Shown here: positions 1 to 64,000 of the stretch, one piece after another
Layout of the letters: every line of letters begins with the position of its first letter
Numbering within the stretch: position 1 is the stretch's first letter
Source: Gemmatimonadota bacterium
GTDB taxonomy: Bacteria; Gemmatimonadota; Gemmatimonadetes; Palauibacterales; KS3-K002
DNA: 64,000 nucleotides
Reading direction: 5' to 3'
Assembly: GCA_039586795.1 (NCBI GenBank)
Contig: JBDHJS010000012.1
Span: 16,709 to 80,708 of the forward strand
Program-made: the position numbers and the translations under genes
The notes under the pieces: model-generated
What the model saw: only the letters and a program-made list of their open reading frames with translations
Told to the model about the DNA's origin: nothing
Databases searched by the model: none

Positions 1-1024
1 TGTTGATCGCATCGCTGAGGCCGGTCTTGATGATCCGCTCCTCCTGCGTTCCGTCTTCCAGCAGTAGCGTGACCTTGCTCGTGTCGCCGCTCACCGTCAC
101 TAGTCGCTCGGGGATCATCAGGACGTCTGAGCGCCGGTCGATGATCACGTCTGCGTTAGCCGAATAGCCGGCGCGCAGCGTGACGTCGGATTCGTCCAGG
201 GTGATTTCGATCGGAAAGACCGTCGAGTTGTCCTCGTTGCGAGCCTTGAGGGAGATCTTGTAGAGCGTTCCGGTGACGTTGGCGGTGGGCAGCGCGCCGA
301 TCTTGATCTCGACGTTCATGCCTTCGCTCAAGCGGCCGACGTCGATCTCATCCACCGTGCCCCGGAAGATGAGCGAGCTCATCTCCGCCATCGTCATGAT
401 CACCGTACCCTCTTGGTACGGGTTGAGCGGGACGACCGGGTCGCCGATCTCCACGTTCTTCTCGAGGATGAATCCGTCGATGGGCGACTTGACGATCGCG
501 TCGACGCTCTGGTCGGCCATGGTGACCTTTCCCTCCTCGAGTAGCGCCAACCGCTCGCCCGCTAGCTTGACGTTCAGCTCCGCCTCGCTGAAAGCACGCT
601 GCGCCAGCTCGTACTCGTTGTCGGAGATCAGGCCCTGCTCCAGAAGGCTGCGTTTCCGGTCGAGTTCTCTTTGCTGATTATCGAGCTCGAGTTGCCGAAG
701 CTCCAGCTGCCGTCGCGTCTCCACCAGCTCCAGCGGCGTCGGCGTGGGCTTGATCTCCAGGAGCGGAGCACCGGCCCGTACGAATTCACCCACGTCGGCG
801 AACTCCTGGCTCACCACGCCGGAGATCTTCGATTTCACGCTGATCTCGATCTCGGGCTCGACCCGCCCAACGGCAAGGGCCTTGTCGACGATCTCGCCGC
901 GCTCGACCTCAAAGGTTCGCACTTCCTCGTTATCGCCGTTGCGGTTGTTGACGGCGGCAAAACCGACACCGCCGACAGCCAGAACGCCTATGACGCCGAG
1001 GATCACCTTGGTCCGTCGTTTCAT
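1..1024 (-). CDS. Efflux periplasmic adaptor (MacA/YknX-like membrane fusion protein); 3' end runs off the window
   Basis: Not in ORF track; translated by hand from ATG 1024 (SD GGAG): MKRRTKVILGVIGVLAVGG...VERGEIVDKALAVGRVEPEIEISVKSKISGVV...coiled coil...IVKSPIDGFILEKNVEIGDPV...VDEIDVGRL...LRAGYSANADVIID, a typical MFP layout. Confidence 0.9.
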   Translation of the reverse strand, partial: MKRRTKVILGVIGVLAVGGVGFAAVNNRNGDNEEVRTFEVERGEIVDKALAVGRVEPEIEISVKSKISGVVSQEFADVGEFVRAGAPLLEIKPTPTPLELVETRRQLELRQLELDNQQRELDRKRSLLEQGLISDNEYELAQRAFSEAELNVKLAGERLALLEEGKVTMADQSVDAIVKSPIDGFILEKNVEIGDPVVPLNPYQEGTVIMTMAEMSSLIFRGTVDEIDVGRLSEGMNVEIKIGALPTANVTGTLYKISLKARNEDNSTVFPIEITLDESDVTLRAGYSANADVIIDRRSDVLMIPERLVTVSGDTSKVTLLLEDGTQEERIIKTGLSDAIN

Positions 1025-1176
1025 GGTGCTGCTCCGTCTAAACTGTCCCGTCTTCTGGACCGGTTCATTTGTTTGTGGGCTGCCCGCTGTGTCCCCTGAA
1101 CCCGCAGTATCTGTGGCTCTTCTCCCAGTAGGACAGCTGAACTCGAGCCGCGGTTGCTAGGGGGTCTAGATCTCAC

Positions 1177-1202
1177 TACGAGGGCCGAAACCCTGTGTTT
1201 CA
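1177..1202 (-). promoter_or_regulatory. ECF sigma-type promoter TGAAAC-N16-CGTA upstream of efflux adaptor
   Basis: Minus strand reads tgaaac-acagggtttcggccct-cgta, matching the SigW-type consensus. Confidence 0.55.
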
Positions 1203-1248
1203 GGCGGGGTTCCGGCGGATCTGTGGTGGTCGGATCAGCGCGAGCGGC

Positions 1249-2040
1249 CTATAGGAGGCCTCTCACGTAACCTCCATCGATCTGAATCGTCGTTCCGTTG
1301 ACGTAAGCGGCGCGCTCCGAGGCGAGAAACGCCACCAGGTCGCCCAGCTCTTTTGGATCTCCCATGCGGCCAGCCGGGATATTGGCCACCATACTCTCCA
1401 TCACCGCCTCTACACTCGAGCCGGCCTCCTTGGCGCGGTGCTCCGCCAGCTGGGTGACGCGGTCCGTGGCCATGTAGCCGGGGCAGATCACGTTGACGGT
1501 GATGCCGTCCTGGGCAAACTCGTCGGCGATCGTCTTCGCGTAGCCGACGACGCCGGGACGCACAGTGTTGGACAGGACCATGCCAGGCAACGGTGACTTT
1601 ACCGAGACTGAAGTGATGCAGACGATCCGGCCCCAACCGCTTCTCCGCATGTAGGGTATCGCTGCCTGCGCCATTCGAACCGTGCTCAGCAGGTTCAACT
1701 CCAGCGCCTCGCTCCACGCGTCCGGCGGGGTCTTCGAGCTGATCGTCGCTGGTGGGCCGCCGGCGTTGGCCACCAGGATGTCGATCTTGCCCAGGTGTTT
1801 GACCGTGTTCTGGACGAAATCCTCGGGGCCCGACGAGGTGGCCAGGTCGCAGGCGAAGGGTAAGACCTGCCGACCGGACGCCCGGTTGATGGCCTGCGCG
1901 GTGCGCTCCAGCCGCTCGGAATCACGGGCGCAGATCGCCACACGGGCGCCTTCACGAGCCAACGACCAGGCGACGGCTTTCCCGAGTCCCGTGCTCGCAC
2001 CGCCAACCGCCGCGACTTTGCCTTCGATGCCCAGATCCAT
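1249..2040 (-). CDS. Short-chain dehydrogenase/reductase (FabG-like)
   Basis: GGASTGLG Rossmann motif, DILVANAGGP, TVNVICPG, IDGG C-terminus; start set at MDLGIEGK. Confidence 0.9.
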   Translation of the reverse strand: MDLGIEGKVAAVGGASTGLGKAVAWSLAREGARVAICARDSERLERTAQAINRASGRQVLPFACDLATSSGPEDFVQNTVKHLGKIDILVANAGGPPATISSKTPPDAWSEALELNLLSTVRMAQAAIPYMRRSGWGRIVCITSVSVKSPLPGMVLSNTVRPGVVGYAKTIADEFAQDGITVNVICPGYMATDRVTQLAEHRAKEAGSSVEAVMESMVANIPAGRMGDPKELGDLVAFLASERAAYVNGTTIQIDGGYVRGLL

Positions 2041-2157
2041 GATCACGCCTCCACAAACCGGTAGGTCCGCCGGCACGTTCGTTCGCTTTGTTGTCTGCTG
2101 GTAGTCCGCGAAGCTAGGGGCGTGCGACGGACGCGCAAGACCGTCTTCGCCGTCCAG

Positions 2158-2532
2158 TCAAATGCCTGCGCAGGAGTGGTAGAGCGGCGTGTCGTGGTCG
2201 CGGCGTTGGAGAATCTCGTGCACCATCTCGTGCTTGACCCCGGCTGTGAAGAGCAGCTTGTCGGACCTGACGTAGATGGTATGCGGTGGCAGCCAGGCAC
2301 CTGCGTGGTTCGTTCCCTCTTGTTTGTTAACCAGTTGTTCGGCCTGGTACCATGTGACGCGCTCGAATGTGGCGGCGGTGCCGATGCATGATTCGACTTC
2401 AGACCACCAGGCGCGGTAGACCTCGGGCGGGTCGAGCCGCTGTGGAGCAACGGGCTCGAAGTTCGACTCCGCGCAACTCAGGGACAGCGCGGCAGCCAGG
2501 GAGATAAATAAACAGTGCCTTGGGGAGGGCAT
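2158..2532 (-). CDS. Small hypothetical lipoprotein with HExxH motif
   Basis: Hydrophobic signal ending LSLSC (lipobox-like); KHEMVH near C-terminus. Confidence 0.6.
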   Translation of the reverse strand: MPSPRHCLFISLAAALSLSCAESNFEPVAPQRLDPPEVYRAWWSEVESCIGTAATFERVTWYQAEQLVNKQEGTNHAGAWLPPHTIYVRSDKLLFTAGVKHEMVHEILQRRDHDTPLYHSCAGI

Positions 2533-2965
2533 GCCATTCAACCTGTTCTAGTGTCTGAGACAGGTTCAGCATGCCGCGTGCCAGGGGCTCAGTCAAGGCG
2601 GTTCGTCTAAGTTGTTGCTACACTTACCGCTTCAGAACAGGCTCTTCTGAACGAATCGCATGCGGCGAATCACCTTGATGCATCTTTCCTACTGTTCTGT
2701 TGGAAGATTCGCTCTTCACAAACTCAGCGTAGGGAATTCCGCCAAGGTCTTCGACACCCAACTCGAGATCGGCCATCCCCGGTGCGAGTACTCGGTCGTA
2801 GCGCGCGACGCCGCTCGAGGATGAAGTAGTGCGGGCCGGTTCCCGGGCGACGAGAACAGATGTACAGAGCGGCAGGAGCAACGAGACGGCTAAGGCTCTT
2901 CGTCAGACCTTCCTCCGACTATGTCCAGAGAATGACGCTTTGACTCGCGACGAGTTACTGGAACA

Positions 2966-4531
2966 CTACCGCTTAAAGACGGGCTGGCCGAGCATTTCCG
3001 CCGCCGCTTGCCTGGAAGCAACACCTAGCAGATTCGTGCACGCCACGGGACTCAACAGTTCCCTGTTGTCCGCCACTATCCGTAGGGCGCGTGATCGACT
3101 GGCGTTCCAGACACGCCAGTCCCCTTCATCCTCCAGCGACCAGCGGGTCAACAGCCGGTCTGAGAGTATGCAGCGGTCTTCATGACTCAAAGTGTCGAAG
3201 GCACCGACCAGGGTAGGTAAGGCATCAGCACTGAGCGAGGCGGCGTAGTGGGCGTCGAACTCGTTTCCTTCCAATGCCCGAGTCGTGTTCACTCGAGCTA
3301 TGAGTGCATCCGGGTTCAGTATGTTAAGGGCCGCGATGAGACAGAAGCCGGCCAACGCCGCGCCGGTGGCGAAGTATTGGCGGCGGTCCTTGAGCACCGT
3401 GACCGCGAGCCAGATCAGCACGATCCCCAGCCAGGCCATGAACGCCGTCGTGTAGAGCCGCAGCTCCGTGAGGCCATAGACGCTCTGATAGAGATGCATG
3501 CGCTTCAGAGCTGAGATCACGATCAGCAAAAGCAGGATCAACATCAGGCTCGCCAGGCCGCGAAAGATCGCAAGCGACCGTCGATTGGTGCCGGCTAGCA
3601 ACCAGTCGGCCGTCAGCAGGACGGGAAGTACCAACGCCGCCACAGTGACGAGCTCGAAGAATCCGCGGCGCGCGTATTCGGCGTACGTCATGCCGACCGT
3701 TTCCTGCACCAAGGAACTGTCGCCAAACAGATAGCGCAGCTGCACGATGACGAAGACGAGAAAGAGAAGGTTGATGAGACCCAGCGGCACGCCGATCTCT
3801 ATGATACCCACCTTGGGTCGCTCCACCGCCAGCGAGTCGCCGACTTTAGGTTTGCTGATCTCGAAGACTGCCAGGAAGAACCCACAAACGATCCAGGCAA
3901 AAAACGCGGTCAATATTGCGTGTGAGGCCAGCTGCTCGAAGTCGATGTCGAGGGCGGTCGTCACCATCTGGTCGAAGACGGCGTCCGCTGCCATCAGCAA
4001 CCCACCAAAGATGAACACAAGAGGGAATGCGATCAGCAGTCCCACGGCCGCGGCCCTCGCGTGTCGCCAGCGCTCGGATCGTGGAGGAGCTGCTACCGGT
4101 ATCTTCCGAACGGCAATGGGCGCCGCACCCTGTGCCGCCGCGAAACCGGTGTTCACGACACCGCGCACGTAATCGAGGATGCTGCAAACAGGAATCCGCA
4201 CGCGGTCCAGGCTCAAGCTCCAAATCGACAGCAACAGGCCGACTGCGAAGAGGTCGATGAACTTCAGAAACGGCGAGTCGTGCCAGCTGAATCCGGCGGC
4301 GAATAGCAGGGCGGGGGCGAGCAACCAGGCAGTGTCTCTTGGCCATTCGATGTCATGGCGAGCGGCCAGCATCAGCACTCCGGCCAACACGGCTGCGACC
4401 CACAGCGTCAAGTTCAGGCTCCAGGGGCCCGTTCGCAGAAGCGAATCTCCCGCAATTCCCAGCAACAGTGCGACGATCAGTACGTCACGTGCGAGTTTCG
4501 ATGTGTCGTTCATGGTTTCGAGTCCACTCAT
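2966..4531 (-). CDS. DUF4173/DUF4153-family polytopic membrane protein
   Basis: Many TM segments; ADAVF, YAEYARRGFFEL, YGLTELR and LSADA motifs. Confidence 0.85.
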   Translation of the reverse strand: MSGLETMNDTSKLARDVLIVALLLGIAGDSLLRTGPWSLNLTLWVAAVLAGVLMLAARHDIEWPRDTAWLLAPALLFAAGFSWHDSPFLKFIDLFAVGLLLSIWSLSLDRVRIPVCSILDYVRGVVNTGFAAAQGAAPIAVRKIPVAAPPRSERWRHARAAAVGLLIAFPLVFIFGGLLMAADAVFDQMVTTALDIDFEQLASHAILTAFFAWIVCGFFLAVFEISKPKVGDSLAVERPKVGIIEIGVPLGLINLLFLVFVIVQLRYLFGDSSLVQETVGMTYAEYARRGFFELVTVAALVLPVLLTADWLLAGTNRRSLAIFRGLASLMLILLLLIVISALKRMHLYQSVYGLTELRLYTTAFMAWLGIVLIWLAVTVLKDRRQYFATGAALAGFCLIAALNILNPDALIARVNTTRALEGNEFDAHYAASLSADALPTLVGAFDTLSHEDRCILSDRLLTRWSLEDEGDWRVWNASRSRALRIVADNRELLSPVACTNLLGVASRQAAAEMLGQPVFKR

Positions 4532-4839
4532 TCACCGCGCGTCGCGCGGATCAGTTCCTCCATGCGGTCCAGATAGCGTTCGAGAGTTTCGCGCCCCACG
4601 GGCGTCAGCCGGTATTCCGTCTTTGGGATCCGCCCCTCGAACGATTTGACGCACTCCACGTAGCCGGCCTCCTCTAACTTTCGAGCATGAACGCTCAAAT
4701 TGCCGTCGGTTATTTCGAGCAGGGCCTTCAGGTCGTTGAAGGCCAGAGACTCGTTCACCGCCAGCGCGCTCATGATCGCGAGTCGAACTCGCTGGTGAAT
4801 GAGTCGGTCGAGGTCGGTCGGTACGCCTTTATCCGCCAT
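4528..4839 (-). CDS. Winged-helix transcriptional regulator (HTH_34/MarR-like)
   Basis: LDRLIHQRVRLAIMSAL...TDGNLSVHARKLEEAGYV...KTEYRLT; overlaps both neighbours. Confidence 0.9.
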   Translation of the reverse strand: MADKGVPTDLDRLIHQRVRLAIMSALAVNESLAFNDLKALLEITDGNLSVHARKLEEAGYVECVKSFEGRIPKTEYRLTPVGRETLERYLDRMEELIRATRGE

Positions 4840-5437
4840 AGCTGCGGGCGATGATCGCGCCGAAGAGGATGTTCAAGCCTCCGAACCCGGCGGCAAGGAA
4901 CGCGTCACCCCACATCGGCGGCGCGGCGAACGCCGCCACGCCGAGGACCATGAAACCGAGACCCATGATGGGAACGGCTCTTACAGAAAACGCGCCTCCC
5001 GTCATCACTCCCGTCCCGTAGAGCAGTAGCCAGGTCCCCGGGAGGGCCACGGCCAACTCCGCCGCAAAGAGCACGACGGTGAGCACCGCACCGGCGACGA
5101 GGGGTGGGGTGTAGCTGAAGGCGAAACGGGCGCCGGATCCGCGGAGCAGGGGAGTGCCCTGCTTGCGGGCTTTGCGGACCATGGCCGTCACGCCGATCGT
5201 CACGGCGAGCAGGGCCTCCCCTAGCCAGACGAGGAGCCATCCCGCATCCGTGTACTGCCGACTCGCCACGATTGCGGTCGCCAGAGCGGTCAGGCCGATG
5301 ATGACGGTCCCCCATCCCGGAACCGCGGTGAAGGAGACGGCCCGCTCCATGGTTCTTCGGATCTGGCGGAGGTCCTCTAGTGCCTCGTCAGGAGAGAAGG
5401 GAGGAGGCAGATCGGTGTTAGCAGGTTGGTTATCCAT
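4829..5437 (-). CDS. Hypothetical membrane protein (about 6 TM)
   Basis: [12 protein letters not shown] followed by hydrophobic helices; first gene of the wHTH/DUF4173 operon; start at MDNQ. Confidence 0.8.
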
Positions 5438-5443
5438 GGGGGT

Positions 5444-5492
5444 AAGATGTGAGGCGGGCCTAGCTCTGTCAAGTACTTTAGGAAACAAAGTA
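5444..5492 (-). promoter_or_regulatory. Sigma70-like promoter (TTGACA-17-CATCTT) with adjacent palindrome TACTTT-N7-AAAGTA
   Basis: -35 at 5472-5467, -10 at 5449-5444, inverted repeat at 5474-5492. Confidence 0.6.
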
Positions 5493-5657
5493 TTGAGCTC
5501 TAGGCTTGATGGCCGGCTGAACCGGTCATTTGCCAAGTCCAAAGCTTCAAGAGTTCAAGATGCGCAGCTCCAGCCGATCAAGTGGGCCTGGGCGCGAGTT
5601 TTCAACTGATGATTGAGGGATGGGCGGTTGGAGGCATTGGCATTTTCCCTTGTACCT

Positions 5658-5670
5658 TAAGTCGTTGATT
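5658..5670. promoter_or_regulatory. IHF-consensus-like site
   Basis: TAAGTCGTTGATT fits YAANNNNTTGATW, 30 nt upstream of a promoter. Confidence 0.35.
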
Positions 5671-5700
5671 CGCTGAACCTTAGCGATTCGATTCTCCCTC

Positions 5701-5729
5701 TTGCGCTCCCCTGATCTTCGGTATATATT
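5701..5729 (+). promoter_or_regulatory. Sigma70-like promoter TTGCGC-17-TATATT
   Basis: Canonical spacing directly ahead of a structured RNA candidate. Confidence 0.6.
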
Positions 5730-5735
5730 CGGTAC

Positions 5736-5828
5736 CCCAGGGCGGAAGGAAATAATACCCCACTCCCCCCTTCTTCGAAGCTGGCCTTCCGCCCTGGTCC
5801 CCACCTCTTCGGTAGGTGGGCTTTTTTT
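5736..5828 (+). ncRNA. Candidate ~90-nt small RNA or attenuating leader of dnaE2
   Basis: Perfect 13-bp stem 5737-5749/5785-5797 enclosing a C-rich loop, then terminator hairpin 5800-5820 and T7. Confidence 0.5.
5800..5828 (+). terminator. Intrinsic terminator
   Basis: cccacct-cttcggt-aggtggg followed by c and T7. Confidence 0.75.
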
Positions 5829-5863
5829 GTCGCCAGGACTTACGGGTTTTGTTCGGGTACGCC

Positions 5864-8800
5864 ATGTCCTCTTACGCCGAGCTTCACTGCCACTCCGCTT
5901 TCTCTCTGCTTGATGGGGCCTCGACACCGGAAGTTCTGGTGCGGCAGGCGGTTGAACTGGGCATCGAGGCGCTGGCGCTCACCGATCACGACGATCTGGG
6001 CGGGATCGTTCGGTTCAGCCAGGCGGCGCGTGGGTCGGGTCTGGAGGCGATCGTTGGGGTCGAACTGACGATGGCGCCGGCGGAGGCTGGGGCCCCGGCC
6101 AGCCATCTCACGCTGCTGGCGCGTACGGCGGAAGGCTACGCCAACCTATCGGAGTTGGTGACCCGGTCTCGCATGCTGCGGCCGCGGGGCCGGCCGCGGA
6201 TCAGCTGGGAGGAACTGGGCGAGCGAGGCAAAGGGCTGCTGGCGTTGACGGGCTGCCCGCAGGGCGAGCTGGCACGGCGGGTGAGGGCGGGGGACGGGAA
6301 GGGCGCCCGTGAACTGCTCGAGTTCCTGCGCAGCGCCTGCGACGGGTATGTGGCGGTGGAGGTGTGGGATCATGCGTTGCCGGAGGAGCGTAAGCTAGCG
6401 GAGCGGTTGTTGGAGCTGGCGGACCGGCGCGGTCTGATGGCGGTGGCGACGAACGATGTGCACTACGCGCTGCCATCGGGCCGGATCGTGCACGATGTGC
6501 TCACCTGTCTGCGTCATCAGACGACGCTGGATGAGGCAGGCACCCGTCTTCGCCCCAACGGCGAGTGGTACCTGAAGCCGCCGTCGGTGGTGTGGCGGCG
6601 CTGGCGACATCGCCCCGATGTCGTCGAGAACACCCTCGCTCTGGCAGCGGAGTGCCCGTTCCGGCTCGCCGATCTATCGCCGGCGATGCCGGGGTTCAAA
6701 GTGCCTCCCGAGATGACGAGGCAGGAATTCCTCGAGCGTCTGGTTTGGCGCGGCGCCAAGGAGCGGTACGCCGGCGTGGGTCAGAAGCGGAACGGCGATC
6801 CGATCCGCGTCGCGGGGCCGGTAGAGGCGCACCGTCCACCGTCTACCGTCTACCGTCCACCATCTACCGGGCTGACCCAACGGGTGCGTCGTCAAATTCG
6901 GCACGAGCTCGCGGTGATCGCCCGGCTCGACCTGGCCGGGTACTTCCTGACGGTCTGGGATGTCGTGCGGTTCGCGCGGCGGCGCGGGATCCTGTTGCAG
7001 GGGCGCGGCTCGGCGGCGAACTCGTGTGTCTGCTATTGCCTGGGGATCACGGCGGTGGATCCTATCAAGTTCGAGTTGCTGTTCGAGCGCTTTCTGTCGG
7101 AAGAGCGCGGCGGCGCGCCCGACATCGATGTCGATATCGAGCACGAGCGACGCGAGGAGGTGCTCCAGTACGTCTACAGCAAGTACGGTCGCGACCGGTC
7201 GGCGATGGTGTGCGAGACGATCACCTACCGTGGCAAATCCGCCGTGCGCGATGCGGCGCGCGTCCTCGGCTTCTCGGTGGATGTGGCCGATCATTTGTCG
7301 GGCGAAGCGGATCGCCGGGAGGCGGCGGACGCCGCCGACGGGTTGGAGAACGGAGGGTTGGCCGCCTGCGGACTCGACATGTCGGACAAGCGCGTCCGCG
7401 CACTAATCCACGTGGTCCGCGGGATGGATCAGCTGCCGCGTCATCGTTCGATCCATGTGGGTGGCTTCGTGCTCAGTCAGGATGCGCTGGCCCGCTCCGC
7501 ACCTATCGAGCCGGCGTCGATGCCGGACCGCACGGTGATCCAGTGGGACAAGGACGACCTCGATTTCGTCGGCTTGATCAAGATCGACTTGCTCGGGTTG
7601 GGCATGCTAACCTGTTTGGCGAAGACGATCCGCTACATACGGGAAGCGCGCGGCATCTCTATCGACCTGGCGCAACTGCCGGCCAGCGATCCCGAGGTCT
7701 ACGGGATGATCCAGGCGGCGGACACGGTGGGTCTGTTTCAAATCGAGAGCCGGGCGCAGATGAACTCGCTGCCACGACTCAAGCCGCAGAATTTCTACGA
7801 CCTGGTGGTGCAGGTGGCGCTCATCCGGCCGGGCCCTATCCAGGGTGACATGGTGCACCCGTACGTGCGGCGCCGGCGCGGCGAAGAGCCGGTGACCTAC
7901 CTGCACCCGGACCTGAAGCCGATCCTCAAGCGGACGTTAGGCGTACCTCTCTTTCAAGAGCAGGGGATGAAGGTGGCGGTGGCGCTAGCCGGCTTCACGC
8001 CGGGACAAGCCGACGCGCTGCGCCGGGCCATGGGGTTCAAGCGCTCGAGGGAGGCGATGGCGTTGATCGAGCCGGCGTTGCGCGAGGGGATGACGAAGCG
8101 CGGCATAGCACCCGAGGTGCAGGACCAGCTCGTCAAGCAGCTCACCGCCTTCGCCAACTACGGTTTCCCCGAGAGCCACTCGGCCTCGTTCGCGCTGCTG
8201 GTCTACGCGTCCGCATATCTGAAGCGCTACTACGCGCCCGAGTTTTTCGCCGGACTCCTCAACTCACAACCCATGGGCTTCTACGCCCCTGGCACCCTGG
8301 TCCACGATGCGCGCCGCCACGGTGTCGAAGTGCGCCCCGTCGACCTCGCGCTTTCCAGCTGGGACTGCACCCTCGAGCCAAGAAACATCGACTGCCCGGC
8401 GCCCGCGATGAGAGTCGGTTTGCGCTACGTGCGTGGCCTCGCCTCGAAAGCCGAAGAACAGCTGAAGACGGCCTGGGAGACCGGTGGACCATTCGAATCG
8501 GTGGAAGATGTGGTACGGCGTTCAGGGCTCGGGTTACCGGCGCTCAAGACGCTGGCTGAGGCCGGCGCCTTCGACACGCTGTGGGGTAAGGGTCGCCGCT
8601 CCGCGTTGTGGGAAGTGCTGGGCCGATACGCCCAGGAGCCGTTGGCGCCGGTGGAATCGATGCGGCGGCCGAAGCTCAAGGAGATGGAGCGGATCGAGAT
8701 CGTCGCCGCCGACTACATGACGACCGGACTCTGTACGCACGGGCATCCCATGGAATATCTGCGCGGTGTGTTGCGCGAGCGAGGAATACTATCGGCAGAA

Positions 8801-9106
8801 GAATTGCCGCAGGCGAAGAACCGATCGTTGGTGAAGGTGGCGGGCGTGGTGATCTGTCGGCAACGGCCGGGCACCGCCAAGGGCGTCTGCTTCATCACGC
8901 TGGAAGACGAGACCGGCTTTTCCAACTTCATCGTCTACGCCGACCTGTTCCAGCGCTACCGCCGCACCATCGTGCGGTCACCCGTCTTGCTCATCGAGGG
9001 GATGGTACAGAACGAGCAAGACGTGGTGAACGTGCAGGCATGTCACATCGAAGCGATCGTCCCGCAAGCCGGCGCCGATGTCATCGAAAGTCACGACTTC
9101 CACTGA
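5864..9106 (+). CDS. dnaE2: Error-prone DNA polymerase III alpha subunit
   Basis: YAELHCHSAFSLLDG PHP motif, GRGSAANS, PDIDVD, QRPGTAKG OB fold, C-terminal SHDFH (DnaE2 SRDFH-type tail). Confidence 0.95.
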   Translation: MSSYAELHCHSAFSLLDGASTPEVLVRQAVELGIEALALTDHDDLGGIVRFSQAARGSGLEAIVGVELTMAPAEAGAPASHLTLLARTAEGYANLSELVTRSRMLRPRGRPRISWEELGERGKGLLALTGCPQGELARRVRAGDGKGARELLEFLRSACDGYVAVEVWDHALPEERKLAERLLELADRRGLMAVATNDVHYALPSGRIVHDVLTCLRHQTTLDEAGTRLRPNGEWYLKPPSVVWRRWRHRPDVVENTLALAAECPFRLADLSPAMPGFKVPPEMTRQEFLERLVWRGAKERYAGVGQKRNGDPIRVAGPVEAHRPPSTVYRPPSTGLTQRVRRQIRHELAVIARLDLAGYFLTVWDVVRFARRRGILLQGRGSAANSCVCYCLGITAVDPIKFELLFERFLSEERGGAPDIDVDIEHERREEVLQYVYSKYGRDRSAMVCETITYRGKSAVRDAARVLGFSVDVADHLSGEADRREAADAADGLENGGLAACGLDMSDKRVRALIHVVRGMDQLPRHRSIHVGGFVLSQDALARSAPIEPASMPDRTVIQWDKDDLDFVGLIKIDLLGLGMLTCLAKTIRYIREARGISIDLAQLPASDPEVYGMIQAADTVGLFQIESRAQMNSLPRLKPQNFYDLVVQVALIRPGPIQGDMVHPYVRRRRGEEPVTYLHPDLKPILKRTLGVPLFQEQGMKVAVALAGFTPGQADALRRAMGFKRSREAMALIEPALREGMTKRGIAPEVQDQLVKQLTAFANYGFPESHSASFALLVYASAYLKRYYAPEFFAGLLNSQPMGFYAPGTLVHDARRHGVEVRPVDLALSSWDCTLEPRNIDCPAPAMRVGLRYVRGLASKAEEQLKTAWETGGPFESVEDVVRRSGLGLPALKTLAEAGAFDTLWGKGRRSALWEVLGRYAQEPLAPVESMRRPKLKEMERIEIVAADYMTTGLCTHGHPMEYLRGVLRERGILSAEELPQAKNRSLVKVAGVVICRQRPGTAKGVCFITLEDETGFSNFIVYADLFQRYRRTIVRSPVLLIEGMVQNEQDVVNVQACHIEAIVPQAGADVIESHDFH
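6831..6865 (+). repeat. Heptamer tandem repeat (ACCRTCY x5) inside dnaE2
   Basis: accgtcc accgtct accgtct accgtcc accatct; lies in the segment encoding HRPPSTVYRPPST. Confidence 0.85.
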
Positions 9107-9429
9107 GCACTCCGAAAAGGTCTGACATCGCCAGCCGTTGGAACGCGGATCTGGGCGTCAGATAAAACGAGAACCAGAATTACTATCGACTTCATTTAAG
9201 CTTGATGTCCTCAATTGTCACAGGTGGGACGTTGTGCCACCAGCGGCGGTGCCCGATGCCGTCACCGCTTGTGGCTGGACACGGCGATCAAAGGCGACGA
9301 AAGCCCGCATGTAACGCATAGAAACAATCCTTAGCCTGATGGGGCACCAAAATTGCTCCTCACGCAGGGCTGGAGCCGTGAGTCCTCCCGGCTCTCTCAC
9401 CGAAAAAAGGCGGAGGTGTCACTCGGCCC

Positions 9430-10191
9430 ATGTGGAAACCACCTTCATTCCAGGGGAGCAAGGTCCCACAACAGGTTCCCCGTCTCGTAATCGCCATCGC
9501 TGCTGCCGTGATCGCCCTTGTCGTGGCCAGGTCCATTTTGGTGCCGGACACGTTCGGCGAACTCGGGCATTATCGGGCGGCGGCGATTGACGCGGTCGTA
9601 GCGCGCGAGAAGTCGTTTGCAGGTCAGCAGGAGTGCGCGATGTGCCACTTCCCCATCATGCAGGCGCGGTTGGAGGGGAACCACCGAGGTGTGTCGTGCG
9701 AGTCATGCCACGGTCCGGCGGCGGCTCATGTCGCGAACCCTGCGGAGACGAAGCCGACGATCCCGGATGTGCGCGAATTCTGTCCGCGCTGTCACTCGTA
9801 CAACATGTCACGGCCCACGGGTTTTGCTCAGATCGATCCGGTGGCTCACAATCCCCGCGTGCCGTGCATGCAATGTCATGATCCGCACGCGCCGGTGCCG
9901 CCGGTTACGCCCGAAGAGTGCAGCGCCTGCCACGGTCAGATCGCATCACAGAAAGCGGTCTCGCATCACGCCGGCCTCGAATGCACGACGTGCCACGTGG
10001 CGACCGATGAGCACAAGATGTTACCTCACAGAGTGCGGCCCAGCAAACCGGAGGACCGCAGCTTCTGTGGCGGCTGCCACGCAGAGGATTCTTCGAGCCC
10101 AGGCTATATACCGCGGATCAACTTGAGGATGCATAACCCCCGCTATCTCTGCTGGCAGTGCCATTATCCGCATTTCCCGGAGACTTCATGA
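9430..10191 (+). CDS. Membrane-anchored octaheme cytochrome c
   Basis: N-terminal TM and 8 CxxCH (CAMCH, CESCH, CPRCH, CMQCH, CSACH, CTTCH, CGGCH, CWQCH). Confidence 0.9.
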   Translation: MWKPPSFQGSKVPQQVPRLVIAIAAAVIALVVARSILVPDTFGELGHYRAAAIDAVVAREKSFAGQQECAMCHFPIMQARLEGNHRGVSCESCHGPAAAHVANPAETKPTIPDVREFCPRCHSYNMSRPTGFAQIDPVAHNPRVPCMQCHDPHAPVPPVTPEECSACHGQIASQKAVSHHAGLECTTCHVATDEHKMLPHRVRPSKPEDRSFCGGCHAEDSSSPGYIPRINLRMHNPRYLCWQCHYPHFPETS

Positions 10192-10985
10192 TGCCAGAAG
10201 AAACGCGCAATTCAGCCTGCAGCCCCAAACCAGAGCCGGACCCGGATCGTCGAGAGTTTCTGAGGAAGTGCGGCCTGGCAGCTCCGGTTCTGTTAGGCGT
10301 GATAGGCGTGCCGCTGATAGCCGCTCAGGACTCGGAGTCTGACGACTACGATGCAACCGAGCACCTGTATGGCATGGGGGTCGACATCTCGAAGTGCATC
10401 GGCTGTAGCCAATGCGTCGCCGCCTGCAAGATCGAAAATGATGTTCCGAGCGAACCGCATTTCTTCAACACCTGGGTCGAGCGTTACATCATCGAAATGG
10501 ACGGCGAGGTCCAGGTGGACAGCCCGAACGGGGGCATGGATGGATTCCCGCCCACGGAGAATGGCGATGTCCGGCGGACGTTCTTCGTTCCAAAGCTGTG
10601 CAACCAGTGCGACGAGCCACCTTGCGTTCAAGTCTGTCCTGTGGGGGCGACATTCAAAACGCAGGACGGCGTCATCCTCGTCGACGATGATTACTGCATC
10701 GGGTGTCGATACTGCGTGCAAGCGTGTCCGTACGGCGCCCGGTGGGTCCACCCAGAGAAGCATGTGGCGGCGAAATGCACGTTTTGCTACCACCGTCTTG
10801 TTGAGGGATTGGTACCCGCCTGCGTCGAAGTCTGTCCGACGGGTGCGCGGATCTTTGGCGAGGTCGAGAAACGCGCCACCCCGCTAGCGCGCTTCATGCG
10901 CTTCAACGACATACAGGTCTTAAAGCCGCAGATGAATACGAAGCCGAAGGTCTATTACGCTAATCTCGACGGCGAGGTGAGGTAG
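10188..10985 (+). CDS. NrfC/PsrB-type 4x[4Fe-4S] protein with Tat signal
   Basis: DRREFL Tat motif; CIGCSQC, CNQCDEPPC, CIGCRYC, KCTFC...PACVEVCP. Confidence 0.9.
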   Translation: MMPEETRNSACSPKPEPDPDRREFLRKCGLAAPVLLGVIGVPLIAAQDSESDDYDATEHLYGMGVDISKCIGCSQCVAACKIENDVPSEPHFFNTWVERYIIEMDGEVQVDSPNGGMDGFPPTENGDVRRTFFVPKLCNQCDEPPCVQVCPVGATFKTQDGVILVDDDYCIGCRYCVQACPYGARWVHPEKHVAAKCTFCYHRLVEGLVPACVEVCPTGARIFGEVEKRATPLARFMRFNDIQVLKPQMNTKPKVYYANLDGEVR

Positions 10986-10987
10986 CC

Positions 10988-12208
10988 ATGCAGGGTTACA
11001 TCTACCCCAATGAGTTCGAGCTCCATTGGAGCCTCCTCGTCGTGGTCTATCCGTACATAACGGGGCTGGTAGCCGGCGCCTTCATCCTGGCGTCGCTGGA
11101 GCGGGTCTTTAATGTCAAAGAAGTGCAGCCGACTTATCGCTTGGCCTTGCTGACGGCGCTCGCGTTTCTGCTCATCGCACCGCTTCCACTGTGGATCCAT
11201 CTGGGCCACCCACTGCGATCGTACGAGATCTTCTTGACGCCGAACAAGCAATCGGCGATGGCGATGTTCGGGTTTGTGTACGCCTGGTACCTGATGGTCG
11301 TGTTGCTGCTCGAGATCTGGTTCGACTATCGGAAAGATCTGGTACTCTGGTATCGGAACGAAAAGGGATGGCGACGCTGGGTGCACTACGCGTTGACACT
11401 GGGCGCTACCGATCTTTCGGCGCGGGCCCTGAAGTTCGATGACAAGGCCGGGCGTTGGATCACGATCATTGGTATCCCGTCGGCGTTCCTGCTTCACGGC
11501 TATGTCGGGTTCATCTTCGGATCGATCAAGGCGAATCCATGGTGGAGCAGCGTCTTGATGCCCGTCGTGTTCCTGTTTTCGGCCATCGTTTCGGGCATCG
11601 CGCTGGTACTCGTCATCTACATGATCTCCTGCATGTTCCGTTGGAAGCCTGTGGATATGAAGGCCGTGAACAAGCTGGCGGCATTCCTGTTCTACGCGAT
11701 GGTCGTCGACGTCTCGCTCGAGGCGCTCGACTTCATCCACAGACTTTACGAATCAGAAGAGTCGATCGAAATCCTGACTCGGCTGGTCGAGAGCCGGCTC
11801 TTCATAAGTCTGATCGTGCTTCAGCTAGTGATCGGGACCTTGATCCCGTTGATCACGTTAGGCCTGACAGCACCGGCACTGAGCAAGGAGCCAGTGCTCA
11901 AGGTGCCCGATGAACTCAAGCGCCTGCTATTCCTCGTCTGCGGAGTACTGGTACAGATCGGCATCTTTTCCATACGCTGGAATGTTGTGATCGGCGGTCA
12001 GCTGTTTTCCAAGAGCCTCCGCGGCCTGACCGTCTACAAGGCTGAGCTTTTGGGGATCGAAGGCCTGCTGATGGCAATGGCGATGTTGATACTGCCTTTG
12101 ATTGTCCTATGGGTACTGGTCAAGATTCTGCCTCCCTGGCCGGAAGCGGAAGCAGTGCTACCGGATGATGGCGGTGAGCATCCACATACCGCGGAGGTTA
12201 GTGGCTAA
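10988..12208 (+). CDS. NrfD/PsrC-family quinol-interacting membrane subunit
   Basis: Multiple TM helices; WSLLVVVYPYITGLVAG, HLGHPLR, FLFSAIVSG, IRWNVVIGGQ. Confidence 0.9.
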   Translation: MQGYIYPNEFELHWSLLVVVYPYITGLVAGAFILASLERVFNVKEVQPTYRLALLTALAFLLIAPLPLWIHLGHPLRSYEIFLTPNKQSAMAMFGFVYAWYLMVVLLLEIWFDYRKDLVLWYRNEKGWRRWVHYALTLGATDLSARALKFDDKAGRWITIIGIPSAFLLHGYVGFIFGSIKANPWWSSVLMPVVFLFSAIVSGIALVLVIYMISCMFRWKPVDMKAVNKLAAFLFYAMVVDVSLEALDFIHRLYESEESIEILTRLVESRLFISLIVLQLVIGTLIPLITLGLTAPALSKEPVLKVPDELKRLLFLVCGVLVQIGIFSIRWNVVIGGQLFSKSLRGLTVYKAELLGIEGLLMAMAMLILPLIVLWVLVKILPPWPEAEAVLPDDGGEHPHTAEVSG

Positions 12209-12217
12209 CGCAACAGC

Positions 12218-12292
12218 CGCCTGCTTGACACGACTACTGCCCCCTGGGCATCGGCCCAGGGGGCAGTAGTCGTCTTGGCAAGCAGGCGTTTT
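12218..12292. terminator. Long hairpin between convergent respiratory operons
   Basis: 20-bp perfect inner stem (12230-12249/12254-12273, loop atcg), 10-bp outer stem cgcctgcttg/caagcaggcg, then tttt. Confidence 0.75.
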
Positions 12293-12293
12293 C

Positions 12294-13400
12294 CTAAACC
12301 GTGGGATCCGCTGTATACCCTAGATATGTCAGCACTATGATGTAGATGATCACGGCGATGACCATCCAGGTGAACCATCGGCTTCGCTCGCCACGATCGG
12401 CGCGGCGGTCGATGAACGGTACGACGAACAGGGCGAGCCCGAGCAAACCGAAGGCAAGGATGCCGACAACCTCACCTTCGAACCACAGGATGTGAGCCGG
12501 CAGGTACTTCAGCGTCTGGAACATGAACATGAAGTACCATTCTGGCTTGATGCCGGCAGGCGCTGGGGCGAAGGGATCCGCTTTTTCACCGAGTTCTGCC
12601 GGGAAGTAGGCCGCAAGAGCGGCGAGTATCGCCAACGCGGTGAGCCAGCCGACCAGGTCCCGAAGCAGGAAGTTCGGGAAGAAAGGCATCTTCTCTTTCG
12701 ATCCGCCCTCCTGCTCCACATCGAGTGGTTCGCTCATTCCCTGCTTCTGCACTAGGAACAGGTGGAGAAACAGTAGGAAAGTGACCATCATCGGCAAGAC
12801 CGCCACGTGAATAGCGTAGAACCGCGTCAAAGTAGCGCCTGAGACGTCGCTGCCTCCGCGGAGCACCGTGGCGAGGAACGCGCCGGCGACTGGAACCGCC
12901 TCCATGATCTGTGTTCCAACGCGCGTCGCGAAATAGGCGAGCTCGTTCCAGGGCAACAAGTATCCGGTGAATCCAAAGGCCATCGAGATGCCGAGCAGCA
13001 GGACTCCCGACATCCAGGTCACCTCCCGCGGCCGGCGGTAGGCTTTCAGCAGCATAACGCTGAACAGGTGAAGGAACGCCGTGAAGATCATCAGGTTGGC
13101 CGACCAGTGATGGATCGAACGGATTAGCCAACCGAATTCTACCTCCGCCATTAGGAATTGAATGGACTCGTACGCGTCCTCGGCGCTCGGGCGGTAGTAG
13201 AAGAGCAAGAGAATCCCGGTCGCAACCTGTACGCAGAAGAGAAACAGGGTCATGCCGCCGAGATAATACCAGATCGTGTGCTTGTGGACAGGGACGTCCT
13301 TTTTCTTCGCCATCTGTCCGGCAACACTCAGGCTCAACCTGTCGTCGAGCCAGCGGTATAGGCTATCGAAATGTTCTCGGAGTTTCCCCATATCAGGCAT
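12294..13400 (-). CDS. petB: Cytochrome b of a Rieske/cytb complex (b6 and subunit-IV regions fused), intact
   Basis: Four heme-b His (IHHWSAN...LHL; IHVAVLP...LHL), GYLLPW, IKPEWY Qo motif. Confidence 0.9.
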
Positions 13401-13851
13401 CCCTGCTCACGACGATTTCGTCGGCGCGCTCGTTCACCACGAACACCTCGAGCGGCCCCGGCGGCGGACCCTGAACGACTCGGCCGTTCAGATCGAAGTG
13501 ACCGTTGTGACATGCGCACCAGACGCGGCTGAGATCATCTCGGTATTGAACGATGCACCCAAGGTGCGGGCAGGCGGCGGAAAAGGCGCGCAACTCGCCG
13601 GATGGCGTGCGGACGAGAATGCCCGGCTGGCTGCCGAACCTGAAGATCTGCCCCGAATTCGGCGGGACGTCTTCGGGTCTTATGGAGAGCGTGACCGTTG
13701 CCGATGCTGACTCTCCCGCAGCAGGCGGAATAAGGTACCGTGTCACTGGATAGAGGACGGACAGCACGAGACCACCCAGACTGGTTCCGAGTAGCCAATT
13801 AATGAAGCCACGCCGGCTGTGCTGCCGCGTCGGTTGATTCCTTGAAGCCAT
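13393..13851 (-). CDS. Rieske [2Fe-2S] protein with Tat signal
   Basis: SRRGFI Tat motif, CPHLGC and CACHNG boxes, GPPP loop. Confidence 0.95.
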
Positions 13852-13854
13852 CGC

Positions 13855-15168
13855 TTACTCTCCCCCTCTCACACTCTGACCGGCGTCCAGCCGGGGCGTA
13901 CTCTCCAACTGTTTGATCTTGAGCACCAGCCCTACGATAAGCAGCAGTATGACGCCTACCGATACGGCCAGTCCCATGCGGCGGAATTGCAGTTCCTCCA
14001 GCGCTCGCTGGCCCTGGGCATGAGCCTGAGATGTGGTCTCCAGCCCGGCCTCGACCTCTTCGGAAACCATATCGAGCGAAAAGCTGTGCACGGCCGTGCG
14101 TGCGCTAATCAGAGCGGTGCGCGCGTCGCCCAAGGCGAACAGAGCCTCGCTAACCTCCATGCCGGCGTTCTCTGCTCTGTCGAGTATCGAGTCGGCCGTC
14201 TCGAATGCCGTCACCAAGGAATCGATTTGGCTGCGCATCAGGGAGGCAACGGCGCCACCGGCGCTCGTCTCTGAGTGACACATTCGACAGGCAGCGCCCT
14301 CGGTGAGTCCCAAGAGTTCGTCGCCCGCCGGTTCGATGTCATGGTTCTCATGGCACGTCGCACAGCCAGGCCGCCCCATCATCGCGAAGATCGGCGAGTG
14401 AAAGCTTTCGGCAAACAGCTCGCTCATCACCGTGTGGCACTGTCCACACACGTTACCAACCCAGGAGATTCCAGGCGGCGCTGCTCCATGGTTGCCGTGA
14501 CAGTCGTTGCACGTCGGTGCCGACAGGTCGCCTACTTCGGAAAGCATGCGCCAGTGGTAGCTCAGCTCGTACTTCTCACGCTGATCTGTCGGGATGCCGT
14601 AGGGCTCCATGTAGTCCGCATCCGAATGACACGAACCGCACGTTCCTGCGACATTCAACGGGTGTACGCTCGAGCTCGGATCGCCCGGAGGTTTTATCGA
14701 GTGTGCCGGATGGCAGCTTATGCAGGTGGCGACTTTTTGATCGCCGAACTGCGCGAGGCGGGTGCCGTGCACGGATGTTCGGTATTCAGCAACCTGGTCG
14801 ACGCGCAGCGAGGGATTGAACTGCCTCATGAACTGTGCATCGGAGTGGCAGCGACCACACACCAGTTCGACCTCATGAGGCTCCGGCACGCCGACATACC
14901 CACGCGCCGGGTCCATCGACGCCATGCTCATCATCGAGCCGTCGCCTCCGTGGCACGCCACGCAGCCGAAACTGGCGTCTGCATGAACGTCGTCCGCCAG
15001 CAGCTCCACCGGGTTGGAAAGCCTCTCGTCTCCGAGGGCGGCATGGCAAGTGATGCAGCTTTCTTCCTCCTGCTGCGCGAGTCCGGGCGAGGGCTGCGCG
15101 AGGAATGCAGCCATCAGAATCGCTGCAGAAACGAAGAGTCGAGTTGTTCTTATCACTGGTTCGATCAC
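13855..15168 (-). CDS. Nonaheme cytochrome c with C-terminal helical region and TM anchor
   Basis: Signal peptide, 9 CxxCH, C-terminal hydrophobic helix. Confidence 0.9.
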   Translation of the reverse strand: MIEPVIRTTRLFVSAAILMAAFLAQPSPGLAQQEEESCITCHAALGDERLSNPVELLADDVHADASFGCVACHGGDGSMMSMASMDPARGYVGVPEPHEVELVCGRCHSDAQFMRQFNPSLRVDQVAEYRTSVHGTRLAQFGDQKVATCISCHPAHSIKPPGDPSSSVHPLNVAGTCGSCHSDADYMEPYGIPTDQREKYELSYHWRMLSEVGDLSAPTCNDCHGNHGAAPPGISWVGNVCGQCHTVMSELFAESFHSPIFAMMGRPGCATCHENHDIEPAGDELLGLTEGAACRMCHSETSAGGAVASLMRSQIDSLVTAFETADSILDRAENAGMEVSEALFALGDARTALISARTAVHSFSLDMVSEEVEAGLETTSQAHAQGQRALEELQFRRMGLAVSVGVILLLIVGLVLKIKQLESTPRLDAGQSVRGGE

Positions 15169-16367
15169 CTCATCTGAAGGAAAGCCATTATGTCAGCGAT
15201 CTCTTGGTCGCTCAGTCTCGGCCAGGACATAGCCTGGGTCATGACCTCGGTCTCCATCGGAAGCGAGTGGTTCCACAGCGACGCCAATACAGCCGCCGGC
15301 GAGTCGTGACCCACCACCTCTTCCAGATCGCTCGCTGTCGCACCGCCTCTACCCGCAAGCGAGTGACATGCTAGACATCCTTTGGTAGAGAGGAGACTGC
15401 GTCCGTCTTCGGCATCGCCCGCGTCCGCGAAGTATTGCACCGAGTAGAGATAGGCAACGATATCAGCCATCTCGCCGGACCCGAGACGCGGAATCTCGAT
15501 TCTCCTCGCGCTCATCACTTCAGCCATCGCTGGCGCCTTGTTCCACATCGCTGTGGCAAAATCGGTCAGGCCTTGGTATAGCCCCTTCGCGGCGAGGTCA
15601 GGTCCGACGTTTCCGCCAAATCCGGCGACGCTGTGACATTCGACGCAGCTCTTCTCGGTGAAGACGACTTCTCCCTCATCAGGATCGCCCGGTAGCACGT
15701 AGAGCGGACCCTGTAAGGGTTCAGGCGCAACAGATTCGAGATACGAGACGAGGTCGAGCAACTCGCTGCCCTGAAAGGTCGGACGGACGATACCTCTCGA
15801 CGCCATTAACTCCGACATAGCCGGTCCGTGATTCCATAGGGCCGCAGCAACGAGGATCGGAGAGCCGTATTGACTGAGATGATCGAGGCTTGGTCCAATC
15901 ACACCGCCGTAGAGCCCGATCTGGTGACAGACCACGCATTGCTTCTCGGTGAAGAGCCTCTTGCCGGCCTCGACGTCGCCAGGCGGATCGAAGTAGTCTA
16001 GAGTGAAGAGGAACGCTGTGAGATCAGCAGCTTCACGGGGTGACATCGGTGACCGCTCGATTCCGTACTCCGTCATTCGTTGAGTCATGCCGGGAACATG
16101 GTTCCACATCGTGGCGGCCAATTCGTAGAACGATCCTGCTTGTGAGATGCCTCCCAGATCGGGCCCGACCGTGCCTCCCAATCCGTTGATCGAGTGACAT
16201 TTCACGCATCCCTTCTCGCCGAAAACCCGCGAGCCAGCCAACGGGTTCTCCGCCATGTGCATATGTTCTTGGCCCAGTAATGTTCCGGGTATTCCGCCAA
16301 GCATCGAAGCGACTGCCAACAGAAATAGTCGGCTACGGCATACGGACTGGAAACGATTACAGAACAT
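15165..16367 (-). CDS. Tetraheme cytochrome c made of four repeated monoheme domains
   Basis: CVKCH, CVVCH, CVECH, CLACH, each followed by a GPxL-like motif and WN(H/K)xxxM. Confidence 0.9.
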   Translation of the reverse strand: MFCNRFQSVCRSRLFLLAVASMLGGIPGTLLGQEHMHMAENPLAGSRVFGEKGCVKCHSINGLGGTVGPDLGGISQAGSFYELAATMWNHVPGMTQRMTEYGIERSPMSPREAADLTAFLFTLDYFDPPGDVEAGKRLFTEKQCVVCHQIGLYGGVIGPSLDHLSQYGSPILVAAALWNHGPAMSELMASRGIVRPTFQGSELLDLVSYLESVAPEPLQGPLYVLPGDPDEGEVVFTEKSCVECHSVAGFGGNVGPDLAAKGLYQGLTDFATAMWNKAPAMAEVMSARRIEIPRLGSGEMADIVAYLYSVQYFADAGDAEDGRSLLSTKGCLACHSLAGRGGATASDLEEVVGHDSPAAVLASLWNHSLPMETEVMTQAMSWPRLSDQEIADIMAFLQMR

Positions 16368-16448
16368 GATCTCCCTCTACCGTATTAGCTTCGAGTGCAT
16401 AGGCGCATGCGGGGCCAAACTGATATTGTCTCCAGAAGGCGGCCCCTG

Positions 16449-18476
16449 TCAGTTCCCACCTAACGACGGAATGTCTCTATGGCAGAGCGCGCAGTCCGCT
16501 GGAGCGTTGTGTTCCACCATATCCGCATGGCATACCGTGCAGACCTGTCGCGACCATTCGGTGATCCACTCAGCCCGGTCCTGGTGACACATGGTGCAAC
16601 CGTTGTGCGCGATCGGCATGTGCTTTTCCTTGACGCCGCCGCGGTGGCAGGCGAGACAGTTGTTGTCCGGTTGATGATGTAGCGTGTGGCATCCCTGGCA
16701 CGGTAGCTCACCAGCGCCCATGCCTGGCGATTCGTGACAGAGAGCGCAGGCCAGGCCAGCATCGCGATGCAGCTGATGCGGGAAGTCGCCAAGATCGGTT
16801 GCCACAGGACGCGTTGGGGCGCCGCCGGGCCCGTCGTGACAGTCCGAGCAGTTGTCCGGCTGGGCCGCAGCATGGTGACACGTATTGCACGTGGCTCGCC
16901 CGGTGACGAACGTTTCGCCGTGATCTTCCAACGACGAGTGACAGGAAGAGCAGGGAAGCCCTGCGCGCTGTGTATGGTAGCTGTGGTTGAACCGGGTCCC
17001 GGCAAAGGAAATGGACTGCGTACCGATCTCCACGTGGCACTGCAAGCATACGTTCCGCGATATGGGCGGGCCTAGCTGCAGGTCGGGTACCGAGTAGGGG
17101 AGGGGGCCTTCCTCCACAGCCTCCTCCACCAGGCCGACGGAGGCGCGCAGCAGCTCATCTGCGTAAGCGACGTTATGAGCGCCCTTGCCTCGCTCTACGA
17201 AGTCGATGTTCTCTTCCGCCAGCGTCAACAGGCTATCGACGGTCGCGCGGGTACGAACGGGTACGGCTCCCGTCGTGCTTCGCGCGCCGCTCACCAGCGA
17301 TGCGACTTGCTGGAGTTTTCGGTCGAGCTCACGTTGCCAGGCGGGCAAGATGTTGGCGTAGCGGATGCCATGGCATGACATGCAAGTCGCTTCGCCGGCG
17401 AGCTTTACCTCTTCATGACCCGGGACTTCTCCGGGCAATCCGTGGCAGCTCTGGCAGGAAACGCGGGCGAGGAACATGGAGCTGGGCATATCGTCGCTTC
17501 CGTGTCCGCCCATGCCGGCGTACATCTGCCTTTGTTCCTCATGTACGCGCTGATGACACGAGGCACAATCGAGTTCGAACGTCTCGGCAAGCGAGACCAC
17601 GCGGTGCAATATGGGCTGGTGGCACTGGGTGCACTCTACGTTGTGCTCCGCGATGTGGATTCGATGCACTAAGGTCGTGTTCTCGAACTCCGCAATCCGC
17701 TCCGGCTCGTTATGGCAGTTGAAGCAGCGGCGCTGGCCGGCCTCTCCGGTGCCGCCGGTTACGTCCTCATGGCAACTGACGCAGGACACCATCTCTTCAA
17801 CATACGTCGGATGATCGACGACGAAGCCAGCCGGCGAGCGGAAGCGAGGCGGTGAATGGTGGCAGCCGGTGCAACCGGCGAGCGGCTCGCCTGCCGGGCG
17901 ATCTTTGAAGTGACACAGGTAACACGTCACAGCCGTCACCCGAAGGTGAGCGGCGCCAATCTCGACGCCCTGGTAATCAACACCCTCGTTACCCTGCACT
18001 ATTTGTGAGTGACAACTGGTGCACCGAAGTCTCTTGCCGCGACGCAGCTCACCCAGGTGCTGCGTATGATCGAAGCCGATGCCTTGATAGTTAACCTGAC
18101 CTTCCAGCGCGCGCTCCGTATGACAACCCGAACGCAGGCAAGCCGCGTCTTCGATTTCAGCCCACGGTTTCGTTCCGTAGGCGCCGGTAACGTATTTCAC
18201 GACCTGGTTGGCGGCCTGCAGCTTGCCCATCGCCTCCGCTTTGATCCCGGGCGCGTAGTGACAGCTGATACACTTCACGTTGTTGTGCGACGAAGTGGCC
18301 CACGAATCATAGTAGGGCTGCATGAGGTGACAGTTGGTGCAGAAACTGGGCTGCGCACTGTACTCGATGAACCCTACAGTCGCCACGGCCATCAGGATGA
18401 CCCCGAGGATGGCGACCTGGATGCCGATCTTGATCGGCCGCGAAAATCGATTTAGAAAGCTTCCCACTAGCGTCAT
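16449..18476 (-). CDS. Large multiheme cytochrome c (21 CxxCH plus 1 CX4CH) with NapC/NirT-like N-terminus
   Basis: Start MTLVG after SD GAGGAGG; TM then SAQPSFCTNCHLMQPYYDSWATSSH, like NapC/NrfH; motifs counted by hand. Confidence 0.9.
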   Translation of the reverse strand: MTLVGSFLNRFSRPIKIGIQVAILGVILMAVATVGFIEYSAQPSFCTNCHLMQPYYDSWATSSHNNVKCISCHYAPGIKAEAMGKLQAANQVVKYVTGAYGTKPWAEIEDAACLRSGCHTERALEGQVNYQGIGFDHTQHLGELRRGKRLRCTSCHSQIVQGNEGVDYQGVEIGAAHLRVTAVTCYLCHFKDRPAGEPLAGCTGCHHSPPRFRSPAGFVVDHPTYVEEMVSCVSCHEDVTGGTGEAGQRRCFNCHNEPERIAEFENTTLVHRIHIAEHNVECTQCHQPILHRVVSLAETFELDCASCHQRVHEEQRQMYAGMGGHGSDDMPSSMFLARVSCQSCHGLPGEVPGHEEVKLAGEATCMSCHGIRYANILPAWQRELDRKLQQVASLVSGARSTTGAVPVRTRATVDSLLTLAEENIDFVERGKGAHNVAYADELLRASVGLVEEAVEEGPLPYSVPDLQLGPPISRNVCLQCHVEIGTQSISFAGTRFNHSYHTQRAGLPCSSCHSSLEDHGETFVTGRATCNTCHHAAAQPDNCSDCHDGPGGAPTRPVATDLGDFPHQLHRDAGLACALCHESPGMGAGELPCQGCHTLHHQPDNNCLACHRGGVKEKHMPIAHNGCTMCHQDRAEWITEWSRQVCTVCHADMVEHNAPADCALCHRDIPSLGGN

Positions 18477-18484
18477 GCCGGTTC

Positions 18485-19741
18485 CTACCTCCTCCTCTCG
18501 ATCCCGCGCAGCTTGAACCAGGCCAGGGTGATGGCCGAAAGTGCCAGAAACCAAACGGGGACTAGCAGGAGTTTGTGCTCCCACTGATGCTCGGCCGCGA
18601 CCTCAGCGGTAGCGCGAATGTCAGCCGATACCGAGGCGACTTGCCGTGTAAGATCTTCCAGTACCTCCAAGTCGAGGCTGTGCTGAGTCTGAGAGACCTG
18701 CAGATACGCTGATTGAGCCGAGTGGAGGCGAAGGCTCACATCATCTACGCGGTGGCCCGCTCCTCGAAGCTCAGAGATAGCCTCTTCCGCGCTGTGAAGT
18801 TCCTCAATCGCGCGTATCACTTGTTGTTGGATCTCTATGCCACCCAGTGCAGCCGGGCTGTCGGCATCGTGACAGACGGTGCACGTCGATGCGATTCTGT
18901 CCGGCGGTATGCGTTCGGTTCCGTGGTTAGAGTGGCATGCTGTGCAGCCTGGCAGCAAGCCGTTCCTGGCGGCGACTCCGTGAGGGCCAGCGTCGAGAGC
19001 CCGTCGTACTAGCACGTGGCAGTGCCCGCAAACATCGGTTATCTGATTTACGTTGGGCGGAAGAGCCGCGTGGGAGCCGTGGCATCCCGTGCAGGTCGGC
19101 GCTGCGAAGTTCAGCTTATCGTAGAGGGCCACGCCGTGGGCACTGCTACGGTGCGTTGAAATCTGGTCGATCCCCAGCCCGTATTCGCCCATTAACGCAG
19201 CATCTTCATGACAATCGGAGCAAGTGTGCACGATATTCGTCGGGTAGACGTTGCTGCGCGCGTCGTTAGCCGGGAGAATCGTGTGCGCATCGTGGCAGTC
19301 GGTGCAGGTCGGTGCGTTGTTGTCTCCTTGATTGAGGAGCAGCATCCCATGTCGGCTCGTCCTGAACTCAGCTAGTTGATCCGCTGGCAACCCGTACTGC
19401 CTCATTTGATCAGGATCGGAGTGGCACTCCGAACACAGTTCAACCGTTCCCATCTTACCGGGGCTCCCAACGAAATCAGAACCGGTATGCGCAGTTGCCG
19501 TCTCTAAACCGCGGGGGTTTCCACCATGACAATCGTGACAGCGGATACCACGCTCCGAGTGAACGCCGAGCTGGAACGCCCTGCGTTTTTCCGTGTGACA
19601 GACGACGCAGCTGTACTCGGGGTCCACCGTCACGCCTTGCTGTAGTGGGGCGATCGAAAGATCCGACTGAGCGGCAGCGTCAGGCGCAACGCTGTAGCCC
19701 AGCAATAGCCCGACGGCCAGAATCCATCTGCGAGATCTCAC
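18485..19741 (-). CDS. Second nonaheme cytochrome c (paralog of 13855-15168)
   Basis: Signal peptide, 9 CxxCH with similar spacing, shared DQxAExRTSxHG and APTCxDCH, C-terminal TM. Confidence 0.9.
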   Translation of the reverse strand: MRSRRWILAVGLLLGYSVAPDAAAQSDLSIAPLQQGVTVDPEYSCVVCHTEKRRAFQLGVHSERGIRCHDCHGGNPRGLETATAHTGSDFVGSPGKMGTVELCSECHSDPDQMRQYGLPADQLAEFRTSRHGMLLLNQGDNNAPTCTDCHDAHTILPANDARSNVYPTNIVHTCSDCHEDAALMGEYGLGIDQISTHRSSAHGVALYDKLNFAAPTCTGCHGSHAALPPNVNQITDVCGHCHVLVRRALDAGPHGVAARNGLLPGCTACHSNHGTERIPPDRIASTCTVCHDADSPAALGGIEIQQQVIRAIEELHSAEEAISELRGAGHRVDDVSLRLHSAQSAYLQVSQTQHSLDLEVLEDLTRQVASVSADIRATAEVAAEHQWEHKLLLVPVWFLALSAITLAWFKLRGIERRR

Positions 19742-20997
19742 TATTGGCCCTCCCCTCCGCTGGCGCCCTCGTCAGCTTCGATGGGTTCCGTTTCCGCCGA
19801 CTCCTCCGGAGGGTTGAAGCGCTCGACCGCCTCGTCGAGCCGGAGGTGGCTGCTTGGAGGCACCGACTCGAGTTGTCGCCCTGCGAACCACAATACGAGG
19901 AAGCCACCAAAATAGAGGATTCCCAACGCCAGGACGATTGGGCGCCGCCGCAGTCGTCGTTCGGGCTCTCGGTCAAACAGTGGCAGAAGCATCATAGCTA
20001 CTGCCAGCAACACGTAGCCCGAGAATCCCCACACGCCAAGATATCGGATCAGAGCGAGCGATACGTCGATCACCACCCAGGTGGAGACGAGTCTTTCCGG
20101 TAACACGAAGGGGTCCGCGGGGTCGCCGATCGGCCGCGGAAAGAGCGCCGCCAGGCTGAATGCCAACGCCAACGTCAGAGTTCCAACAATGAAGGCACGC
20201 AGCAGGTGATTGGGGTAGAACGGTCTTCCAAGTCTGGCATCGGACTCTGCTCCAGGAGGTGGCGTGATCCCGTGCCTTCTCAGCAGCGAGAAGTGAAAGA
20301 GCAGTAGAGCGAGCGCTGCCCACGGCAAAATGATGACATGCCAGGCGAAGAAGCGGCTAAGCGTCGCTCCGGATACGATTTCGTCCCCACGCAACACGGA
20401 TGCGATGATGCTTAGCAACGGGATTCGCGACATCGTCTCCAGGACTTCGGTCGTGGTCCAGTACGACCACTGATCCCAAGGCAGTAGATACCCAGTCGCG
20501 CCAAAGGCGACGATCGCCAACAGCAACAATAGGCCCGCGACCCAGTTGGTTTCGCGGGGTGGCTTGTAGGCGCCGCTGAAGAACACGCGGGCCATGTGCG
20601 CGAGGGCTGCAACGACAAGTAGGTTAGCGGACCACACATGCAGACCGCGGACCAGCCACCCCAGCGGGACTTCAGTGGTGATGTACTGGATGCTTGGGTA
20701 TGCCTCCTGTACCGACGGTCGGTAGTAGAACGATAGGAGTACGCCGGTGACGATCAGCACGATGAACAGCAAGTACGTGATGCCTCCCAGCGCGTGACGC
20801 CATCCGACGTGGGCAGGCAACCGACGGCTGAGGGACGAGCGCAGCGCCTGGTCGATCGGTGCTTGCCGATCGATCGGCCCATAAAGAAGGCCGAAAAACC
20901 GGCCCACGCCGAGCAGTCCGGGGTCGGTGCTGGACTTGATGTCTGCCCAGATCTGCGCCCACCACCTAGAGCGTGGTTTCTTCTCTTGATCGTTCAC
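19741..20997 (-). CDS. Second cytochrome b; heme ligands kept but PEWY motif absent
   Basis: LHVWSAN...AHM and WHVIILP...FHF; GYLLPW; position equivalent to PEWY reads LVSTWV. Confidence 0.85.
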   Translation of the reverse strand: MNDQEKKPRSRWWAQIWADIKSSTDPGLLGVGRFFGLLYGPIDRQAPIDQALRSSLSRRLPAHVGWRHALGGITYLLFIVLIVTGVLLSFYYRPSVQEAYPSIQYITTEVPLGWLVRGLHVWSANLLVVAALAHMARVFFSGAYKPPRETNWVAGLLLLLAIVAFGATGYLLPWDQWSYWTTTEVLETMSRIPLLSIIASVLRGDEIVSGATLSRFFAWHVIILPWAALALLLFHFSLLRRHGITPPPGAESDARLGRPFYPNHLLRAFIVGTLTLALAFSLAALFPRPIGDPADPFVLPERLVSTWVVIDVSLALIRYLGVWGFSGYVLLAVAMMLLPLFDREPERRLRRRPIVLALGILYFGGFLVLWFAGRQLESVPPSSHLRLDEAVERFNPPEESAETEPIEADEGASGGEGQ

Positions 20998-21446
20998 CCT
21001 GTTCCTTCCGAAACGTAGACGACACCATCTCTAATCGAGACCCTGTAACGTTTGAGAGCCTGAGTCGTCAGGCCGGCGACAACATCTCCGCGGAGGTCGT
21101 ACACCATGTATCTGCAAGGTGAGAATACAGTAGACGAGTCCGGATCCCAACGGAGGAGGCAGCCATCGACGGGGGAGTCTCCCTGCACCGCAAAGTAGCT
21201 CAGGGAATCGAGTCGAACGATTAGCACGACTTCTTCACCCCAGTTGCGGACACGACTGGCGCCCACGGGAAAATCTGTCTCTCTGGCGACGCGCACGACG
21301 GGTTGAATCTCGGGGATGTTCAGATTCTCCGATGGGTTAACGTAGAAGACCGCGGCCATCGTCCCGAGCGTAAGCATCAGCAGTATCACGCCACCCAGCA
21401 GAAGCTCGGTAAAGCCGAGTCCTGAACTCCAGCTGTCTTTGCTCAT
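20994..21446 (-). CDS. Rieske-fold protein lacking [2Fe-2S] ligands (pseudo-Rieske)
   Basis: Aligns to the 13393 Rieske: CPHLGC->SPVDGC, CACH->SPCR, FDLNG->YDLRG; N-terminal TM without RR; start MSKD after SD AGGAG. Confidence 0.8.
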   Translation of the reverse strand: MSKDSWSSGLGFTELLLGGVILLMLTLGTMAAVFYVNPSENLNIPEIQPVVRVARETDFPVGASRVRNWGEEVVLIVRLDSLSYFAVQGDSPVDGCLLRWDPDSSTVFSPCRYMVYDLRGDVVAGLTTQALKRYRVSIRDGVVYVSEGTG

Positions 21447-21685
21447 TGGGACTCCTGCGGTCTTTGCCGGCACAAGGGAAGGTCTGCTCCAGCCGACATC
21501 CCCTGGTTCGCCGGGGTAATACGACTCGTTTGCTAGATGCCGCGGGGCTAGGCGGTCGCACTATCGATAGGCCTTGGTCTGCTACATTGAGGGAAGGCAT
21601 CGAGCCGCGCAAGGCCTGGCAACCCTTGGTGGTAAGGTGTCATGGTCCTGCTTTCGGTGAGTGTTTGAACGGTTATCTTTAAACT

Positions 21686-22117
21686 ATGAAGCTGAGAAAC
21701 CTATCTTTGGTCGTCCTGCTAGCTCTGGCGGTCGCCGCCTGTGCCGATGAAAAAGCTACTGGCAACGTCGCCGGCCCGCTCGTCGGGCCGCGGATCATCG
21801 AGTCGCAGCTGGCACTCGAGGTGATCGATGGCGCCCCGGCTGGAATAACGGACATCTTCGCTCTGGAAGAGTTCGTCAATCTATGGATCCACTGGGGCGG
21901 CCTGGAGCCGCCACACGAGGTGGAAGCGGTCTGGTGGGATCCTCTGGACAACAACGTATCGACAACGCTGGATATCACTGAGGATGCTCCAGAACAGGTT
22001 ACTGTTTTCACATTGGAGTTGGTGCAATTCTCGGTGACCGGGCGTTGGGAAGTGGAGGTCTATCTCGACGGCGTGTTCATGCGGAGCATCTTGTTTAACG
22101 TCGTTAGCGATCTTTGA
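21686..22117 (+). CDS. Hypothetical lipoprotein, beta-rich
   Basis: MKLR...LAVAAC lipobox; GRWEVEVYLDG strand pattern. Confidence 0.75.
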   Translation: MKLRNLSLVVLLALAVAACADEKATGNVAGPLVGPRIIESQLALEVIDGAPAGITDIFALEEFVNLWIHWGGLEPPHEVEAVWWDPLDNNVSTTLDITEDAPEQVTVFTLELVQFSVTGRWEVEVYLDGVFMRSILFNVVSDL

Positions 22118-22257
22118 GCCAGGAGATTAACCGCCCGTTCGTCCCGCCCAGCGTATATCTGTCCTGTTCTTCTAGTGATTGACAACGGCGACGTACTTCC
22201 GGCACTTTGTTTGTAGACGCGCCGGCGTCCCCTACCGAAAACTCAGCGTGGAACTGT

Positions 22258-22533
22258 ATGACCGTCTCTCAGTGGTTCGGCATCGCGGCAACACTTCTCT
22301 TCCTGGCACTGCTTGTGGCGGCGGGTGTCGTGGTCCTGTTGCGGCGTCGGCGGGCGGAGTCGCCGCCCCAGGCCGGCTGGATGACCGATCAGATGGTGCA
22401 TCAAATTATCCGTCAGGGCACGCTGAGCGCGCGCTACGTGCCCGAAGAGGCGCTCGATATGGAGGAAATCGAAAAGGAGGAAGAGCGCTTCTGGTCCGAG
22501 ACCTGGGATGAAAGCGAACCCTATTGGGAATAG
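22258..22533 (+). CDS. Small single-TM protein with acidic Trp-rich tail
   Basis: TM followed by RRRR, then EEIEKEEERFWSETWDE. Confidence 0.65.
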   Translation: MTVSQWFGIAATLLFLALLVAAGVVVLLRRRRAESPPQAGWMTDQMVHQIIRQGTLSARYVPEEALDMEEIEKEEERFWSETWDESEPYWE

Positions 22534-22553
22534 GGGTTACGGGGTCTGTCGGC

Positions 22554-22775
22554 TTAGCCAGCAACCGCCTCGAATACTTCTTCGTCTTCCGGAAACCGCC
22601 CCGCTTGCAGTTTTGAAAAGACCAGCTCACCGTCACGGCGTATCTCGAAAGCGCCACCCCCGCTCTCGATCAGCTCGGTCTCGATGTCCTCGAAACGCTC
22701 TCGAAGTACGTCCGCCAACCTGGCGGCGCGTGGTTGGTAGTTTCAAACGACGCAGTATTCGATGCTTACGTGCAT
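22554..22775 (-). CDS. SelW/Rdx-family selenoprotein (CxxU), 73 aa
   Basis: Hand translation MHVSIEYCVVUNYQPRAARLADVLRERFEDIETELIESGGGAFEIRRDGELVFSKLQAGRFPEDEEVFEAVAG; UGA at 22745-22743; SD GGAG; Rdx motifs GxFEI, FSK, RFP. Confidence 0.9.
22712..22726 (-). promoter_or_regulatory. Candidate bacterial SECIS hairpin
   Basis: CCGCC-AGGUU-GGCGG begins 16 nt after the UGA and has G in the apical loop. Confidence 0.65.
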
Positions 22776-22941
22776 TGTCTCTCACTCCGTAGTTCTAACT
22801 TGCACTCTAATATGCTCGGTTGACCGTCCGTATGGGCGAGTCTAATTTGAACGTCGAACTTCCATCGTCGCAAGGCGCGCAAGATCCGGTCCTCACGATC
22901 GGCTGTGCAGAGTCTGTCAAAGTGGGAGCTTATCGCCCAGC

Positions 22942-23790
22942 ATGATGCGATTCATCAAGAAGATCCTCAAAGGTCCTGAAAAGCCGGATAGCGCTGGTGA
23001 CGCGTCCGCGATTATGGCCAGTGAGGACCTGGAGCGCATCGAGCAGGAGCTGAAGAAGGTGGGCCACGGCTACGAGGCTGCGCGGCTGCTCAACCGGGCC
23101 GGCGACCTCTACCTTGTGAAGTCGGACCGGGAGCGAGCGTTGAAGCGGTATGGAGAGGCCATCGACGCTTACTTGCAGTCGGGTGAGTACGATAACGCCA
23201 TGGCGGTCTGCCGGAAGATCATCCGGGTCGTCCCGGAGGTGATCCGGACCCGCCGTACATTGGCCTGGCTGTGCCTCGGCAAAGGGTTTCTGGAGATCGC
23301 TCGGGAGCATATCGAAGCCTACGTACACGCGTCAAAGGAAGCGGCGCTCGAGTTGCTGGCCGTGCAACATCTGCTGCTGATGAGTCAGTACGTCGATCGT
23401 GCCGATTTCCGGGAGTTCCTTGCCGGACAGCTGATCGAGCTTGGCGATGAGAAGGCAGCAGGTCGAGTGCGTGAGGGGAAGGCCCGGGACGGAGTTCGCG
23501 CCGCCGGCTGGACTCCGGTCGTGTTCGCCGCCATGCTGACGCCGGACGACTTGCGGCATGCGGCCGAAAAGGGGGTCGAAATCAAGGCACCGACCGACGC
23601 TGGCGGTGCCAACGAGGTCAGCATTAAAGGTTTCGAAGCTCTCCTGATCGATCCCGACGCCGCCGCGGCGCTGGAGGAAGCGGCGGCCGCGCGCGAGGCA
23701 GTGGCGGAAGTAGATGGGAATGATCTCGATGAGGGACCCGAAAGGTCGACCGAAGGTGACGAACGAGAGGGAAGCGACAGCCATAACTAG
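22942..23790 (+). CDS. TPR-like helical protein with acidic tail
   Basis: LLNRAGDLY...ALKRYGEAIDAY...NAMAVCRKII helical-repeat pattern. Confidence 0.7.
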   Translation: MMRFIKKILKGPEKPDSAGDASAIMASEDLERIEQELKKVGHGYEAARLLNRAGDLYLVKSDRERALKRYGEAIDAYLQSGEYDNAMAVCRKIIRVVPEVIRTRRTLAWLCLGKGFLEIAREHIEAYVHASKEAALELLAVQHLLLMSQYVDRADFREFLAGQLIELGDEKAAGRVREGKARDGVRAAGWTPVVFAAMLTPDDLRHAAEKGVEIKAPTDAGGANEVSIKGFEALLIDPDAAAALEEAAAAREAVAEVDGNDLDEGPERSTEGDEREGSDSHN

Positions 23791-23890
23791 CCGCCGACCG
23801 ACACCTGCTGTTAGTTAGATCCTCCCAGTATGATCACCCCATGAGATTGACCATCCCGAACGACCGGTGCCCGCCGCGGCGTTGGCTATT

Positions 23891-25015
23891 ATGATGAGCG
23901 ACATGAACCGACGCGACGGCCTGAAGGCCGAGGTGTTGAGCTACATGCGGCGTGGCATAGACGCACCGAAAGACGAAGACGGTTTCCTTCGGCTGGCGCT
24001 GGCGGTTTTCGAATACCAGTTCACGGAGAATGAGCCCTACCGTCGGTACTGCGAGCGGCGACGCGTGACGCCGGACAAAGTCACCGACTGGCGGCGAATC
24101 CCGGCCGTGCCGACCGCCGCATTCAAAGAAGCGGGCTTGATTTGCGGGGGGACTGACAAGGCCGAAATCGTCTTTCGGACCAGCGGCACCAGCCAGGGTC
24201 GAGAGCGGCGCGGCGCCCACTACGTCCGGGACCTCGAGTTATATGAGGCATCCGCGCTCCCAAACTTCGCCGCGCATCTGCTTCCCGATGGTGCGCATCT
24301 CCGCACGTTGGTGCTGGGCCCTAGCTCGAACCTGGCGCAGGATTCATCGCTGTCCTGGATGCTCGATTTGGTACGGTGCACCTATGGAACGGCGGGAAGC
24401 GCCCACTATGTGGATGAGGAAGGATTGCAGGTCGAACGGCTGTTAGGCGAGCTCGAGGGCTGTGAGAAGCAGGGTCGGCCGGTCATGCTGCTAGGCACGG
24501 CCGCGGCATTCGTTCACGTGCTAGACGCGCTGGAGGCACGCCAGCGAACGCTACGCCTTGCTCCGGGCACCCGCTTGATGGAGACTGGCGGCACCAAGGG
24601 GATAGATCATGAGATGCGTCGAGATGAGCTTTACCGCGCGTTGACCAGCCGCCTTGGAGTCTCCGGTCTGTACTGCATCGCCGAGTATGGTATGACGGAG
24701 ATGTGCTCGCAGTTCTACGACAACGTTTTGCGCGAGCGGGCGCGAGCTCGACCGGTGTGGAAGCGCTACAAGACGATACCACCGTGGGTACGCACGCAAG
24801 TGGTCGACGCAGAGTCGCTCGAGCCGGTCGACGACGGAAACGTCGGACTTCTGCGCCATCTCGACCTCGCCAATTTCGATTCGGTGATGGCGATCTTGAC
24901 CGAAGATATTGGCGTTACAGGTAACGGTGGTTTCGAGATCCTCGGCCGAGCGGCCGGCGCTGAGTTGCGTGGCTGCTCGTTGGCAATGTCCCAATGGGTG
25001 AAGACGCAAGAATAG
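23891..25015 (+). CDS. LuxE-family acyl-protein synthetase
   Basis: FRTSGTS, METGGTKG, EYGMTEMCSQFY, TEDIG, GRAAGAELRGCS. Confidence 0.85.
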   Translation: MMSDMNRRDGLKAEVLSYMRRGIDAPKDEDGFLRLALAVFEYQFTENEPYRRYCERRRVTPDKVTDWRRIPAVPTAAFKEAGLICGGTDKAEIVFRTSGTSQGRERRGAHYVRDLELYEASALPNFAAHLLPDGAHLRTLVLGPSSNLAQDSSLSWMLDLVRCTYGTAGSAHYVDEEGLQVERLLGELEGCEKQGRPVMLLGTAAAFVHVLDALEARQRTLRLAPGTRLMETGGTKGIDHEMRRDELYRALTSRLGVSGLYCIAEYGMTEMCSQFYDNVLRERARARPVWKRYKTIPPWVRTQVVDAESLEPVDDGNVGLLRHLDLANFDSVMAILTEDIGVTGNGGFEILGRAAGAELRGCSLAMSQWVKTQE

Positions 25016-26406
25016 AGTTCTATTGGCCGCCCGAGTGGCCGGGCGGCCCGACGAAGCCCGCGCTCCGGTTCGAAGAGCGAGGATTTGGACCCGATCGTGT
25101 CGTGGGTCGGTTCCCACTGCTCGCGACGGAGAGCCTGACTCAGCTGCTCAGCGCGCTCCGGACTCGTGGCGTCGATACATTGCGCCGCTTCACTGTTAGG
25201 GAGATCACCGAGGCGATCGAAGCGGCAACGCGCGAGTTGGTCGAGCCCGGTAAACTGCATCGTCAGGAGCTCGTTGAAACGCTTCCTCGACTTACGGGCT
25301 ACTCGCCGCGGATGATCGAAATCGGGCTCGAGCGGATGGGCGCCAACTGGACCTCGATCGCGCTCCGCGAAGCGCTCGTCAGGGAGTTCGGTAGTCTGGA
25401 GGTGCTGGATGATTTTCAGCCGTGCGGTCAGGGCCGGCACCAGAAAGCCTTCGGCCCCGGGCTCACCGTCCACATCTTTAGCGGCAATATTCCCGGCGTG
25501 GCGGTGACCAGTCTGATCCGGGCTCTCTGTGTGAAGTCGCCGAGTTTTGGAAAAACGGCGGCAGGAGAACCGTATTCAGCCGTGTGCTTCGCTAGAGCAT
25601 TGGCGAGCGTGAGCGCGGACCTGGCGAGTTGTCTTGCGGTTACCTATTGGCCGGGCGGATCGAAGGAATTGGAACGTGCTGCTTTCGCCGCCGCCGATGC
25701 GGTCGTTGCTTACGGGAGCGACGATACCATAGATGAGATTAGCGGTCTCGTACCGTCACATTGTCGGCTTCTCCGGTACCCGAACCGCTTCGGAGTTGCG
25801 GTCATCTCGGGGAAGGCTCTGTCGGAAGGGAGCCCGGCGGAGCTAGCTCTGGCCGTCGCGAAAGATGTCTCGACTTTCGATCAGCAGGGATGTGTGTCGC
25901 CTCATGCCGTGTTCGTCGAAGAGGGAGGAGATGTATCCGCCGTCGACTTCGGCAGGCTGCTGGCCGATGCGATGGAAAGTGTGGCGAAAGAGGTACCGCG
26001 AGGAGCGGCGCGTGTGGAGGAATCGTCTCTCATCCACCAGGTTCGGGGCCAGGCAGAGATGCGTGGCGCCGAGGTGATCACCAGCCACAAGGGGACAGAG
26101 TGGACGGTGATCGTGGAGCGCCGCGACCGGTTCGAGCCGTCGCCGCTCAATCGAGTGATTCACGTCACGGCTGTCGGTGAACTGAACGAAGCGCTGACCG
26201 CTCTGGAGAGCGTGGGCCGCCATCTGCAAACCGTGGCTATCGGCGCGGTGCCGGGGGAAATCGAGGCGCTGGCGGAAAGGCTCGGTTCCATAGGGGCCAC
26301 TCGGCTGGTGCCGGTGGGAGAAGCCGCCTGGCCAGCGGCGGACTGGCGTCACGACGGTCGCTACCAGTTTGCCGATCTGGTTCGCTTCGTCGATCTCGAA
26401 ATATAG
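24994..26406 (+). CDS. LuxC-family acyl-CoA reductase
   Basis: HIFSGNIP, AYGSDDTI, FDQQGCVSP catalytic Cys, HDG near C-terminus. Confidence 0.85.
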   Translation: MGEDARIEFYWPPEWPGGPTKPALRFEERGFGPDRVVGRFPLLATESLTQLLSALRTRGVDTLRRFTVREITEAIEAATRELVEPGKLHRQELVETLPRLTGYSPRMIEIGLERMGANWTSIALREALVREFGSLEVLDDFQPCGQGRHQKAFGPGLTVHIFSGNIPGVAVTSLIRALCVKSPSFGKTAAGEPYSAVCFARALASVSADLASCLAVTYWPGGSKELERAAFAAADAVVAYGSDDTIDEISGLVPSHCRLLRYPNRFGVAVISGKALSEGSPAELALAVAKDVSTFDQQGCVSPHAVFVEEGGDVSAVDFGRLLADAMESVAKEVPRGAARVEESSLIHQVRGQAEMRGAEVITSHKGTEWTVIVERRDRFEPSPLNRVIHVTAVGELNEALTALESVGRHLQTVAIGAVPGEIEALAERLGSIGATRLVPVGEAAWPAADWRHDGRYQFADLVRFVDLEI

Positions 26407-26422
26407 CTGGCCGCCGCGGCCC

Positions 26423-27367
26423 TCATTCCGCCGGATACTGAGGCGCGGTGCGTTCCACGCGAGCCAGGCGGACCGTGACGGTGCCGGCGATGATGGCCGC
26501 AGCGCCCACCATCTGCAGCCAGTTCGGGGTCTCTCCTAGCGTCATCCAGGCGATCACCAACGCTACCACAGGTATCAGGTTCGAGTAGACGGCCGTGCGA
26601 GTATTGCCGATCTGTCGGATGCTGAAGTACCAGATGAGATAGGCTAGGGCGATGGCGAACGCTCCGCTGTAGAACAACGCGAGCCATGAGATCGGTCGCA
26701 CGATCGCCCAGTCTTGCTGCAGGAAGGCGGGCACAGACGCCGCCACCAGCCCAATACAACCGGTCCACATTGTCACGGCGGTGACCGGTAATGGGCCGTA
26801 TCGTCGGACGAATGGGTTCGAGCCCACCGTATAAGCGGACCAGGCGGCGGAGGCGGTCAGCATCGTCAGGTCGCCACGCACCGTGCTGGCGCCAAAACTG
26901 ACGGCCGTCGTCCCCCCCCACACGACGAGACCGATCCCGACGAACGATATGACGACTCCAAGCCAGGCAGCGGGACCGATCTGTTCCTGGCGAAACGTCA
27001 CTGACAACAGGGTCGTGAAGATCGGCGTCGTTGCCAGCATCAGGCTGGCGTTGCCTGCCAGGGTCCAGTCGATGCCGTAGATGAAGAGGATCTGATAGAC
27101 AGTGTTGCCGAGAACACCGAGACCGATCAACGCTGGCCAGTGTCGACGGTCGATGGGCGCCGTTCGTTTTCCCAGCGTCACGACCAGCCACAGCAAGCTC
27201 GACGCCAGCAGGAACCGAATACCGTTAAACGCCAGCGGGTCGAAATCGCGCAGAGCGTACTTGACCACCGAGAAGTTCGAGGCCCAAACGAAGATCAGCA
27301 CCGCCAATGCCCCATAGGTAAAGGCGTGTGAAGATCCTTCTCTAGGCGGCTGTCGATTCGTCACCAT
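26423..27367 (-). CDS. EamA/DMT-family transporter
   Basis: About 10 TM in two repeats; WASNF...K...P...RF; LGETP. Confidence 0.9.
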   Translation of the reverse strand: MVTNRQPPREGSSHAFTYGALAVLIFVWASNFSVVKYALRDFDPLAFNGIRFLLASSLLWLVVTLGKRTAPIDRRHWPALIGLGVLGNTVYQILFIYGIDWTLAGNASLMLATTPIFTTLLSVTFRQEQIGPAAWLGVVISFVGIGLVVWGGTTAVSFGASTVRGDLTMLTASAAWSAYTVGSNPFVRRYGPLPVTAVTMWTGCIGLVAASVPAFLQQDWAIVRPISWLALFYSGAFAIALAYLIWYFSIRQIGNTRTAVYSNLIPVVALVIAWMTLGETPNWLQMVGAAAIIAGTVTVRLARVERTAPQYPAE

Positions 27368-27419
27368 TCACCCGATATTACGGTCGGCCAGCGCCGGTCT
27401 GGCGGTCAACGTTCATGCG

Positions 27420-28610
27420 ATGAACCAAAATAAGCTCATGACTGTAGATACAGTCCCCTACGACGTTCGCGCGCTCAGGCGTTCCGAGTTCCCCGTCTTC
27501 GAAGAAAGCGGAGCCGTCTACCTCAACTCGGCTTCGGTGGGTCCGCTGCCGGCGCGGACCCGCCTGGCCCTTCAGGAGTTTGCCGAGCAGGCTGGAGCGC
27601 CGGATCACCGCGTTCACGACTACGTCATCGAGATCCCGGGAACCGCCAGGAGACTAGCTGCTCAGCTCATCGGTGCACAGCCCCACGAGATCGCGCTGGG
27701 ATCAAACACCACGTTCGGGCTCGCGCTCGCGGCGACCGCGTTGCCGATCGAACCCGGCGACACGGTATTGCTGCTGGACGGTGAGTTTCCGGCGAACATC
27801 TACCCATGGCTCAACCTGGAGCGGCGCGGCATTCGTGTGGAGCTGTTGCCGCGAGACTCGCGTGGACTTCCCAACGAGGAAGCCGCCCTCGAGCGCCTGG
27901 CGCGAGGTGACGTTCGCGTCTTCTCCGCCTCGCTTGTGAACTTCTTCTCCGGATTCCGACTCGACCTGGAAACGGTTTCTCGGGAGTGTCGGCGGCACGG
28001 AACCTACTTCGTCGTTGATGCAATACAAGCGCTGGGCGCCGTACCGATTGACGTCTCGTCGATTCCGGTCGATATCCTGGCATCGGGCTGTCAGAAATGG
28101 CTGCTCAGCCCCAACGGCTCCGGTTTTGTCTACGTTCGCGAGGGGCTGTTCGATACCCTGGACCCGGCCACCGTCGGCTGGCTTTCGTTCAAGCCGTCGC
28201 AGGACTTCACAAACCTGACGAACTACTCCTTTGATTTCTTGGACGATGCGAGGCGGTTCGAGCTCGGGTCGCTGTCCTTCTACTGCTTCAAGGGAATGAA
28301 CTACTCGTTGTCGCTGCTTCTCGAGCTGGGGGTACCGGCGATTCGTGATCATCTTCTGCGAGTCCAGGCTCTCCTGGTCGACTGGGTAGAGTCGTCGGGT
28401 CGGGCTGAATGGGTCAGCGATCCCAGCCCTGGCCGCAGATCGGGCATTCTCAGTTTCCGCGTGTCCGATCCGCTCGGGGTCGACAAGAGACTACAGGCGG
28501 CTCGTATCACGGCCTCGGTTCGCGAGGGAGCCATTCGTGTGGCGACGCATGCGTTCAATACGGAGGACGAAATCGAGAAGTTGATAACCGCTGTGGAGTC
28601 GGCGCGTTGA
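27420..28610 (+). CDS. Aminotransferase class V PLP enzyme
   Basis: YLNSASVGP, VVDAIQALG, QKWLLSP PLP lysine, RFELGS. Confidence 0.9.
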   Translation: MNQNKLMTVDTVPYDVRALRRSEFPVFEESGAVYLNSASVGPLPARTRLALQEFAEQAGAPDHRVHDYVIEIPGTARRLAAQLIGAQPHEIALGSNTTFGLALAATALPIEPGDTVLLLDGEFPANIYPWLNLERRGIRVELLPRDSRGLPNEEAALERLARGDVRVFSASLVNFFSGFRLDLETVSRECRRHGTYFVVDAIQALGAVPIDVSSIPVDILASGCQKWLLSPNGSGFVYVREGLFDTLDPATVGWLSFKPSQDFTNLTNYSFDFLDDARRFELGSLSFYCFKGMNYSLSLLLELGVPAIRDHLLRVQALLVDWVESSGRAEWVSDPSPGRRSGILSFRVSDPLGVDKRLQAARITASVREGAIRVATHAFNTEDEIEKLITAVESAR

Positions 28611-28626
28611 TGTACGGGGGGACCGA

Positions 28627-29439
28627 GTGAGTACGCATGCCGTAATCCGATCGCCAGTCGTACCGGTGAGGGCTGAGCCCAGTGTGCGGGCCGAAATGGT
28701 CTCGCAGGAGGTTTTGGGTTCGGCGGTGAAGGTCCTGGCTCGGGATGGAGAGTGGGCGCGCATTCGTGGGTACGACGGGTACGAGGGGTGGATCAGTACT
28801 GGCGGCTTCATCGACTGCGATGCGGATACTGCCGAAGCCTGGTGGGATGAGACCGGCGGCGTGCCGGCGTTGTCACTCGACGCACTCCTCGAGGACGAGA
28901 ACGGCGGCACCCTCGCCCGCCTGCCCTGGGGCGCGCGAGTCGCCAGAAGCGGTGCGAAGCTCACGTTGCCGGACGGACGTAGCGGTCGTCTCGGTGCCGG
29001 AGAGTTGGTCGGCTGGAGCGAACTGGGTGAGCGGTTTCCAGGTGATGGTGCGGCCGTCGTCAGAACGGCGACGGCTTGGGCGGGTGCTCCCTATCTTTGG
29101 GGCGGGCGTACGCGCTGGGGCGTCGATTGCTCGGGCTTCGTACAGGCGGTGTATCGTCTCCACGGATTCCTGCTTCCGCGGGACAGTTACCAGCAGCTGG
29201 AGTACGGTGAGCCAATCGAAGTGGAGGCGCACTTCGAGGAGCTACGACCCGGCGACCTCGTCTTCTTCAAGGCTACCGATTCGGAGAGGATCGTTCACGT
29301 AGCGTTCTCCGCGGGTGGATCCAGGATCATACATGCGGCGTTGGGGAACGGCGTGATCCAGGAGGATGACCTGCGTGAGACGGGCCTCGGGATCGAGCTC
29401 GCCGGTCGGGTGGCAGGAGTTCGCCGCTTCTTTGTCTAG
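28627..29439 (+). CDS. SH3b plus NlpC/P60 (YkfC-like) peptidase
   Basis: DGYEGW SH3 motif; PYLWGG, DCSGFVQ, LPRDS, GDLVFF, HVA. Confidence 0.9.
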   Translation: MSTHAVIRSPVVPVRAEPSVRAEMVSQEVLGSAVKVLARDGEWARIRGYDGYEGWISTGGFIDCDADTAEAWWDETGGVPALSLDALLEDENGGTLARLPWGARVARSGAKLTLPDGRSGRLGAGELVGWSELGERFPGDGAAVVRTATAWAGAPYLWGGRTRWGVDCSGFVQAVYRLHGFLLPRDSYQQLEYGEPIEVEAHFEELRPGDLVFFKATDSERIVHVAFSAGGSRIIHAALGNGVIQEDDLRETGLGIELAGRVAGVRRFFV

Positions 29440-29449
29440 CGCCCAAGCA

Positions 29450-31165
29450 TCAGTGTCTTAGAGCAACCACCGAGTATCCGTTCGCGCCGCCCTCCCAGCG
29501 CAGTGCCAGCACAGCCGGACGGCCCACGCGCTCTCCGTTTCGCCAGGCCTCCACCGTCATCGTCGCCGTGTACTCCGAATAGGTCACACCAGCCAGATCT
29601 TCTCTGAGCCCATCGAGGCCAACGCGTAGGGTCTGCCGCGCGCCGTTAATCGCATCGCTGTCCCCGCTGAGCTCGATTCCTTGATAGGTGTCTTGTAGCT
29701 CCCAGCTGTAGCGGGTTTGTCCCGGCGTCCACACGCCAGCATCCAGGCCGAGATCATCGAACGTCAACTCCAGGAATGGCGCGTCCGATCCGACGACCCT
29801 GACGACCGGCCTCTCGAGCGGCGTCACCTCACCGTACCAATACGCAATGATCTTGTCGCGGCGCCCGATCAGCAGCGTCGTAAGAATCTCTTCCGGCTCG
29901 GCTGACGGTAGGCCGCCCGTACGCACTGCGGCACGGATGTGATCGTCGCTGAACTTCGCGATGATCTTTGCGCCCCAGTAGCCGTCCGCTGGTGTCTTGA
30001 GGTTGAATGCCTTGTTAGGCCAGTTGGCGTTCCAGGTGCCAGGATCGAAGCTCTCGGACTGGAACCATCCGATAGACGAGTGATACTGGGAGAACTCGAC
30101 GTCTTCCCAGCCCCTCTTGTAGAAGCCAAGGGTCATGATGCGCCCCAGCGATGGCCACAACGCGAAATTGTATTCACTCCCTTCGCGCGGGTTGTGTGAG
30201 CGAATGGTCCCGCTACCCAACGACGCGGCGAAGTCGATCAGGTAGTGACGGACGAAGCCCGGTGGATCGATGAACGCGTCGAGAGTATTCGCGTACCGCA
30301 TGTCGACATGATTGAGCCAGGACGACACGACGTACAGGCCGCGGAGCTCGCGGCGGTATTCGTGATGGTAATAGTCGTTCGGATCATCACCGCGAACACC
30401 CGAGAAGTAGAAAGGTCCGATAGGTTCACCGGGGACAAACTTGCTGGCCAGAGCTAGATAGCGACCGCCTGAAAGAGTGTCCGTGAGGAAGAGGATGTCT
30501 TTGATGTCCTCCTCCGTCATCGTGCGCTCAACCCCCGAGACTGTGATCTCGGCGCTGGGATCCAGCACCAGCCGTGCCGAATCGAATACCACGATATAGT
30601 CCTCGGGAGTGTGGTATCCGGCGGCGTAAAATAGCCGATTGGCAATCACACCCGCCGCGCTGGCGAGGTGCTGGTTGCCCCTGGGGTCGAACTTGAAAAG
30701 GTAGCGGTCACCGCGCGCATCCTGGATGGTAAAACCGGGCGAGATGCCCGCGGCTTTCCCCCCTATGACCCGGAGCTCGCGAGCAGTGTCGGGTCCGACG
30801 GTCGTCGGCCCGCGAGCGACGTCCTCGGGCGTCATGTTCCCGAGATCGATTCGGTGCTCGTACCAGGCGGAGTTCAGAACGTCGTCGAAGCGAGTGATGT
30901 TCAGCGCCTCGTGGTCCTTACCGACCCAGCGACGCAGGCTGAGCCCGTAGCCTAGCTCGCCTCCCACCGATACGGTGAGTAGCCGTTTGACTTCGTTGAT
31001 TTCCCGGTTGCCGGGGCGAGCGCTGGGCAATGTGTCCGCATAAGCGATCGGCTCGAGGGGGAGCGGGCTTGTGGTCTTTGTAGAGCCGCACGCCGTCAAG
31101 ATGACTGCGCCGACGGCCAGTACCAGTCGACCCGGGTGGCGGTGACCGCGACGTACGTTCCCCAT
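29450..31165 (-). CDS. Lipoprotein with atypical protein-kinase-like motifs
   Basis: ILTAC lipobox; GISPGF, YLFKFD, WLNHVDMRYANT, YLIDFAASLG; start codon overlaps upstream stop (TGATG). Confidence 0.7.
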   Translation of the reverse strand: MGNVRRGHRHPGRLVLAVGAVILTACGSTKTTSPLPLEPIAYADTLPSARPGNREINEVKRLLTVSVGGELGYGLSLRRWVGKDHEALNITRFDDVLNSAWYEHRIDLGNMTPEDVARGPTTVGPDTARELRVIGGKAAGISPGFTIQDARGDRYLFKFDPRGNQHLASAAGVIANRLFYAAGYHTPEDYIVVFDSARLVLDPSAEITVSGVERTMTEEDIKDILFLTDTLSGGRYLALASKFVPGEPIGPFYFSGVRGDDPNDYYHHEYRRELRGLYVVSSWLNHVDMRYANTLDAFIDPPGFVRHYLIDFAASLGSGTIRSHNPREGSEYNFALWPSLGRIMTLGFYKRGWEDVEFSQYHSSIGWFQSESFDPGTWNANWPNKAFNLKTPADGYWGAKIIAKFSDDHIRAAVRTGGLPSAEPEEILTTLLIGRRDKIIAYWYGEVTPLERPVVRVVGSDAPFLELTFDDLGLDAGVWTPGQTRYSWELQDTYQGIELSGDSDAINGARQTLRVGLDGLREDLAGVTYSEYTATMTVEAWRNGERVGRPAVLALRWEGGANGYSVVALRH

Positions 31166-32481
31166 CAGAAGGCCGTCCCGAAGGACACGCGGAGCCGGAA
31201 GCCTTCGTTGCCGAACGCGATGTAGTTGACCAGCGCACCTCCCTGGAGTGTAGACAGACTCCAACCGAAGCCGATACTCCGTCGCATGCCTTTGAGTTGA
31301 ATCTCAAACACACGCGGCGCGATAGAGCCAGAGTCGTAGAAGACAAAGGCTTCAACGCGTGACCTTTCGTGAAGCTCGCGCCAGATCTCCCACCTCCATT
31401 CGAGCATGAACGCGGCCATCGCCTGGTCTCGGAAGCGAAGCTGGTGATACGCGCGACCGCCTTGCTCGCTTCCCACGGTAGCCAGGTAGTAGAAGGGTAC
31501 GCCTTCGCCACCCAGGCTCGTGTTCGATTCCATCGTTAGCCGAAACGCCAGCTGCTGCCGCGGGTTCAAAGGCATGTAGCCAAACAGATTAGCAGATGCA
31601 CGTCCGAAATCGGAATCCGTTTCATCTATGCCGCCGAAGTATTCATAGCCGGCTTCTATATAAAGGCCGCGTGGCTGCAGACCGCGGGTGTATGTAAGGT
31701 CGAGGCCGACTGATCCTCCTACACGGACGTACTTCACCCGCTCGTTCACCCCATAGAGCTGGGAGGATCGAGGGTCGTCCTGAATTGTCGGCACTTTCTT
31801 CGACTTGCCGCGGCCGATGCTGTTGTCCTCCCACGCCAGCTTGCCTGAAACGACGAGTGTCGCGGCCCGATCGACCGGCCGACGGGCCGATCCAGTCAGC
31901 GAGATGGTCCACTGATCCCAGAGAAAGTTGACCCGCTCGTCCTCTCTGGTGTCCAGACCGATGCCGTAGAAGTAGGGCTGGGCGTTCCGCCAGAACGTGG
32001 CCGCGGCTTCCAGCGTTCGACCGTTTGATCCCTGCCACAGGAAACCCGCTCGGTAGCGCTGCGAGAGCCGAATTGAAAACGCGCCTTCGACGAAGAACGG
32101 CCGTAGGCCTTCATAGCCAAGACGCACGGATACGCCGCTGCGCGGACCGATCGTGCCGAAACCTCCCCTTACACCGGCGGCCTTGAGCGTTTCGACGATC
32201 GGGATCGGTTTGGGGTCCGGCTTGACGACAAAGCCGGCTAGCTCGGCGAACCCGAGGCCCAGAAGTCGCAAAGGCAGAATGATGATCTTGAAGGGAAGGG
32301 CGACCGCGTCGACTGCATCGAAAGGTGGTTTCGCCGGTGGACGTTGGAGTGTATCGCGGATTGAATCTGCTACGGCCGGCTTGATTGGCCCATCATTCTG
32401 CTGAGCTTGAGCTGAGCTGATCGGGACGAGAAAGCTCGCCAGGACGATTGCAGCCACCCATATCCCGGGTGTGCCAATCAA
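31165..32481 (-). CDS. Omp85/BamA-TamA-like outer-membrane barrel, apparently without POTRA domains
   Basis: Signal peptide, amphipathic strands, GRAYHQLRFRD (RG[YF]-like loop), FYDSG, terminal F. Confidence 0.7.
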   Translation of the reverse strand: MIGTPGIWVAAIVLASFLVPISSAQAQQNDGPIKPAVADSIRDTLQRPPAKPPFDAVDAVALPFKIIILPLRLLGLGFAELAGFVVKPDPKPIPIVETLKAAGVRGGFGTIGPRSGVSVRLGYEGLRPFFVEGAFSIRLSQRYRAGFLWQGSNGRTLEAAATFWRNAQPYFYGIGLDTREDERVNFLWDQWTISLTGSARRPVDRAATLVVSGKLAWEDNSIGRGKSKKVPTIQDDPRSSQLYGVNERVKYVRVGGSVGLDLTYTRGLQPRGLYIEAGYEYFGGIDETDSDFGRASANLFGYMPLNPRQQLAFRLTMESNTSLGGEGVPFYYLATVGSEQGGRAYHQLRFRDQAMAAFMLEWRWEIWRELHERSRVEAFVFYDSGSIAPRVFEIQLKGMRRSIGFGWSLSTLQGGALVNYIAFGNEGFRLRVSFGTAF

Positions 32482-34751
32482 TCCTTGTCTCCCTTGTCCT
32501 CAAGGAGGTCCTTCAACGCTTCCCTGTGTGTCGCGTCACCGAACAGCGTCGCGCCGGTCTTCATGAGGTCCGACACGACATCGTCGAGGGGTCTCAGCGA
32601 TTTCTCACGCTGATACTCGCTTACGTCACCGATGAACGGCCAGAGTCTCTTTCGCACGTCGGCTGGCAAAGCTTGCTCGAGGTACTCTAGAGAGAAGCTC
32701 TTCAGGTTTTCATCGTCGAGCATCACGCCATTGAACGCGGCCCGCGCAACCTCCGGCTCCATGACCAGGCTCAAGAGACGGAACGTATGTTCGAGGCTCA
32801 GCTCTCCGCGCACGCCGACTCGCTCGGCGACCAGCTCATCTTTCTCGGCAGCATCCAGTAGTTTCTGCATCTCCCAGACAGCGCGGCCTCTGCCGATTTC
32901 GGCGCGCACCGCTTCCCAGATCACCGCGTCACTCCAACGCGGCGATCGGGGCATATCATGTCGGCGGCGACGTACGATGGCGATGGCGGCACGGTAGCGC
33001 ACCTCGAAACGGTTGGCTGCCAGCGCATCGATCAGCGCGTCGTCTGCTTCCTCGCCTCCCATTCGCCCGAGCACCCTTGGAATTCTGCGGCGAATGACGA
33101 AGTCGGTGTGCTCGCTACGAAGCAGCTTCGCCAAGTGTGGAACAGCGATCTCGCCAGCGTCGAGCAAGGAGACGATTGTGCGGTCGACAAGCTGATCACG
33201 GGCGAGCAAACGCGTCAGCGGCGCGACGTGCTCTTCTTGCCAGTCGGTGCCGATATCGAGGACTTGGTTCAGCGCCTTCAGGTCCCCGGACATCAGCGTC
33301 GCCTTGATCGCATCGGCGGCCATGGGTCTCTCGGCGCTTACAGGCGCTTGATCAGCCTCCGTCTCTTGGGTTAGAGCGCCCTCACGGACCAGTGAGCGAA
33401 CATCGATGCGGGTAAACGTTCCGCTCAAAAGATCCCTGCTCTCGAGTCGCGCACCAGAGTCTTTGGCCTGTACTCGCGTCCCGCTTTCCTGCAACTGTTC
33501 GGTTACGGTTGCGAAGTACTGACTTCCCATCCTTCGACTGAGGTAGACCAGGGCTAAAGAGAACGCGATGATGAACAGGGAAAGGAAGCGCGAATGGAGA
33601 CCGAGCAACGTGACCACTCCGAACACGATGCCAGCACCGAGACCTTCGCCGACCGAATCAACCACCGAATCGATGAACGTCTTCGTCTTTCGACGAACGA
33701 TCGACGGGATCGGGACGTAGACCACCTCTAGTGCGGAGCGATACAGCGACTTTCGGAGCGCTGCGTCGGCTCCGCGGACGGCTGTGATCAGGAACAGACT
33801 GGGGGCGACCAGCATACCGACAGAGCCCGTCAGGAGCACTGCTGGCAGCACTGCAAGAGTCCAGGCGATGCCGGCAAGCGCGAGGAAACGGGATACGAGC
33901 AGCAGTTGGATCACCAACGACACGCCACCTACCCAGCCGTAGAAGGCGCCGAAGAAGCTCGCCATTCCTTCCTGCGTGGTGAAGCTGTTCTGGGCGAACT
34001 CCTTGAATTGATAGTCGAGTAAGGTCGTGGCTATCGCGACGGCGAACACGATCGCGGCCAGCGTCCGTAGATGTGGTGTGTCCCAGGTCAACTTGAGGCT
34101 CTCGGGAATCGATGTCCTCGCTTTGTCGTCACCTTCGTGTCCGGCGCCTGTAAGCGGAGGAAGCAGACTCTGCGCAATGAAGAACAGTCCGATGATCGCG
34201 ATGAGGAGAATGACCAACCAAGGGAGATCGAGTCGCCGCGTCAGCCAGACCAGCGAATTGCCCGTCACCATTGTACCCGCTGTGCCACCGGCGCCGATCA
34301 ACCCGAATAGACGCTTGGCACCACGTACGGCGAAGTACTCGGAGATCACCACCCAAAATCCAGAAGTGAGGAGTAGGGTTCCGAGCGCCGTCAACAAATA
34401 GAACGCAACGACTTCTGCTCCCGGCACATTGCTGCGACCGAGGAACGGCCAGATAAGCGCGAGCCCAGCGGAGAGCGCGATCTGAACTGCCATCACGACC
34501 TTGCGTGGCGAGTAGCGCAAGAGCAGCCGCGCAAACAGCCCCACGGTCGGTACGCTGATGACCGCCACGGCCGCGATGATGTATGGGAGCGTCTTTACGT
34601 CGTAGGCAGTAAGGTAAAGCGCCTCGCGCATCGCCCGTGCCAGGATGGCGAAGCTCATGACAAGAAAGGCGCCCCAAAACGCGAGCGTCACGTTGCGAAC
34701 TTCGTTCGGGCGTACGTCGAGCCAGGCGGAAAGTCGCTGGAGCACGGTCAC
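32478..34751 (-). CDS. Npt/TLC-like (ATP/ADP translocase family) MFS transporter fused to HEAT-like repeats
   Basis: About 12 TM; DVRPNE, AKRLFGLIGAG, DYQFK, KTKTFID; C-terminal helical repeats (IRRRIPRVL...RFEVRYRAA). Confidence 0.75.
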   Translation of the reverse strand: MTVLQRLSAWLDVRPNEVRNVTLAFWGAFLVMSFAILARAMREALYLTAYDVKTLPYIIAAVAVISVPTVGLFARLLLRYSPRKVVMAVQIALSAGLALIWPFLGRSNVPGAEVVAFYLLTALGTLLLTSGFWVVISEYFAVRGAKRLFGLIGAGGTAGTMVTGNSLVWLTRRLDLPWLVILLIAIIGLFFIAQSLLPPLTGAGHEGDDKARTSIPESLKLTWDTPHLRTLAAIVFAVAIATTLLDYQFKEFAQNSFTTQEGMASFFGAFYGWVGGVSLVIQLLLVSRFLALAGIAWTLAVLPAVLLTGSVGMLVAPSLFLITAVRGADAALRKSLYRSALEVVYVPIPSIVRRKTKTFIDSVVDSVGEGLGAGIVFGVVTLLGLHSRFLSLFIIAFSLALVYLSRRMGSQYFATVTEQLQESGTRVQAKDSGARLESRDLLSGTFTRIDVRSLVREGALTQETEADQAPVSAERPMAADAIKATLMSGDLKALNQVLDIGTDWQEEHVAPLTRLLARDQLVDRTIVSLLDAGEIAVPHLAKLLRSEHTDFVIRRRIPRVLGRMGGEEADDALIDALAANRFEVRYRAAIAIVRRRRHDMPRSPRWSDAVIWEAVRAEIGRGRAVWEMQKLLDAAEKDELVAERVGVRGELSLEHTFRLLSLVMEPEVARAAFNGVMLDDENLKSFSLEYLEQALPADVRKRLWPFIGDVSEYQREKSLRPLDDVVSDLMKTGATLFGDATHREALKDLLEDKGDKD

Positions 34752-34937
34752 GCGTGGTACTCCCCGCGTCGCGCGTCAAGTCGAGCAGACGAACCGCCTG
34801 CCTTGCCAGCGCTTCTCACGCCGCATTCCTCGAGGCATGAGAAGGCCCTATTCCCGACTACTAGGCTCTTAAGCATTGGGTCGAATGAATAGCAGAAACG
34901 GCGCGGCTGAGCTATAGCCTGCCGAACGACGGGCGCG

Positions 34938-36611
34938 TTAGATGGAGGGCCCCAAGGGAGACGCCGACGGATTAGACGCACTCAAGGGGGTCTCTTCCTC
35001 AGGCCGGATTTCGGGCTCGGGAAACATGCACTGGTCATCCTGGGCCTGCGACTCCACGATGCCATGAAGGTCCCACCACTCTTCGGCTCGATCGCTATTC
35101 CAGGCATTGGCTACCGGTACCGCCTCGAGCGCGAGGCGCATCTGTCGAGCGGTCTGAAAACGGTCTCCCGGCTTCTTTTCGAGACACTTCATCACGATTT
35201 CTTCCAACGCCGGCGGAACGGCGGTCTCGGTCACTTCGGACAACGGTTTAGGGGCGGTCTTAACATGGTCGACCACAACCTCCAGACTCGATTCTGAGAC
35301 GAAGGGCGGTCGACCGGCTAGCATCCAGTAGGCGACGCCGCCAAGACAGTAGAGGTCGGCTCGCCCGTCCACCTGCTCCGTCCCGTACACGGTCTCGGGT
35401 GCCAGGAACCGCGGGGTCCCGAACAAGATGCCTGTCTTGGTCACTGCGGCTGCCGTGTCAGCACCGATCTGTTTGGCCAGACCGAAGTCGAGAACCTTGA
35501 CGAAATCATACAGCCCGCCACGCCGAGTCAGAAAGATGTTGGATGGCTTGATATCGCGATGAATGATATTGCGGTCGTGGGCTTCGCTCAGAGAGCCGCA
35601 TACCTGTCTCAGGATGTAGATTGTCCGAGCTGGCGAAACGGGCCCGTACGTGTCCACCAGCTTCTGGAGATCCAAGCCCAACAGGTACTCCATTGCATAA
35701 TAGAGACCGTAGTCTGGCGTGCGACCGACGTCGTAGATCGTGATCGTGTTCGGGTGCGTCAGCGTCGCCGACAGCTTCACCTCACGTTCGAAACGGGCCA
35801 GTGCCGTGTGACTCCCATCTTCTGCTGCGGTCATCACCTTTACGGCCGTCGGTCGACACATCAGCGCGTGTTGAGCAAAGTACACCACCCCCATTCCGCC
35901 CTTGCCGATCTCGTCATGGATGATGTACTTGCCCAGCCTCCTCGCTCGGTGCGCGGTCTTCGTCAGGTTGTAAAGCGTGTGGCTCACGAACGCCGAGGCA
36001 CCGCCCAGCATCGCGATTCCGATCAGTCCCCAGATCATATTGTCGCGCGCAGCGTCAGCACCGCCCAGCTTCGCCCAGAAGGCCTGATACTCAGGCAGGG
36101 CGGAATAAAGCGTGCCGTGGAGCAGCAGATAGAAAACCGCCGCCAGCGCGGCCAGCGACCACTGATGGGACGGCCGCCAGGGAACGAACGCTGCCGTGAG
36201 AAACAGCAGCAACGACACCCCAAGGTCGGGCTGGCCGGCAGGATTGAATGCACCCTGGTTGTAGATGACGAGCAGAATGTTGAACGCGATCGTACCAAAG
36301 GCGATGGTGTGCAGAAACCGATAGCTGCTCCTACAGACCGAATAGAGCAAGCCGAGAGCGATCGCGAAGGATATGGTGTGTGCCAATGCACCGGTCAGCC
36401 ACCGGTAACCATCGAGCGTGCTTCCTAGCTCGAGACTCTGCTGTGGGAAGAGAACATTCAAGATCAGAGCGATCGAAGCGATCACCAGGCCGCTGATGAA
36501 GAGCAGGCGGCAACGCTCCCACAGCAATCGCAGTCGTTCGTCTTCGAAGGAGCCGGAAGTCGAGAAGGGCCCGGATAGCGCGCGCTCAATGACCTGACTG
36601 GGCGTGGCCAT
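34938..36611 (-). CDS. Hanks-type Ser/Thr kinase with N-terminal multi-TM domain
   Basis: GKGGMGVVY, AVK, HRDIKPSN, DFG, GTPRFLAPE. Confidence 0.95.
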   Translation of the reverse strand: MATPSQVIERALSGPFSTSGSFEDERLRLLWERCRLLFISGLVIASIALILNVLFPQQSLELGSTLDGYRWLTGALAHTISFAIALGLLYSVCRSSYRFLHTIAFGTIAFNILLVIYNQGAFNPAGQPDLGVSLLLFLTAAFVPWRPSHQWSLAALAAVFYLLLHGTLYSALPEYQAFWAKLGGADAARDNMIWGLIGIAMLGGASAFVSHTLYNLTKTAHRARRLGKYIIHDEIGKGGMGVVYFAQHALMCRPTAVKVMTAAEDGSHTALARFEREVKLSATLTHPNTITIYDVGRTPDYGLYYAMEYLLGLDLQKLVDTYGPVSPARTIYILRQVCGSLSEAHDRNIIHRDIKPSNIFLTRRGGLYDFVKVLDFGLAKQIGADTAAAVTKTGILFGTPRFLAPETVYGTEQVDGRADLYCLGGVAYWMLAGRPPFVSESSLEVVVDHVKTAPKPLSEVTETAVPPALEEIVMKCLEKKPGDRFQTARQMRLALEAVPVANAWNSDRAEEWWDLHGIVESQAQDDQCMFPEPEIRPEEETPLSASNPSASPLGPSI

Positions 36612-36657
36612 TCTTGTTATCTCGGTGCAGATGCAATTCCCAGCACGGCGGTCCGCT

Positions 36658-38298
36658 CTACGGTTCGTAGATGAACTGGGACAATCCTCGGTTCGACATG
36701 CCGTCGTCGTCTACCGATGGGGCTGCCGGCGGACCTTCCGTCGCCAACCCGTGCAGCTCCCACCATTCGTGGGCTCGTTTCTGTGACCACCGCTCCGAGA
36801 ACGGGATGCCTTTCAGCGCCTCCTCCAGTTCGGCCGCCGACTGGAAGCGTTTCTCCGGCTCCTTTTCCAGGCAGCGCATGATGGCGCTCTCCAAATCGGG
36901 ATGTACGGGGAGCTCGGTGACGCTGGACGGACGAGTCGGGATGGCCTTCATGTGGTCGATGAGCAACTCGACGGAAGACGTGGAGTCGAACACGGGGCGG
37001 CCGGTGGTGATGAAATACATGACCGCACCGAGGCAGTAAATGTCGGATCGTCCGTCGACTTCCAGCCCCTGAACTGCTTCCGGCGAAATGTATCGCGGCG
37101 TGCCCACGGCCATCCCGGTCTTGGTCAGGCTCACGGCCTCGGGGGCGGTAACCTGCTTGGCCAGCCCGAAGTCCAGGACCTTTACGTAGTCGAACAGGCC
37201 GCCCCGGTGAGTCAAGTAGATGTTGCCCGGCTTGATATCGCGGTGGATGATCCCTCGCTCGTGGGCTTCGCTGAGCGCGCTGCACGCTTGGGCGATGACG
37301 TACGCCGTGCGCTCGGAGCTTATCGGTCCGAAGCGATCCACCAGTTCCTGCAGGTCGAGGCCGTCGAGGAACTCCATCACATAGTAGAACTTGTTGTCGG
37401 GAGTATGGCCGAAATCGTAGATCGTGATGGTGTTTGGGTGCGTCAGCGTCGCCGATAGCTGAACCTCGCGCTCGAAGCGTCGGATCGCTGATGCCTCCTC
37501 CTCGCCGGACGCTTGCATCACCTTGACCGCGGTCGGGCGACGGATCAGGGAGTGCCGGGCACGAAACACCTGGCCCATGCCTCCACTTCCCAGTTCTTCC
37601 TCGACCACGTAGTTGCCGAGTCGACTGGCCTCGTGGGTCTTCACGCGCAGGCGGTACAAGGTCCGGCTCGCGACATAGGCAACGAATCCGAGCATCATGA
37701 TGCCCGTCGTTCCCACTATGATATGATTGCGCAACGCCGCCAGTTCGCTGATCCCGATGACGCCACCAACGTCCGACCAGAACGTTCGGGCATCGGGGAC
37801 AAGGATATACGTAACGGTCGCCGATACAACGAACGCGGCGACGGCCAGGACTCCCAGCATGACAGGGTAGTGAGCGGGCGACGGGATGAAGACTGCGTAG
37901 ATGAACAGCGCCAGGGCCGCAGCCAGGTAAGGCTCCTCCGCGGTCGCGGTCGAGGCAAGCATGAACGTGCTGATTACGAGGGCCGAGGCGATGATCCAGA
38001 ACGCCAGCTGCTGCAGCTGGCGTGCACTGCCCTGCAGCAACCACGTCAGGCCGAGCCCGACGAGAAAGATCGCGATCTGAGCCAGGCGGATCTTGGGTTC
38101 GTGGACGGTCAGGCCAGCATCTGGCAGCGTCGCGGGTATCTGCAGGAAACGATCGAACAGGAAGTTGCCGGCAACCAGCAGCAGGACGATCACGAGCGCC
38201 AGGCGCGTCCTGTACAACAACAGGTCGCGCAGCTCTTTGTCGAACGAACTGCTGGTCAGCACCGACTCCGGGGTCGCGACTGCGAAATTGGTGTTCAT
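36658..38298 (-). CDS. Hanks-type Ser/Thr kinase with N-terminal multi-TM domain (tandem paralog)
   Basis: GSGGMGQVF, AVK, HRDIKPGN, DFG, GTPRYISPE. Confidence 0.95.
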   Translation of the reverse strand: MNTNFAVATPESVLTSSSFDKELRDLLLYRTRLALVIVLLLVAGNFLFDRFLQIPATLPDAGLTVHEPKIRLAQIAIFLVGLGLTWLLQGSARQLQQLAFWIIASALVISTFMLASTATAEEPYLAAALALFIYAVFIPSPAHYPVMLGVLAVAAFVVSATVTYILVPDARTFWSDVGGVIGISELAALRNHIIVGTTGIMMLGFVAYVASRTLYRLRVKTHEASRLGNYVVEEELGSGGMGQVFRARHSLIRRPTAVKVMQASGEEEASAIRRFEREVQLSATLTHPNTITIYDFGHTPDNKFYYVMEFLDGLDLQELVDRFGPISSERTAYVIAQACSALSEAHERGIIHRDIKPGNIYLTHRGGLFDYVKVLDFGLAKQVTAPEAVSLTKTGMAVGTPRYISPEAVQGLEVDGRSDIYCLGAVMYFITTGRPVFDSTSSVELLIDHMKAIPTRPSSVTELPVHPDLESAIMRCLEKEPEKRFQSAAELEEALKGIPFSERWSQKRAHEWWELHGLATEGPPAAPSVDDDGMSNRGLSQFIYEP

Positions 38299-38501
38299 TT
38301 GCTGCGAATATAGCGAACGGCGTCAACGCTCGCACAGAGCCGGGGGAAGTCGAGGACATGCGGTCGCGCTTCGCTTTGCCACAGCGTAAGTTGTCAGGCA
38401 CAATCACAACGTTGCAGACGTTCTCACCAGCAAGGCACAGCGGCCGACTCGTGAGACGATCCAGGTCTCACAGAGTCACAAAGTGACCAACCAGGTTAGG
38501 A

Positions 38502-39941
38502 ATGAGTGAAATCATGCGCAGGGGAAGTCTCCAAATTGTCTTGAGTCTTGTCATACTTGCTCTGATTGCGCCGTCCCATGCCAATGCCCAGAGTCGCGAC
38601 AGGGCGTTGGAAGCGCTTGCGGGGCTCAGCGCGTCCTTCGAGGCGCTCTCCGAGAAAGTGAATCCCGCCGTCGTGCAAATCCTTGCCAGGGGCTATGCGC
38701 CGTTGCAGGCGACGGATGCGCCAGGCGGGGGCTTGATAACCCGACGCAGCGTTGGCGGTTCGGGCGTCATACTGGACCCCGACGGATACATCGTCACCAA
38801 CCTCCACGTGATCGAAGGCGCCACCAACATCCAGGTCCGACTGGCCACGCCGGCCGAAGACGCACCGCCCGGCGAATCCGTCCTCAAACCGGCAGGGAAA
38901 CTGGTGGGTGCCTCAGTTGTGGGCATCGACCGCGAGACCGACCTGGCGGTGCTCAAGGTGAACGAACGGAATCTGGCCTTCTTGCCGCTGGGAGACTCGG
39001 AGGAGATTCGGAAAGGTCAGTTGGTGTTCGCATTTGGCAGTCCGCTCGGGCTGGAGAACTCGGTCTCGATGGGTGTTGTCAGTGCGGTGGCCCGGCAGCT
39101 GCGGTCCGAAGACCCGATGATCTATATCCAGACCGATGCGCCGATAAACCCGGGGAACAGCGGAGGTCCGCTGGTCGATCCGCAAGGCAGTGTAGTCGGT
39201 ATCAACACGATGATCATCTCGCAGTCGGGTGGCAGCGAGGGACTCGGGTTCGCCGCGCCGGCCAATATCGTTCGGAACGTCTTCAACCAGATCAGGAACA
39301 CGGGGTACGTCAGGCGCGGCGAGATTGGGGTACACAGCCAGACGCTGACCCCGACTCTCGCGGCCGGGCTCGGGCTCAGCCGCGATTGGGGTGTGGTTCT
39401 GGGAGATGTCTATCCGAACAGCCCGGCGGAGCAGGCCGGCCTGCTCGTTGGTGACATCATCTTGACGATGGACGGCAAGGTGATGGAGAACGGCCGTCAG
39501 ATGCGAGTCAATCTGTACGGTCGGCCCGTTGGTGAGCGAGTCGTGCTCGAGGTGTTGCGTGGCCAGGAGAGACTGACCATCAACGTCACGGTCTACGAGC
39601 GTGAGAACGATGCGAATCGGTTCACGACGCTCGTGACTCCGGAAGAGAACCTCGTGGAGCGACTCGGCATCCTGGGGGTAGATCTGAATCCGCAAATCGC
39701 GACGATGCTTCCGGGGCTGCGGACGCCCAACGGTGTCGTGGTGGCTGCCCGGGCTCCCGATTCGACCTCAGGTCAGGTTGGACTGCAGCCGGGCGATGTC
39801 ATCCACGCTGTTAACGGCCAACCTGTGACGACGCTGGCCGAACTCCGTCGGATCTTGAACAGCTTCGCCGTAGGTGAAGCAACCGTGCTTCAGGTCGGGC
39901 GGCAGGGAAGATTGATGTTCGTCGCGTTCGCGATGGAGTAG
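38502..39941 (+). CDS. degP: DegP/HtrA serine protease with two PDZ domains
   Basis: TNLHV, TDLAVLK, QTDAPINPGNSGG; two PDZ-like segments. Confidence 0.92.
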   Translation: MSEIMRRGSLQIVLSLVILALIAPSHANAQSRDRALEALAGLSASFEALSEKVNPAVVQILARGYAPLQATDAPGGGLITRRSVGGSGVILDPDGYIVTNLHVIEGATNIQVRLATPAEDAPPGESVLKPAGKLVGASVVGIDRETDLAVLKVNERNLAFLPLGDSEEIRKGQLVFAFGSPLGLENSVSMGVVSAVARQLRSEDPMIYIQTDAPINPGNSGGPLVDPQGSVVGINTMIISQSGGSEGLGFAAPANIVRNVFNQIRNTGYVRRGEIGVHSQTLTPTLAAGLGLSRDWGVVLGDVYPNSPAEQAGLLVGDIILTMDGKVMENGRQMRVNLYGRPVGERVVLEVLRGQERLTINVTVYERENDANRFTTLVTPEENLVERLGILGVDLNPQIATMLPGLRTPNGVVVAARAPDSTSGQVGLQPGDVIHAVNGQPVTTLAELRRILNSFAVGEATVLQVGRQGRLMFVAFAME

Positions 39942-39954
39942 TCTGGCCTATCGA

Positions 39955-42102
39955 TCACCGGGTGTTGACGCGGTCTTGGAAGGCCACAGCCATCGTCGGC
40001 GCGAGCTTCCCGGAATCGCTGGCGCTAGAGTCGCGCCTGGCGTCGATATCCTCAAACTTCGCCGGATGAGAGTCCCACCACATCCGAGCCTCTGTAACGC
40101 CCCAGTTGCCAGCGTCGGAGCAGGCGGCCAAAGCATCGGCCAGCGCCTGCGCCGTCGCCGGGCGCTTCCCTCTATCCTTCTCGAGGCACGTCAGGACCAG
40201 TTGCTCCAGGTCTCCCGATACCGCGCGGTCTATGCGACTCGAGGGGGTGTCCGGCACGCTGGTGAGGTGGTGGCTAAAGACTTCGAGCGGAGTGTCTCCG
40301 TCAAAAACGTGGCTTCCGGTGAGTAGATAGTAGCCGACGGCGCCAAGACAGTAGAGATCGCTTCGCGCATCCGCGTCATCCGGTGTCTTTATCGATTCGG
40401 GTGCAACGTAGAGCGGAGTACCCGTCACCGAGCCGACAGCCGTTATCGACAGGTCGGAGCCCTCGCCGACTTCCTTGACGAGGCCGAAATCCAGAACCTT
40501 GACTACATCGAAGACGCCGCCGCGTTCGCACAACATGATGTTCGACGGCTTGACGTCTCGATGAATGATACCGGCATCGTGAGCCTCGGCGAGCGATGCA
40601 CACGCTTGCCCGAGTATGTGGATGACACGCGCCTCGGGCTGCGGGCCGTGCTGCAGGACCAGGCGGTCGAGCGTGTAGCCGGGGAGATATTCCATCGCGT
40701 AGTAGAAGATCCCGTCCGGCGTTCTCCCGAAATCGTAGATCTCGATCGTGTTGGGGTGGGTTAGCTCGCTGGTCGCCTGGACCTCGCGCTCGAATCGAGC
40801 GACCGCCTCCTCGCTCGAGGCCTCTTCGGGCAACAGTTTGACCGCGGTCGGTCGACGAAGCATGGCGTGACTGGCGCGGTAGACCGATCCCATCCCGCCC
40901 TGACCGATCTTCTTCTGTAGCGTGTATTGGCCGAGTCGCTCGGCGCGGTCGGCCGTCTTCCGCAGATTCCGAATGATGAAGTACGAGGTGAGGATTCCGA
41001 AAGCGCTGATCGCGAGAGCGGAGATCAGGATGAGGAACGCGCGCTTCAGTGCGTTCAGCGTCGCGTACGCTTCTTCGGCGTCGACTTCTGTGGCCACGCC
41101 GAATCCATATTCGGGTAGCCAGGTCCACGCTCCAACGACTGGTACGCCGCGGTAGTCGTTGTATCCGTCGACGTCGACGCCGGATTCCCCTTGCACGGCG
41201 GACGCTGCCATTCTCGTTAACGGTTGCGCACCCCGGAATGTCGTCGGGTGATGGCCCCGCACCATGTTTCCGCCAGGGTCGCGAATATGCACGCGAAGTA
41301 TCGACTTGGAGTTGGGATCGTCAGCGATCAACCCGATGGCCCGGAGTTCATCGTCGAAGCGGCTTTCTGATATCAGGAGTCCGTCGGAGTTGAACGCGTA
41401 AGTTTCTCCGCTCTCTCCGTAGCGTGCCGTGCGCAGGATCTCCGTGAACTGCTCTTCTGGGTCGATTCTGAACGCCAGCCCGGCGATGATGTTGCCCTCT
41501 TCATCGCGCACCGGCGCTCCAACCACCATCGTCGATGCGCCCGGCTGCACCACTCCGTCCCGGTCTCTTAGCGGCACTTCAGAGATGTACGGTTGAGAAA
41601 TCCCGGCCACGCCAGAGTTGAACCACGTGTTGAATAGTGACAGCAGGTTGGTAACATGTAGCCCGACGGCATCATCGTAGCGAGCGGCGACGACCGTTCC
41701 TGTCAGATCGATCACTCCATAACCGATGTAACGATTGGCCTGTACCAGCGGATCGATGTGCTCCCGTAACGCTTCCAGTGCAGGCGCCGAGACCAGCGCG
41801 TCGGTAGAGACGGGGCGGCGCTGGGCTTCGGCGACCAGCGCGGATACGTACTCGCGAACGTGTCCCTCCTCGACAGCTACGCTGGCCACGTTGATCTGTG
41901 ATTCGAGGAAGACCCTGAGCGCCGTGACGTCTGCGTCCAGTATGGTCTGCAGGTCCTCAGCAATAGCCGTCTTCAGCGAGTCATTGAGAGTCTTGTAGGC
42001 CCACCAGCCGATGGCGCCCTGCAAGGGGATCGCCAGGGCGAGTATGGTCGCGATGACGACCGGTCGCGACCAGGCGGTCCTGCTCTTGTGTCTTCGACTC
42101 AT
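39955..42102 (-). CDS. Ser/Thr kinase with periplasmic Cache-like sensor domain
   Basis: TM-periplasmic domain (GESGETY...ESRF...DYRGVPVVGAW)-TM-kinase (HRDVKPSN, DFG, GTPLYVAPE). Confidence 0.9.
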   Translation of the reverse strand: MSRRHKSRTAWSRPVVIATILALAIPLQGAIGWWAYKTLNDSLKTAIAEDLQTILDADVTALRVFLESQINVASVAVEEGHVREYVSALVAEAQRRPVSTDALVSAPALEALREHIDPLVQANRYIGYGVIDLTGTVVAARYDDAVGLHVTNLLSLFNTWFNSGVAGISQPYISEVPLRDRDGVVQPGASTMVVGAPVRDEEGNIIAGLAFRIDPEEQFTEILRTARYGESGETYAFNSDGLLISESRFDDELRAIGLIADDPNSKSILRVHIRDPGGNMVRGHHPTTFRGAQPLTRMAASAVQGESGVDVDGYNDYRGVPVVGAWTWLPEYGFGVATEVDAEEAYATLNALKRAFLILISALAISAFGILTSYFIIRNLRKTADRAERLGQYTLQKKIGQGGMGSVYRASHAMLRRPTAVKLLPEEASSEEAVARFEREVQATSELTHPNTIEIYDFGRTPDGIFYYAMEYLPGYTLDRLVLQHGPQPEARVIHILGQACASLAEAHDAGIIHRDVKPSNIMLCERGGVFDVVKVLDFGLVKEVGEGSDLSITAVGSVTGTPLYVAPESIKTPDDADARSDLYCLGAVGYYLLTGSHVFDGDTPLEVFSHHLTSVPDTPSSRIDRAVSGDLEQLVLTCLEKDRGKRPATAQALADALAACSDAGNWGVTEARMWWDSHPAKFEDIDARRDSSASDSGKLAPTMAVAFQDRVNTR

Positions 42103-42330
42103 GTAGCGCCTCGAGATGGAGAGTGCCGGAAAAGAGAAGCTATCACGAGGCGTGAGTGATCATCAAGCGTGGGACGGAATGCGGCGCCGTAAACAGATGT
42201 TTGAACGGCGCTCGCTTCGCCCGACCACTCGCCCCATTATTGCTCATTCTCGTACAGACATTCTCGACGACGCCGCACCCCGCACCCCGCTCTCGCGGCG
42301 CGCCGAAGCCAACTCGTCCCGGGAGGAACC

Positions 42331-42879
42331 ATGTCACTCGTATCCCTCTGGCTGCCGACTCTCGTCTCGGCGGTGATCGTTTTCTTCGCCGCTTTCGTGG
42401 CCTGGACCATTCTGCCTCACCATCGCTCCGATTGGGTCTCTATCCCGAATGAGGAGTCGCTGCTGAGCGCCATCCGCAGCCTGGGGTTGGGCCGCGGCCA
42501 GTACGTCTTCCCCCACGCGATGACGCCCGAAGGCCAGAAGGCGGAAGGCGCGAAAGAGAAGATCGAGGAAGGCCCGGTGGGCTCGTTGATCATTCGGCCG
42601 GCGCCCAACATGGGACGAAGTCTCATGCAGTACTTCGTATTCTGCCTCGGCGTGTCTCTCATGGTCGGCTACGTCGGGTATGTGGCGATCGAACCCGGCG
42701 CCGAATACCTGCACGTCTTCAGGTTGCTGGGTACGGTCGCGTTCCTGGCGTACAGCGCGGCCGCGATACCGGCGGGGATCTGGTTCGGCCACACGTGGAG
42801 CAGCGTCTGGAAGAGCGTGATCGACGGCCTCGTGTTTGGGCTGCTTACCGGCGGCGTATTCGGTTGGCTCTGGCCGTAG
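42331..42879 (+). CDS. Hypothetical membrane protein (4 TM)
   Basis: SD GGAGG; LPHHRSDW...YVFP; hydrophobic helices. Confidence 0.8.
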   Translation: MSLVSLWLPTLVSAVIVFFAAFVAWTILPHHRSDWVSIPNEESLLSAIRSLGLGRGQYVFPHAMTPEGQKAEGAKEKIEEGPVGSLIIRPAPNMGRSLMQYFVFCLGVSLMVGYVGYVAIEPGAEYLHVFRLLGTVAFLAYSAAAIPAGIWFGHTWSSVWKSVIDGLVFGLLTGGVFGWLWP

Positions 42880-42974
42880 CGCTGGGCGCAACACCGCTGG
42901 CGGAGCGCCTGGTGGGCGCGTACGATTAGCCCGCTCCAGTCAGCACAATGCCATTACTCTACGGAGGGACTGTT

Positions 42975-46115
<3,141 letters not shown>

Positions 46116-46124
46116 GACGACGCC

Positions 46125-46202
46125 GTAGGGGGTAGGGTGTGGGGGGTAGAGCGTGGACGATTAGTCGCCCTACCCCCCACCCTCAACCCTCTACGCCCTA
46201 CC
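46125..46202. repeat. G-rich heptamer array followed by its C-rich complement
   Basis: gtagggg gtagggt gtggggg gtagagc ... ccctac cccccac cctcaac cctctac gccctac. Confidence 0.7.
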
Positions 46203-46361
46203 TCTCTCCCGCCCTTGCCCCATCCCCCGCCTCGACCTAAAGTCCGCCGTGCGCCGGCACTCCCAACGCCCGCCAGAACTGATAGATTTGCATGCAGCCA
46301 GGGCCCGTCGGTACGAGTGAAGGCGCCGGTCAGGCGTTCCTAGCAAAGTCGATCTGAGCAA

Positions 46362-47633
46362 TTGGAAAACGACCCCAACCAGACCCCACCCCCGGAGCTA
46401 CGCAAAGACGCGGGCGATGAGCTCGAGGAGTTGCTCCGCAAAGAGCTAGCGCCCGAGCTACACGTCGTCAGACGTCTGGGCCTGGGCTCTATGGGAAGCG
46501 TGTATCTGGCGCGCGAGGAGGCGCTCAAGCGACTGGTCGCGGTGAAGGTTCTATCGCCGCGTCTCGCCCGGGACGAGCAGGCACGGGCTCGCTTCGAGCG
46601 AGAAGGACAGTCGTCCGCAGCCCTATCCCACCCGAACATTGTGGCCGTCTACCGCGTTGGCCGACTCTCGAACGACCTCCCGTACATGGTCATGCAGTAC
46701 GTGAAGGGGACGACTTTGGGCAACCGCTTGCAGGCGCAGGGCCCGCTCGGCGTCGAGGATGCCCGGCGCGTCATCTCGGAGGTCGCGTCGGCGCTGGCAG
46801 CGGCACACAAGCGTGGGATCGTGCACCGTGATATTCGGCCGGACAACGTCTTGTACGAAGAGGACTCGGACCGGGCGTTGCTGACGGACTTCGGTATCGC
46901 GGCGATCCTCGCGCGTGGGGATAGCGGTTCACCTACCAGAATCACCAGGACCGGCGAACTGGTGGGTAACCCGAACTACATGAGCCCCGAGCAGTTGATG
47001 GGCAGCGAAATCACCGAGCGGAGCGATATCTACGCGCTCGGTCTACTCGGGTTCGAGCTGTTGACCGGCCGCAGTCCATACGATGCGAGCTCGAAGCGGG
47101 AAATGTTCACGGCCCACGTCCACCAGGAGCCGCGCAAAGTGTCCGAGCTTCGCGATGGAGTGGACATCGAGATAGAGAAGATACTGGACGCCTGCCTCAA
47201 CAAGGAACCGGAGAACCGGCCCAGTGCTTCCGACGTGTATAAACGCCTGGCCGGCCTGAGCTCCAGCGATATGACGCCGGTTCCGGCGCTCGCCTCGAAG
47301 GCTCCTGCGCAAAGCGTTTCGGAGTCAGGCCTGTTCGGTAAGCTGAAGGAACGATACCTGCCGCAGATTATGCTGGTCTACGCTGCGATCGCCTGGGGCG
47401 CGCTGGAAGTTTCGTCACAGCTTGTCGATATGGAAGTGCTTCCCGACGTCATGTACAAGCTCGTCCTAGTCGCCGTGCTCACCGGCCTACCTGCGGTGTT
47501 CGCGGGAGCGTGGTTCCACGGCAAGAAGGGCCGTCAGCGATTCCAGCCCATCGAGTACTGGCTGTTCGGAGGTCTGGTCGTAATCTGGCTGGTGGTGAGC
47601 TCCCTGATCATCGTCGGCTGGGTTTCGAACTGA
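46362..47633 (+). CDS. Ser/Thr kinase with C-terminal 3-TM module
   Basis: GLGSMGSVY, VAVK, HRDIRPDN, DFG, YMSPE; C-terminal hydrophobic helices. Confidence 0.9.
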   Translation: MENDPNQTPPPELRKDAGDELEELLRKELAPELHVVRRLGLGSMGSVYLAREEALKRLVAVKVLSPRLARDEQARARFEREGQSSAALSHPNIVAVYRVGRLSNDLPYMVMQYVKGTTLGNRLQAQGPLGVEDARRVISEVASALAAAHKRGIVHRDIRPDNVLYEEDSDRALLTDFGIAAILARGDSGSPTRITRTGELVGNPNYMSPEQLMGSEITERSDIYALGLLGFELLTGRSPYDASSKREMFTAHVHQEPRKVSELRDGVDIEIEKILDACLNKEPENRPSASDVYKRLAGLSSSDMTPVPALASKAPAQSVSESGLFGKLKERYLPQIMLVYAAIAWGALEVSSQLVDMEVLPDVMYKLVLVAVLTGLPAVFAGAWFHGKKGRQRFQPIEYWLFGGLVVIWLVVSSLIIVGWVSN

Positions 47634-47646
47634 CTGCGTCCCTCTT

Positions 47647-48309
47647 CTACGAGAGTTCCTTCGTCACATTGCCAATCGCCCAGCGCAGTCCCCTGGGCAG
47701 CCCAAGATTCTTCAGAGCTCTGAGCTGAACGGATCGGAGTCTCTGGTCCGACCACCATTCGTCCCTGCGTTCGAGGTTCTGCTCAAAGACCTGTATCAGG
47801 GGACCCCCATCCGGGTGCTTTCGGGCGAACTCGATCTGTGATTTGATGCAGAGTCGCTCGACGCGCGGCCGCACATCTTCGTCGAAGGCGATACCGGTGC
47901 GGGCCAGGCGCGCGTGAGTAGCCTCGTGCACGATGATCGCCGCGAGATAGGCGACCGACACGGCATCGTGCCCGACGAAATCATCCCTCAGCATGCAGAG
48001 GCGGAGTTGATCGACCCACTGACCCCGGGCGTAGTGCGGGACGGGGCCGACCCAAATCCGCGGCACGTGTCGGAGTATGTGGAAGTAGCGGGGCCGGTCG
48101 TATTCCGCGATAGCCTGAAGCGCCTGGTCTACCTTCTCGAATGAGCGCTCGACGTCATGCGCGCCGACCGGCGAGGAGCCAACGGTGATGCCGTGCATCC
48201 GTCGCTTCACGGAAAGCGCAAAGACCAACGCATAGAACCAGTGACCGAGGCTCCAATCGTACGGGTCAAAGTCGTGGTCCGGCGCGGGCCGTTCGGCCAG
48301 GCAGATCAT
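47647..48309 (-). CDS. Hypothetical protein with HExxH motif (start uncertain)
   Basis: IIVHEATHAR followed by E (VERLC). Confidence 0.6.
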   Translation of the reverse strand: MICLAERPAPDHDFDPYDWSLGHWFYALVFALSVKRRMHGITVGSSPVGAHDVERSFEKVDQALQAIAEYDRPRYFHILRHVPRIWVGPVPHYARGQWVDQLRLCMLRDDFVGHDAVSVAYLAAIIVHEATHARLARTGIAFDEDVRPRVERLCIKSQIEFARKHPDGGPLIQVFEQNLERRDEWWSDQRLRSVQLRALKNLGLPRGLRWAIGNVTKELS

Positions 48310-48449
48310 CTCTTGAGTAAGGTCCGGAAGCGCGGGGGCAGGCGGCTGGTGCCGGCCTAATGCTCAACACCTAATACTCCACACCCAATCATCAGTTTCA
48401 CCCGATAAATGAGGGCCAAGAAACGCCGCTTGTGATTGAGGATCAGGTG

Positions 48450-49250
48450 TTAGGTCTTGATGATTAGCAGCTCGAAGAGCTGCTTATATATCCTCGGGTT
48501 CCCCGCCACAAATGCCCCATGCTTCACGACATCTTCGTCCCCATCCAGGTCGGTGATCACTCCTCCGGCTTCCCGGAGAATCAAGACTCCGGCGGCGACA
48601 TCCCACGGCGCCAGGTGAAGCTCCCAGAACCCGTCGAGTCGACCCACCGCGAGATCGCAGAGATCGATCGCCGCCGACCCCGTGCGCCGCACTCCGCTGG
48701 TCTTCGGCAGGATGGCCCGGAATTGAGACAGGTACTCGTCGAGCAGCTCTTCCTTCTTGAAGGGAAACCCGGTGCCGATGAGCGCCAGCTTCAGGTCGTC
48801 GACGCTCGACACCGAGATCGGGTGTCCGTCCATCTTGGCGCCGTCGCCGCGCATCGCTGCGAACGTCTCCCAGCGACCTGAGTTGATGACGACCGAAGCG
48901 GCCAGGCCCTGATCGTCGATGGCGGCGATGGCGACGGAGTGGTAGGGGTAACCGTGCAGGTAATTGGTCGTCCCATCGAGCGGGTCGATGTACCAGGTCA
49001 CCTCCGCTTCCGCCGGCGGCGGACCGCCCCAATCGCCTTCTTCGGCCGCGATGGCGTGATCCGGGAACGTCCCGCGGATCTCGGCGACCGCCGCCTCCTC
49101 GGCGGCGTGATCGACCTCGCTGACCCAATCGGCGCGCCCCTTTTCGGTCCAGGCCGAAGGGCGAAGCGTGTGGGCCCGTCTCCGGTGAATCTCGGCAGCG
49201 ACCGTTGCGGCGTTATGTGCGGCGTGTAGAAGGTCTTCGAGCGATTTCAT
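48450..49250 (-). CDS. suhB: Inositol monophosphatase family protein
   Basis: WYIDPLDGTTNY, RRTGSAAIDL, WDVAAG. Confidence 0.9.
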   Translation of the reverse strand: MKSLEDLLHAAHNAATVAAEIHRRRAHTLRPSAWTEKGRADWVSEVDHAAEEAAVAEIRGTFPDHAIAAEEGDWGGPPPAEAEVTWYIDPLDGTTNYLHGYPYHSVAIAAIDDQGLAASVVINSGRWETFAAMRGDGAKMDGHPISVSSVDDLKLALIGTGFPFKKEELLDEYLSQFRAILPKTSGVRRTGSAAIDLCDLAVGRLDGFWELHLAPWDVAAGVLILREAGGVITDLDGDEDVVKHGAFVAGNPRIYKQLFELLIIKT

Positions 49251-49360
49251 AGCTTGATTAGGTTATTGTCGTACGGTAACTTAAGCCGCCGTTCGTCCGG
49301 CCACTAGCGGAACGCGCGGCCGAAATTCCAAACCGTACCTACCCACACGACGCGCAGCGA

Positions 49361-50347
49361 ATGTCGAGCAAGAAGAAACGCGTATTCAGCGGAATACAGC
49401 CATCCGGTGAGCTTCACATCGGCAACTACCTCGGCGCGGTGAAGAATTGGGTCGAGTTACAGGATCAGTACGAATGCTTCTTCAGCATCGTCGACCTCCA
49501 CGCGATCACGCAGCCGTTCGAGCCGAAGGAGTTGCCACAGCGCGTGTTCGACATGGCGCTGACGCTGCTGGCAGCGGGCCTCGACCCTGACAAGTGCACG
49601 ATCTTCGTGCAGTCGCACGTGCCCGAGCACACCGAGCTGCAGTGGGTATTCAACACGGTGACGCCGCTGGGCGACCTGGAGCGGATGACGCAGTACAAGG
49701 ACAAGTCATCGCGTCAGGAGTCGGTGTTGGCCGGGCTGCTGAACTACCCGATCTTACAGGCGGCGGACATTCTGTTGTACCTGGCCGAGTACGTGCCGGT
49801 CGGCGAAGACCAGGTCCAGCATGTCGAGCTGACTCGCGAGATCGCCCGCAAGTGGAACGCGCGTTACGGTGAGTACTTCCCGGAGGCGGAGGCGCTGGTC
49901 GGAAAGGTGCGGCGCGTTCTGGGTCTGGATGGCCAGGCGAAGATGTCGAAATCGATCGGCAATACTGTCGGTCTGCTCGAGTCGGATGACGAGATCTGGT
50001 CGAAGATTCGGGTGGCGCTCACCGACCCGCAACGCAAGCGCCGTGATGACCCGGGCAATCCGGATGTCTGCAACGTCTTCAGCCTGCATCGCCAGTTTTC
50101 GAGTGACGCGGATCTGGCGTGGGCCGAGGAAGGGTGCCGGACGGCGGGTATCGGCTGCGTCGAATGCAAGCGACGGTTGGCCGACAATGTCATCGTCGAA
50201 CTGTCGCCGATCCGCGAGCGCGCCGCGGACCTGAAGCAGAGGCCGGAGTACGTGAGAGAGGTGTTGGCGAGTGGTGCGGCGCACTGTCGGGAAATCGCCG
50301 GTGAGACGATGCGAGTCGTGCGTGAGCGGATGGGCTTGGCGCAGTAG
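49361..50347 (+). CDS. trpS: Tryptophan--tRNA ligase
   Basis: FSGIQPSG, HIGN, VPVGEDQ, KMSKS. Confidence 0.98.
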   Translation: MSSKKKRVFSGIQPSGELHIGNYLGAVKNWVELQDQYECFFSIVDLHAITQPFEPKELPQRVFDMALTLLAAGLDPDKCTIFVQSHVPEHTELQWVFNTVTPLGDLERMTQYKDKSSRQESVLAGLLNYPILQAADILLYLAEYVPVGEDQVQHVELTREIARKWNARYGEYFPEAEALVGKVRRVLGLDGQAKMSKSIGNTVGLLESDDEIWSKIRVALTDPQRKRRDDPGNPDVCNVFSLHRQFSSDADLAWAEEGCRTAGIGCVECKRRLADNVIVELSPIRERAADLKQRPEYVREVLASGAAHCREIAGETMRVVRERMGLAQ

Positions 50348-50459
50348 ATTCGGGGATTCGGGGATTCGGGGATTCTGGGATTACGCGTGTCGGGGATTGG
50401 TCGTTGACGCGGTCGGCAGCGTCACTCCCTGAAGCCCCGACTCTCGTAATCACCAAATC
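50347..50459. repeat. Octamer repeat array GATTCGGG and degenerate complement
   Basis: gattcggg x3, gattctgg, gattacgc...; later cctgaagc cccgactc tcgtaatc accaaatc. Confidence 0.8.
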
Positions 50460-50494
50460 AAGAACGATGCCCGATCAGACAACCGAGGTGGCCG

Positions 50495-51175
50495 ATGGAT
50501 TGGCTCGACCTTCAAATCATCCAGTCGTTGCGGCTCGATTTACTCGGCCGCCTGGCGCTGGCGGTGTTGCTGGGCGGTGTGGTCGGGTTAGAGCGGGAAT
50601 TCCACGGCAAGCCGGCCGGCCTCAGAACCAACATATTGATCTGCGTTGGCGCGGCGCTGCTGATGGAGCTGTCGCGGGCCGTTGCGGCGACGGCGACGGT
50701 AGGACCGGCGGATCCGGGTCGCATCGCGGCGCAGGTCGTGTCCGGGATCGGGTTCATCGGTGCGGGCACGATCCTCGTCTTACGGGGAAGCGTCGTGGGA
50801 CTGACGACGGCGGCGACGCTCTGGGTGGTGGCGGCGATCGGACTCGCCGTCGGCGCGCGAGCCTATGTGCCAGCGATAGGCACGACGGTTCTCGTGGTGA
50901 TCACGCTGGTGTTTCTCGGATCGATCGAAGACTTCATCTTCTCGCGCCGCACCGCCGTAGATCTGGAGGTGACGACGGATCCGAGCGCCGAGGTGCTAGA
51001 GTCCGTCGTGACGCGTCTCGAAGAAGAGGGGCTAAAGGTTCGCCCGCTCAAGGTGGAGAAACAGCGGGAACGGTTCCGAGCTGCCTACGAAGTGGTCGGC
51101 GGTCGTGAGAAGCGTGACGCAGCGTTCCACAAGCTGGCGACCCTGGCGGGCGTGCGGAGAATCACGGCTCAGTGA
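50495..51175 (+). CDS. MgtC/SapB family protein
   Basis: GLERE...AGLRT, DPGRIAAQVVSGIGFIGAG, GLTTAA. Confidence 0.92.
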   Translation: MDWLDLQIIQSLRLDLLGRLALAVLLGGVVGLEREFHGKPAGLRTNILICVGAALLMELSRAVAATATVGPADPGRIAAQVVSGIGFIGAGTILVLRGSVVGLTTAATLWVVAAIGLAVGARAYVPAIGTTVLVVITLVFLGSIEDFIFSRRTAVDLEVTTDPSAEVLESVVTRLEEEGLKVRPLKVEKQRERFRAAYEVVGGREKRDAAFHKLATLAGVRRITAQ

Positions 51176-51244
51176 TCGCGACGCTCCCCATTTGGCGGTC
51201 GCTGACATTATAATAGGAGCAGCGATTCTGACGGGTATTCGCTC

Positions 51245-52288
51245 ATGATCCCCCCTGCCACCCGCCGATTCGTCATTGACATGTACTCCTCCCGGTATCC
51301 CCTCTGGTCGATGCCAGAGGAGCACTGCGAGAGGATCCGAGCCGTGCTGCCCCCGGATTGGCAGTTGATCCGGGTGTTCGAGGAGGCGGATGGCTCAGGG
51401 GACGGAGCACCGCGGAACTCGGCGGCGTTGCTGGAGGCACTCGAGGGCGCGGAAGTCTACGTCGGGTTCGGCATTCCGCGCGAAGTGTTCCAGCTGAGCG
51501 ATCGCATTCGTTGGGTTCACTCGGGTGCTGCGGGTGTAGGGGGCTCGCTCTTTCCAGCGATGATGGAGAGCGACGTCGTATTCACGAACTCGGCAGGCAC
51601 GCATGGCGTTCCGATGGCCGAGCACGCGATCGCGATGATGTTCTACCTTGCCCGGGCGTTGGACTATGCAGAGACGGGGCGCCGGGAACGACGCTGGAAC
51701 CGGGATCCGATCGCGACGTCACCGAGCCCGGTTCGCGAGCTCACCGACTCGGTGGTCGGCATTCTCGGCTACGGCGGCATTGGCCGGGAAGTCGGACGCC
51801 GGGCGAAGGGGCTCGGCATGCGCGTGTGGGCCGTAAAGCGGAATCCCGCCGGGGATTATCCGGAGGTCGAACGGCTGCTGGGCCCGGCGGACCTTCGCGA
51901 GGTGCTTGCGGGTAGCGATTACGTGGTCGTGACGGTTCCTCATACCCGTGAGACGGAAGGCCTGATCGGGGAAGAGGAATTGGCCTGCATGAAGCCCGAC
52001 GCGGTGCTGGTCAACGTAGCACGGGGGAGCATCGTCGATGAGGCGGCGCTGATCGCGGCGCTCGAGTCACGTTCGATCAGGGGGGCGGGCCTCGATGTTT
52101 ACGCTGACGAACCGCTGTCCGCCTCGAGCCGGCTGTGGGACCTGGAGAATGTTTGTCTCACGCCGCATATCGGTGGCGTCAGCCCGCGGTTCTGGGAACG
52201 CGAGACGGAGCTCATCATCGAGAACACCAGGCGGTACCTGGCGGGAGAGTCACTCCTCAACGTGGTGAACAAGCAGGCGGGGTACTAG
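51245..52288 (+). CDS. D-2-hydroxyacid dehydrogenase
   Basis: GYGGIG, NVARG, LDVYADEPL, TPHIGG. Confidence 0.92.
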   Translation: MIPPATRRFVIDMYSSRYPLWSMPEEHCERIRAVLPPDWQLIRVFEEADGSGDGAPRNSAALLEALEGAEVYVGFGIPREVFQLSDRIRWVHSGAAGVGGSLFPAMMESDVVFTNSAGTHGVPMAEHAIAMMFYLARALDYAETGRRERRWNRDPIATSPSPVRELTDSVVGILGYGGIGREVGRRAKGLGMRVWAVKRNPAGDYPEVERLLGPADLREVLAGSDYVVVTVPHTRETEGLIGEEELACMKPDAVLVNVARGSIVDEAALIAALESRSIRGAGLDVYADEPLSASSRLWDLENVCLTPHIGGVSPRFWERETELIIENTRRYLAGESLLNVVNKQAGY

Positions 52289-52297
52289 GAGCGCGAC

Positions 52298-53386
52298 ATG
52301 GAGAAGATCCTCAGGACGGCGATCGAGCGAGGCGCCAGCGACCTGCATATCAAGGCGGGCGACGTGTTCCGGGCGCGGATCCACGGCGAGCTGGTCCCGA
52401 TGACCAAACAGCTGCTGACGCCGGATCAAACGCGCGAAGTGGCGATGCGGTTGATCCCGAACGAGCGCGACCGGAACAACATCGATCGTATCACCGACTA
52501 TGACTGCGCCTGGGGCGTGCCGGGGCTCGGGCGGTTCCGAGTCAACATCCTGAAGCAGCGCGGCAGCTTCATGATCGTGCTCCGTATCATCCCGGTGGAG
52601 ATACCGAAGTTCGACGAGCTCGGTCTGCCGGAGGTGCTCGGCGAGATCGCCGCATTGCCCCGCGGCCTGGCGCTGGTGACCGGAGTGACTGGCGCCGGTA
52701 AGACGACTTCACAGGCGGCGATGATCAACCACATCAACCAGAACTTCCGCAAGCACGTCATCACGCTGGAGAATCCGATCGAGTACCTGCACCGCGATAT
52801 CAACTGCTCGATCACCCAGCGCGAGATCGGCACCGACACCAGCTCGTTCCAAACCGGACTGCGAGCCGCGCTGCGTGAAGACCCGGATGTGATATTGATC
52901 GGTGAGATGCGCGATACCGAAACGATCGACACGGCGATCAAGGCGACCGAGACCGGGCACCTGGTGATCTCGACCCTTCATACCCCCGATGCGGCCACCA
53001 CGATCAGCAGGACGATCTCGGTGTTCCCACCGGAAGAGCAGGAGATGCTGCGCGTCCGACTCGCCGAATCGCTGGTCGCGGTCATCTCGCAGCGACTGTT
53101 GCCGAAGGCGGATGATACGGGGCGGGTCCTGGCCTGCGAGATCATGCGGGTGACAGGCGCCGTTCGCGACTGTATTCTCGACCCGGAGAAGTTGAGCGAG
53201 ATCCGCGAGCTGATGGAGGAAGGCAAGCAGTACGGGATGCAGACCTTCGATCAGCACCTGATGGATCTCGTGAAGTTGAACCTGGTGGACTACGATACGG
53301 CGAAGTATGCGGCAACGAATCCTGCGGACTTCGAGCTCCGCATGAAGACGCTGGCTGATGACCAACTGGTCCAGGAGCTGATTTGA
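52298..53386 (+). CDS. pilT: PilT/PilU-family ATPase
   Basis: ASDLH, GVTGAGKTT, ENPIEY, REDPDVILIGEMRD, TGHLVISTLHT, GMQTFD. Confidence 0.85.
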   Translation: MEKILRTAIERGASDLHIKAGDVFRARIHGELVPMTKQLLTPDQTREVAMRLIPNERDRNNIDRITDYDCAWGVPGLGRFRVNILKQRGSFMIVLRIIPVEIPKFDELGLPEVLGEIAALPRGLALVTGVTGAGKTTSQAAMINHINQNFRKHVITLENPIEYLHRDINCSITQREIGTDTSSFQTGLRAALREDPDVILIGEMRDTETIDTAIKATETGHLVISTLHTPDAATTISRTISVFPPEEQEMLRVRLAESLVAVISQRLLPKADDTGRVLACEIMRVTGAVRDCILDPEKLSEIRELMEEGKQYGMQTFDQHLMDLVKLNLVDYDTAKYAATNPADFELRMKTLADDQLVQELI

Positions 53387-54294
53387 GACTGGAAGGCGTC
53401 CTACTTCCGGTCACCACGCCGTTTGATCCGAAGACCGGCGACATCGCTCCCGTTTCCTTCAGGGAGAACCTCCGCGCCTGGCTGGATACAGGCATCCATG
53501 GCTTTGTCATCGCCGGGTCCACCGGGGAAGCGCCGCTGCTCGATGAGTCCGAGGTCGTCCAGCTCGTCGAGCTCGCCCACGACGTCGTTCCACCCGAACT
53601 GACACTTGTCGCCGGTACCGGCGCCGAATCGACACGGGCCGTGGTTCGCATGGGCCGCGCCGTGGCCGCTGCCGGCGCGGATGCGGTACTTGTCCGACCG
53701 CCCGCCTACTACCGCGGGCGAATGGACGCGGAAACGGTTCGCCGGCACTACGAAACGGTGGCGGACTCGGTCCCGGTTCCGGTCATCCTCTACAACGTGC
53801 CACAGTTCGTACCCGTAGATATCACGCCGGGATTGTTAGCCGAGCTCGGTGCCCACGCCAACGTTGCCGGCATTAAGGACTCCACGGGCGACCTCAAGAA
53901 CCTGGGCGCGCTTCTGGATGCGGCGCCGGACGAGTGTGCCGTGCTGGTCGGCGCCGGATCGAAGCTCTACGCCGCGTTGGAGATGGGAGCTGCCGGCGGC
54001 ATCATCGCGGTTGGCTGCATCGCGCCTCGGGAGGCCGCCGATGTGTACACCAAGTTCCGCGAAGGCGAGATGGGGCCCGCTGGCGCCGTTCAGGGACGGA
54101 TTTCCGCACCGCATACCAAGATCGTCCGGGATATCGGGGTGGCCGGCGTGAAGTACGCCCTCGACCTCTTGGGCTACGTCGGCGGTTTGCCAAGAGCGCC
54201 TTTGCGACCGTTGGACGACAAGGCCCAGCGCGCGGTGCAGAAGGAGCTCAAGAAGGCCGGCCTCCTGTCAGAAGAGGCGAGTGCTTCGCCGTGA
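53383..54294 (+). CDS. Dihydrodipicolinate synthase family aldolase
   Basis: GSTGE, LYNVP, GIKDS. Confidence 0.9.
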   Translation: MRLEGVLLPVTTPFDPKTGDIAPVSFRENLRAWLDTGIHGFVIAGSTGEAPLLDESEVVQLVELAHDVVPPELTLVAGTGAESTRAVVRMGRAVAAAGADAVLVRPPAYYRGRMDAETVRRHYETVADSVPVPVILYNVPQFVPVDITPGLLAELGAHANVAGIKDSTGDLKNLGALLDAAPDECAVLVGAGSKLYAALEMGAAGGIIAVGCIAPREAADVYTKFREGEMGPAGAVQGRISAPHTKIVRDIGVAGVKYALDLLGYVGGLPRAPLRPLDDKAQRAVQKELKKAGLLSEEASASP

Positions 54295-54298
54295 CGGT

Positions 54299-54799
54299 AT
54301 GGACATTCTGATCTTTGTTCTCCTCATCGTCATATTCCTGGTCGGGTTGATCGTCATCCCGCTGGGACTCCCCGGTCTCTGGCTGATGGTCGTCGCCTTG
54401 ATCGGTTACGCGTTCATCGATGGTTTCACTCACATCGGCTGGGGAACGATCGCGCTTGTCGTAGTCTTGGCGGGAATCGCCGAAGCGCTGGAGGCGTGGC
54501 TCGGTTTCAAATTCGCGCGCCGCTTTGGCGGGTCGAAGCGCGCCGGCTGGGGCGCGTTGGTGGGCGGTCTCGTCGGCGCGATCGTAGGTACGCCGGTCCC
54601 GTTGATCGGAAGCGTGATCGGTGCGTTTCTCGGGGCGTTCATTGGTGCCGTGGTCTTCGAGTACATCGGTGGGTCGGAGCAGCGGAAAGCGCTGGGCGCG
54701 GGCTTTGGGGCGGTGCTCGGAAAAGCGGCGGGCGCGGCGACGAAGATCGCCGTGGGAATCATCATTGCGGTGATCGGGGTGTATTCGGCGCTTTGGTAA
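54299..54799 (+). CDS. DUF456 family membrane protein
   Basis: LPGLW...FGGSKRAGWGALVGGLVG...GAFIGA..E. Confidence 0.85.
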   Translation: MDILIFVLLIVIFLVGLIVIPLGLPGLWLMVVALIGYAFIDGFTHIGWGTIALVVVLAGIAEALEAWLGFKFARRFGGSKRAGWGALVGGLVGAIVGTPVPLIGSVIGAFLGAFIGAVVFEYIGGSEQRKALGAGFGAVLGKAAGAATKIAVGIIIAVIGVYSALW

Positions 54800-54811
54800 G
54801 GTTCGGGATTA

Positions 54812-54965
54812 GGGGAGCCGAGGGTGGTCGCTCGCTCCGGCCTCCCCGGCCAAACGGGTCCGACGCTATGTCGGGCCGTTTCTTTTGGTCACCCACCGTA
54901 CTGGCTGAGCGATACGAGCCGGGTCGCTAAAACCAGCTCCGCTCGTCGACCACCCTCGGCTCCCC
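54812..54965 (+). repeat. ~150-bp repeat element, copy A (19-bp terminal inverted repeats)
   Basis: ggggagccgagggtggtcg...cgaccaccctcggctcccc; core shared with copies B-D. Confidence 0.85.
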
Positions 54966-55089
54966 CTCGCCCCATCCGTGGGCGTATCAGGTTACCGCGA
55001 AACCAGGTGTTTCCTCTGGGCGATCTCCATCGCTGGGTGGAGTACCTTGGTGGCCGGGGCTCTGTTGGCGCGACAACGGGAGCGCGGCA

Positions 55090-55242
55090 GGTCGGGGCCG
55101 GGGGACCGACGAGCGGAGCTGCCTTTGCGACCCGGCTCGAATGCCCACGCTACAAGGCAGGTTACCGCAGACGACGGTCCCGACGCAGCGTCGGACCCGG
55201 ATAGTCGGGGAGGCCGAAGCGAGCGGTCCCCCGGCCCCGACC
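55090..55242 (-). repeat. ~150-bp repeat element, copy B (inverted; different 19-bp TIR)
   Basis: ggtcggggccgggggaccg...cggtcccccggccccgacc. Confidence 0.85.
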
Positions 55243-55271
55243 AATAAACGACGAGCCCGCCAACGACTGCC

Positions 55272-55300
55272 TTGACACCCCCAAACCACCGATCTAGCTT
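55272..55300 (+). promoter_or_regulatory. purA promoter TTGACA-17-TAGCTT
   Basis: Canonical -35 and spacing, 60 nt before the ATG. Confidence 0.65.
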
Positions 55301-55360
55301 GCTCCAAAGGAACCACGAAAACGGGCCCCCACTTGGGGGCATTTTTTATGAGGGCCATCG

Positions 55361-56656
55361 ATGTTCAGCGACGATGTCCGTTGTTTGATTGTGGTCGGGT
55401 CCCAATGGGGCGATGAAGGCAAAGGGAAACTCGTCGATGTCCTGGCCAAGGACGCCGATTGGATCGCTCGTTTCCAGGGCGGCGCCAACGCCGGGCACAC
55501 GGTCAGGGTCGGTGAAGACGAGTTCATCCTGCACCAGATACCCTCCGGAATACTGTACGAGGGCAAGCGGTGCGTTCTCGGCAACGGGATGGTGCTGGAC
55601 CCCATCACGTTCTTCGAGGAGCTCGATGGGCTGATCGCCCGGGGCTACGACGTCGAGGGTCGGATCCACGTTAGCTCCAGGACCCAGCTGGTACTCGCCA
55701 CGCACAAGCTCCTCGACCAGGCCGAGGAAGAGAGCCGCGGCGCCTCGAAGATCGGGACCACGGGCCGCGGGATCGGCGCGGCATACGCCGACAAGGTCGC
55801 CCGGGTGGGTGTTCGCGTCGGGGATCTGGCGGCGCCGGAGCGGCTCGCGGAACTGGTGTCCGCGTCGGTGGACCGCGCCCGAAAGAAACTCCAGATTCTC
55901 GGCTCGAGCCGCGAGGTCGATGAGTCGGCGTTGATGGACGAGCTGTTGAGTCGGGCCGAACGGCTGACCGCTATGTCCGCCGACGTGGGAGCGCTCCTCA
56001 AGCAGGCACTGGATCGCGGTGAGAAGGCGCTGCTCGAGGGCGCCCAGGGTACGATGCTCGACGTCGATCACGGAACGTACCCGTTCGTCACCTCCTCCAA
56101 TACAACGGCGGGTGCCGCGACGACCGGGCTGGGCCTCGGTCCCACAACAATCGACGCCGTGCTCGGGGTGGTGAAGGCCTATACGACACGGGTCGGCGCC
56201 GGACCGTTCCCCACGGAGCTTCCCGAGGGCGAGGCTGCCCACCTTCGCGAGTTGGGGGCCGAGTATGGTGCGACCACCGGCCGGCCGCGGCGCACGGGGT
56301 GGTTCGACGCCGCCGTGGTCCGCTACGCCGGTCGCCTGAACGGGCTCACCGCCCTGGCGATCAGCAAGCTCGACGTCCTGGATACGCTTCCGGAGCTGAA
56401 GCTGGGCATCGGCTACCGCCTGGGCGACAAGCTGGTGGAGGAGTTCCCGGCGGACCTTACGGCGGCGTGTGAGATGGAGCCCGTCTATGAGACGATGCCG
56501 GGCTGGCAGGAGTCCACCGCCGACGCGACGACGTTGGAGGATCTTCCGGAAGCGGCCCGGGCGTATCTGGACCGGATCGCGGAGCTGACGGCGCTGCCGA
56601 TTCGCTACGTGTCCGTGGGCACGCGGCGGAAGCAAATCATCGACGCCGCGTCCTGA
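55361..56656 (+). CDS. purA: Adenylosuccinate synthetase
   Basis: GSQWGDEGKGK, QGGANAGHT, EGAQG, GTYPFVTSS, TTGRPRR. Confidence 0.98.
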   Translation: MFSDDVRCLIVVGSQWGDEGKGKLVDVLAKDADWIARFQGGANAGHTVRVGEDEFILHQIPSGILYEGKRCVLGNGMVLDPITFFEELDGLIARGYDVEGRIHVSSRTQLVLATHKLLDQAEEESRGASKIGTTGRGIGAAYADKVARVGVRVGDLAAPERLAELVSASVDRARKKLQILGSSREVDESALMDELLSRAERLTAMSADVGALLKQALDRGEKALLEGAQGTMLDVDHGTYPFVTSSNTTAGAATTGLGLGPTTIDAVLGVVKAYTTRVGAGPFPTELPEGEAAHLRELGAEYGATTGRPRRTGWFDAAVVRYAGRLNGLTALAISKLDVLDTLPELKLGIGYRLGDKLVEEFPADLTAACEMEPVYETMPGWQESTADATTLEDLPEAARAYLDRIAELTALPIRYVSVGTRRKQIIDAAS

Positions 56657-56671
56657 AGGGCGGGTGGTTGG

Positions 56672-56728
56672 GCGATACGAGCCGGGTCGCTAAAACCAGC
56701 TCCGCTCGTCGGTCCTCCGGCCCCTACC
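56672..56728 (+). repeat. Partial repeat element, copy C (3' half)
   Basis: gcgatacgagccgggtcgctaaaaccagctccgctcgtcg identical to copy A. Confidence 0.8.
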
Positions 56729-56743
56729 GGAACCTCTCGGAGC

Positions 56744-56806
56744 CCTAATCTTGTAAGCCCCGAAGCCCCAATCTCGTAATCACCGAATCCCAACAACCCG
56801 AATCCC
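56744..56806. repeat. Degenerate CCCGAATC-type octamer array
   Basis: cctaatc ttgtaagc cccgaagc cccaatc tcgtaatc accgaatc ... cccgaatc. Confidence 0.7.
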
Positions 56807-56812
56807 AAGCCC

Positions 56813-56841
56813 TTGATAGAGTACCTGCGTTGGGGTAACTT
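56813..56841 (+). promoter_or_regulatory. rpsP operon promoter TTGATA-17-TAACTT
   Basis: Canonical spacing upstream of rpsP. Confidence 0.55.
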
Positions 56842-56874
56842 TTGCGGCCTTTTAGACAATGGAACAGAGGATTC

Positions 56875-57420
56875 ATGGCGACACGGATTAGACTACGTAG
56901 GGTTGGCCGGAAGAAGCAGGCATCCTTCCGGATCGTTGTGGCGGGCAGCATGCACTCCCGGGGCGGTCGCGTGACCGAGACCATCGGGAAGTACAACCCG
57001 CGCACCGAGCCGACCTTCATCGAGATCGACGAGAAGCGGGCGATCTATTGGATCGGCAAGGGCGCCCGGCTGAGCGGAAAAGTAGAGTCGCTCTTCAGGC
57101 AGACCGGCATCATGCGGAAGGTCGCCGAAGGCGCGGAAGGCGAAGGCGTCGTGACCATCGGAAGCGTGGATGGCAAGACGGTCCGGCCGCCGAAGCCGTC
57201 GGAGAAGAAGGCGAAGCAGAAGGCGGAGCCTGAGGCTGCGGCCGAGGTTGCTGCCGCGACCGAAGAGGCGCCAGTCGCTGAGGTCGCCGCGGAGGAGGCC
57301 CCGGTTGCCGAGGCCGCTCCCGAGGAGGCCGCTCCGGAGGAGGCGGCACCAGAGGAGGCCGCGCCCGCTGAGGCTGAGGCCGAGGCCGAGGCTCCAGAAG
57401 AGAAACAGGACGCAGAATAA
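56875..57420 (+). CDS. rpsP: 30S ribosomal protein S16 with Ala/Glu/Pro-rich tail
   Basis: MATRIRLRRVGRKKQASFRIVV...IGKYNP. Confidence 0.95.
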   Translation: MATRIRLRRVGRKKQASFRIVVAGSMHSRGGRVTETIGKYNPRTEPTFIEIDEKRAIYWIGKGARLSGKVESLFRQTGIMRKVAEGAEGEGVVTIGSVDGKTVRPPKPSEKKAKQKAEPEAAAEVAAATEEAPVAEVAAEEAPVAEAAPEEAAPEEAAPEEAAPAEAEAEAEAPEEKQDAE

Positions 57421-57971
57421 AAGCTCGAGAATCTGACAGACCCCGTGATCAGCTTCTGATCGTCGGCGAGATCAGAAAGGCCCACGGGATCAAAGGCGAG
57501 TGCTTCGTGATGCCCGCGACGGATGACGTCGTGGGCATCTACGTAGAGGGACGTGAGTTCCGGCTGGGAGACGAAGAGGGCCAGCCCGCCAGCCCGGAGG
57601 CCACCTTCACTCTTACCGGCGTCCGGCCCTACAAACGCGGGGTGCTCGCGCGATTCGAGGAGGTCGCCGACCGCAATGGCGCCGAGGCCGTTCGCGGCCG
57701 CACTTTGCTTCTGGCCGCCGACGCCGTGCGTCCGCTGGACGAAGACGAGTTCTTTCTTCACGACCTGAGCGGCCTCGAGGTCGAGACCCGCAGCGGCGAT
57801 CGGATCGGAGTGGTGATCGAGGTCTACGAAGGCGGCCCGGCCTATCTGCTGGCCGTCGATGACGGCGAACGGGAGTTGCTGATCCCGTTCAGCGGCCAGA
57901 TGGTCGAGCGGGTGGATACTCAACGCGGTGTGATCGTCATCGATCCGCCACCCGGCCTCCTGGATCTCTGA
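57417..57971 (+). CDS. rimM: Ribosome maturation factor RimM (start probably non-canonical; 5' coordinate tentative)
   Basis: In-frame LIVGEIRKAHGIKGE lies upstream of the first GTG (57507); DRNGAEAVRG, LLIPF, PPPGLLDL. Confidence 0.85.
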   Translation: MKARESDRPRDQLLIVGEIRKAHGIKGECFVMPATDDVVGIYVEGREFRLGDEEGQPASPEATFTLTGVRPYKRGVLARFEEVADRNGAEAVRGRTLLLAADAVRPLDEDEFFLHDLSGLEVETRSGDRIGVVIEVYEGGPAYLLAVDDGERELLIPFSGQMVERVDTQRGVIVIDPPPGLLDL

Positions 57972-57990
57972 GCGTTTGGCAGCGAGTCGC

Positions 57991-58659
57991 ATGAAGATCA
58001 ACATCGTCACCATCTTCCCGGGCTTCTTCAACGAGGCGCTGACCCTCGGCATCCCCGGACGAGCCGGCCGGGCCGGCCTGGCCAGCTACCGCACCGTCGA
58101 TCTGCGCGACTACACCCACGATCGCCACCGCACGGTAGACGACGAGCCCTACGGCGGCGGCGCCGGCATGGTGATGAAGCCCGAGCCGTTCTTCGAGGCG
58201 GTGGACGACCTGAAGCCCCAGGGCCCCATCGTTCTTCTCGACGCCCGGGGCAAGGTCTTCCGGCACGAAGACGCCGTTCGCCTGTCGTTGAAGCCCGAGG
58301 TCACCTTCCTCTGCGGCCACTACAAGGATGTCGACTGGCGTGTGGCGGAAGGGCTGGCCACCGACGTCTTCTCGCTGGGCAACTTCATACTCTCCGGCGG
58401 TGAGCCCGCCGCCCTCTGCCTCGTGGACGCCGTAGTCCGACTGCTCCCCGGCGCCCTGGGCGATCACGAGTCCGCGGCCAACGACTCCTTTTATGAGGAA
58501 CCCCTCTTAGCGCCACCGGGCTACACCCGCCCCGCCGAATACCGGGGCATGGAGGTGCCCGAGGTCCTGAGGTCCGGTGACCATGCGGCTGTCGAAGCCT
58601 GGCGCCGCCAGGAAGCCGAGCGCCTTACTAGGGAAATGCGACCGGACCTCAGGGATTAG
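57991..58659 (+). CDS. trmD: tRNA (guanine-N1)-methyltransferase
   Basis: TIFP, VDDEPYGGGAGMVMK, SLGNFILSGGE, YTRP. Confidence 0.97.
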   Translation: MKINIVTIFPGFFNEALTLGIPGRAGRAGLASYRTVDLRDYTHDRHRTVDDEPYGGGAGMVMKPEPFFEAVDDLKPQGPIVLLDARGKVFRHEDAVRLSLKPEVTFLCGHYKDVDWRVAEGLATDVFSLGNFILSGGEPAALCLVDAVVRLLPGALGDHESAANDSFYEEPLLAPPGYTRPAEYRGMEVPEVLRSGDHAAVEAWRRQEAERLTREMRPDLRD

Positions 58660-58760
58660 GGGATTACGAGATTCGGGGATTCGGGGGTTCTGGGATTGGG
58701 ACGGTCGACGTCCAATCGCCGAATCTCGTAACCGCCGAATCCCAGAACCCCAGAATCCCT
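58653..58760. repeat. Octamer array and inverted complement (long imperfect hairpin)
   Basis: gattaggg gattacga gattcggg gattcggg ggttctgg gattggg ... ccaatc gccgaatc tcgtaacc gccgaatc ccagaacc ccagaatc. Confidence 0.8.
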
Positions 58761-58844
58761 CCCCCGGGTTTGACCTAAAGCGGGACCCGATTACATTAGG
58801 GGGCTTCCTAATTACACTACCGTAGTCGTGGGGGGATGTTGGAA

Positions 58845-59192
58845 ATGGACGTACTACAGCAGATCGAGAAAGAGCAGCTGCGGAGCGACATCCCGGACGT
58901 CGCCCCCGGCGATACGGTGCGTGTCATGGTCCGCGTCCAGGAGGGCGAGAAGGTCCGTCAGCAGCCGTTCGAGGGTGTGGTGATCGCCCGTCGTGGTGGC
59001 GGCATGCGGGAGTCGTTCACCGTGCGTAAGGTGTCGGGCGGCGTCGGCGTCGAGCGGATCTTCCCCTTCAACTCGCCGGCGATCGCGGAGGTCAAGATCC
59101 TGCGGCGGGGCAAGGTAAGGCGCGCTAAGCTCTACTATCTGCGCAAGCTCCGGGGCAAGAAAGCTCGCATCAAGGAGAAGCGCGAGAAGTAA
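58845..59192 (+). CDS. rplS: 50S ribosomal protein L19
   Basis: [31 protein letters not shown]. Confidence 0.97.
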
Positions 59193-59202
59193 GGCCCGGC
59201 CC

Positions 59203-59823
59203 ATGGGTCGCCGGGCCATCGCCCTGACCACCGAGCGCCGCTACTGGCGCGCCGGATTTCCTCACATAGCAGGTGTCGATGAAGTAGGCTGCGGCTGTTT
59301 GGCCGGCCCGGTCGTCGCGGCCGCCGTGGTGCTGCCAGTGGAAGGGCGCATCAAGGGCGCCGTCGACTCGAAGCTGCTGAGCGCCCCCCAGCGGAAAGAG
59401 ATCTCCGAAGCGATACTCGATCGAGCCCTCGCCGTGGGCGTGGGCGCCGCATCGACCCGAGAGATCGAGCGCCTGAACATCCGCCGCGCCTCCGCCCTCG
59501 CCATGGAGCGGGCGCTGAAGCAGCTGCCCCTCACCCCCGACACCGTGCTCATCGATGGACGCCCCCAGCCCTCGCTGGGCGATCACCTGGCCATCGTGAA
59601 GGGGGATCGGAAGTGCCACTCCATCGCCTGCGCCGCCATCGTCGCCAAAGTCGTCCGTGACCGCCTGATGGCGCGCCTGGCGAGCCGCTACCCGGGCTAC
59701 GGCTGGGAGCACAACGTCGGGTACTCCACCGAAGACCACCGCACCGGCATCGAACAGCACGGGGTTACTCCTCACCATCGACGCACGTTTTTGGGGGTGC
59801 AGTACTCGTTGCAGCTTGATTGA
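59203..59823 (+). CDS. rnhB: Ribonuclease HII
   Basis: AGVDEVGCGCLAGPVV, DSKLL, VKGD, AKVVRD, HRRTF. Confidence 0.95.
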   Translation: MGRRAIALTTERRYWRAGFPHIAGVDEVGCGCLAGPVVAAAVVLPVEGRIKGAVDSKLLSAPQRKEISEAILDRALAVGVGAASTREIERLNIRRASALAMERALKQLPLTPDTVLIDGRPQPSLGDHLAIVKGDRKCHSIACAAIVAKVVRDRLMARLASRYPGYGWEHNVGYSTEDHRTGIEQHGVTPHHRRTFLGVQYSLQLD

Positions 59824-59962
59824 GGGTCTCGACAGTCGTGCGTGACGGCTGACCGACGAAGCGATTGGGAATTATCGAAGCTGATTCAACGATTCCCTCA
59901 TTCTGGGTTTTGGAACCGCGAACGGCTCTGGACTGGGAGGCGGTTAAGTGATGGTTCTGGGA

Positions 59963-60143
59963 GGAGCCGGGGGACCGACGAGCGGAGCTGGTTTTAGCGA
60001 CCCGGCTCGTGTCGCTCAGCAAGTGCGGGCGGTGACCAAAAGGAACGTTCCTTCATAACATCGGACCCGGAAGGCCGGGGAGGCCGGAGCGAGCGGTCCC
60101 CCGGCTCCGACCTTCCGGAGCGAGCGGTCCCCCGGCTCCGACC
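59963..60143 (-). repeat. ~150-bp repeat element, copy D (15-bp TIR) with 29-bp end duplication
   Basis: ggagccgggggaccg...cggtcccccggctcc; 60084-60112 repeated at 60115-60143. Confidence 0.85.
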
Positions 60144-60181
60144 GCGTTCCCCGATGCCGCACGCGATCCCCGTCAAAGACC

Positions 60182-61036
60182 TCACAACCCGCTTCGCTGC
60201 CCGACAAACGATGCCCCCGCATTCCCCATCCGCACGTCGCCTGTCGATTCCAACCCCACTACACCAGTGAACAACGCGGACTTACTGGTCAGGTTCACGC
60301 CCAGCTGAAACCCGCCAAAATTGCCGTCGCCGTCCCACTGCGCCTGCGCCAGCACTTCAACGGTCCGCATGATCATGACCGAACCGCCGATGCGGAACGC
60401 GCGAAAGTCGCTCTCCCTTGTCCGGTAGTCGCCCTGGATGGAAAGCGAGAACTTGCCCTCGCGGGCTTCGCGGAACGAGATCGCACCTACCACCCGCTCG
60501 TCGAGCACCGTGTCGCGGACGACCGGCGAGCCGATGTCCCGCCAGGTCAGTCCGATCGATAGGCCGGACTGGGAAACGAACAGGTAGCCGACGTCCCAGC
60601 TGCCCTCCGCACCACCCACCGTGCGCCAGGTACGCGCCGCTCCGACACCATTACCGCGAGCGGCGAAGCCCGCCGACACCGTGTAGTTGTCGCCTTGGGA
60701 GAAACCGGTCGTGTCGTGGTACTCGTCGTGGACGTATCCGAATCCCAGGGGACCCCACTGAACGCCGAGCAGCCATTGCCCGACTTCCCAGCCGCTATCT
60801 TCCGGTCGATCGAATGTGACGTTGCCGGTCAACAGGGTGGCAGCGAAGAAGCCGGAGGCGCCCGGGTTAACGAAGACTCCGGCGCCGTTGCCCATATCGG
60901 AGACGAATCGGTAGGTCTGCGGCGTGGGCACGCGGTACTGCCCGGCCGCCGGCATCGCCAATAGCAAGATGCCCAGGCAAGGACTCAAGAAGGTTCGGAA
61001 TCGCACTTCCGGTCGGCTCCCCCCGCTGGTAACCAC
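60182..61036 (-). CDS. Exported beta-strand-rich hypothetical protein
   Basis: Signal-like LGILLLAMPAAG-Q; VFVNPG; alternating Gly/aromatic strands; start uncertain. Confidence 0.6.
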   Translation of the reverse strand: MVTSGGSRPEVRFRTFLSPCLGILLLAMPAAGQYRVPTPQTYRFVSDMGNGAGVFVNPGASGFFAATLLTGNVTFDRPEDSGWEVGQWLLGVQWGPLGFGYVHDEYHDTTGFSQGDNYTVSAGFAARGNGVGAARTWRTVGGAEGSWDVGYLFVSQSGLSIGLTWRDIGSPVVRDTVLDERVVGAISFREAREGKFSLSIQGDYRTRESDFRAFRIGGSVMIMRTVEVLAQAQWDGDGNFGGFQLGVNLTSKSALFTGVVGLESTGDVRMGNAGASFVGQRSGL

Positions 61037-61171
61037 CCCTCACTCGCCCTCTAACCTGCGCGGCTCGGGCCCCCCGGGCAAGGGAGAAATCGCTGCCCGC
61101 ACTCACCTTGACCAAACGGCCACCACCGTGTATCCCTTGTGGTTCGCAAAAACGCCATCAAGGGAAGTTGA

Positions 61172-61933
61172 ATGACCGATATAGCGGAAGCTGCCGGCCC
61201 GGGCCCTGCCTCGCTCGCCAACGGTGAGCCGGTCGTCCAGGCCAGGGAAGTCAGCAAGCGATACGCCCGGAATTGGGCCCTCCGGGCCGTCGACCTGACG
61301 GTCGCCAAGGGCGAGCTGGTGTCGCTGTTGGGGCCCAACGGATCGGGGAAGAGCACGCTGCTGCGCGTGGTCACCGGCATCTCGCGGCCCACCTACGGCG
61401 AGGTGCAGATCTTCGGTTCGGCGCCCCGCAACGGTGACCGGAAGCACCTGGGCGTCCTGCCCCCACAGTCGTTCCTCTACGGCGAGCTCACGGCGCTGGA
61501 GAATCTTCGCTTCGCCGCCGTCATGTACGGCCTGCAGCCGGTTCGCGACGACCTGGTCGAAGCCCTCGCCCACGTCGGATTGGCGCATGCGGCGGAGCAG
61601 CAGGTGCGGACGTTCTCCAGCGGCATGCGCAAGCGCTTGGCGCTGTCCCGCGCCACGCTTCACGACCCGGAGCTCGTGCTCCTCGACGAGCCGTACGGCG
61701 CCCTCGATGTCGAGGGGATCGGCTGGGTCGATAGCTTCATCGGCGAGCTGCGCGAAGCGGGCAAGACGCTGGTCATCGCGACGCATGAGATCGGTCGCGC
61801 GCTGGCGCTCTGCGACCGGGCCGTGTCGCTGCGCGGCGGACGCGTCGTGTTCGATGGGCCGACCAGCGACTACGAAGGCGCGATCTCGGGCGCGACGGAG
61901 TCTGTGGATTTGAAGGCGGTGGACGATGGGTGA
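61172..61933 (+). CDS. ccmA: Heme exporter ATP-binding subunit
   Basis: GPNGSGKST, FSSGMRKR, LLDEP; upstream of ccmB/ccmC. Confidence 0.85.
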   Translation: MTDIAEAAGPGPASLANGEPVVQAREVSKRYARNWALRAVDLTVAKGELVSLLGPNGSGKSTLLRVVTGISRPTYGEVQIFGSAPRNGDRKHLGVLPPQSFLYGELTALENLRFAAVMYGLQPVRDDLVEALAHVGLAHAAEQQVRTFSSGMRKRLALSRATLHDPELVLLDEPYGALDVEGIGWVDSFIGELREAGKTLVIATHEIGRALALCDRAVSLRGGRVVFDGPTSDYEGAISGATESVDLKAVDDG

Positions 61934-62630
61934 TATCAGACGGACGTTCGCCCTGGTACGCAAAGACTTGTTGATGGAGCGGCGCAGCAAGGCGGCGTTC
62001 AACGCCATGGCGTTCTTCGCCGCGATGGTGCTGTTCATCTTCAGTTTCGCGCTGGGCCCGGACGCGCCGGGAATGGCGGCGGGCGCCGGCCAGACGCTTT
62101 TGCAGTACCTATGGCCGGGCCTATTGTGGGTGGCGATCTTCTTCACGGGCATTCTGGCCCTGGGCCGATCGTTTCAAGTGGAGATGGAAAGCGGCGGCAT
62201 GGAGGCGCTGCGGCTCTACCCGGGTGATCGAAAGGCGATCTACGCGGGTAAACTGATCGCAAACCTGGCCATACTGGCGGCGATGGAGGTCATCCTTATC
62301 CCCGTCTCCGCCGTGCTCTATAACATAGACTTGATCGCCAAGCTGCCGATGCTGCTGGTCGTGGTCGGGGCGGGTACCCTCGGCTTCGCGGCGGTCGGCA
62401 CGTTCTACGCGGCGCTAACCGCGAATCTGCGGGCCCGGGACGTGATGCTGCCGGTGCTTCTGTTTCCGATCATGGTGCCGGTGGTGGTGGCAGCGGTGAA
62501 AGCGACGACGCTGGTCGTGCGCGGCGATCCGATGGGCGAGCTTTGGGTCTGGCTCCGCATCATCTTGCTGATCGATCTGGTCCTATTGGCTGTCTGCACG
62601 ATCACGTTCGAGTTCGCCATCGAGGAATAA
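61926..62630 (+). CDS. ccmB: Heme exporter permease
   Basis: KDLLMERR, PGLLWV, MLPVLLFP. Confidence 0.9.
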   Translation: MGDIRRTFALVRKDLLMERRSKAAFNAMAFFAAMVLFIFSFALGPDAPGMAAGAGQTLLQYLWPGLLWVAIFFTGILALGRSFQVEMESGGMEALRLYPGDRKAIYAGKLIANLAILAAMEVILIPVSAVLYNIDLIAKLPMLLVVVGAGTLGFAAVGTFYAALTANLRARDVMLPVLLFPIMVPVVVAAVKATTLVVRGDPMGELWVWLRIILLIDLVLLAVCTITFEFAIEE

Positions 62631-62661
62631 CTGCAGCGCGGAATCTCACATCGAGGACGCT

Positions 62662-63432
62662 ATGCTTGGAAAAATCATTCTTTACGGCGTGGTCACCGCC
62701 ATCATCGTCGTCGTCATGGGTTATGGCATCCGTCTGGCGAAGGCGCCCAAGGAGGCGGCGCTCCGCGTCGGCACCATCGCCGGTATCGTGGGCCTGGTGT
62801 TGCTGGCGGCCGGCCTCTACGGCGGCATGTTCATCGCACCCACCGAGCGCATCATGGGTGACGTCTACCGCATCATGTTCATCCACTTTCCCAGTTGGGT
62901 GGGCACGGCGGCGGGCTACCTGACGGCGTTCCTGGCCAGTGTCGCCTACATCAAGACGCGGGATCAGGGCTACGACTACGTGGCGGTGGCCGGCGCCGAG
63001 ATCGGGCTGCTGTTCAACGTCACCGGTCTGATCACCGGCGCGCTGTGGGGCCGGCCCACGTGGGGCGTGTACTGGACGTGGGATCCGCGGCTGACGACGA
63101 CGGCGATCATGGCGATCACCTTCGCCGGCTACCTGGTACTGCGCGCCTTCATCGAGGATCCGGAGGCCAGGGCGCGCACCGCCTCGCTGGTGGCGATCGT
63201 CGGTTTCGTCAACGTGCCGATCGTCTACTTCTCCGTTCGCTGGTGGCGCACGCTGCACCAGGTGCAGTCCTCGCCGGAGACGGTCGATCCGGCGATGGTC
63301 TGGCCGCTTCGCGCTATGATGCTCGCGTTTCTCTTCCTCTTCGTCTTCATGCTGACGCACCGCTACGTGCTGGCGCGCCTGCGCGGCGAAGAGGAGCTGG
63401 ATTTGGTGAGAATGGAGGTGGCCGGTGGCTAG
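62662..63432 (+). CDS. ccmC: Heme chaperone-loading protein CcmC
   Basis: IHFP, WGRPTWGVYWTWDPRLT (WWD domain), WWRTLHQ. Confidence 0.92.
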   Translation: MLGKIILYGVVTAIIVVVMGYGIRLAKAPKEAALRVGTIAGIVGLVLLAAGLYGGMFIAPTERIMGDVYRIMFIHFPSWVGTAAGYLTAFLASVAYIKTRDQGYDYVAVAGAEIGLLFNVTGLITGALWGRPTWGVYWTWDPRLTTTAIMAITFAGYLVLRAFIEDPEARARTASLVAIVGFVNVPIVYFSVRWWRTLHQVQSSPETVDPAMVWPLRAMMLAFLFLFVFMLTHRYVLARLRGEEELDLVRMEVAGG

Positions 63433-63637
63433 GTCGGGAATTATCGCAGCTGTGGTAGGAATCTTGGCGGTCCTGCTGGTCATCTTCGCCGCAACGGACC
63501 GCGAGATGAGTCAGCCGGAATTCCTCATCGTCTCCTACGCGATTACGGCGGTGGTCATCGTCGGTTACATCGTGTCGCTGACCGGACGGTTGCTGAAAGC
63601 ACAGCGCGACGAGGAAGCGCGAAAGGGCGGTTCCTAG
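63425..63637 (+). CDS. Small membrane protein, CcmD-like
   Basis: Overlaps end of ccmC; SYAIT..V..GY TM followed by charged tail. Confidence 0.5.
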   Translation: MARSGIIAAVVGILAVLLVIFAATDREMSQPEFLIVSYAITAVVIVGYIVSLTGRLLKAQRDEEARKGGS

Positions 63638-63990
63638 TTCTCCTCTTCCTGAATGGCGGAGGCGGCGTGGATGCTACGTTCCAGCGAATCCCGCAGTTGG
63701 GGCTTGGTCTCGTGGATCGCTGCGGAGTCGCCCGTCGATCGGGCGCGATACAGTTGGCGTACCAGCTCGAGGTGCTTCCCGATCTCGGTTCGCAGCGCCA
63801 CGTTGGCGCGCTTGTGAAGTAGCCGGCTCGCGAAGTGCCAGTTGGACAGGAGCATCAGGCCCGCACCGATGGCGATGATCAACATGTGCTCCGCGGGTGG
63901 TCGGAGAAAAACGATCTCCACGATGACGATCGCCAGGCCGATGAGGGCGACAACCTTGTCGAGCGTACGAGGGTTCATTGAAGCGCTCAT
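63634..63990 (-). CDS. Hypothetical 2-TM protein
   Basis: Two hydrophobic helices then an amphipathic helix; start uncertain at window edge. Confidence 0.55.
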   Translation of the reverse strand: MSASMNPRTLDKVVALIGLAIVIVEIVFLRPPAEHMLIIAIGAGLMLLSNWHFASRLLHKRANVALRTEIGKHLELVRQLYRARSTGDSAAIHETKPQLRDSLERSIHAASAIQEEEN

Positions 63991-64000
63991 CCTCTGTCAT

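Follow-up and report, generated by a model that had tools for sequence, protein, structure and literature searches.

The window analysed here is a 64,000-nt stretch of a Gemmatimonadota bacterium assembly (GCA_039586795.1, JBDHJS010000012.1:16709-80708), and all positions are given in window coordinates. We found that positions 12294..21446 contain eight open reading frames (ORFs), all on the minus strand, in the order pseudo-Rieske, cytb', H9a, H22, C4, H9b, Rieske and cytb (Table 1). They hold 44 c-heme motifs in total, in agreement with the eight co-oriented genes and about 44 c-hemes of the original prediction. Within each half of four genes, neighbouring genes overlap or almost touch, and an 81-bp gap between H22 and C4 lies between the two halves. 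A scan for promoters and terminators found no excess over shuffled DNA (3 vs 3.4; 10 vs 8.6). One promoter-like match fell in the H22-C4 gap, and it was not taken as evidence. In addition, the hairpin next to cytb includes a 20-nt perfect inverted repeat (12230-12273; -65 kcal/mol) and is likely a bidirectional terminator.

Table 1. Genes and other features of the locus, in window coordinates
Feature	Position	Strand	Description
Pseudo-Rieske, 150 aa	20994..21446	-	One TM anchor, Rieske fold; four [2Fe-2S] ligand positions all altered
cytb', 418 aa	19741..20997	-	Fused b6 + subunit IV type; four heme-b His retained, PEWY replaced by STWV
H9a	18485..19741	-	Nonaheme cytochrome c (9 CxxCH); C-terminal TM anchor, cytochrome c1-like topology
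H22, 675 aa	16449..18476	-	21 CxxCH + 1 CX4CH; N-terminal TM and NrfH/NapC-like domain
C4	15165..16367	-	Four class I cytochrome c domains (4 heme motifs); starts canonical module
H9b	13855..15168	-	Nonaheme cytochrome c (9 heme motifs); C-terminal TM anchor; canonical module
Canonical Rieske	13393..13851	-	Tat motif and both ligand boxes
Canonical cytb	12294..13400	-	Seven-helix; PEWY, four His, Qi Asp248; no heme-ci Cys
Hairpin	12218..12288		Long, GC-rich; between converging nrfD and cytb genes
Octaheme cytochrome, NrfC-like 4Fe-4S protein, NrfD-like membrane protein	9430..12208	+	Three neighbour genes

The locus had been read as one canonical and one degenerate Rieske/cytb set, and the motifs, which are conserved over 80 Gemmatimonadota loci, bear this out. 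The canonical module carries the Fe-S ligands (CPHLGC and CACH boxes), the Tat motif (SRRGF), PEWY, the four His and the Qi Asp, and its cytb has Gln at the Qi His position in 25/25 rows. In the pseudo-Rieske of the window, SPVDGC and SPCR stand in place of the ligand boxes, there is no RR motif, and His is absent from the entire protein. Among its relatives, the Fe-S ligands (CxH...CxxH) were missing in 75/75 rows and were found in none of 120 near homologs, and RRxF ahead of the TM helix occurred in 2 of the 75 rows. Both disulfide cysteines (Cys96 and Cys111 in the window) were retained in all 75. The predicted structure (pLDDT 89) has a Chlorobaculum Rieske protein (PetC; 8hn2, E = 5e-9) as its top fold match; together, alignment and predicted structure indicate that the Rieske fold, the TM anchor and the cluster-domain disulfide were retained.

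In cytb', the Qo motif PxW[YF]/PEWY was found in none of the 77 rows with residues there, which have S/T/A-T/S-W-V/I instead. The four His that ligate hemes bL and bH (His120, His134, His220 and His235 in the window) were each kept in at least 95% of 79 rows. So was Phe217, which is aromatic, stands three positions ahead of the bL ligand in helix D and presumably matches the bL-bL bridge residue. The Qi Asp was missing in all 77 rows with a residue at that position, so cytb' would make a poor second Qi branch. In addition, the heme-ci Cys is absent from cytb', a b6-type Arg240 is present in 78/79 rows, His or Gln stands at positions 68 and 264 in every row with a residue there, and the cd1 helix has Thr181, Trp177 and Glu184. 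Both cytochromes b score highest against cytochrome b6. Each core subunit had also been described as duplicated. Paralogs do exist, but the paralogy is old, with identities of 39% for cytb/cytb', 25% for the Rieske pair and 30% for H9a/H9b. A PDB sequence search with H9a gave no match.

The original prediction held that the Fe-S ligands, the Tat motif and PEWY were lost together while the four heme-b His and the open frames were kept. The row counts agree with it: close orthologs share the loss, and the co-loss of ligands (75/75) and PEWY (77/77) extends across the 80 Gemmatimonadota loci. Furthermore, the degenerate pair is under purifying selection and does not evolve neutrally. Its dN/dS was about 0.15-0.3, with 0.32 and 0.26 in matched pairs; all-pair values of 0.37-0.47 for the degenerate genes are inflated by saturation in GC-rich DNA, and matched or close pairs were used. 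Among three same-genus genomes without the canonical ortholog, dN/dS was 0.156 for pseudo-Rieske, 0.15-0.17 for cytb' and 0.11-0.25 for H22, the same as against the genome that has the ortholog. It is highly improbable that we are looking at a decaying duplicate, that is, at pseudogenes in waiting: amino-acid change in the degenerate genes does run at about 1.7 times the rate of the canonical pair, but their frames are open, the replacement residues are fixed across several families, the disulfide pair is invariant, and dN/dS is low in matched and close pairs alike. The sequences thus indicate that the degeneration is old and under selection, a coordinated loss and not decay.

The degenerate set is a member of a wider Rieske-cytb-9heme-22heme family, in which some members are intact and parts of the Q-cycle machinery have been lost several times independently. 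Our survey of this family covered 82 loci, 42 of them scorable. There were 14 intact loci, 21 of the degenerate type of the window, 2 with PSWF and neither Fe-S His, 3 that keep the Fe-S ligands and have lost bH ligand(s), and 2 without Fe-S His, Qo motif and a bH ligand. Constant across the family is H22 with Met52 and Lys85 (140/140 rows). Matches in the ESM Atlas included two Chloroflexota clusters at 0.89.

The results of gene order comparison showed that the two halves move separately. The canonical genes lay within the fetched DNA in 27 of 80 related loci, on the opposite strand in 20 of these and on the same strand, upstream and with another multiheme gene intervening, in the other 7; in 53 loci no canonical genes were present in the fetched DNA, and many of these stretches were short. 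The order of the degenerate four genes was kept in all 61 loci having pseudo-Rieske, H9a and H22, while the canonical module, in whose relatives C4 is an optional gene, shifts position. In the closest relatives, octaheme, NrfC-like and NrfD-like genes lie downstream of the degenerate module and are co-oriented with it; in the window, they are flipped together with the canonical module. No repeat was found marking the inversion ends. The eight-gene order of the window was seen in 0/80 related loci, and it stems from a local inversion (or misassembly) peculiar to this assembly. The proposal of one tightly coupled eight-gene operon fails on this count and on the 81-bp gap.

The species distribution of the two modules showed that they are strongly associated yet separable. 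Among 301 genomes of the phylum, pseudo-Rieske was found in 30, the canonical ortholog (57% identity or more) in 29 and both in 22. The canonical ortholog thus occurred in 22/30 degenerate-positive genomes against a background of 29/301, far above background; a Fisher test ignores kinship and was not used as a P value. In 18 of the 22 genomes with both, the pair lay within 25 kb. Eight genomes were degenerate-only and seven canonical-only, and as these are metagenome-assembled genomes, absence may be missing DNA. H9b was also missing in 5/5 degenerate-only genomes tested, and the canonical-only genomes had one cytb match each (7/7). Another PEWY/PDWY cytochrome b was present in 6 of the 8 degenerate-only genomes, and in G188 (96% complete, 4 contigs) and G266 (93%) cytb' was the sole PF00033 match. 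In addition, the canonical ortholog adjoins H22-type genes in two unrelated metagenome loci (L215 and L225).

These results bear on the heterodimer that had been inferred at this locus, in which cytb' pairs with a canonical cytochrome b, so that each dimer has a single working Qo site and a single Fe-S cluster. Here, cytb' would receive electrons via the bL-bL bridge or be only structural, and would bring H9a and H22 to the complex. This inference started from a single operon, and that starting point does not hold: the gene order stems from a local inversion, and each module also occurs without the other. An obligate cytb/cytb' heterodimer leads one to expect strict co-occurrence and a shared conserved operon, and neither was found: the operon order is not conserved, linked pairs are mostly on opposite strands, and two degenerate-only genomes lack any other cytochrome b. 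A heterodimer would need to be facultative or use differing canonical partners. The association and linkage despite many rearrangements argue for such pairing, as do the presence of some canonical cytochrome b in 28/30 degenerate-positive genomes and the conservation of the four His and Phe217. With Qo closed and no cluster, the b hemes of cytb' would most obviously draw electrons from the bL of a partner, and the relatives keeping Fe-S but lacking bH would likewise need a partner. However, absence of the canonical ortholog brings no relaxed selection on the degenerate genes, and the Qi Asp is lost. Moreover, cytb' was not sister to its neighbouring canonical cytb in either of two trees, the deep branches being weakly supported in the 80-row tree, although a single clade of the two was not formally rejected (p-AU = 0.062; 49 rows, after thinning each group to 8 and leaving out 7 rows that were long or unrelated). 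We consider the heterodimer possible but doubtful.

Another quinol site may lie in H22. Like the NapC/NrfH/CymA quinol dehydrogenases (D. vulgaris NrfH, PDB 2j7a/2vr0), it starts with a TM helix, CxxCHxM heme 1 and a second heme, and its amphipathic helix likewise has an invariant Lys (Lys85, aligned to Lys82 of D. vulgaris NrfH). H22 matched TIGR03153 at E = 2.6e-14, under the family cut-off, and aligned to NrfH 2j7a at E = 1.2e-9; its top three fold matches were all NrfH, at a weak E of 6e-3 to 9e-3 (model pLDDT 67). Unlike NrfH, H22 has a CX4CH third motif, is fused to about 19 further hemes and is encoded with a Rieske/cytb core. Also unlike NrfH, it has mostly Gln or Met at the position of Asp89, which we take to be the acidic residue on the distal side of heme 1 (Gln 100, Met 30, Ser 8 and Glu 2 of 140 rows). 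According to the available part of PMC2762525, the Lys of NrfH/CymA that matches Lys85 is required for quinol interaction. Neither this NrfH/NapC-like start nor the Qi Asp loss in cytb' had appeared in the original prediction.

We tentatively propose, with a probability of about 0.45, that the region consists of two separable four-gene modules made co-directional by a local rearrangement, and that the degenerate set makes up a separate, non-bifurcating complex. The NrfH-like start of H22 would be the site of menaquinol oxidation, and pseudo-Rieske and cytb' would serve mainly as a membrane scaffold. In favour of this are the separate occurrence of the modules, the unchanged dN/dS in genomes without the canonical ortholog, the fixed order of the four degenerate genes, the constancy of H22 in a family with intact and variously degraded members, and the loss of the Qi Asp. 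The cluster-free Rieske head would be exported without Tat, stabilised by its disulfide, and might plug the former Qo crater of cytb', where Thr occupies the G143/G158 position with Trp and Glu nearby. Both quinol electrons would pass from heme 1 of H22 into a chain of up to 31 c-hemes and on to partners in the periplasm or outer membrane, and proton release would be scalar only. Alongside it, the canonical module would run an ordinary Q cycle, and the cell might thus have high-yield and low-yield exits from the quinone pool, comparable to the several inner-membrane quinol oxidoreductases of Geobacter. Several observations stand against this stand-alone scaffold. The four b-heme His are kept here though the bH pair has gone in sister lineages, and a purely structural role leaves this unaccounted for. 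Co-occurrence and linkage with the canonical ortholog are strong, the degenerate-only genomes may lack that ortholog through missing DNA, and 6 of the 8 have another canonical-type cytochrome b. In addition, the non-acidic residue at the Asp89 position and the weak fold match speak against quinol oxidation by H22.

The kept bH ligands, dispensable in sister lineages, would be accounted for if cytb' were a di-heme wire across the membrane, with a quinone site rebuilt on the N side (Arg240, Arg267, His68, His264), forming a stand-alone arm of a redox loop. Electrons would pass from periplasmic donors through H22/H9a to bL and bH, reducing menaquinone with cytoplasmic protons, or run backwards to low-potential acceptors, spending proton-motive force. 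The invariant His or Gln at 68 and 264 suits such a site, and Arg240 matches b6 Arg207, which the accessible text of PMC9162462 places on the Qi proton path. However, the Qi Asp/His and the heme-ci Cys are all missing, and with the cluster gone no redox path from bL to a c-heme is apparent; for bc1, the same text puts the distance from quinol to c1 at 24 A. Unless gated, a wire joining an N-side site to the NrfH-like site on the P side would also short-circuit the proton gradient. We regard this reading as unlikely, even with the functional precedent of CbcL/CbcBA, quinol oxidoreductases of di-heme b and multiheme c type.

The hallmarks of complex III and of its electron bifurcation are the Rieske cluster and the PEWY site. 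Both have been lost in the present lineage, throughout which the Rieske/cytb proteins stay under selection; in related lineages, it is the Fe-S His only, or heme bH, that is missing. This natural series may show what a Rieske/cytb core does beyond the Q cycle, from a bifurcating enzyme to a plain quinol-to-multiheme link. Database annotations call the degenerate genes 'Rieske (2Fe-2S) protein' and 'cytochrome bc complex', so that sediment and groundwater Gemmatimonadota are credited, in metabolic models, with a proton-pumping complex incapable of a Q cycle by itself.

A search of part of the literature on the family did not find the degenerate module. The available portions of two surveys (Baymann 2012, PMC3509893; Dibrova 2017, PMC5600118) report unusual Qo motifs (SxWF in subfamily L), cytochromes b that lack His (subfamily K) and large uncharacterised operons (G'), and no ligand-free Rieske subunit. 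With the b6f-type or 'green clade' complexes treated there, the locus shares the seven-helix cytochrome b layout. The canonical module can be placed here, its multiheme acceptors having a parallel in the proposal made for Caldithrix (PMC5317091), whereas in the degenerate module the cluster ligands, the Tat motif, PEWY, the Qi Asp and the heme-ci Cys are all absent. Both cytochromes b of the window match NCBIfam ExtP, from the Rieske/cytb cluster of Geobacter, at 216 and 222 bits, below the cut-off of 290. Geobacter CbcL/CbcBA, as far as the descriptions at hand go, likewise combine a di-heme b with multiheme c without a working Rieske step, as parallel exits from the menaquinone pool. Their b-subunits belong to another family and, unlike the degenerate module, they are not known to include a vestigial Rieske protein. 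Finally, it is conceivable, though rather doubtful, that the locus encodes a natural asymmetric complex III in which cytb' and pseudo-Rieske are the silent half, with one Qo site, one Fe-S cluster and an added NrfH-like second quinol site, in a family that repeatedly evolves half-dead monomers by losing the cluster in some lineages and heme bH in others. If so, it would offer a native test of inter-monomer electron transfer. It would resemble the engineered, cross-inactivated bc1 dimers of Rhodobacter, which function, a dimer with one Qo site knocked out (G158W) being able to turn over through the bL-bL bridge, according to the part of PMC4330944 available; those are laboratory constructs of one gene, whereas here two 39%-identical genes also occur apart in nature.

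The eight genes were found on the minus strand where the original prediction had placed them. Pfam assigned both large membrane proteins to cytochrome b and both small ones to Rieske-like proteins. The canonical Rieske carries SRRGF, CPHLGC and CACH, and the pseudo-Rieske has SPVDGC, SPCR and zero His, without a twin arginine. The Qo motif is PEWY in the canonical cytochrome b (cytb) whereas it is STWV in the degenerate one (cytb′), and both retain the four heme His. There are 44 c-heme motifs: 9 in the nonaheme protein H9a, 21 CxxCH and one CX4CH in the 22-heme protein H22, 4 in the four-heme protein C4, and 9 in the nonaheme protein H9b.

In the genome assembly containing the window (97.8% complete), cytochrome b is matched six times, Rieske seven times, and molybdopterin eight times; two heme-copper oxidases are encoded, a NosZ-like gene falls under the cut-off, and 39 ORFs each hold at least three heme motifs. 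This genome has four additional cytochrome b genes (C53, C29, C55, and C25 of G000): two are of the APWY type, accompanied by a Rieske and a 7-heme protein; one is of the PEWF type, close to an octaheme and a molybdopterin gene; and one, very divergent, has no Qo motif. In addition, several Gemmatimonadota genomes contain a long-branch cytochrome b family of ~525 aa with no PxW motif (L103, L104, L105, and L113).

The pseudo-Rieske alignment included 75 rows, the window and 74 from its 80 closest loci (all but two titled Gemmatimonadota). Ligand loss is common to these close orthologs: Fe-S ligands occurred in 0/75 rows and in 0/120 near homologs, Cys96 and Cys111 were invariant, and the RRxF motif was present in 2/75 rows. 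The structure model still has a Rieske fold (pLDDT 89; top match Chlorobaculum Rieske, E 5e-9). The loss of cofactor and Tat motif and the kept disulfide may form a coherent set, because a cluster-free protein would need no folded export yet would remain periplasmic. Nei-Gojobori dN/dS of matched pairs was 0.32 for pseudo-Rieske versus 0.21 for canonical Rieske (111 pairs), and 0.26 for cytb′ versus 0.16 for canonical cytb (141 pairs). Judged from the alignments, the degeneration of the Rieske/cytb′ set is conserved and selected. Neutral decay of the degenerate genes is excluded.

The order pseudo-Rieske, H9a, H22 was unchanged in 61/61 loci with all three. In 27/80 loci the fetched DNA included canonical genes, on the opposite strand in 20 (11 downstream, 9 upstream) and on the same strand, upstream, in 7. 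The single, tightly coupled eight-gene operon proposed for the window is not the conserved unit, its arrangement of the canonical genes recurring in 0/27 loci. In one same-genus and three same-family genomes (L143 and L145-L147, whose content overlaps the 80-locus set and adds no counts), dnaE2, C4, H9b, Rieske, and cytb share one direction, and pseudo-Rieske, cytb′, H9a, H22, the octaheme gene H8, NrfC, and NrfD the other. Relative to these, the C4-to-H8 block is reversed in the window, and therefore C4 sits 81 bp behind H22. We interpret the reversed block as a local inversion or misassembly. Meanwhile, in five single-contig MAGs (L030, L077, L149, L150, and L152) the module is cut short in or downstream of H9a or H22, its remaining part being absent from the fetched flank, through decay or assembly error.

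Across 301 genomes drawn from the phylum, the pseudo-Rieske query matched 32, two of them intact Rieske at 26-28%, leaving 30. The canonical Rieske query matched 39, 29 at 57% or more; the remaining 10 (42-50%) come from elsewhere in the phylum and all lack pseudo-Rieske. Both modules occurred in 22 genomes (within 25 kb in 18), the degenerate module only in 8, and the canonical module only in 7, single absences being uncertain because the genomes are MAGs (93-100% complete). A further cytochrome b with PEWY or PDWY is present in six of the 8 degenerate-only genomes; G188 and G266 had no PF00033 match besides cytb′, and H9b was absent from all five degenerate-only genomes searched for it. Among G073, G204, and G266, all without a canonical ortholog, pseudo-Rieske had a dN/dS of 0.156 and cytb′ one of 0.15-0.17, the same level as against G016, whose canonical ortholog is 1.1 Mb away. 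The survey indicates that the two modules are associated but separable. The original prediction was of one operon encoding a half-inactive cytb/cytb′ heterodimer with ~44 c-hemes; its motif losses stand, and the shared operon does not, with order not conserved and modules separable, so the claim is weakened. Such a heterodimer would necessarily be facultative and is unlikely, even if it offers the best reason for both b hemes being kept in cytb′ and for the tight module linkage.

In two genomes of another class (L141 and L142), the Rieske protein of a Rieske-cytb-H9-H22 set is intact and has its Tat motif, and the Qo motif reads PEWY or PDWY. A metagenome scan with the H22 alignment covered the best 80 of 510 loci. 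In the family survey, 42/82 loci were scorable: 14 were intact, 21 were of the window's type, 2 near-identical loci combined PSWF with the loss of the two Fe-S His and of the Tat motif, 3 kept the cluster with one or both bH ligands lost, and in 2 the Qo motif had been lost along with an Fe-S His and a bH ligand. In both trees, cytb′ formed its own clade, separate from that of its canonical neighbour and near H22-linked cytochromes b with weak support; a joint cytb′/canonical cytb clade was not rejected (p-AU 0.062). Given these intact and degraded relatives and the tree placement, the degenerate set most probably belongs to the Rieske-cytb-H9-H22 family as an old member, and this family appears to have shed Q-cycle parts on several occasions. 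In six loci (L212, L215, L219, L222, L227, and L230), the cytochrome b encoded ahead of H9 and H22 has the helix-B bH His replaced by Arg, and in some the helix-D one is also replaced; Rieske ligands and PPWY/PSWF are kept where seen. In L215, an ortholog of the canonical Rieske-cytb-H9b also lies at a distance of a few kb.

Relatives carry lipoprotein octahemes and NrfCD beside the module; these, with the 16-heme/490-aa neighbours, suggest connections with partners in the periplasm or outside the cell.

Genes near the modules and further Rieske losses in related loci
Location	Feature	Remark
window 4829-9106	Polymerase gene, presumably error-prone-type DNA polymerase III alpha (from its N-terminal motif), and divergent 237-aa ORF without Pfam family	Both syntenic in relatives
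window 21686-22117	143-aa lipoprotein-like ORF, divergent from pseudo-Rieske	Stays linked to the cluster in several relatives, in L029 despite rearrangement
window 23867-26406	LuxE-like and LuxC-like pair with TPR gene	Conserved beside module, same family
L045:14981-15655	Membrane-anchored GcvH-like protein and NrfC-like gene	Downstream of H22, subgroup of genomes
L065:3768-6739, many loci	16-heme cytochrome adjoining 490-aa heme-free protein without family match (may be a barrel)	Possible porin-cytochrome conduit, recurrent near both modules
L167:5135-6651	Apparently independent loss of Rieske ligands and Tat motif	Directly preceded by an orphan PEWY subunit IV and a nonaheme gene
L202:3928-5407	Apparently independent loss of Rieske ligands and Tat motif	

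In cytb′ (79 rows), each of the four heme His is kept in at least 95%. The Qo motif had PE or Y in 0/77 rows with residues there. Thr directly follows the cd1 Trp (73 rows), with Trp177 (75) and Glu184 (75) nearby; we take this Thr to occupy the position of the bc1 glycine mutated in G158W. The G158W change inactivates Qo, according to the part of PMC4330944 consulted. The Qi Asp aligned with mitochondrial Asp228/229 is present in 25/25 canonical cytb rows and in no cytb′ row. Arg240 (78/79 rows) aligns with b6 Arg207 (PMC9162462, in part), and positions 68 and 264 are His or Gln. That cytb′ works in a redox loop through such a remodelled Qi site seems slightly less probable than the heterodimer.

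We tentatively favour (probability roughly 0.45) a stand-alone, non-bifurcating module. Quinol would be oxidised at the predicted NrfH-like site of H22, electrons would then enter the chain of hemes in H22 and H9a, pseudo-Rieske and cytb′ would serve as scaffold, and the canonical module would run the Q cycle in parallel. Sequence comparison makes H22 the constant element of the family. In the literature searched, including the portions consulted of PMC5600118 (apart from its supplement's gene-neighbourhood drawings), PMC4122944, PMC5317091, PMC3509893, PMC4330944, PMC9162462, PMC7908018, PMC2762525, PMC12954380, and bioRxiv 2021.04.15.440034, we found no account of a Rieske subunit without ligands alongside a cytochrome b without PEWY, or of these Gemmatimonadota genes.

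Among Rieske/cytochrome b complexes, the degenerate module is a real and unusual variant. The first 120 residues of H22 matched D. vulgaris NrfH in sequence (E 1.2e-9), and NrfH gave the top three fold matches (E 6e-3 to 9e-3; model pLDDT 67). Met52 of CxxCHxM and Lys85 are invariant in 140 H22 rows. Lys85 aligns with NrfH Lys82, and the matching Lys of CymA is required for quinol interaction (PMC2762525, in part). However, Asp89 of NrfH is replaced by Gln or Met in H22.

Follow-up and report, generated by a model that had tools for sequence, protein, structure and literature searches.

A putative envelope phosphorylation module in Gemmatimonadota: a kinase lipoprotein, an Omp85 barrel and an NTT-HEAT carrier

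Fam20 kinases act outside the cytoplasm on ATP that is supplied by a carrier, and the role proposed below for a bacterial lipoprotein runs parallel to theirs. For the periplasm, the route by which ATP enters was called unresolved in a 2020 review, according to whose accessible sections E. coli also lacks an ATP/ADP translocase (PMC7432876). The same sections report some periplasmic ATP in E. coli, so the first-pass annotation, which held that the periplasm normally lacks an ATP supply, has to be narrowed: the supply route, rather than a total absence of ATP, is the question (PMC7432876).

NTT carriers with HEAT fusions occur in free-living bacteria, where their function is described as uncharacterised (Major, Embley and Williams 2017, PMC5381601). 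ATP uptake and thylakoid or heterocyst roles have been proposed, and the accessible parts of that article name no exported kinase, barrel or phosphatase as neighbours (PMC5381601). Among Omp85 proteins, the noNterm and Metallo types have similar barrels, according to the available text of Heinz and Lithgow 2014 (PMC4104836). The PF00149 domain of the Metallo type is called a metalloprotease in the accessible Metallo-Omp85 literature, and its Pfam name is phosphoesterase. The word "kinase" is absent from the main texts of both PMC4104836 and PMC11358297. A literature search that left most subscription journals outside its coverage found no described system with an exported kinase, a barrel and an NTT; the gene set presented here, found in several phyla, is apparently undescribed.

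Genes of the locus and their products

The window (the whole stretch of 64,000 nucleotides that was analysed) contains the following features:

29450..31165, minus strand: exported atypical kinase lipoprotein, 571 aa (lipoprotein signal, predicted fold, kept residues)
31165..32481, minus strand: Omp85-family outer-membrane barrel of noNterm type with signal peptide, 438 aa (Pfam Omp85, E 1.9e-5)
32478..34751, minus strand: NTT (TLC/Npt-family) inner-membrane carrier with a short HEAT-repeat tail, 757 aa (TLC, E 2.3e-12; HEAT_2, E 7e-6)
34938..36611, minus strand: membrane Ser/Thr kinase 1, N-terminal membrane segments and C-terminal Hanks-type domain (Pkinase, E 1.4e-43)
36658..38298, minus strand: membrane Ser/Thr kinase 2, paralogue of kinase 1 (Pkinase, E 2e-47)
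38502..39941, plus strand: HtrA/DegP-type protease, divergent from the Ser/Thr kinases (Trypsin_2 and PDZ)

The genes of the carrier, the barrel and the lipoprotein all lie on the minus strand and together occupy exactly positions 29450-34751. The first-pass annotation had described them as joined by overlapping stop and start codons, with two membrane Ser/Thr kinases upstream on the same strand, and both statements hold: the carrier stop and barrel start share 4 bases, the barrel stop and lipoprotein start share 1 base, and both kinase genes give Pkinase matches. The Ser/Thr kinases have 5-6 hydrophobic segments and are set apart by gaps of 186 bases (on the carrier side) and 46 bases. From the sequence, the lipoprotein likely starts at ATG 31165, which gives 571 aa; the start chosen by the ORF finder, TTG 31264, was discarded because ATG 31165 overlaps the barrel stop and opens the lipoprotein signal. 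A promoter scan performed at chance level (2 found, 2.0 expected), and one RNA run (share 0.07, contigs only) yielded short low-depth pieces that indicate neither transcription nor habitat.

The carrier has about 10 hydrophobic segments and belongs to the NTT/TLC (AAA) nucleotide carriers, with a Pfam TLC score of 46.9 bits (cut-off 21) and profile matches to the solved NTT1 chains 9j3n (E 4.9e-40) and 9j3j (E 4e-34). It is not a canonical member, because its TIGR00769 score of 44.3 is below the cut-off of 387. The HEAT-like tail that had been read from the letters is borne out by a HEAT_2 score of 26.7 bits, slightly under the cut-off of 27.7, and by Atlas features that match HEAT clusters (score 0.95). 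By profile, the carrier is of the same family as the plastid, chlamydial and rickettsial ATP/ADP translocases (AtNTT1, 9j3n), from which it differs in the added tail and in three of four tested charged residues. K155, E245, E385 and K527 matter in AtNTT1, and K527 is thought to be important for triphosphate transport (PMC4256464, accessible sections). Mapped by hand on the 9j3n profile alignment, with one offset, 84, that holds for each of the four positions of the chain, they correspond to I59, A122, D246 and E369, only one of the four being kept. ATP export by the carrier is therefore uncertain. A basic pair in the first helix and a KxKxxID motif are kept, and the transport direction is proposed to be outward because the host appears to be free-living. 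The layout of an NTT domain followed by HEAT repeats is that of the fusions in free-living bacteria, as the available text of PMC5381601 describes them. Unlike the NTT-HEAT-cNBD type reported there, the carrier has no fused or adjacent cNMP-binding domain by Pfam search of the window, and Ser/Thr kinases are found instead. T445, T732 and T735, which are Ser or Thr in 22, 23 and 22 of 23 short-type carriers, are candidate regulatory threonines.

The barrel had been called Omp85-like without evident POTRA domains, and the family searches concur. Its Pfam Omp85 score is 24.8 bits (cut-off 24), NCBIfam NF047779 matches with E 1.3e-11, and its profile finds the BamA barrel with E 2e-9, BamA matches spanning the barrel part only. 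No POTRA family of Pfam or NCBIfam matched, which sets the protein apart from BamA, TamA and TpsB; its 438 aa and Omp85 match make it a noNterm Omp85. The loop-6 residue Arg349 is invariant in 51 sequences. Like the noNterm proteins in the accessible parts of PMC4104836 and PMC11358297 it is without POTRA domains, and unlike them, as they are described there, it pairs with a kinase.

The lipoprotein carries the lipobox LTA-C26 (Cys26), a kinase domain at about 120-450 and a C-terminal Ig/FnIII-like domain at about 445-567. It gave no Pfam or NCBIfam match, the Fam20C, CotH and HipA_2 models included; one of 12 homologues showed a faint HipA_2 match (E 0.07), and PDB sequence searches with the protein and its 125-sequence profile found nothing. 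Its AlphaFold2 model (pLDDT 92.9, pTM 0.92) was aligned by VIA-align to CtkA (Z 14.2), Fam20 (12.8), PI4KII (12.4) and CotH (12.0). The kinase-like motifs suspected at the outset are thus backed by a predicted fold, and the absence of a kinase fold, once named as a possible refutation, is not what the model indicates (Z 12-14, with the catalytic Lys/Asp/Asn/Asp kept). Each of the residues K158, D160, H286, D288, N293 and D311 is conserved in 117-123 of 124 sequences; K158 would be the beta-3 Lys, D288 and N293 the catalytic-loop residues and D311 the metal-binding residue of an atypical kinase, roles given by motif position and not by residue-level structural alignment. The fold is shared with Fam20C (the Golgi casein kinase), Fam20B, CotH, CtkA, PI4KII and HipA-type kinases (Z 10-14, rmsd about 4 Å, 9-12% identity). 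The protein has no sequence-level match to any of these families and differs from them in being a bacterial lipoprotein that ends in an Ig-like domain and is paired with an Omp85 barrel. Longer forms were also sought: 6 proteins of 1158-1176 aa turned up, and neither the barrel, NTT or HEAT profiles nor Pfam matched their additional half. No kinase-barrel fusion of this family appeared among 7993 scored candidates, which speaks weakly for the absence of such a fusion.

Conservation across genomes and a second kinase family

The barrel and the lipoprotein kinase form an almost fixed pair: the barrel gene lies immediately upstream of the kinase gene in 69/72, 20/20, 18/18 and 10/10 loci of four samples. 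An NTT or its HEAT tail was found in 15/37, 16/20, 7/16 and 3/6 kinase loci of four samples (about 1.4% would be expected for a random 20 kb of the same genome), and a phosphatase in 13/37, 18/20, 3/16 and 1/6 of the same samples; the counts take in only loci flanked by 5 kb or more on each side, and related genomes are not independent samples. In an even sample of Gemmatimonadota, an NTT match at E<=1e-20 was present in 12 of 13 kinase-bearing genomes and in 14 of 107 others. NTT genes are linked to barrel and kinase in at least six different arrangements in several phyla, the carrier being placed upstream, downstream, convergent or divergent depending on the lineage, and no NTT was found in 22 of the 37 long best-hit kinase loci. 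A conserved triad had been predicted: the association recurs across phyla far above chance, but the fixed unit is the barrel and the kinase, with the carrier often elsewhere in the genome. The predicted exported phosphatases do recur with the module across phyla; the window's own operon contains no phosphatase gene by Pfam search. Many module operons carry two NTTs. Operons of the window's family hold a single NTT, the fused carrier, whose gene overlaps that of the barrel. In one genome of the same genus (L021), barrel and kinase are intact and the carrier next to them has an internal deletion.

The strongest support for the module comes from genomes in which the lipoprotein kinase is missing. 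Eight Gemmatimonadota genomes have a short carrier without it, and six of them encode a second-family kinase-Omp85 fusion in the gene run of the short NTT-HEAT carrier; in the remaining two, the Omp85 end is cut by a contig edge in one and neither is found in the other. The second kinase domain, which folds like CotH (Z 15.1, rmsd 3.8, 244 aligned), is the unannotated middle of "Metallo-Omp85" proteins, between the PF00149 domain and the barrel. Its relation to the lipoprotein kinase is remote (HHalign probability 25-51%), and the two are treated as separate families because the lipoprotein kinase profile detects 0 of 114 middle domains at E<1e-3. The window's barrel profile matches all 114 Metallo-type proteins. 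Among 80 metagenome loci of Metallo-Omp85, many on short contigs, none had an NTT domain nearby, and one had a HEAT-cNMP end about 9 kb away. The Metallo-Omp85 subfamily is common in Bacteroidota, including cultured genera.

Carrier subtypes differ in their signalling neighbours. A Ser/Thr kinase lies within 2 kb of 11 of 16 short-type carriers and of none of 25 long-type carriers, so that for the short type the association with Ser/Thr kinases, which lie upstream in the window, is a conserved one; a cNMP-binding domain is fused or in the next gene in 25/25 long-type and 1/16 short-type loci. Two Ser/Thr kinases precede the carrier in several genomes of the same family (loci L022, L023, L028, L032, L033), and relatives of kinase 1 with the same membrane domain adjoin the short NTT-HEAT even where it is split from barrel and kinase (L196-L198). 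Ser/Thr kinase 1 is a probable regulator of the carrier, and gene linkage suggests that the carrier may be gated by phosphorylation of its HEAT tail. Five kinase-negative genomes of one genus have an NTT-HEAT-cNMP gene beside RR and HK genes; no kinase was found in those loci, and the second-family query was negative in the three of these genomes that were tested. The HtrA/DegP-type protease is probably an accessory member of the module: distant lineages carry close relatives of it (52-58% identity) at their module loci (L112, L297, L300, L310, L312, L317), whereas its paralogues in the same genome share 34-35% identity with it.

Proposed mechanism and alternatives

We consider it somewhat probable that these genes constitute an envelope phosphorylation module, in which kinase and barrel would act together with exported phosphatases, a nucleotide supply by NTTs and control through the HEAT tail. 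The lipoprotein would go to the outer membrane and work at the periplasmic face of the barrel, the side that holds the POTRA domains in BamA and the fused kinase domain in the second family. There it would phosphorylate an envelope substrate, which may be a protein, a lipid or a glycan, and the exported phosphatase would undo the modification. NTT carriers would bring nucleoside triphosphate from the cytoplasm and return diphosphate, either through the HEAT-fused carrier itself or in partnership with a plain NTT, whose gene lies at another place in the genome, at about 42060-43463 of contig C31. The HEAT tail would be the control point, addressed by Ser/Thr kinases in the short subtype and by cNMP-binding and two-component proteins in the long subtype.

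An unlikely alternative, and the one that survives best, accepts the module and assigns the HEAT-fused carrier another task: rather than exporting ATP, it would import or sense a nucleotide product (ADP, AMP or NAD) and use its tail to signal to Ser/Thr kinases or two-component proteins, while the kinase would receive ATP via a plain NTT or another route. The Glu at the K527 position and the loss of K155 and E245 are in its favour, as is the Lys that is kept at the K527 position in one clade of the plain NTTs from these operons (L092, L099, L117, L151-L153, L176, L187); some long fused forms have it as well, and the short type lacks it. Fused carriers moreover always adjoin signalling genes, even without a kinase, and many operons have two NTTs; the single fused NTT in the operons of the window's family, overlapping the barrel gene, speaks against it. 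In addition, NTT substrates are not predictable from sequence, and equivalents of the key residues are shifted in other NTTs, according to the accessible parts of PMC4256464.

Another reading, held to be quite improbable, has the kinase carried to the cell surface by the barrel, in the manner suggested for PlpD-type Omp85 proteins; at the surface it would use external ATP or modify surface or foreign targets, and the NTTs would salvage nucleotides that enter the periplasm. Surface delivery is left open for N-terminal enzyme domains of Omp85 proteins in the available text of Heinz and Lithgow (PMC4104836), and the Ig/FnIII-like domain at the kinase C-terminus and the Metallo-Omp85 loci without a nearby NTT would agree with it. 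However, the barrel has no POTRA domain, and a kinase at the surface could do without a conserved carrier in the inner membrane whose cytoplasmic tail is regulated, a link that two distant kinase families keep.

Very little probability is given to a reading without phosphotransfer, in which the lipoprotein of the window's clade, as a pseudokinase or a sensor of nucleotides, would gate the barrel. The window's kinase has Gly172 at the helix C acidic position, which is variable and mostly acidic in the family (E 83, D 27 of 125), with the invariant D160 as a possible substitute, and His166 where an acidic residue is common in the rest of the family; in Fam20A, loss of the equivalent Glu yields a pseudokinase. 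The missing phosphatase gene in the window's own operon points the same way. Against this, 118-122 of 124 sequences retain the residues of the catalytic loop and of metal binding, and the acid at position 172 has disappeared from at least three separate clades that still have phosphatases in their operons. Finally, the idea that a carrier and Ser/Thr kinase unit and a barrel and kinase unit are unrelated and merely adjacent in the window's family, to which their separation in several Gemmatimonadota genomes (L196-L199) and the 50 Ser/Thr kinases of the genome lend some support, is largely refuted by the locus counts and by a linkage that repeats in six or more arrangements in different phyla and again with the second kinase family, and is accordingly given almost no weight.

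The envelope phosphorylation module suggests that some free-living bacteria may feed nucleotides into the envelope to drive phosphorylation there. A broader reading is evenly balanced in our view: many diderms may run a regulated envelope phosphorylation cycle, in which two distant kinase families dock at POTRA-less Omp85 barrels, phosphatases reverse their action and NTTs export ATP under Ser/Thr-kinase or cNMP/two-component control, a bacterial parallel of the Golgi Fam20 kinases and their ATP carrier. A kinase-fold domain has been located inside a described Omp85 subfamily and, if the reading is true, "Metallo-Omp85" proteins would be recast as phosphatase-kinase-barrel fusions and the uncharacterised NTT-HEAT clade would gain a function. 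With a named carrier, an ATP consumer outside the cytoplasm, phosphatases and candidate threonines, the module offers a direct test of both the route of ATP into the periplasm and the function of NTT-HEAT proteins.

Operon and predicted lipoprotein kinase

The three genes that the first-pass annotation placed at 29450..34751 are present on the minus strand, reading from 34751 to 29450, and the overlapping stop and start codons said to join them correspond to overlaps of 4 and 1 bases:

32478-34751 (-), carrier with an NTT (TLC) domain and a HEAT tail
31165-32481 (-), Omp85 barrel
29450-31165 (-), lipoprotein of 571 aa, likely start ATG 31165, lipobox at Cys26

The carrier, described as TLC/Npt-like with a HEAT-like tail, indeed combines a TLC domain with a HEAT region; the barrel, described as Omp85-like without POTRAs, is an Omp85 protein with zero POTRA matches; and the two membrane Ser/Thr kinases proposed just upstream were found there, with a divergent HtrA protease gene beyond them. 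The operon itself holds no phosphatase gene, and the named loci closest to it are from Gemmatimonadota. Elsewhere in the window, overlapping genes for a LuxE-like acyl-protein synthetase and a LuxC-like acyl-CoA reductase (23867-26406, +) face a convergent EamA transporter gene, with no luciferase gene among their scanned neighbours, and a cluster of multiheme cytochrome c and cytochrome b genes (12294-21473, -) suggests a large electron-transfer complex.

The lipoprotein matches neither Pfam nor NCBIfam models and belongs to a large family without a name (2435 clusters at 50% identity, E up to 0.001). Among the best 150 members, a lipobox pattern was matched by 59 of 127 full-length proteins, and visual inspection indicates a signal peptide in most of the rest. 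Its claimed kinase-like nature is supported by a kinase fold in the structure model (pLDDT 92.9, pTM 0.92) and by catalytic-type residues conserved in the family. Residues ~120-450 match CtkA (Z 14.2, rmsd 3.9, 224 aligned), Hydra Fam20 (Z 12.8), PI4KII (12.4), and CotH (12.0), residues 445-567 match Ig/FnIII folds, and Foldseek concurs; this atypical kinase fold is already known. Among 124 locus sequences, K158 is conserved in 119, D160 in 123, D288 in 118, N293 in 119, and D311 in 122. The helix-C acid position is Gly172 in the window's lipoprotein (the first alignment, of 125 sequences, has E in 83 and D in 27), and the acid was lost in at least three clades with all else kept. We read the lipoprotein as a predicted active kinase. 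Proteins, lipids, and sugars are all among the substrates of its fold neighbours, and a lipid could also be its substrate because PAP2 genes occur among the neighbours.

In family members of ~1160 aa (P0128, P0151-P0156), the C-terminal half has no Pfam match. A third family of signal-peptide-bearing kinase-like proteins (330-410 aa, several per genome) is distantly related to the lipoprotein, and neither a barrel nor an NTT gene adjoins its genes at these loci:

L189:8132-9121 (+), third-family kinase-like gene
L189:10585-11829 (-), third-family kinase-like gene
L190:9235-10275 (-), third-family kinase-like gene

Gene neighbourhoods of the kinase family

Neighbours were scored in four locus sets, two loci occurring in two of them: the best 80 of 573 genome loci (set 1); 20 of 56 matches, chosen for long contigs, from the phylum of the Zixibacteria-labelled locus L092 (set 2); 18 strong matches from the phylum of the Terriglobia-labelled locus L098 (set 3); and 10 matches from an even Gemmatimonadota sample (set 4).

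Neighbours of the kinase gene (sets 1; 2; 3; 4)
Barrel gene directly upstream, loci with room: 69/72; 20/20; 18/18; 10/10
NTT or its HEAT tail, loci with at least 5 kb each side: 15/37; 16/20; 7/16; 3/6
Metallophosphoesterase or PAP2 gene, loci with at least 5 kb each side: 13/37; 18/20; 3/16; 1/6

Of the three set 1 loci scored as barrel misses, L082 has a split kinase gene and does contain the barrel. The NTT expectation for a random 20-kb segment of the window's own genome is ~1.4%. The phosphatase profiles were seeded from Pfam-confirmed neighbour proteins, and the neighbouring phosphatases carry signal peptides or lipoboxes, as judged by eye. The survey proposed for the triad and for exported phosphatases thus returned a linkage of both carrier and phosphatase that recurs across sets from several phyla. 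The carrier's position and orientation vary between lineages, and this points to the link having been selected repeatedly. The kinase is patchy, with tallies (14/121 Gemmatimonadota genomes, 56/201 and 30/121 in the other two phyla) that count in a few weak matches and, in the last, the unpublished G292. An HtrA close to that of the window was found in module loci of distant lineages.

In one Terriglobia locus, a polyphosphate kinase 2 gene (L104:13829-14659, +) directly follows the module's NTT. In one genome of the same genus, the barrel and kinase are intact but the carrier gene next to them is interrupted by large internal gaps (L021 / L041:7273-8652), reflecting decay or assembly error; L021 also lacks the pair of neighbouring Ser/Thr kinases. 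A further short Omp85 of comparable type is encoded on contig C57 of the window's own genome (L206:8978-10126, +), where no kinase-family gene adjoins it.

The carrier's side and a second kinase family

Across the even Gemmatimonadota sample, 12 of the 13 genomes whose kinase match is strong also match NTT at E<=1e-20, versus 14 of the 107 without such a kinase match, a count that omits the unpublished G417, includes related, non-independent genomes, and misses divergent carriers such as the NTT-HEAT-cNMP proteins of five kinase-negative genomes. Loci of short NTT-HEAT carriers (the window's type, without a cNMP-binding domain) were fetched from eight published kinase-negative genomes. Six contain a gene run with a Ser/Thr kinase, a plain NTT (without the HEAT tail), and a fusion of a kinase-like domain to Omp85, joined in L307 and L308 by a separate metallophosphoesterase; in the seventh, an Omp85 end is cut by the contig edge, and the eighth has neither the fusion nor an Omp85 end. 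The second-family domain that was modelled, from a fusion in the window's own genome (pLDDT 93.8), matches CotH (Z 15.1); its relationship to the lipoprotein is only remote (HHalign probability 51% and 25%). In the window's own genome (G000), the fusion belongs to a second system:

Contig C105, L207:1363-3957 (+), kinase-Omp85 fusion, 864 aa (signal peptide-kinase-Omp85)
L212:10864-12066 (+), further coordinates of the second system

Nearby on C105 lie genes for a small outer-membrane barrel and a metallophosphoesterase, and the 20 kb examined there contains no NTT. Linkage to short NTT-HEAT carriers is thus shared by two distant kinase families, of which one is encoded apart from its barrel and the other is fused to it; no other finding argues as strongly that the carrier serves a kinase associated with the barrel.

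The second-family domain also fills the unannotated middle of ~1230-aa Metallo-Omp85 proteins (P0157-P0276; L216-L295). None of 80 Metallo-Omp85 metagenome loci contains an NTT domain; common neighbours there are an SdiA-regulated protein (51 loci), an HD-PycTM membrane protein (46 loci), and polyphosphate kinase 1 (22 loci), so other phosphoryl supplies are possible. An 800-aa protein without assigned identity is a further neighbour.

Proposed carrier regulation and ATP supply

Among HEAT-fused carriers >650 aa in the loci included in this count (two duplicates dropped), a cNMP-binding domain is fused to or adjacent to the long carriers in 25/25 cases, and 0/25 have a Ser/Thr kinase less than 2 kb away; for short carriers, which split into two clades, the counts are 1/16 and 11/16. 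Of 23 short carriers, 22 have Ser/Thr at tail position T445, 23 at T732, and 22 at T735. Carrier gating by phosphorylation would fit these kept residues and the gene linkage to Ser/Thr kinases. The window holds two further Ser/Thr kinases (39955-42102, -; 46362-47633, +), one with a dCache sensor domain, and its genome ~50.

In the plastid translocase AtNTT1, four charged residues matter, and K527 is thought to matter for triphosphates (PMC4256464). By hand mapping on the NTT1 profile alignment, the carrier reads I59, A122, D246, and E369 at the four charged positions. A Lys at the K527 position is kept in one clade of plain NTTs in module operons, so a partner NTT may do the export; the own-genome plain NTT on contig C31 groups with another module-linked set, without this Lys. 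Five genomes with the kinase but no nearby carrier all have NTT genes elsewhere, four of them with a long open frame of HEAT-fused size. The NTT-HEAT-cNMP genes of the five kinase-negative genomes adjoin RR and HK genes. The results that count against the favoured reading are the residues changed in the carrier, these kinase-negative genomes with NTT-HEAT-cNMP genes, the lack of NTT domains at the Metallo-Omp85 loci, and the internally deleted carrier of one same-genus genome. In E. coli, micromolar periplasmic ATP has been reported, its route not known (PMC7432876).

As separate parts, NTT-HEAT fusions (PMC5381601) and noNterm and Metallo Omp85 proteins (PMC4104836, PMC11358297) are already known, the word "kinase" appearing in the main text of neither Omp85 article; searches of an open-access library found no description of the combined system. 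The module would work like the Golgi Fam20 kinase with its ATP carrier, although it is not a Fam20 member by sequence. The module is real, conserved, and apparently undescribed, and the genomic evidence gives good support to a functional link of the carrier with the barrel-associated kinase. The most likely mechanism, which we favour with moderate confidence, would be an outward ATP supply that feeds an active kinase in the envelope.
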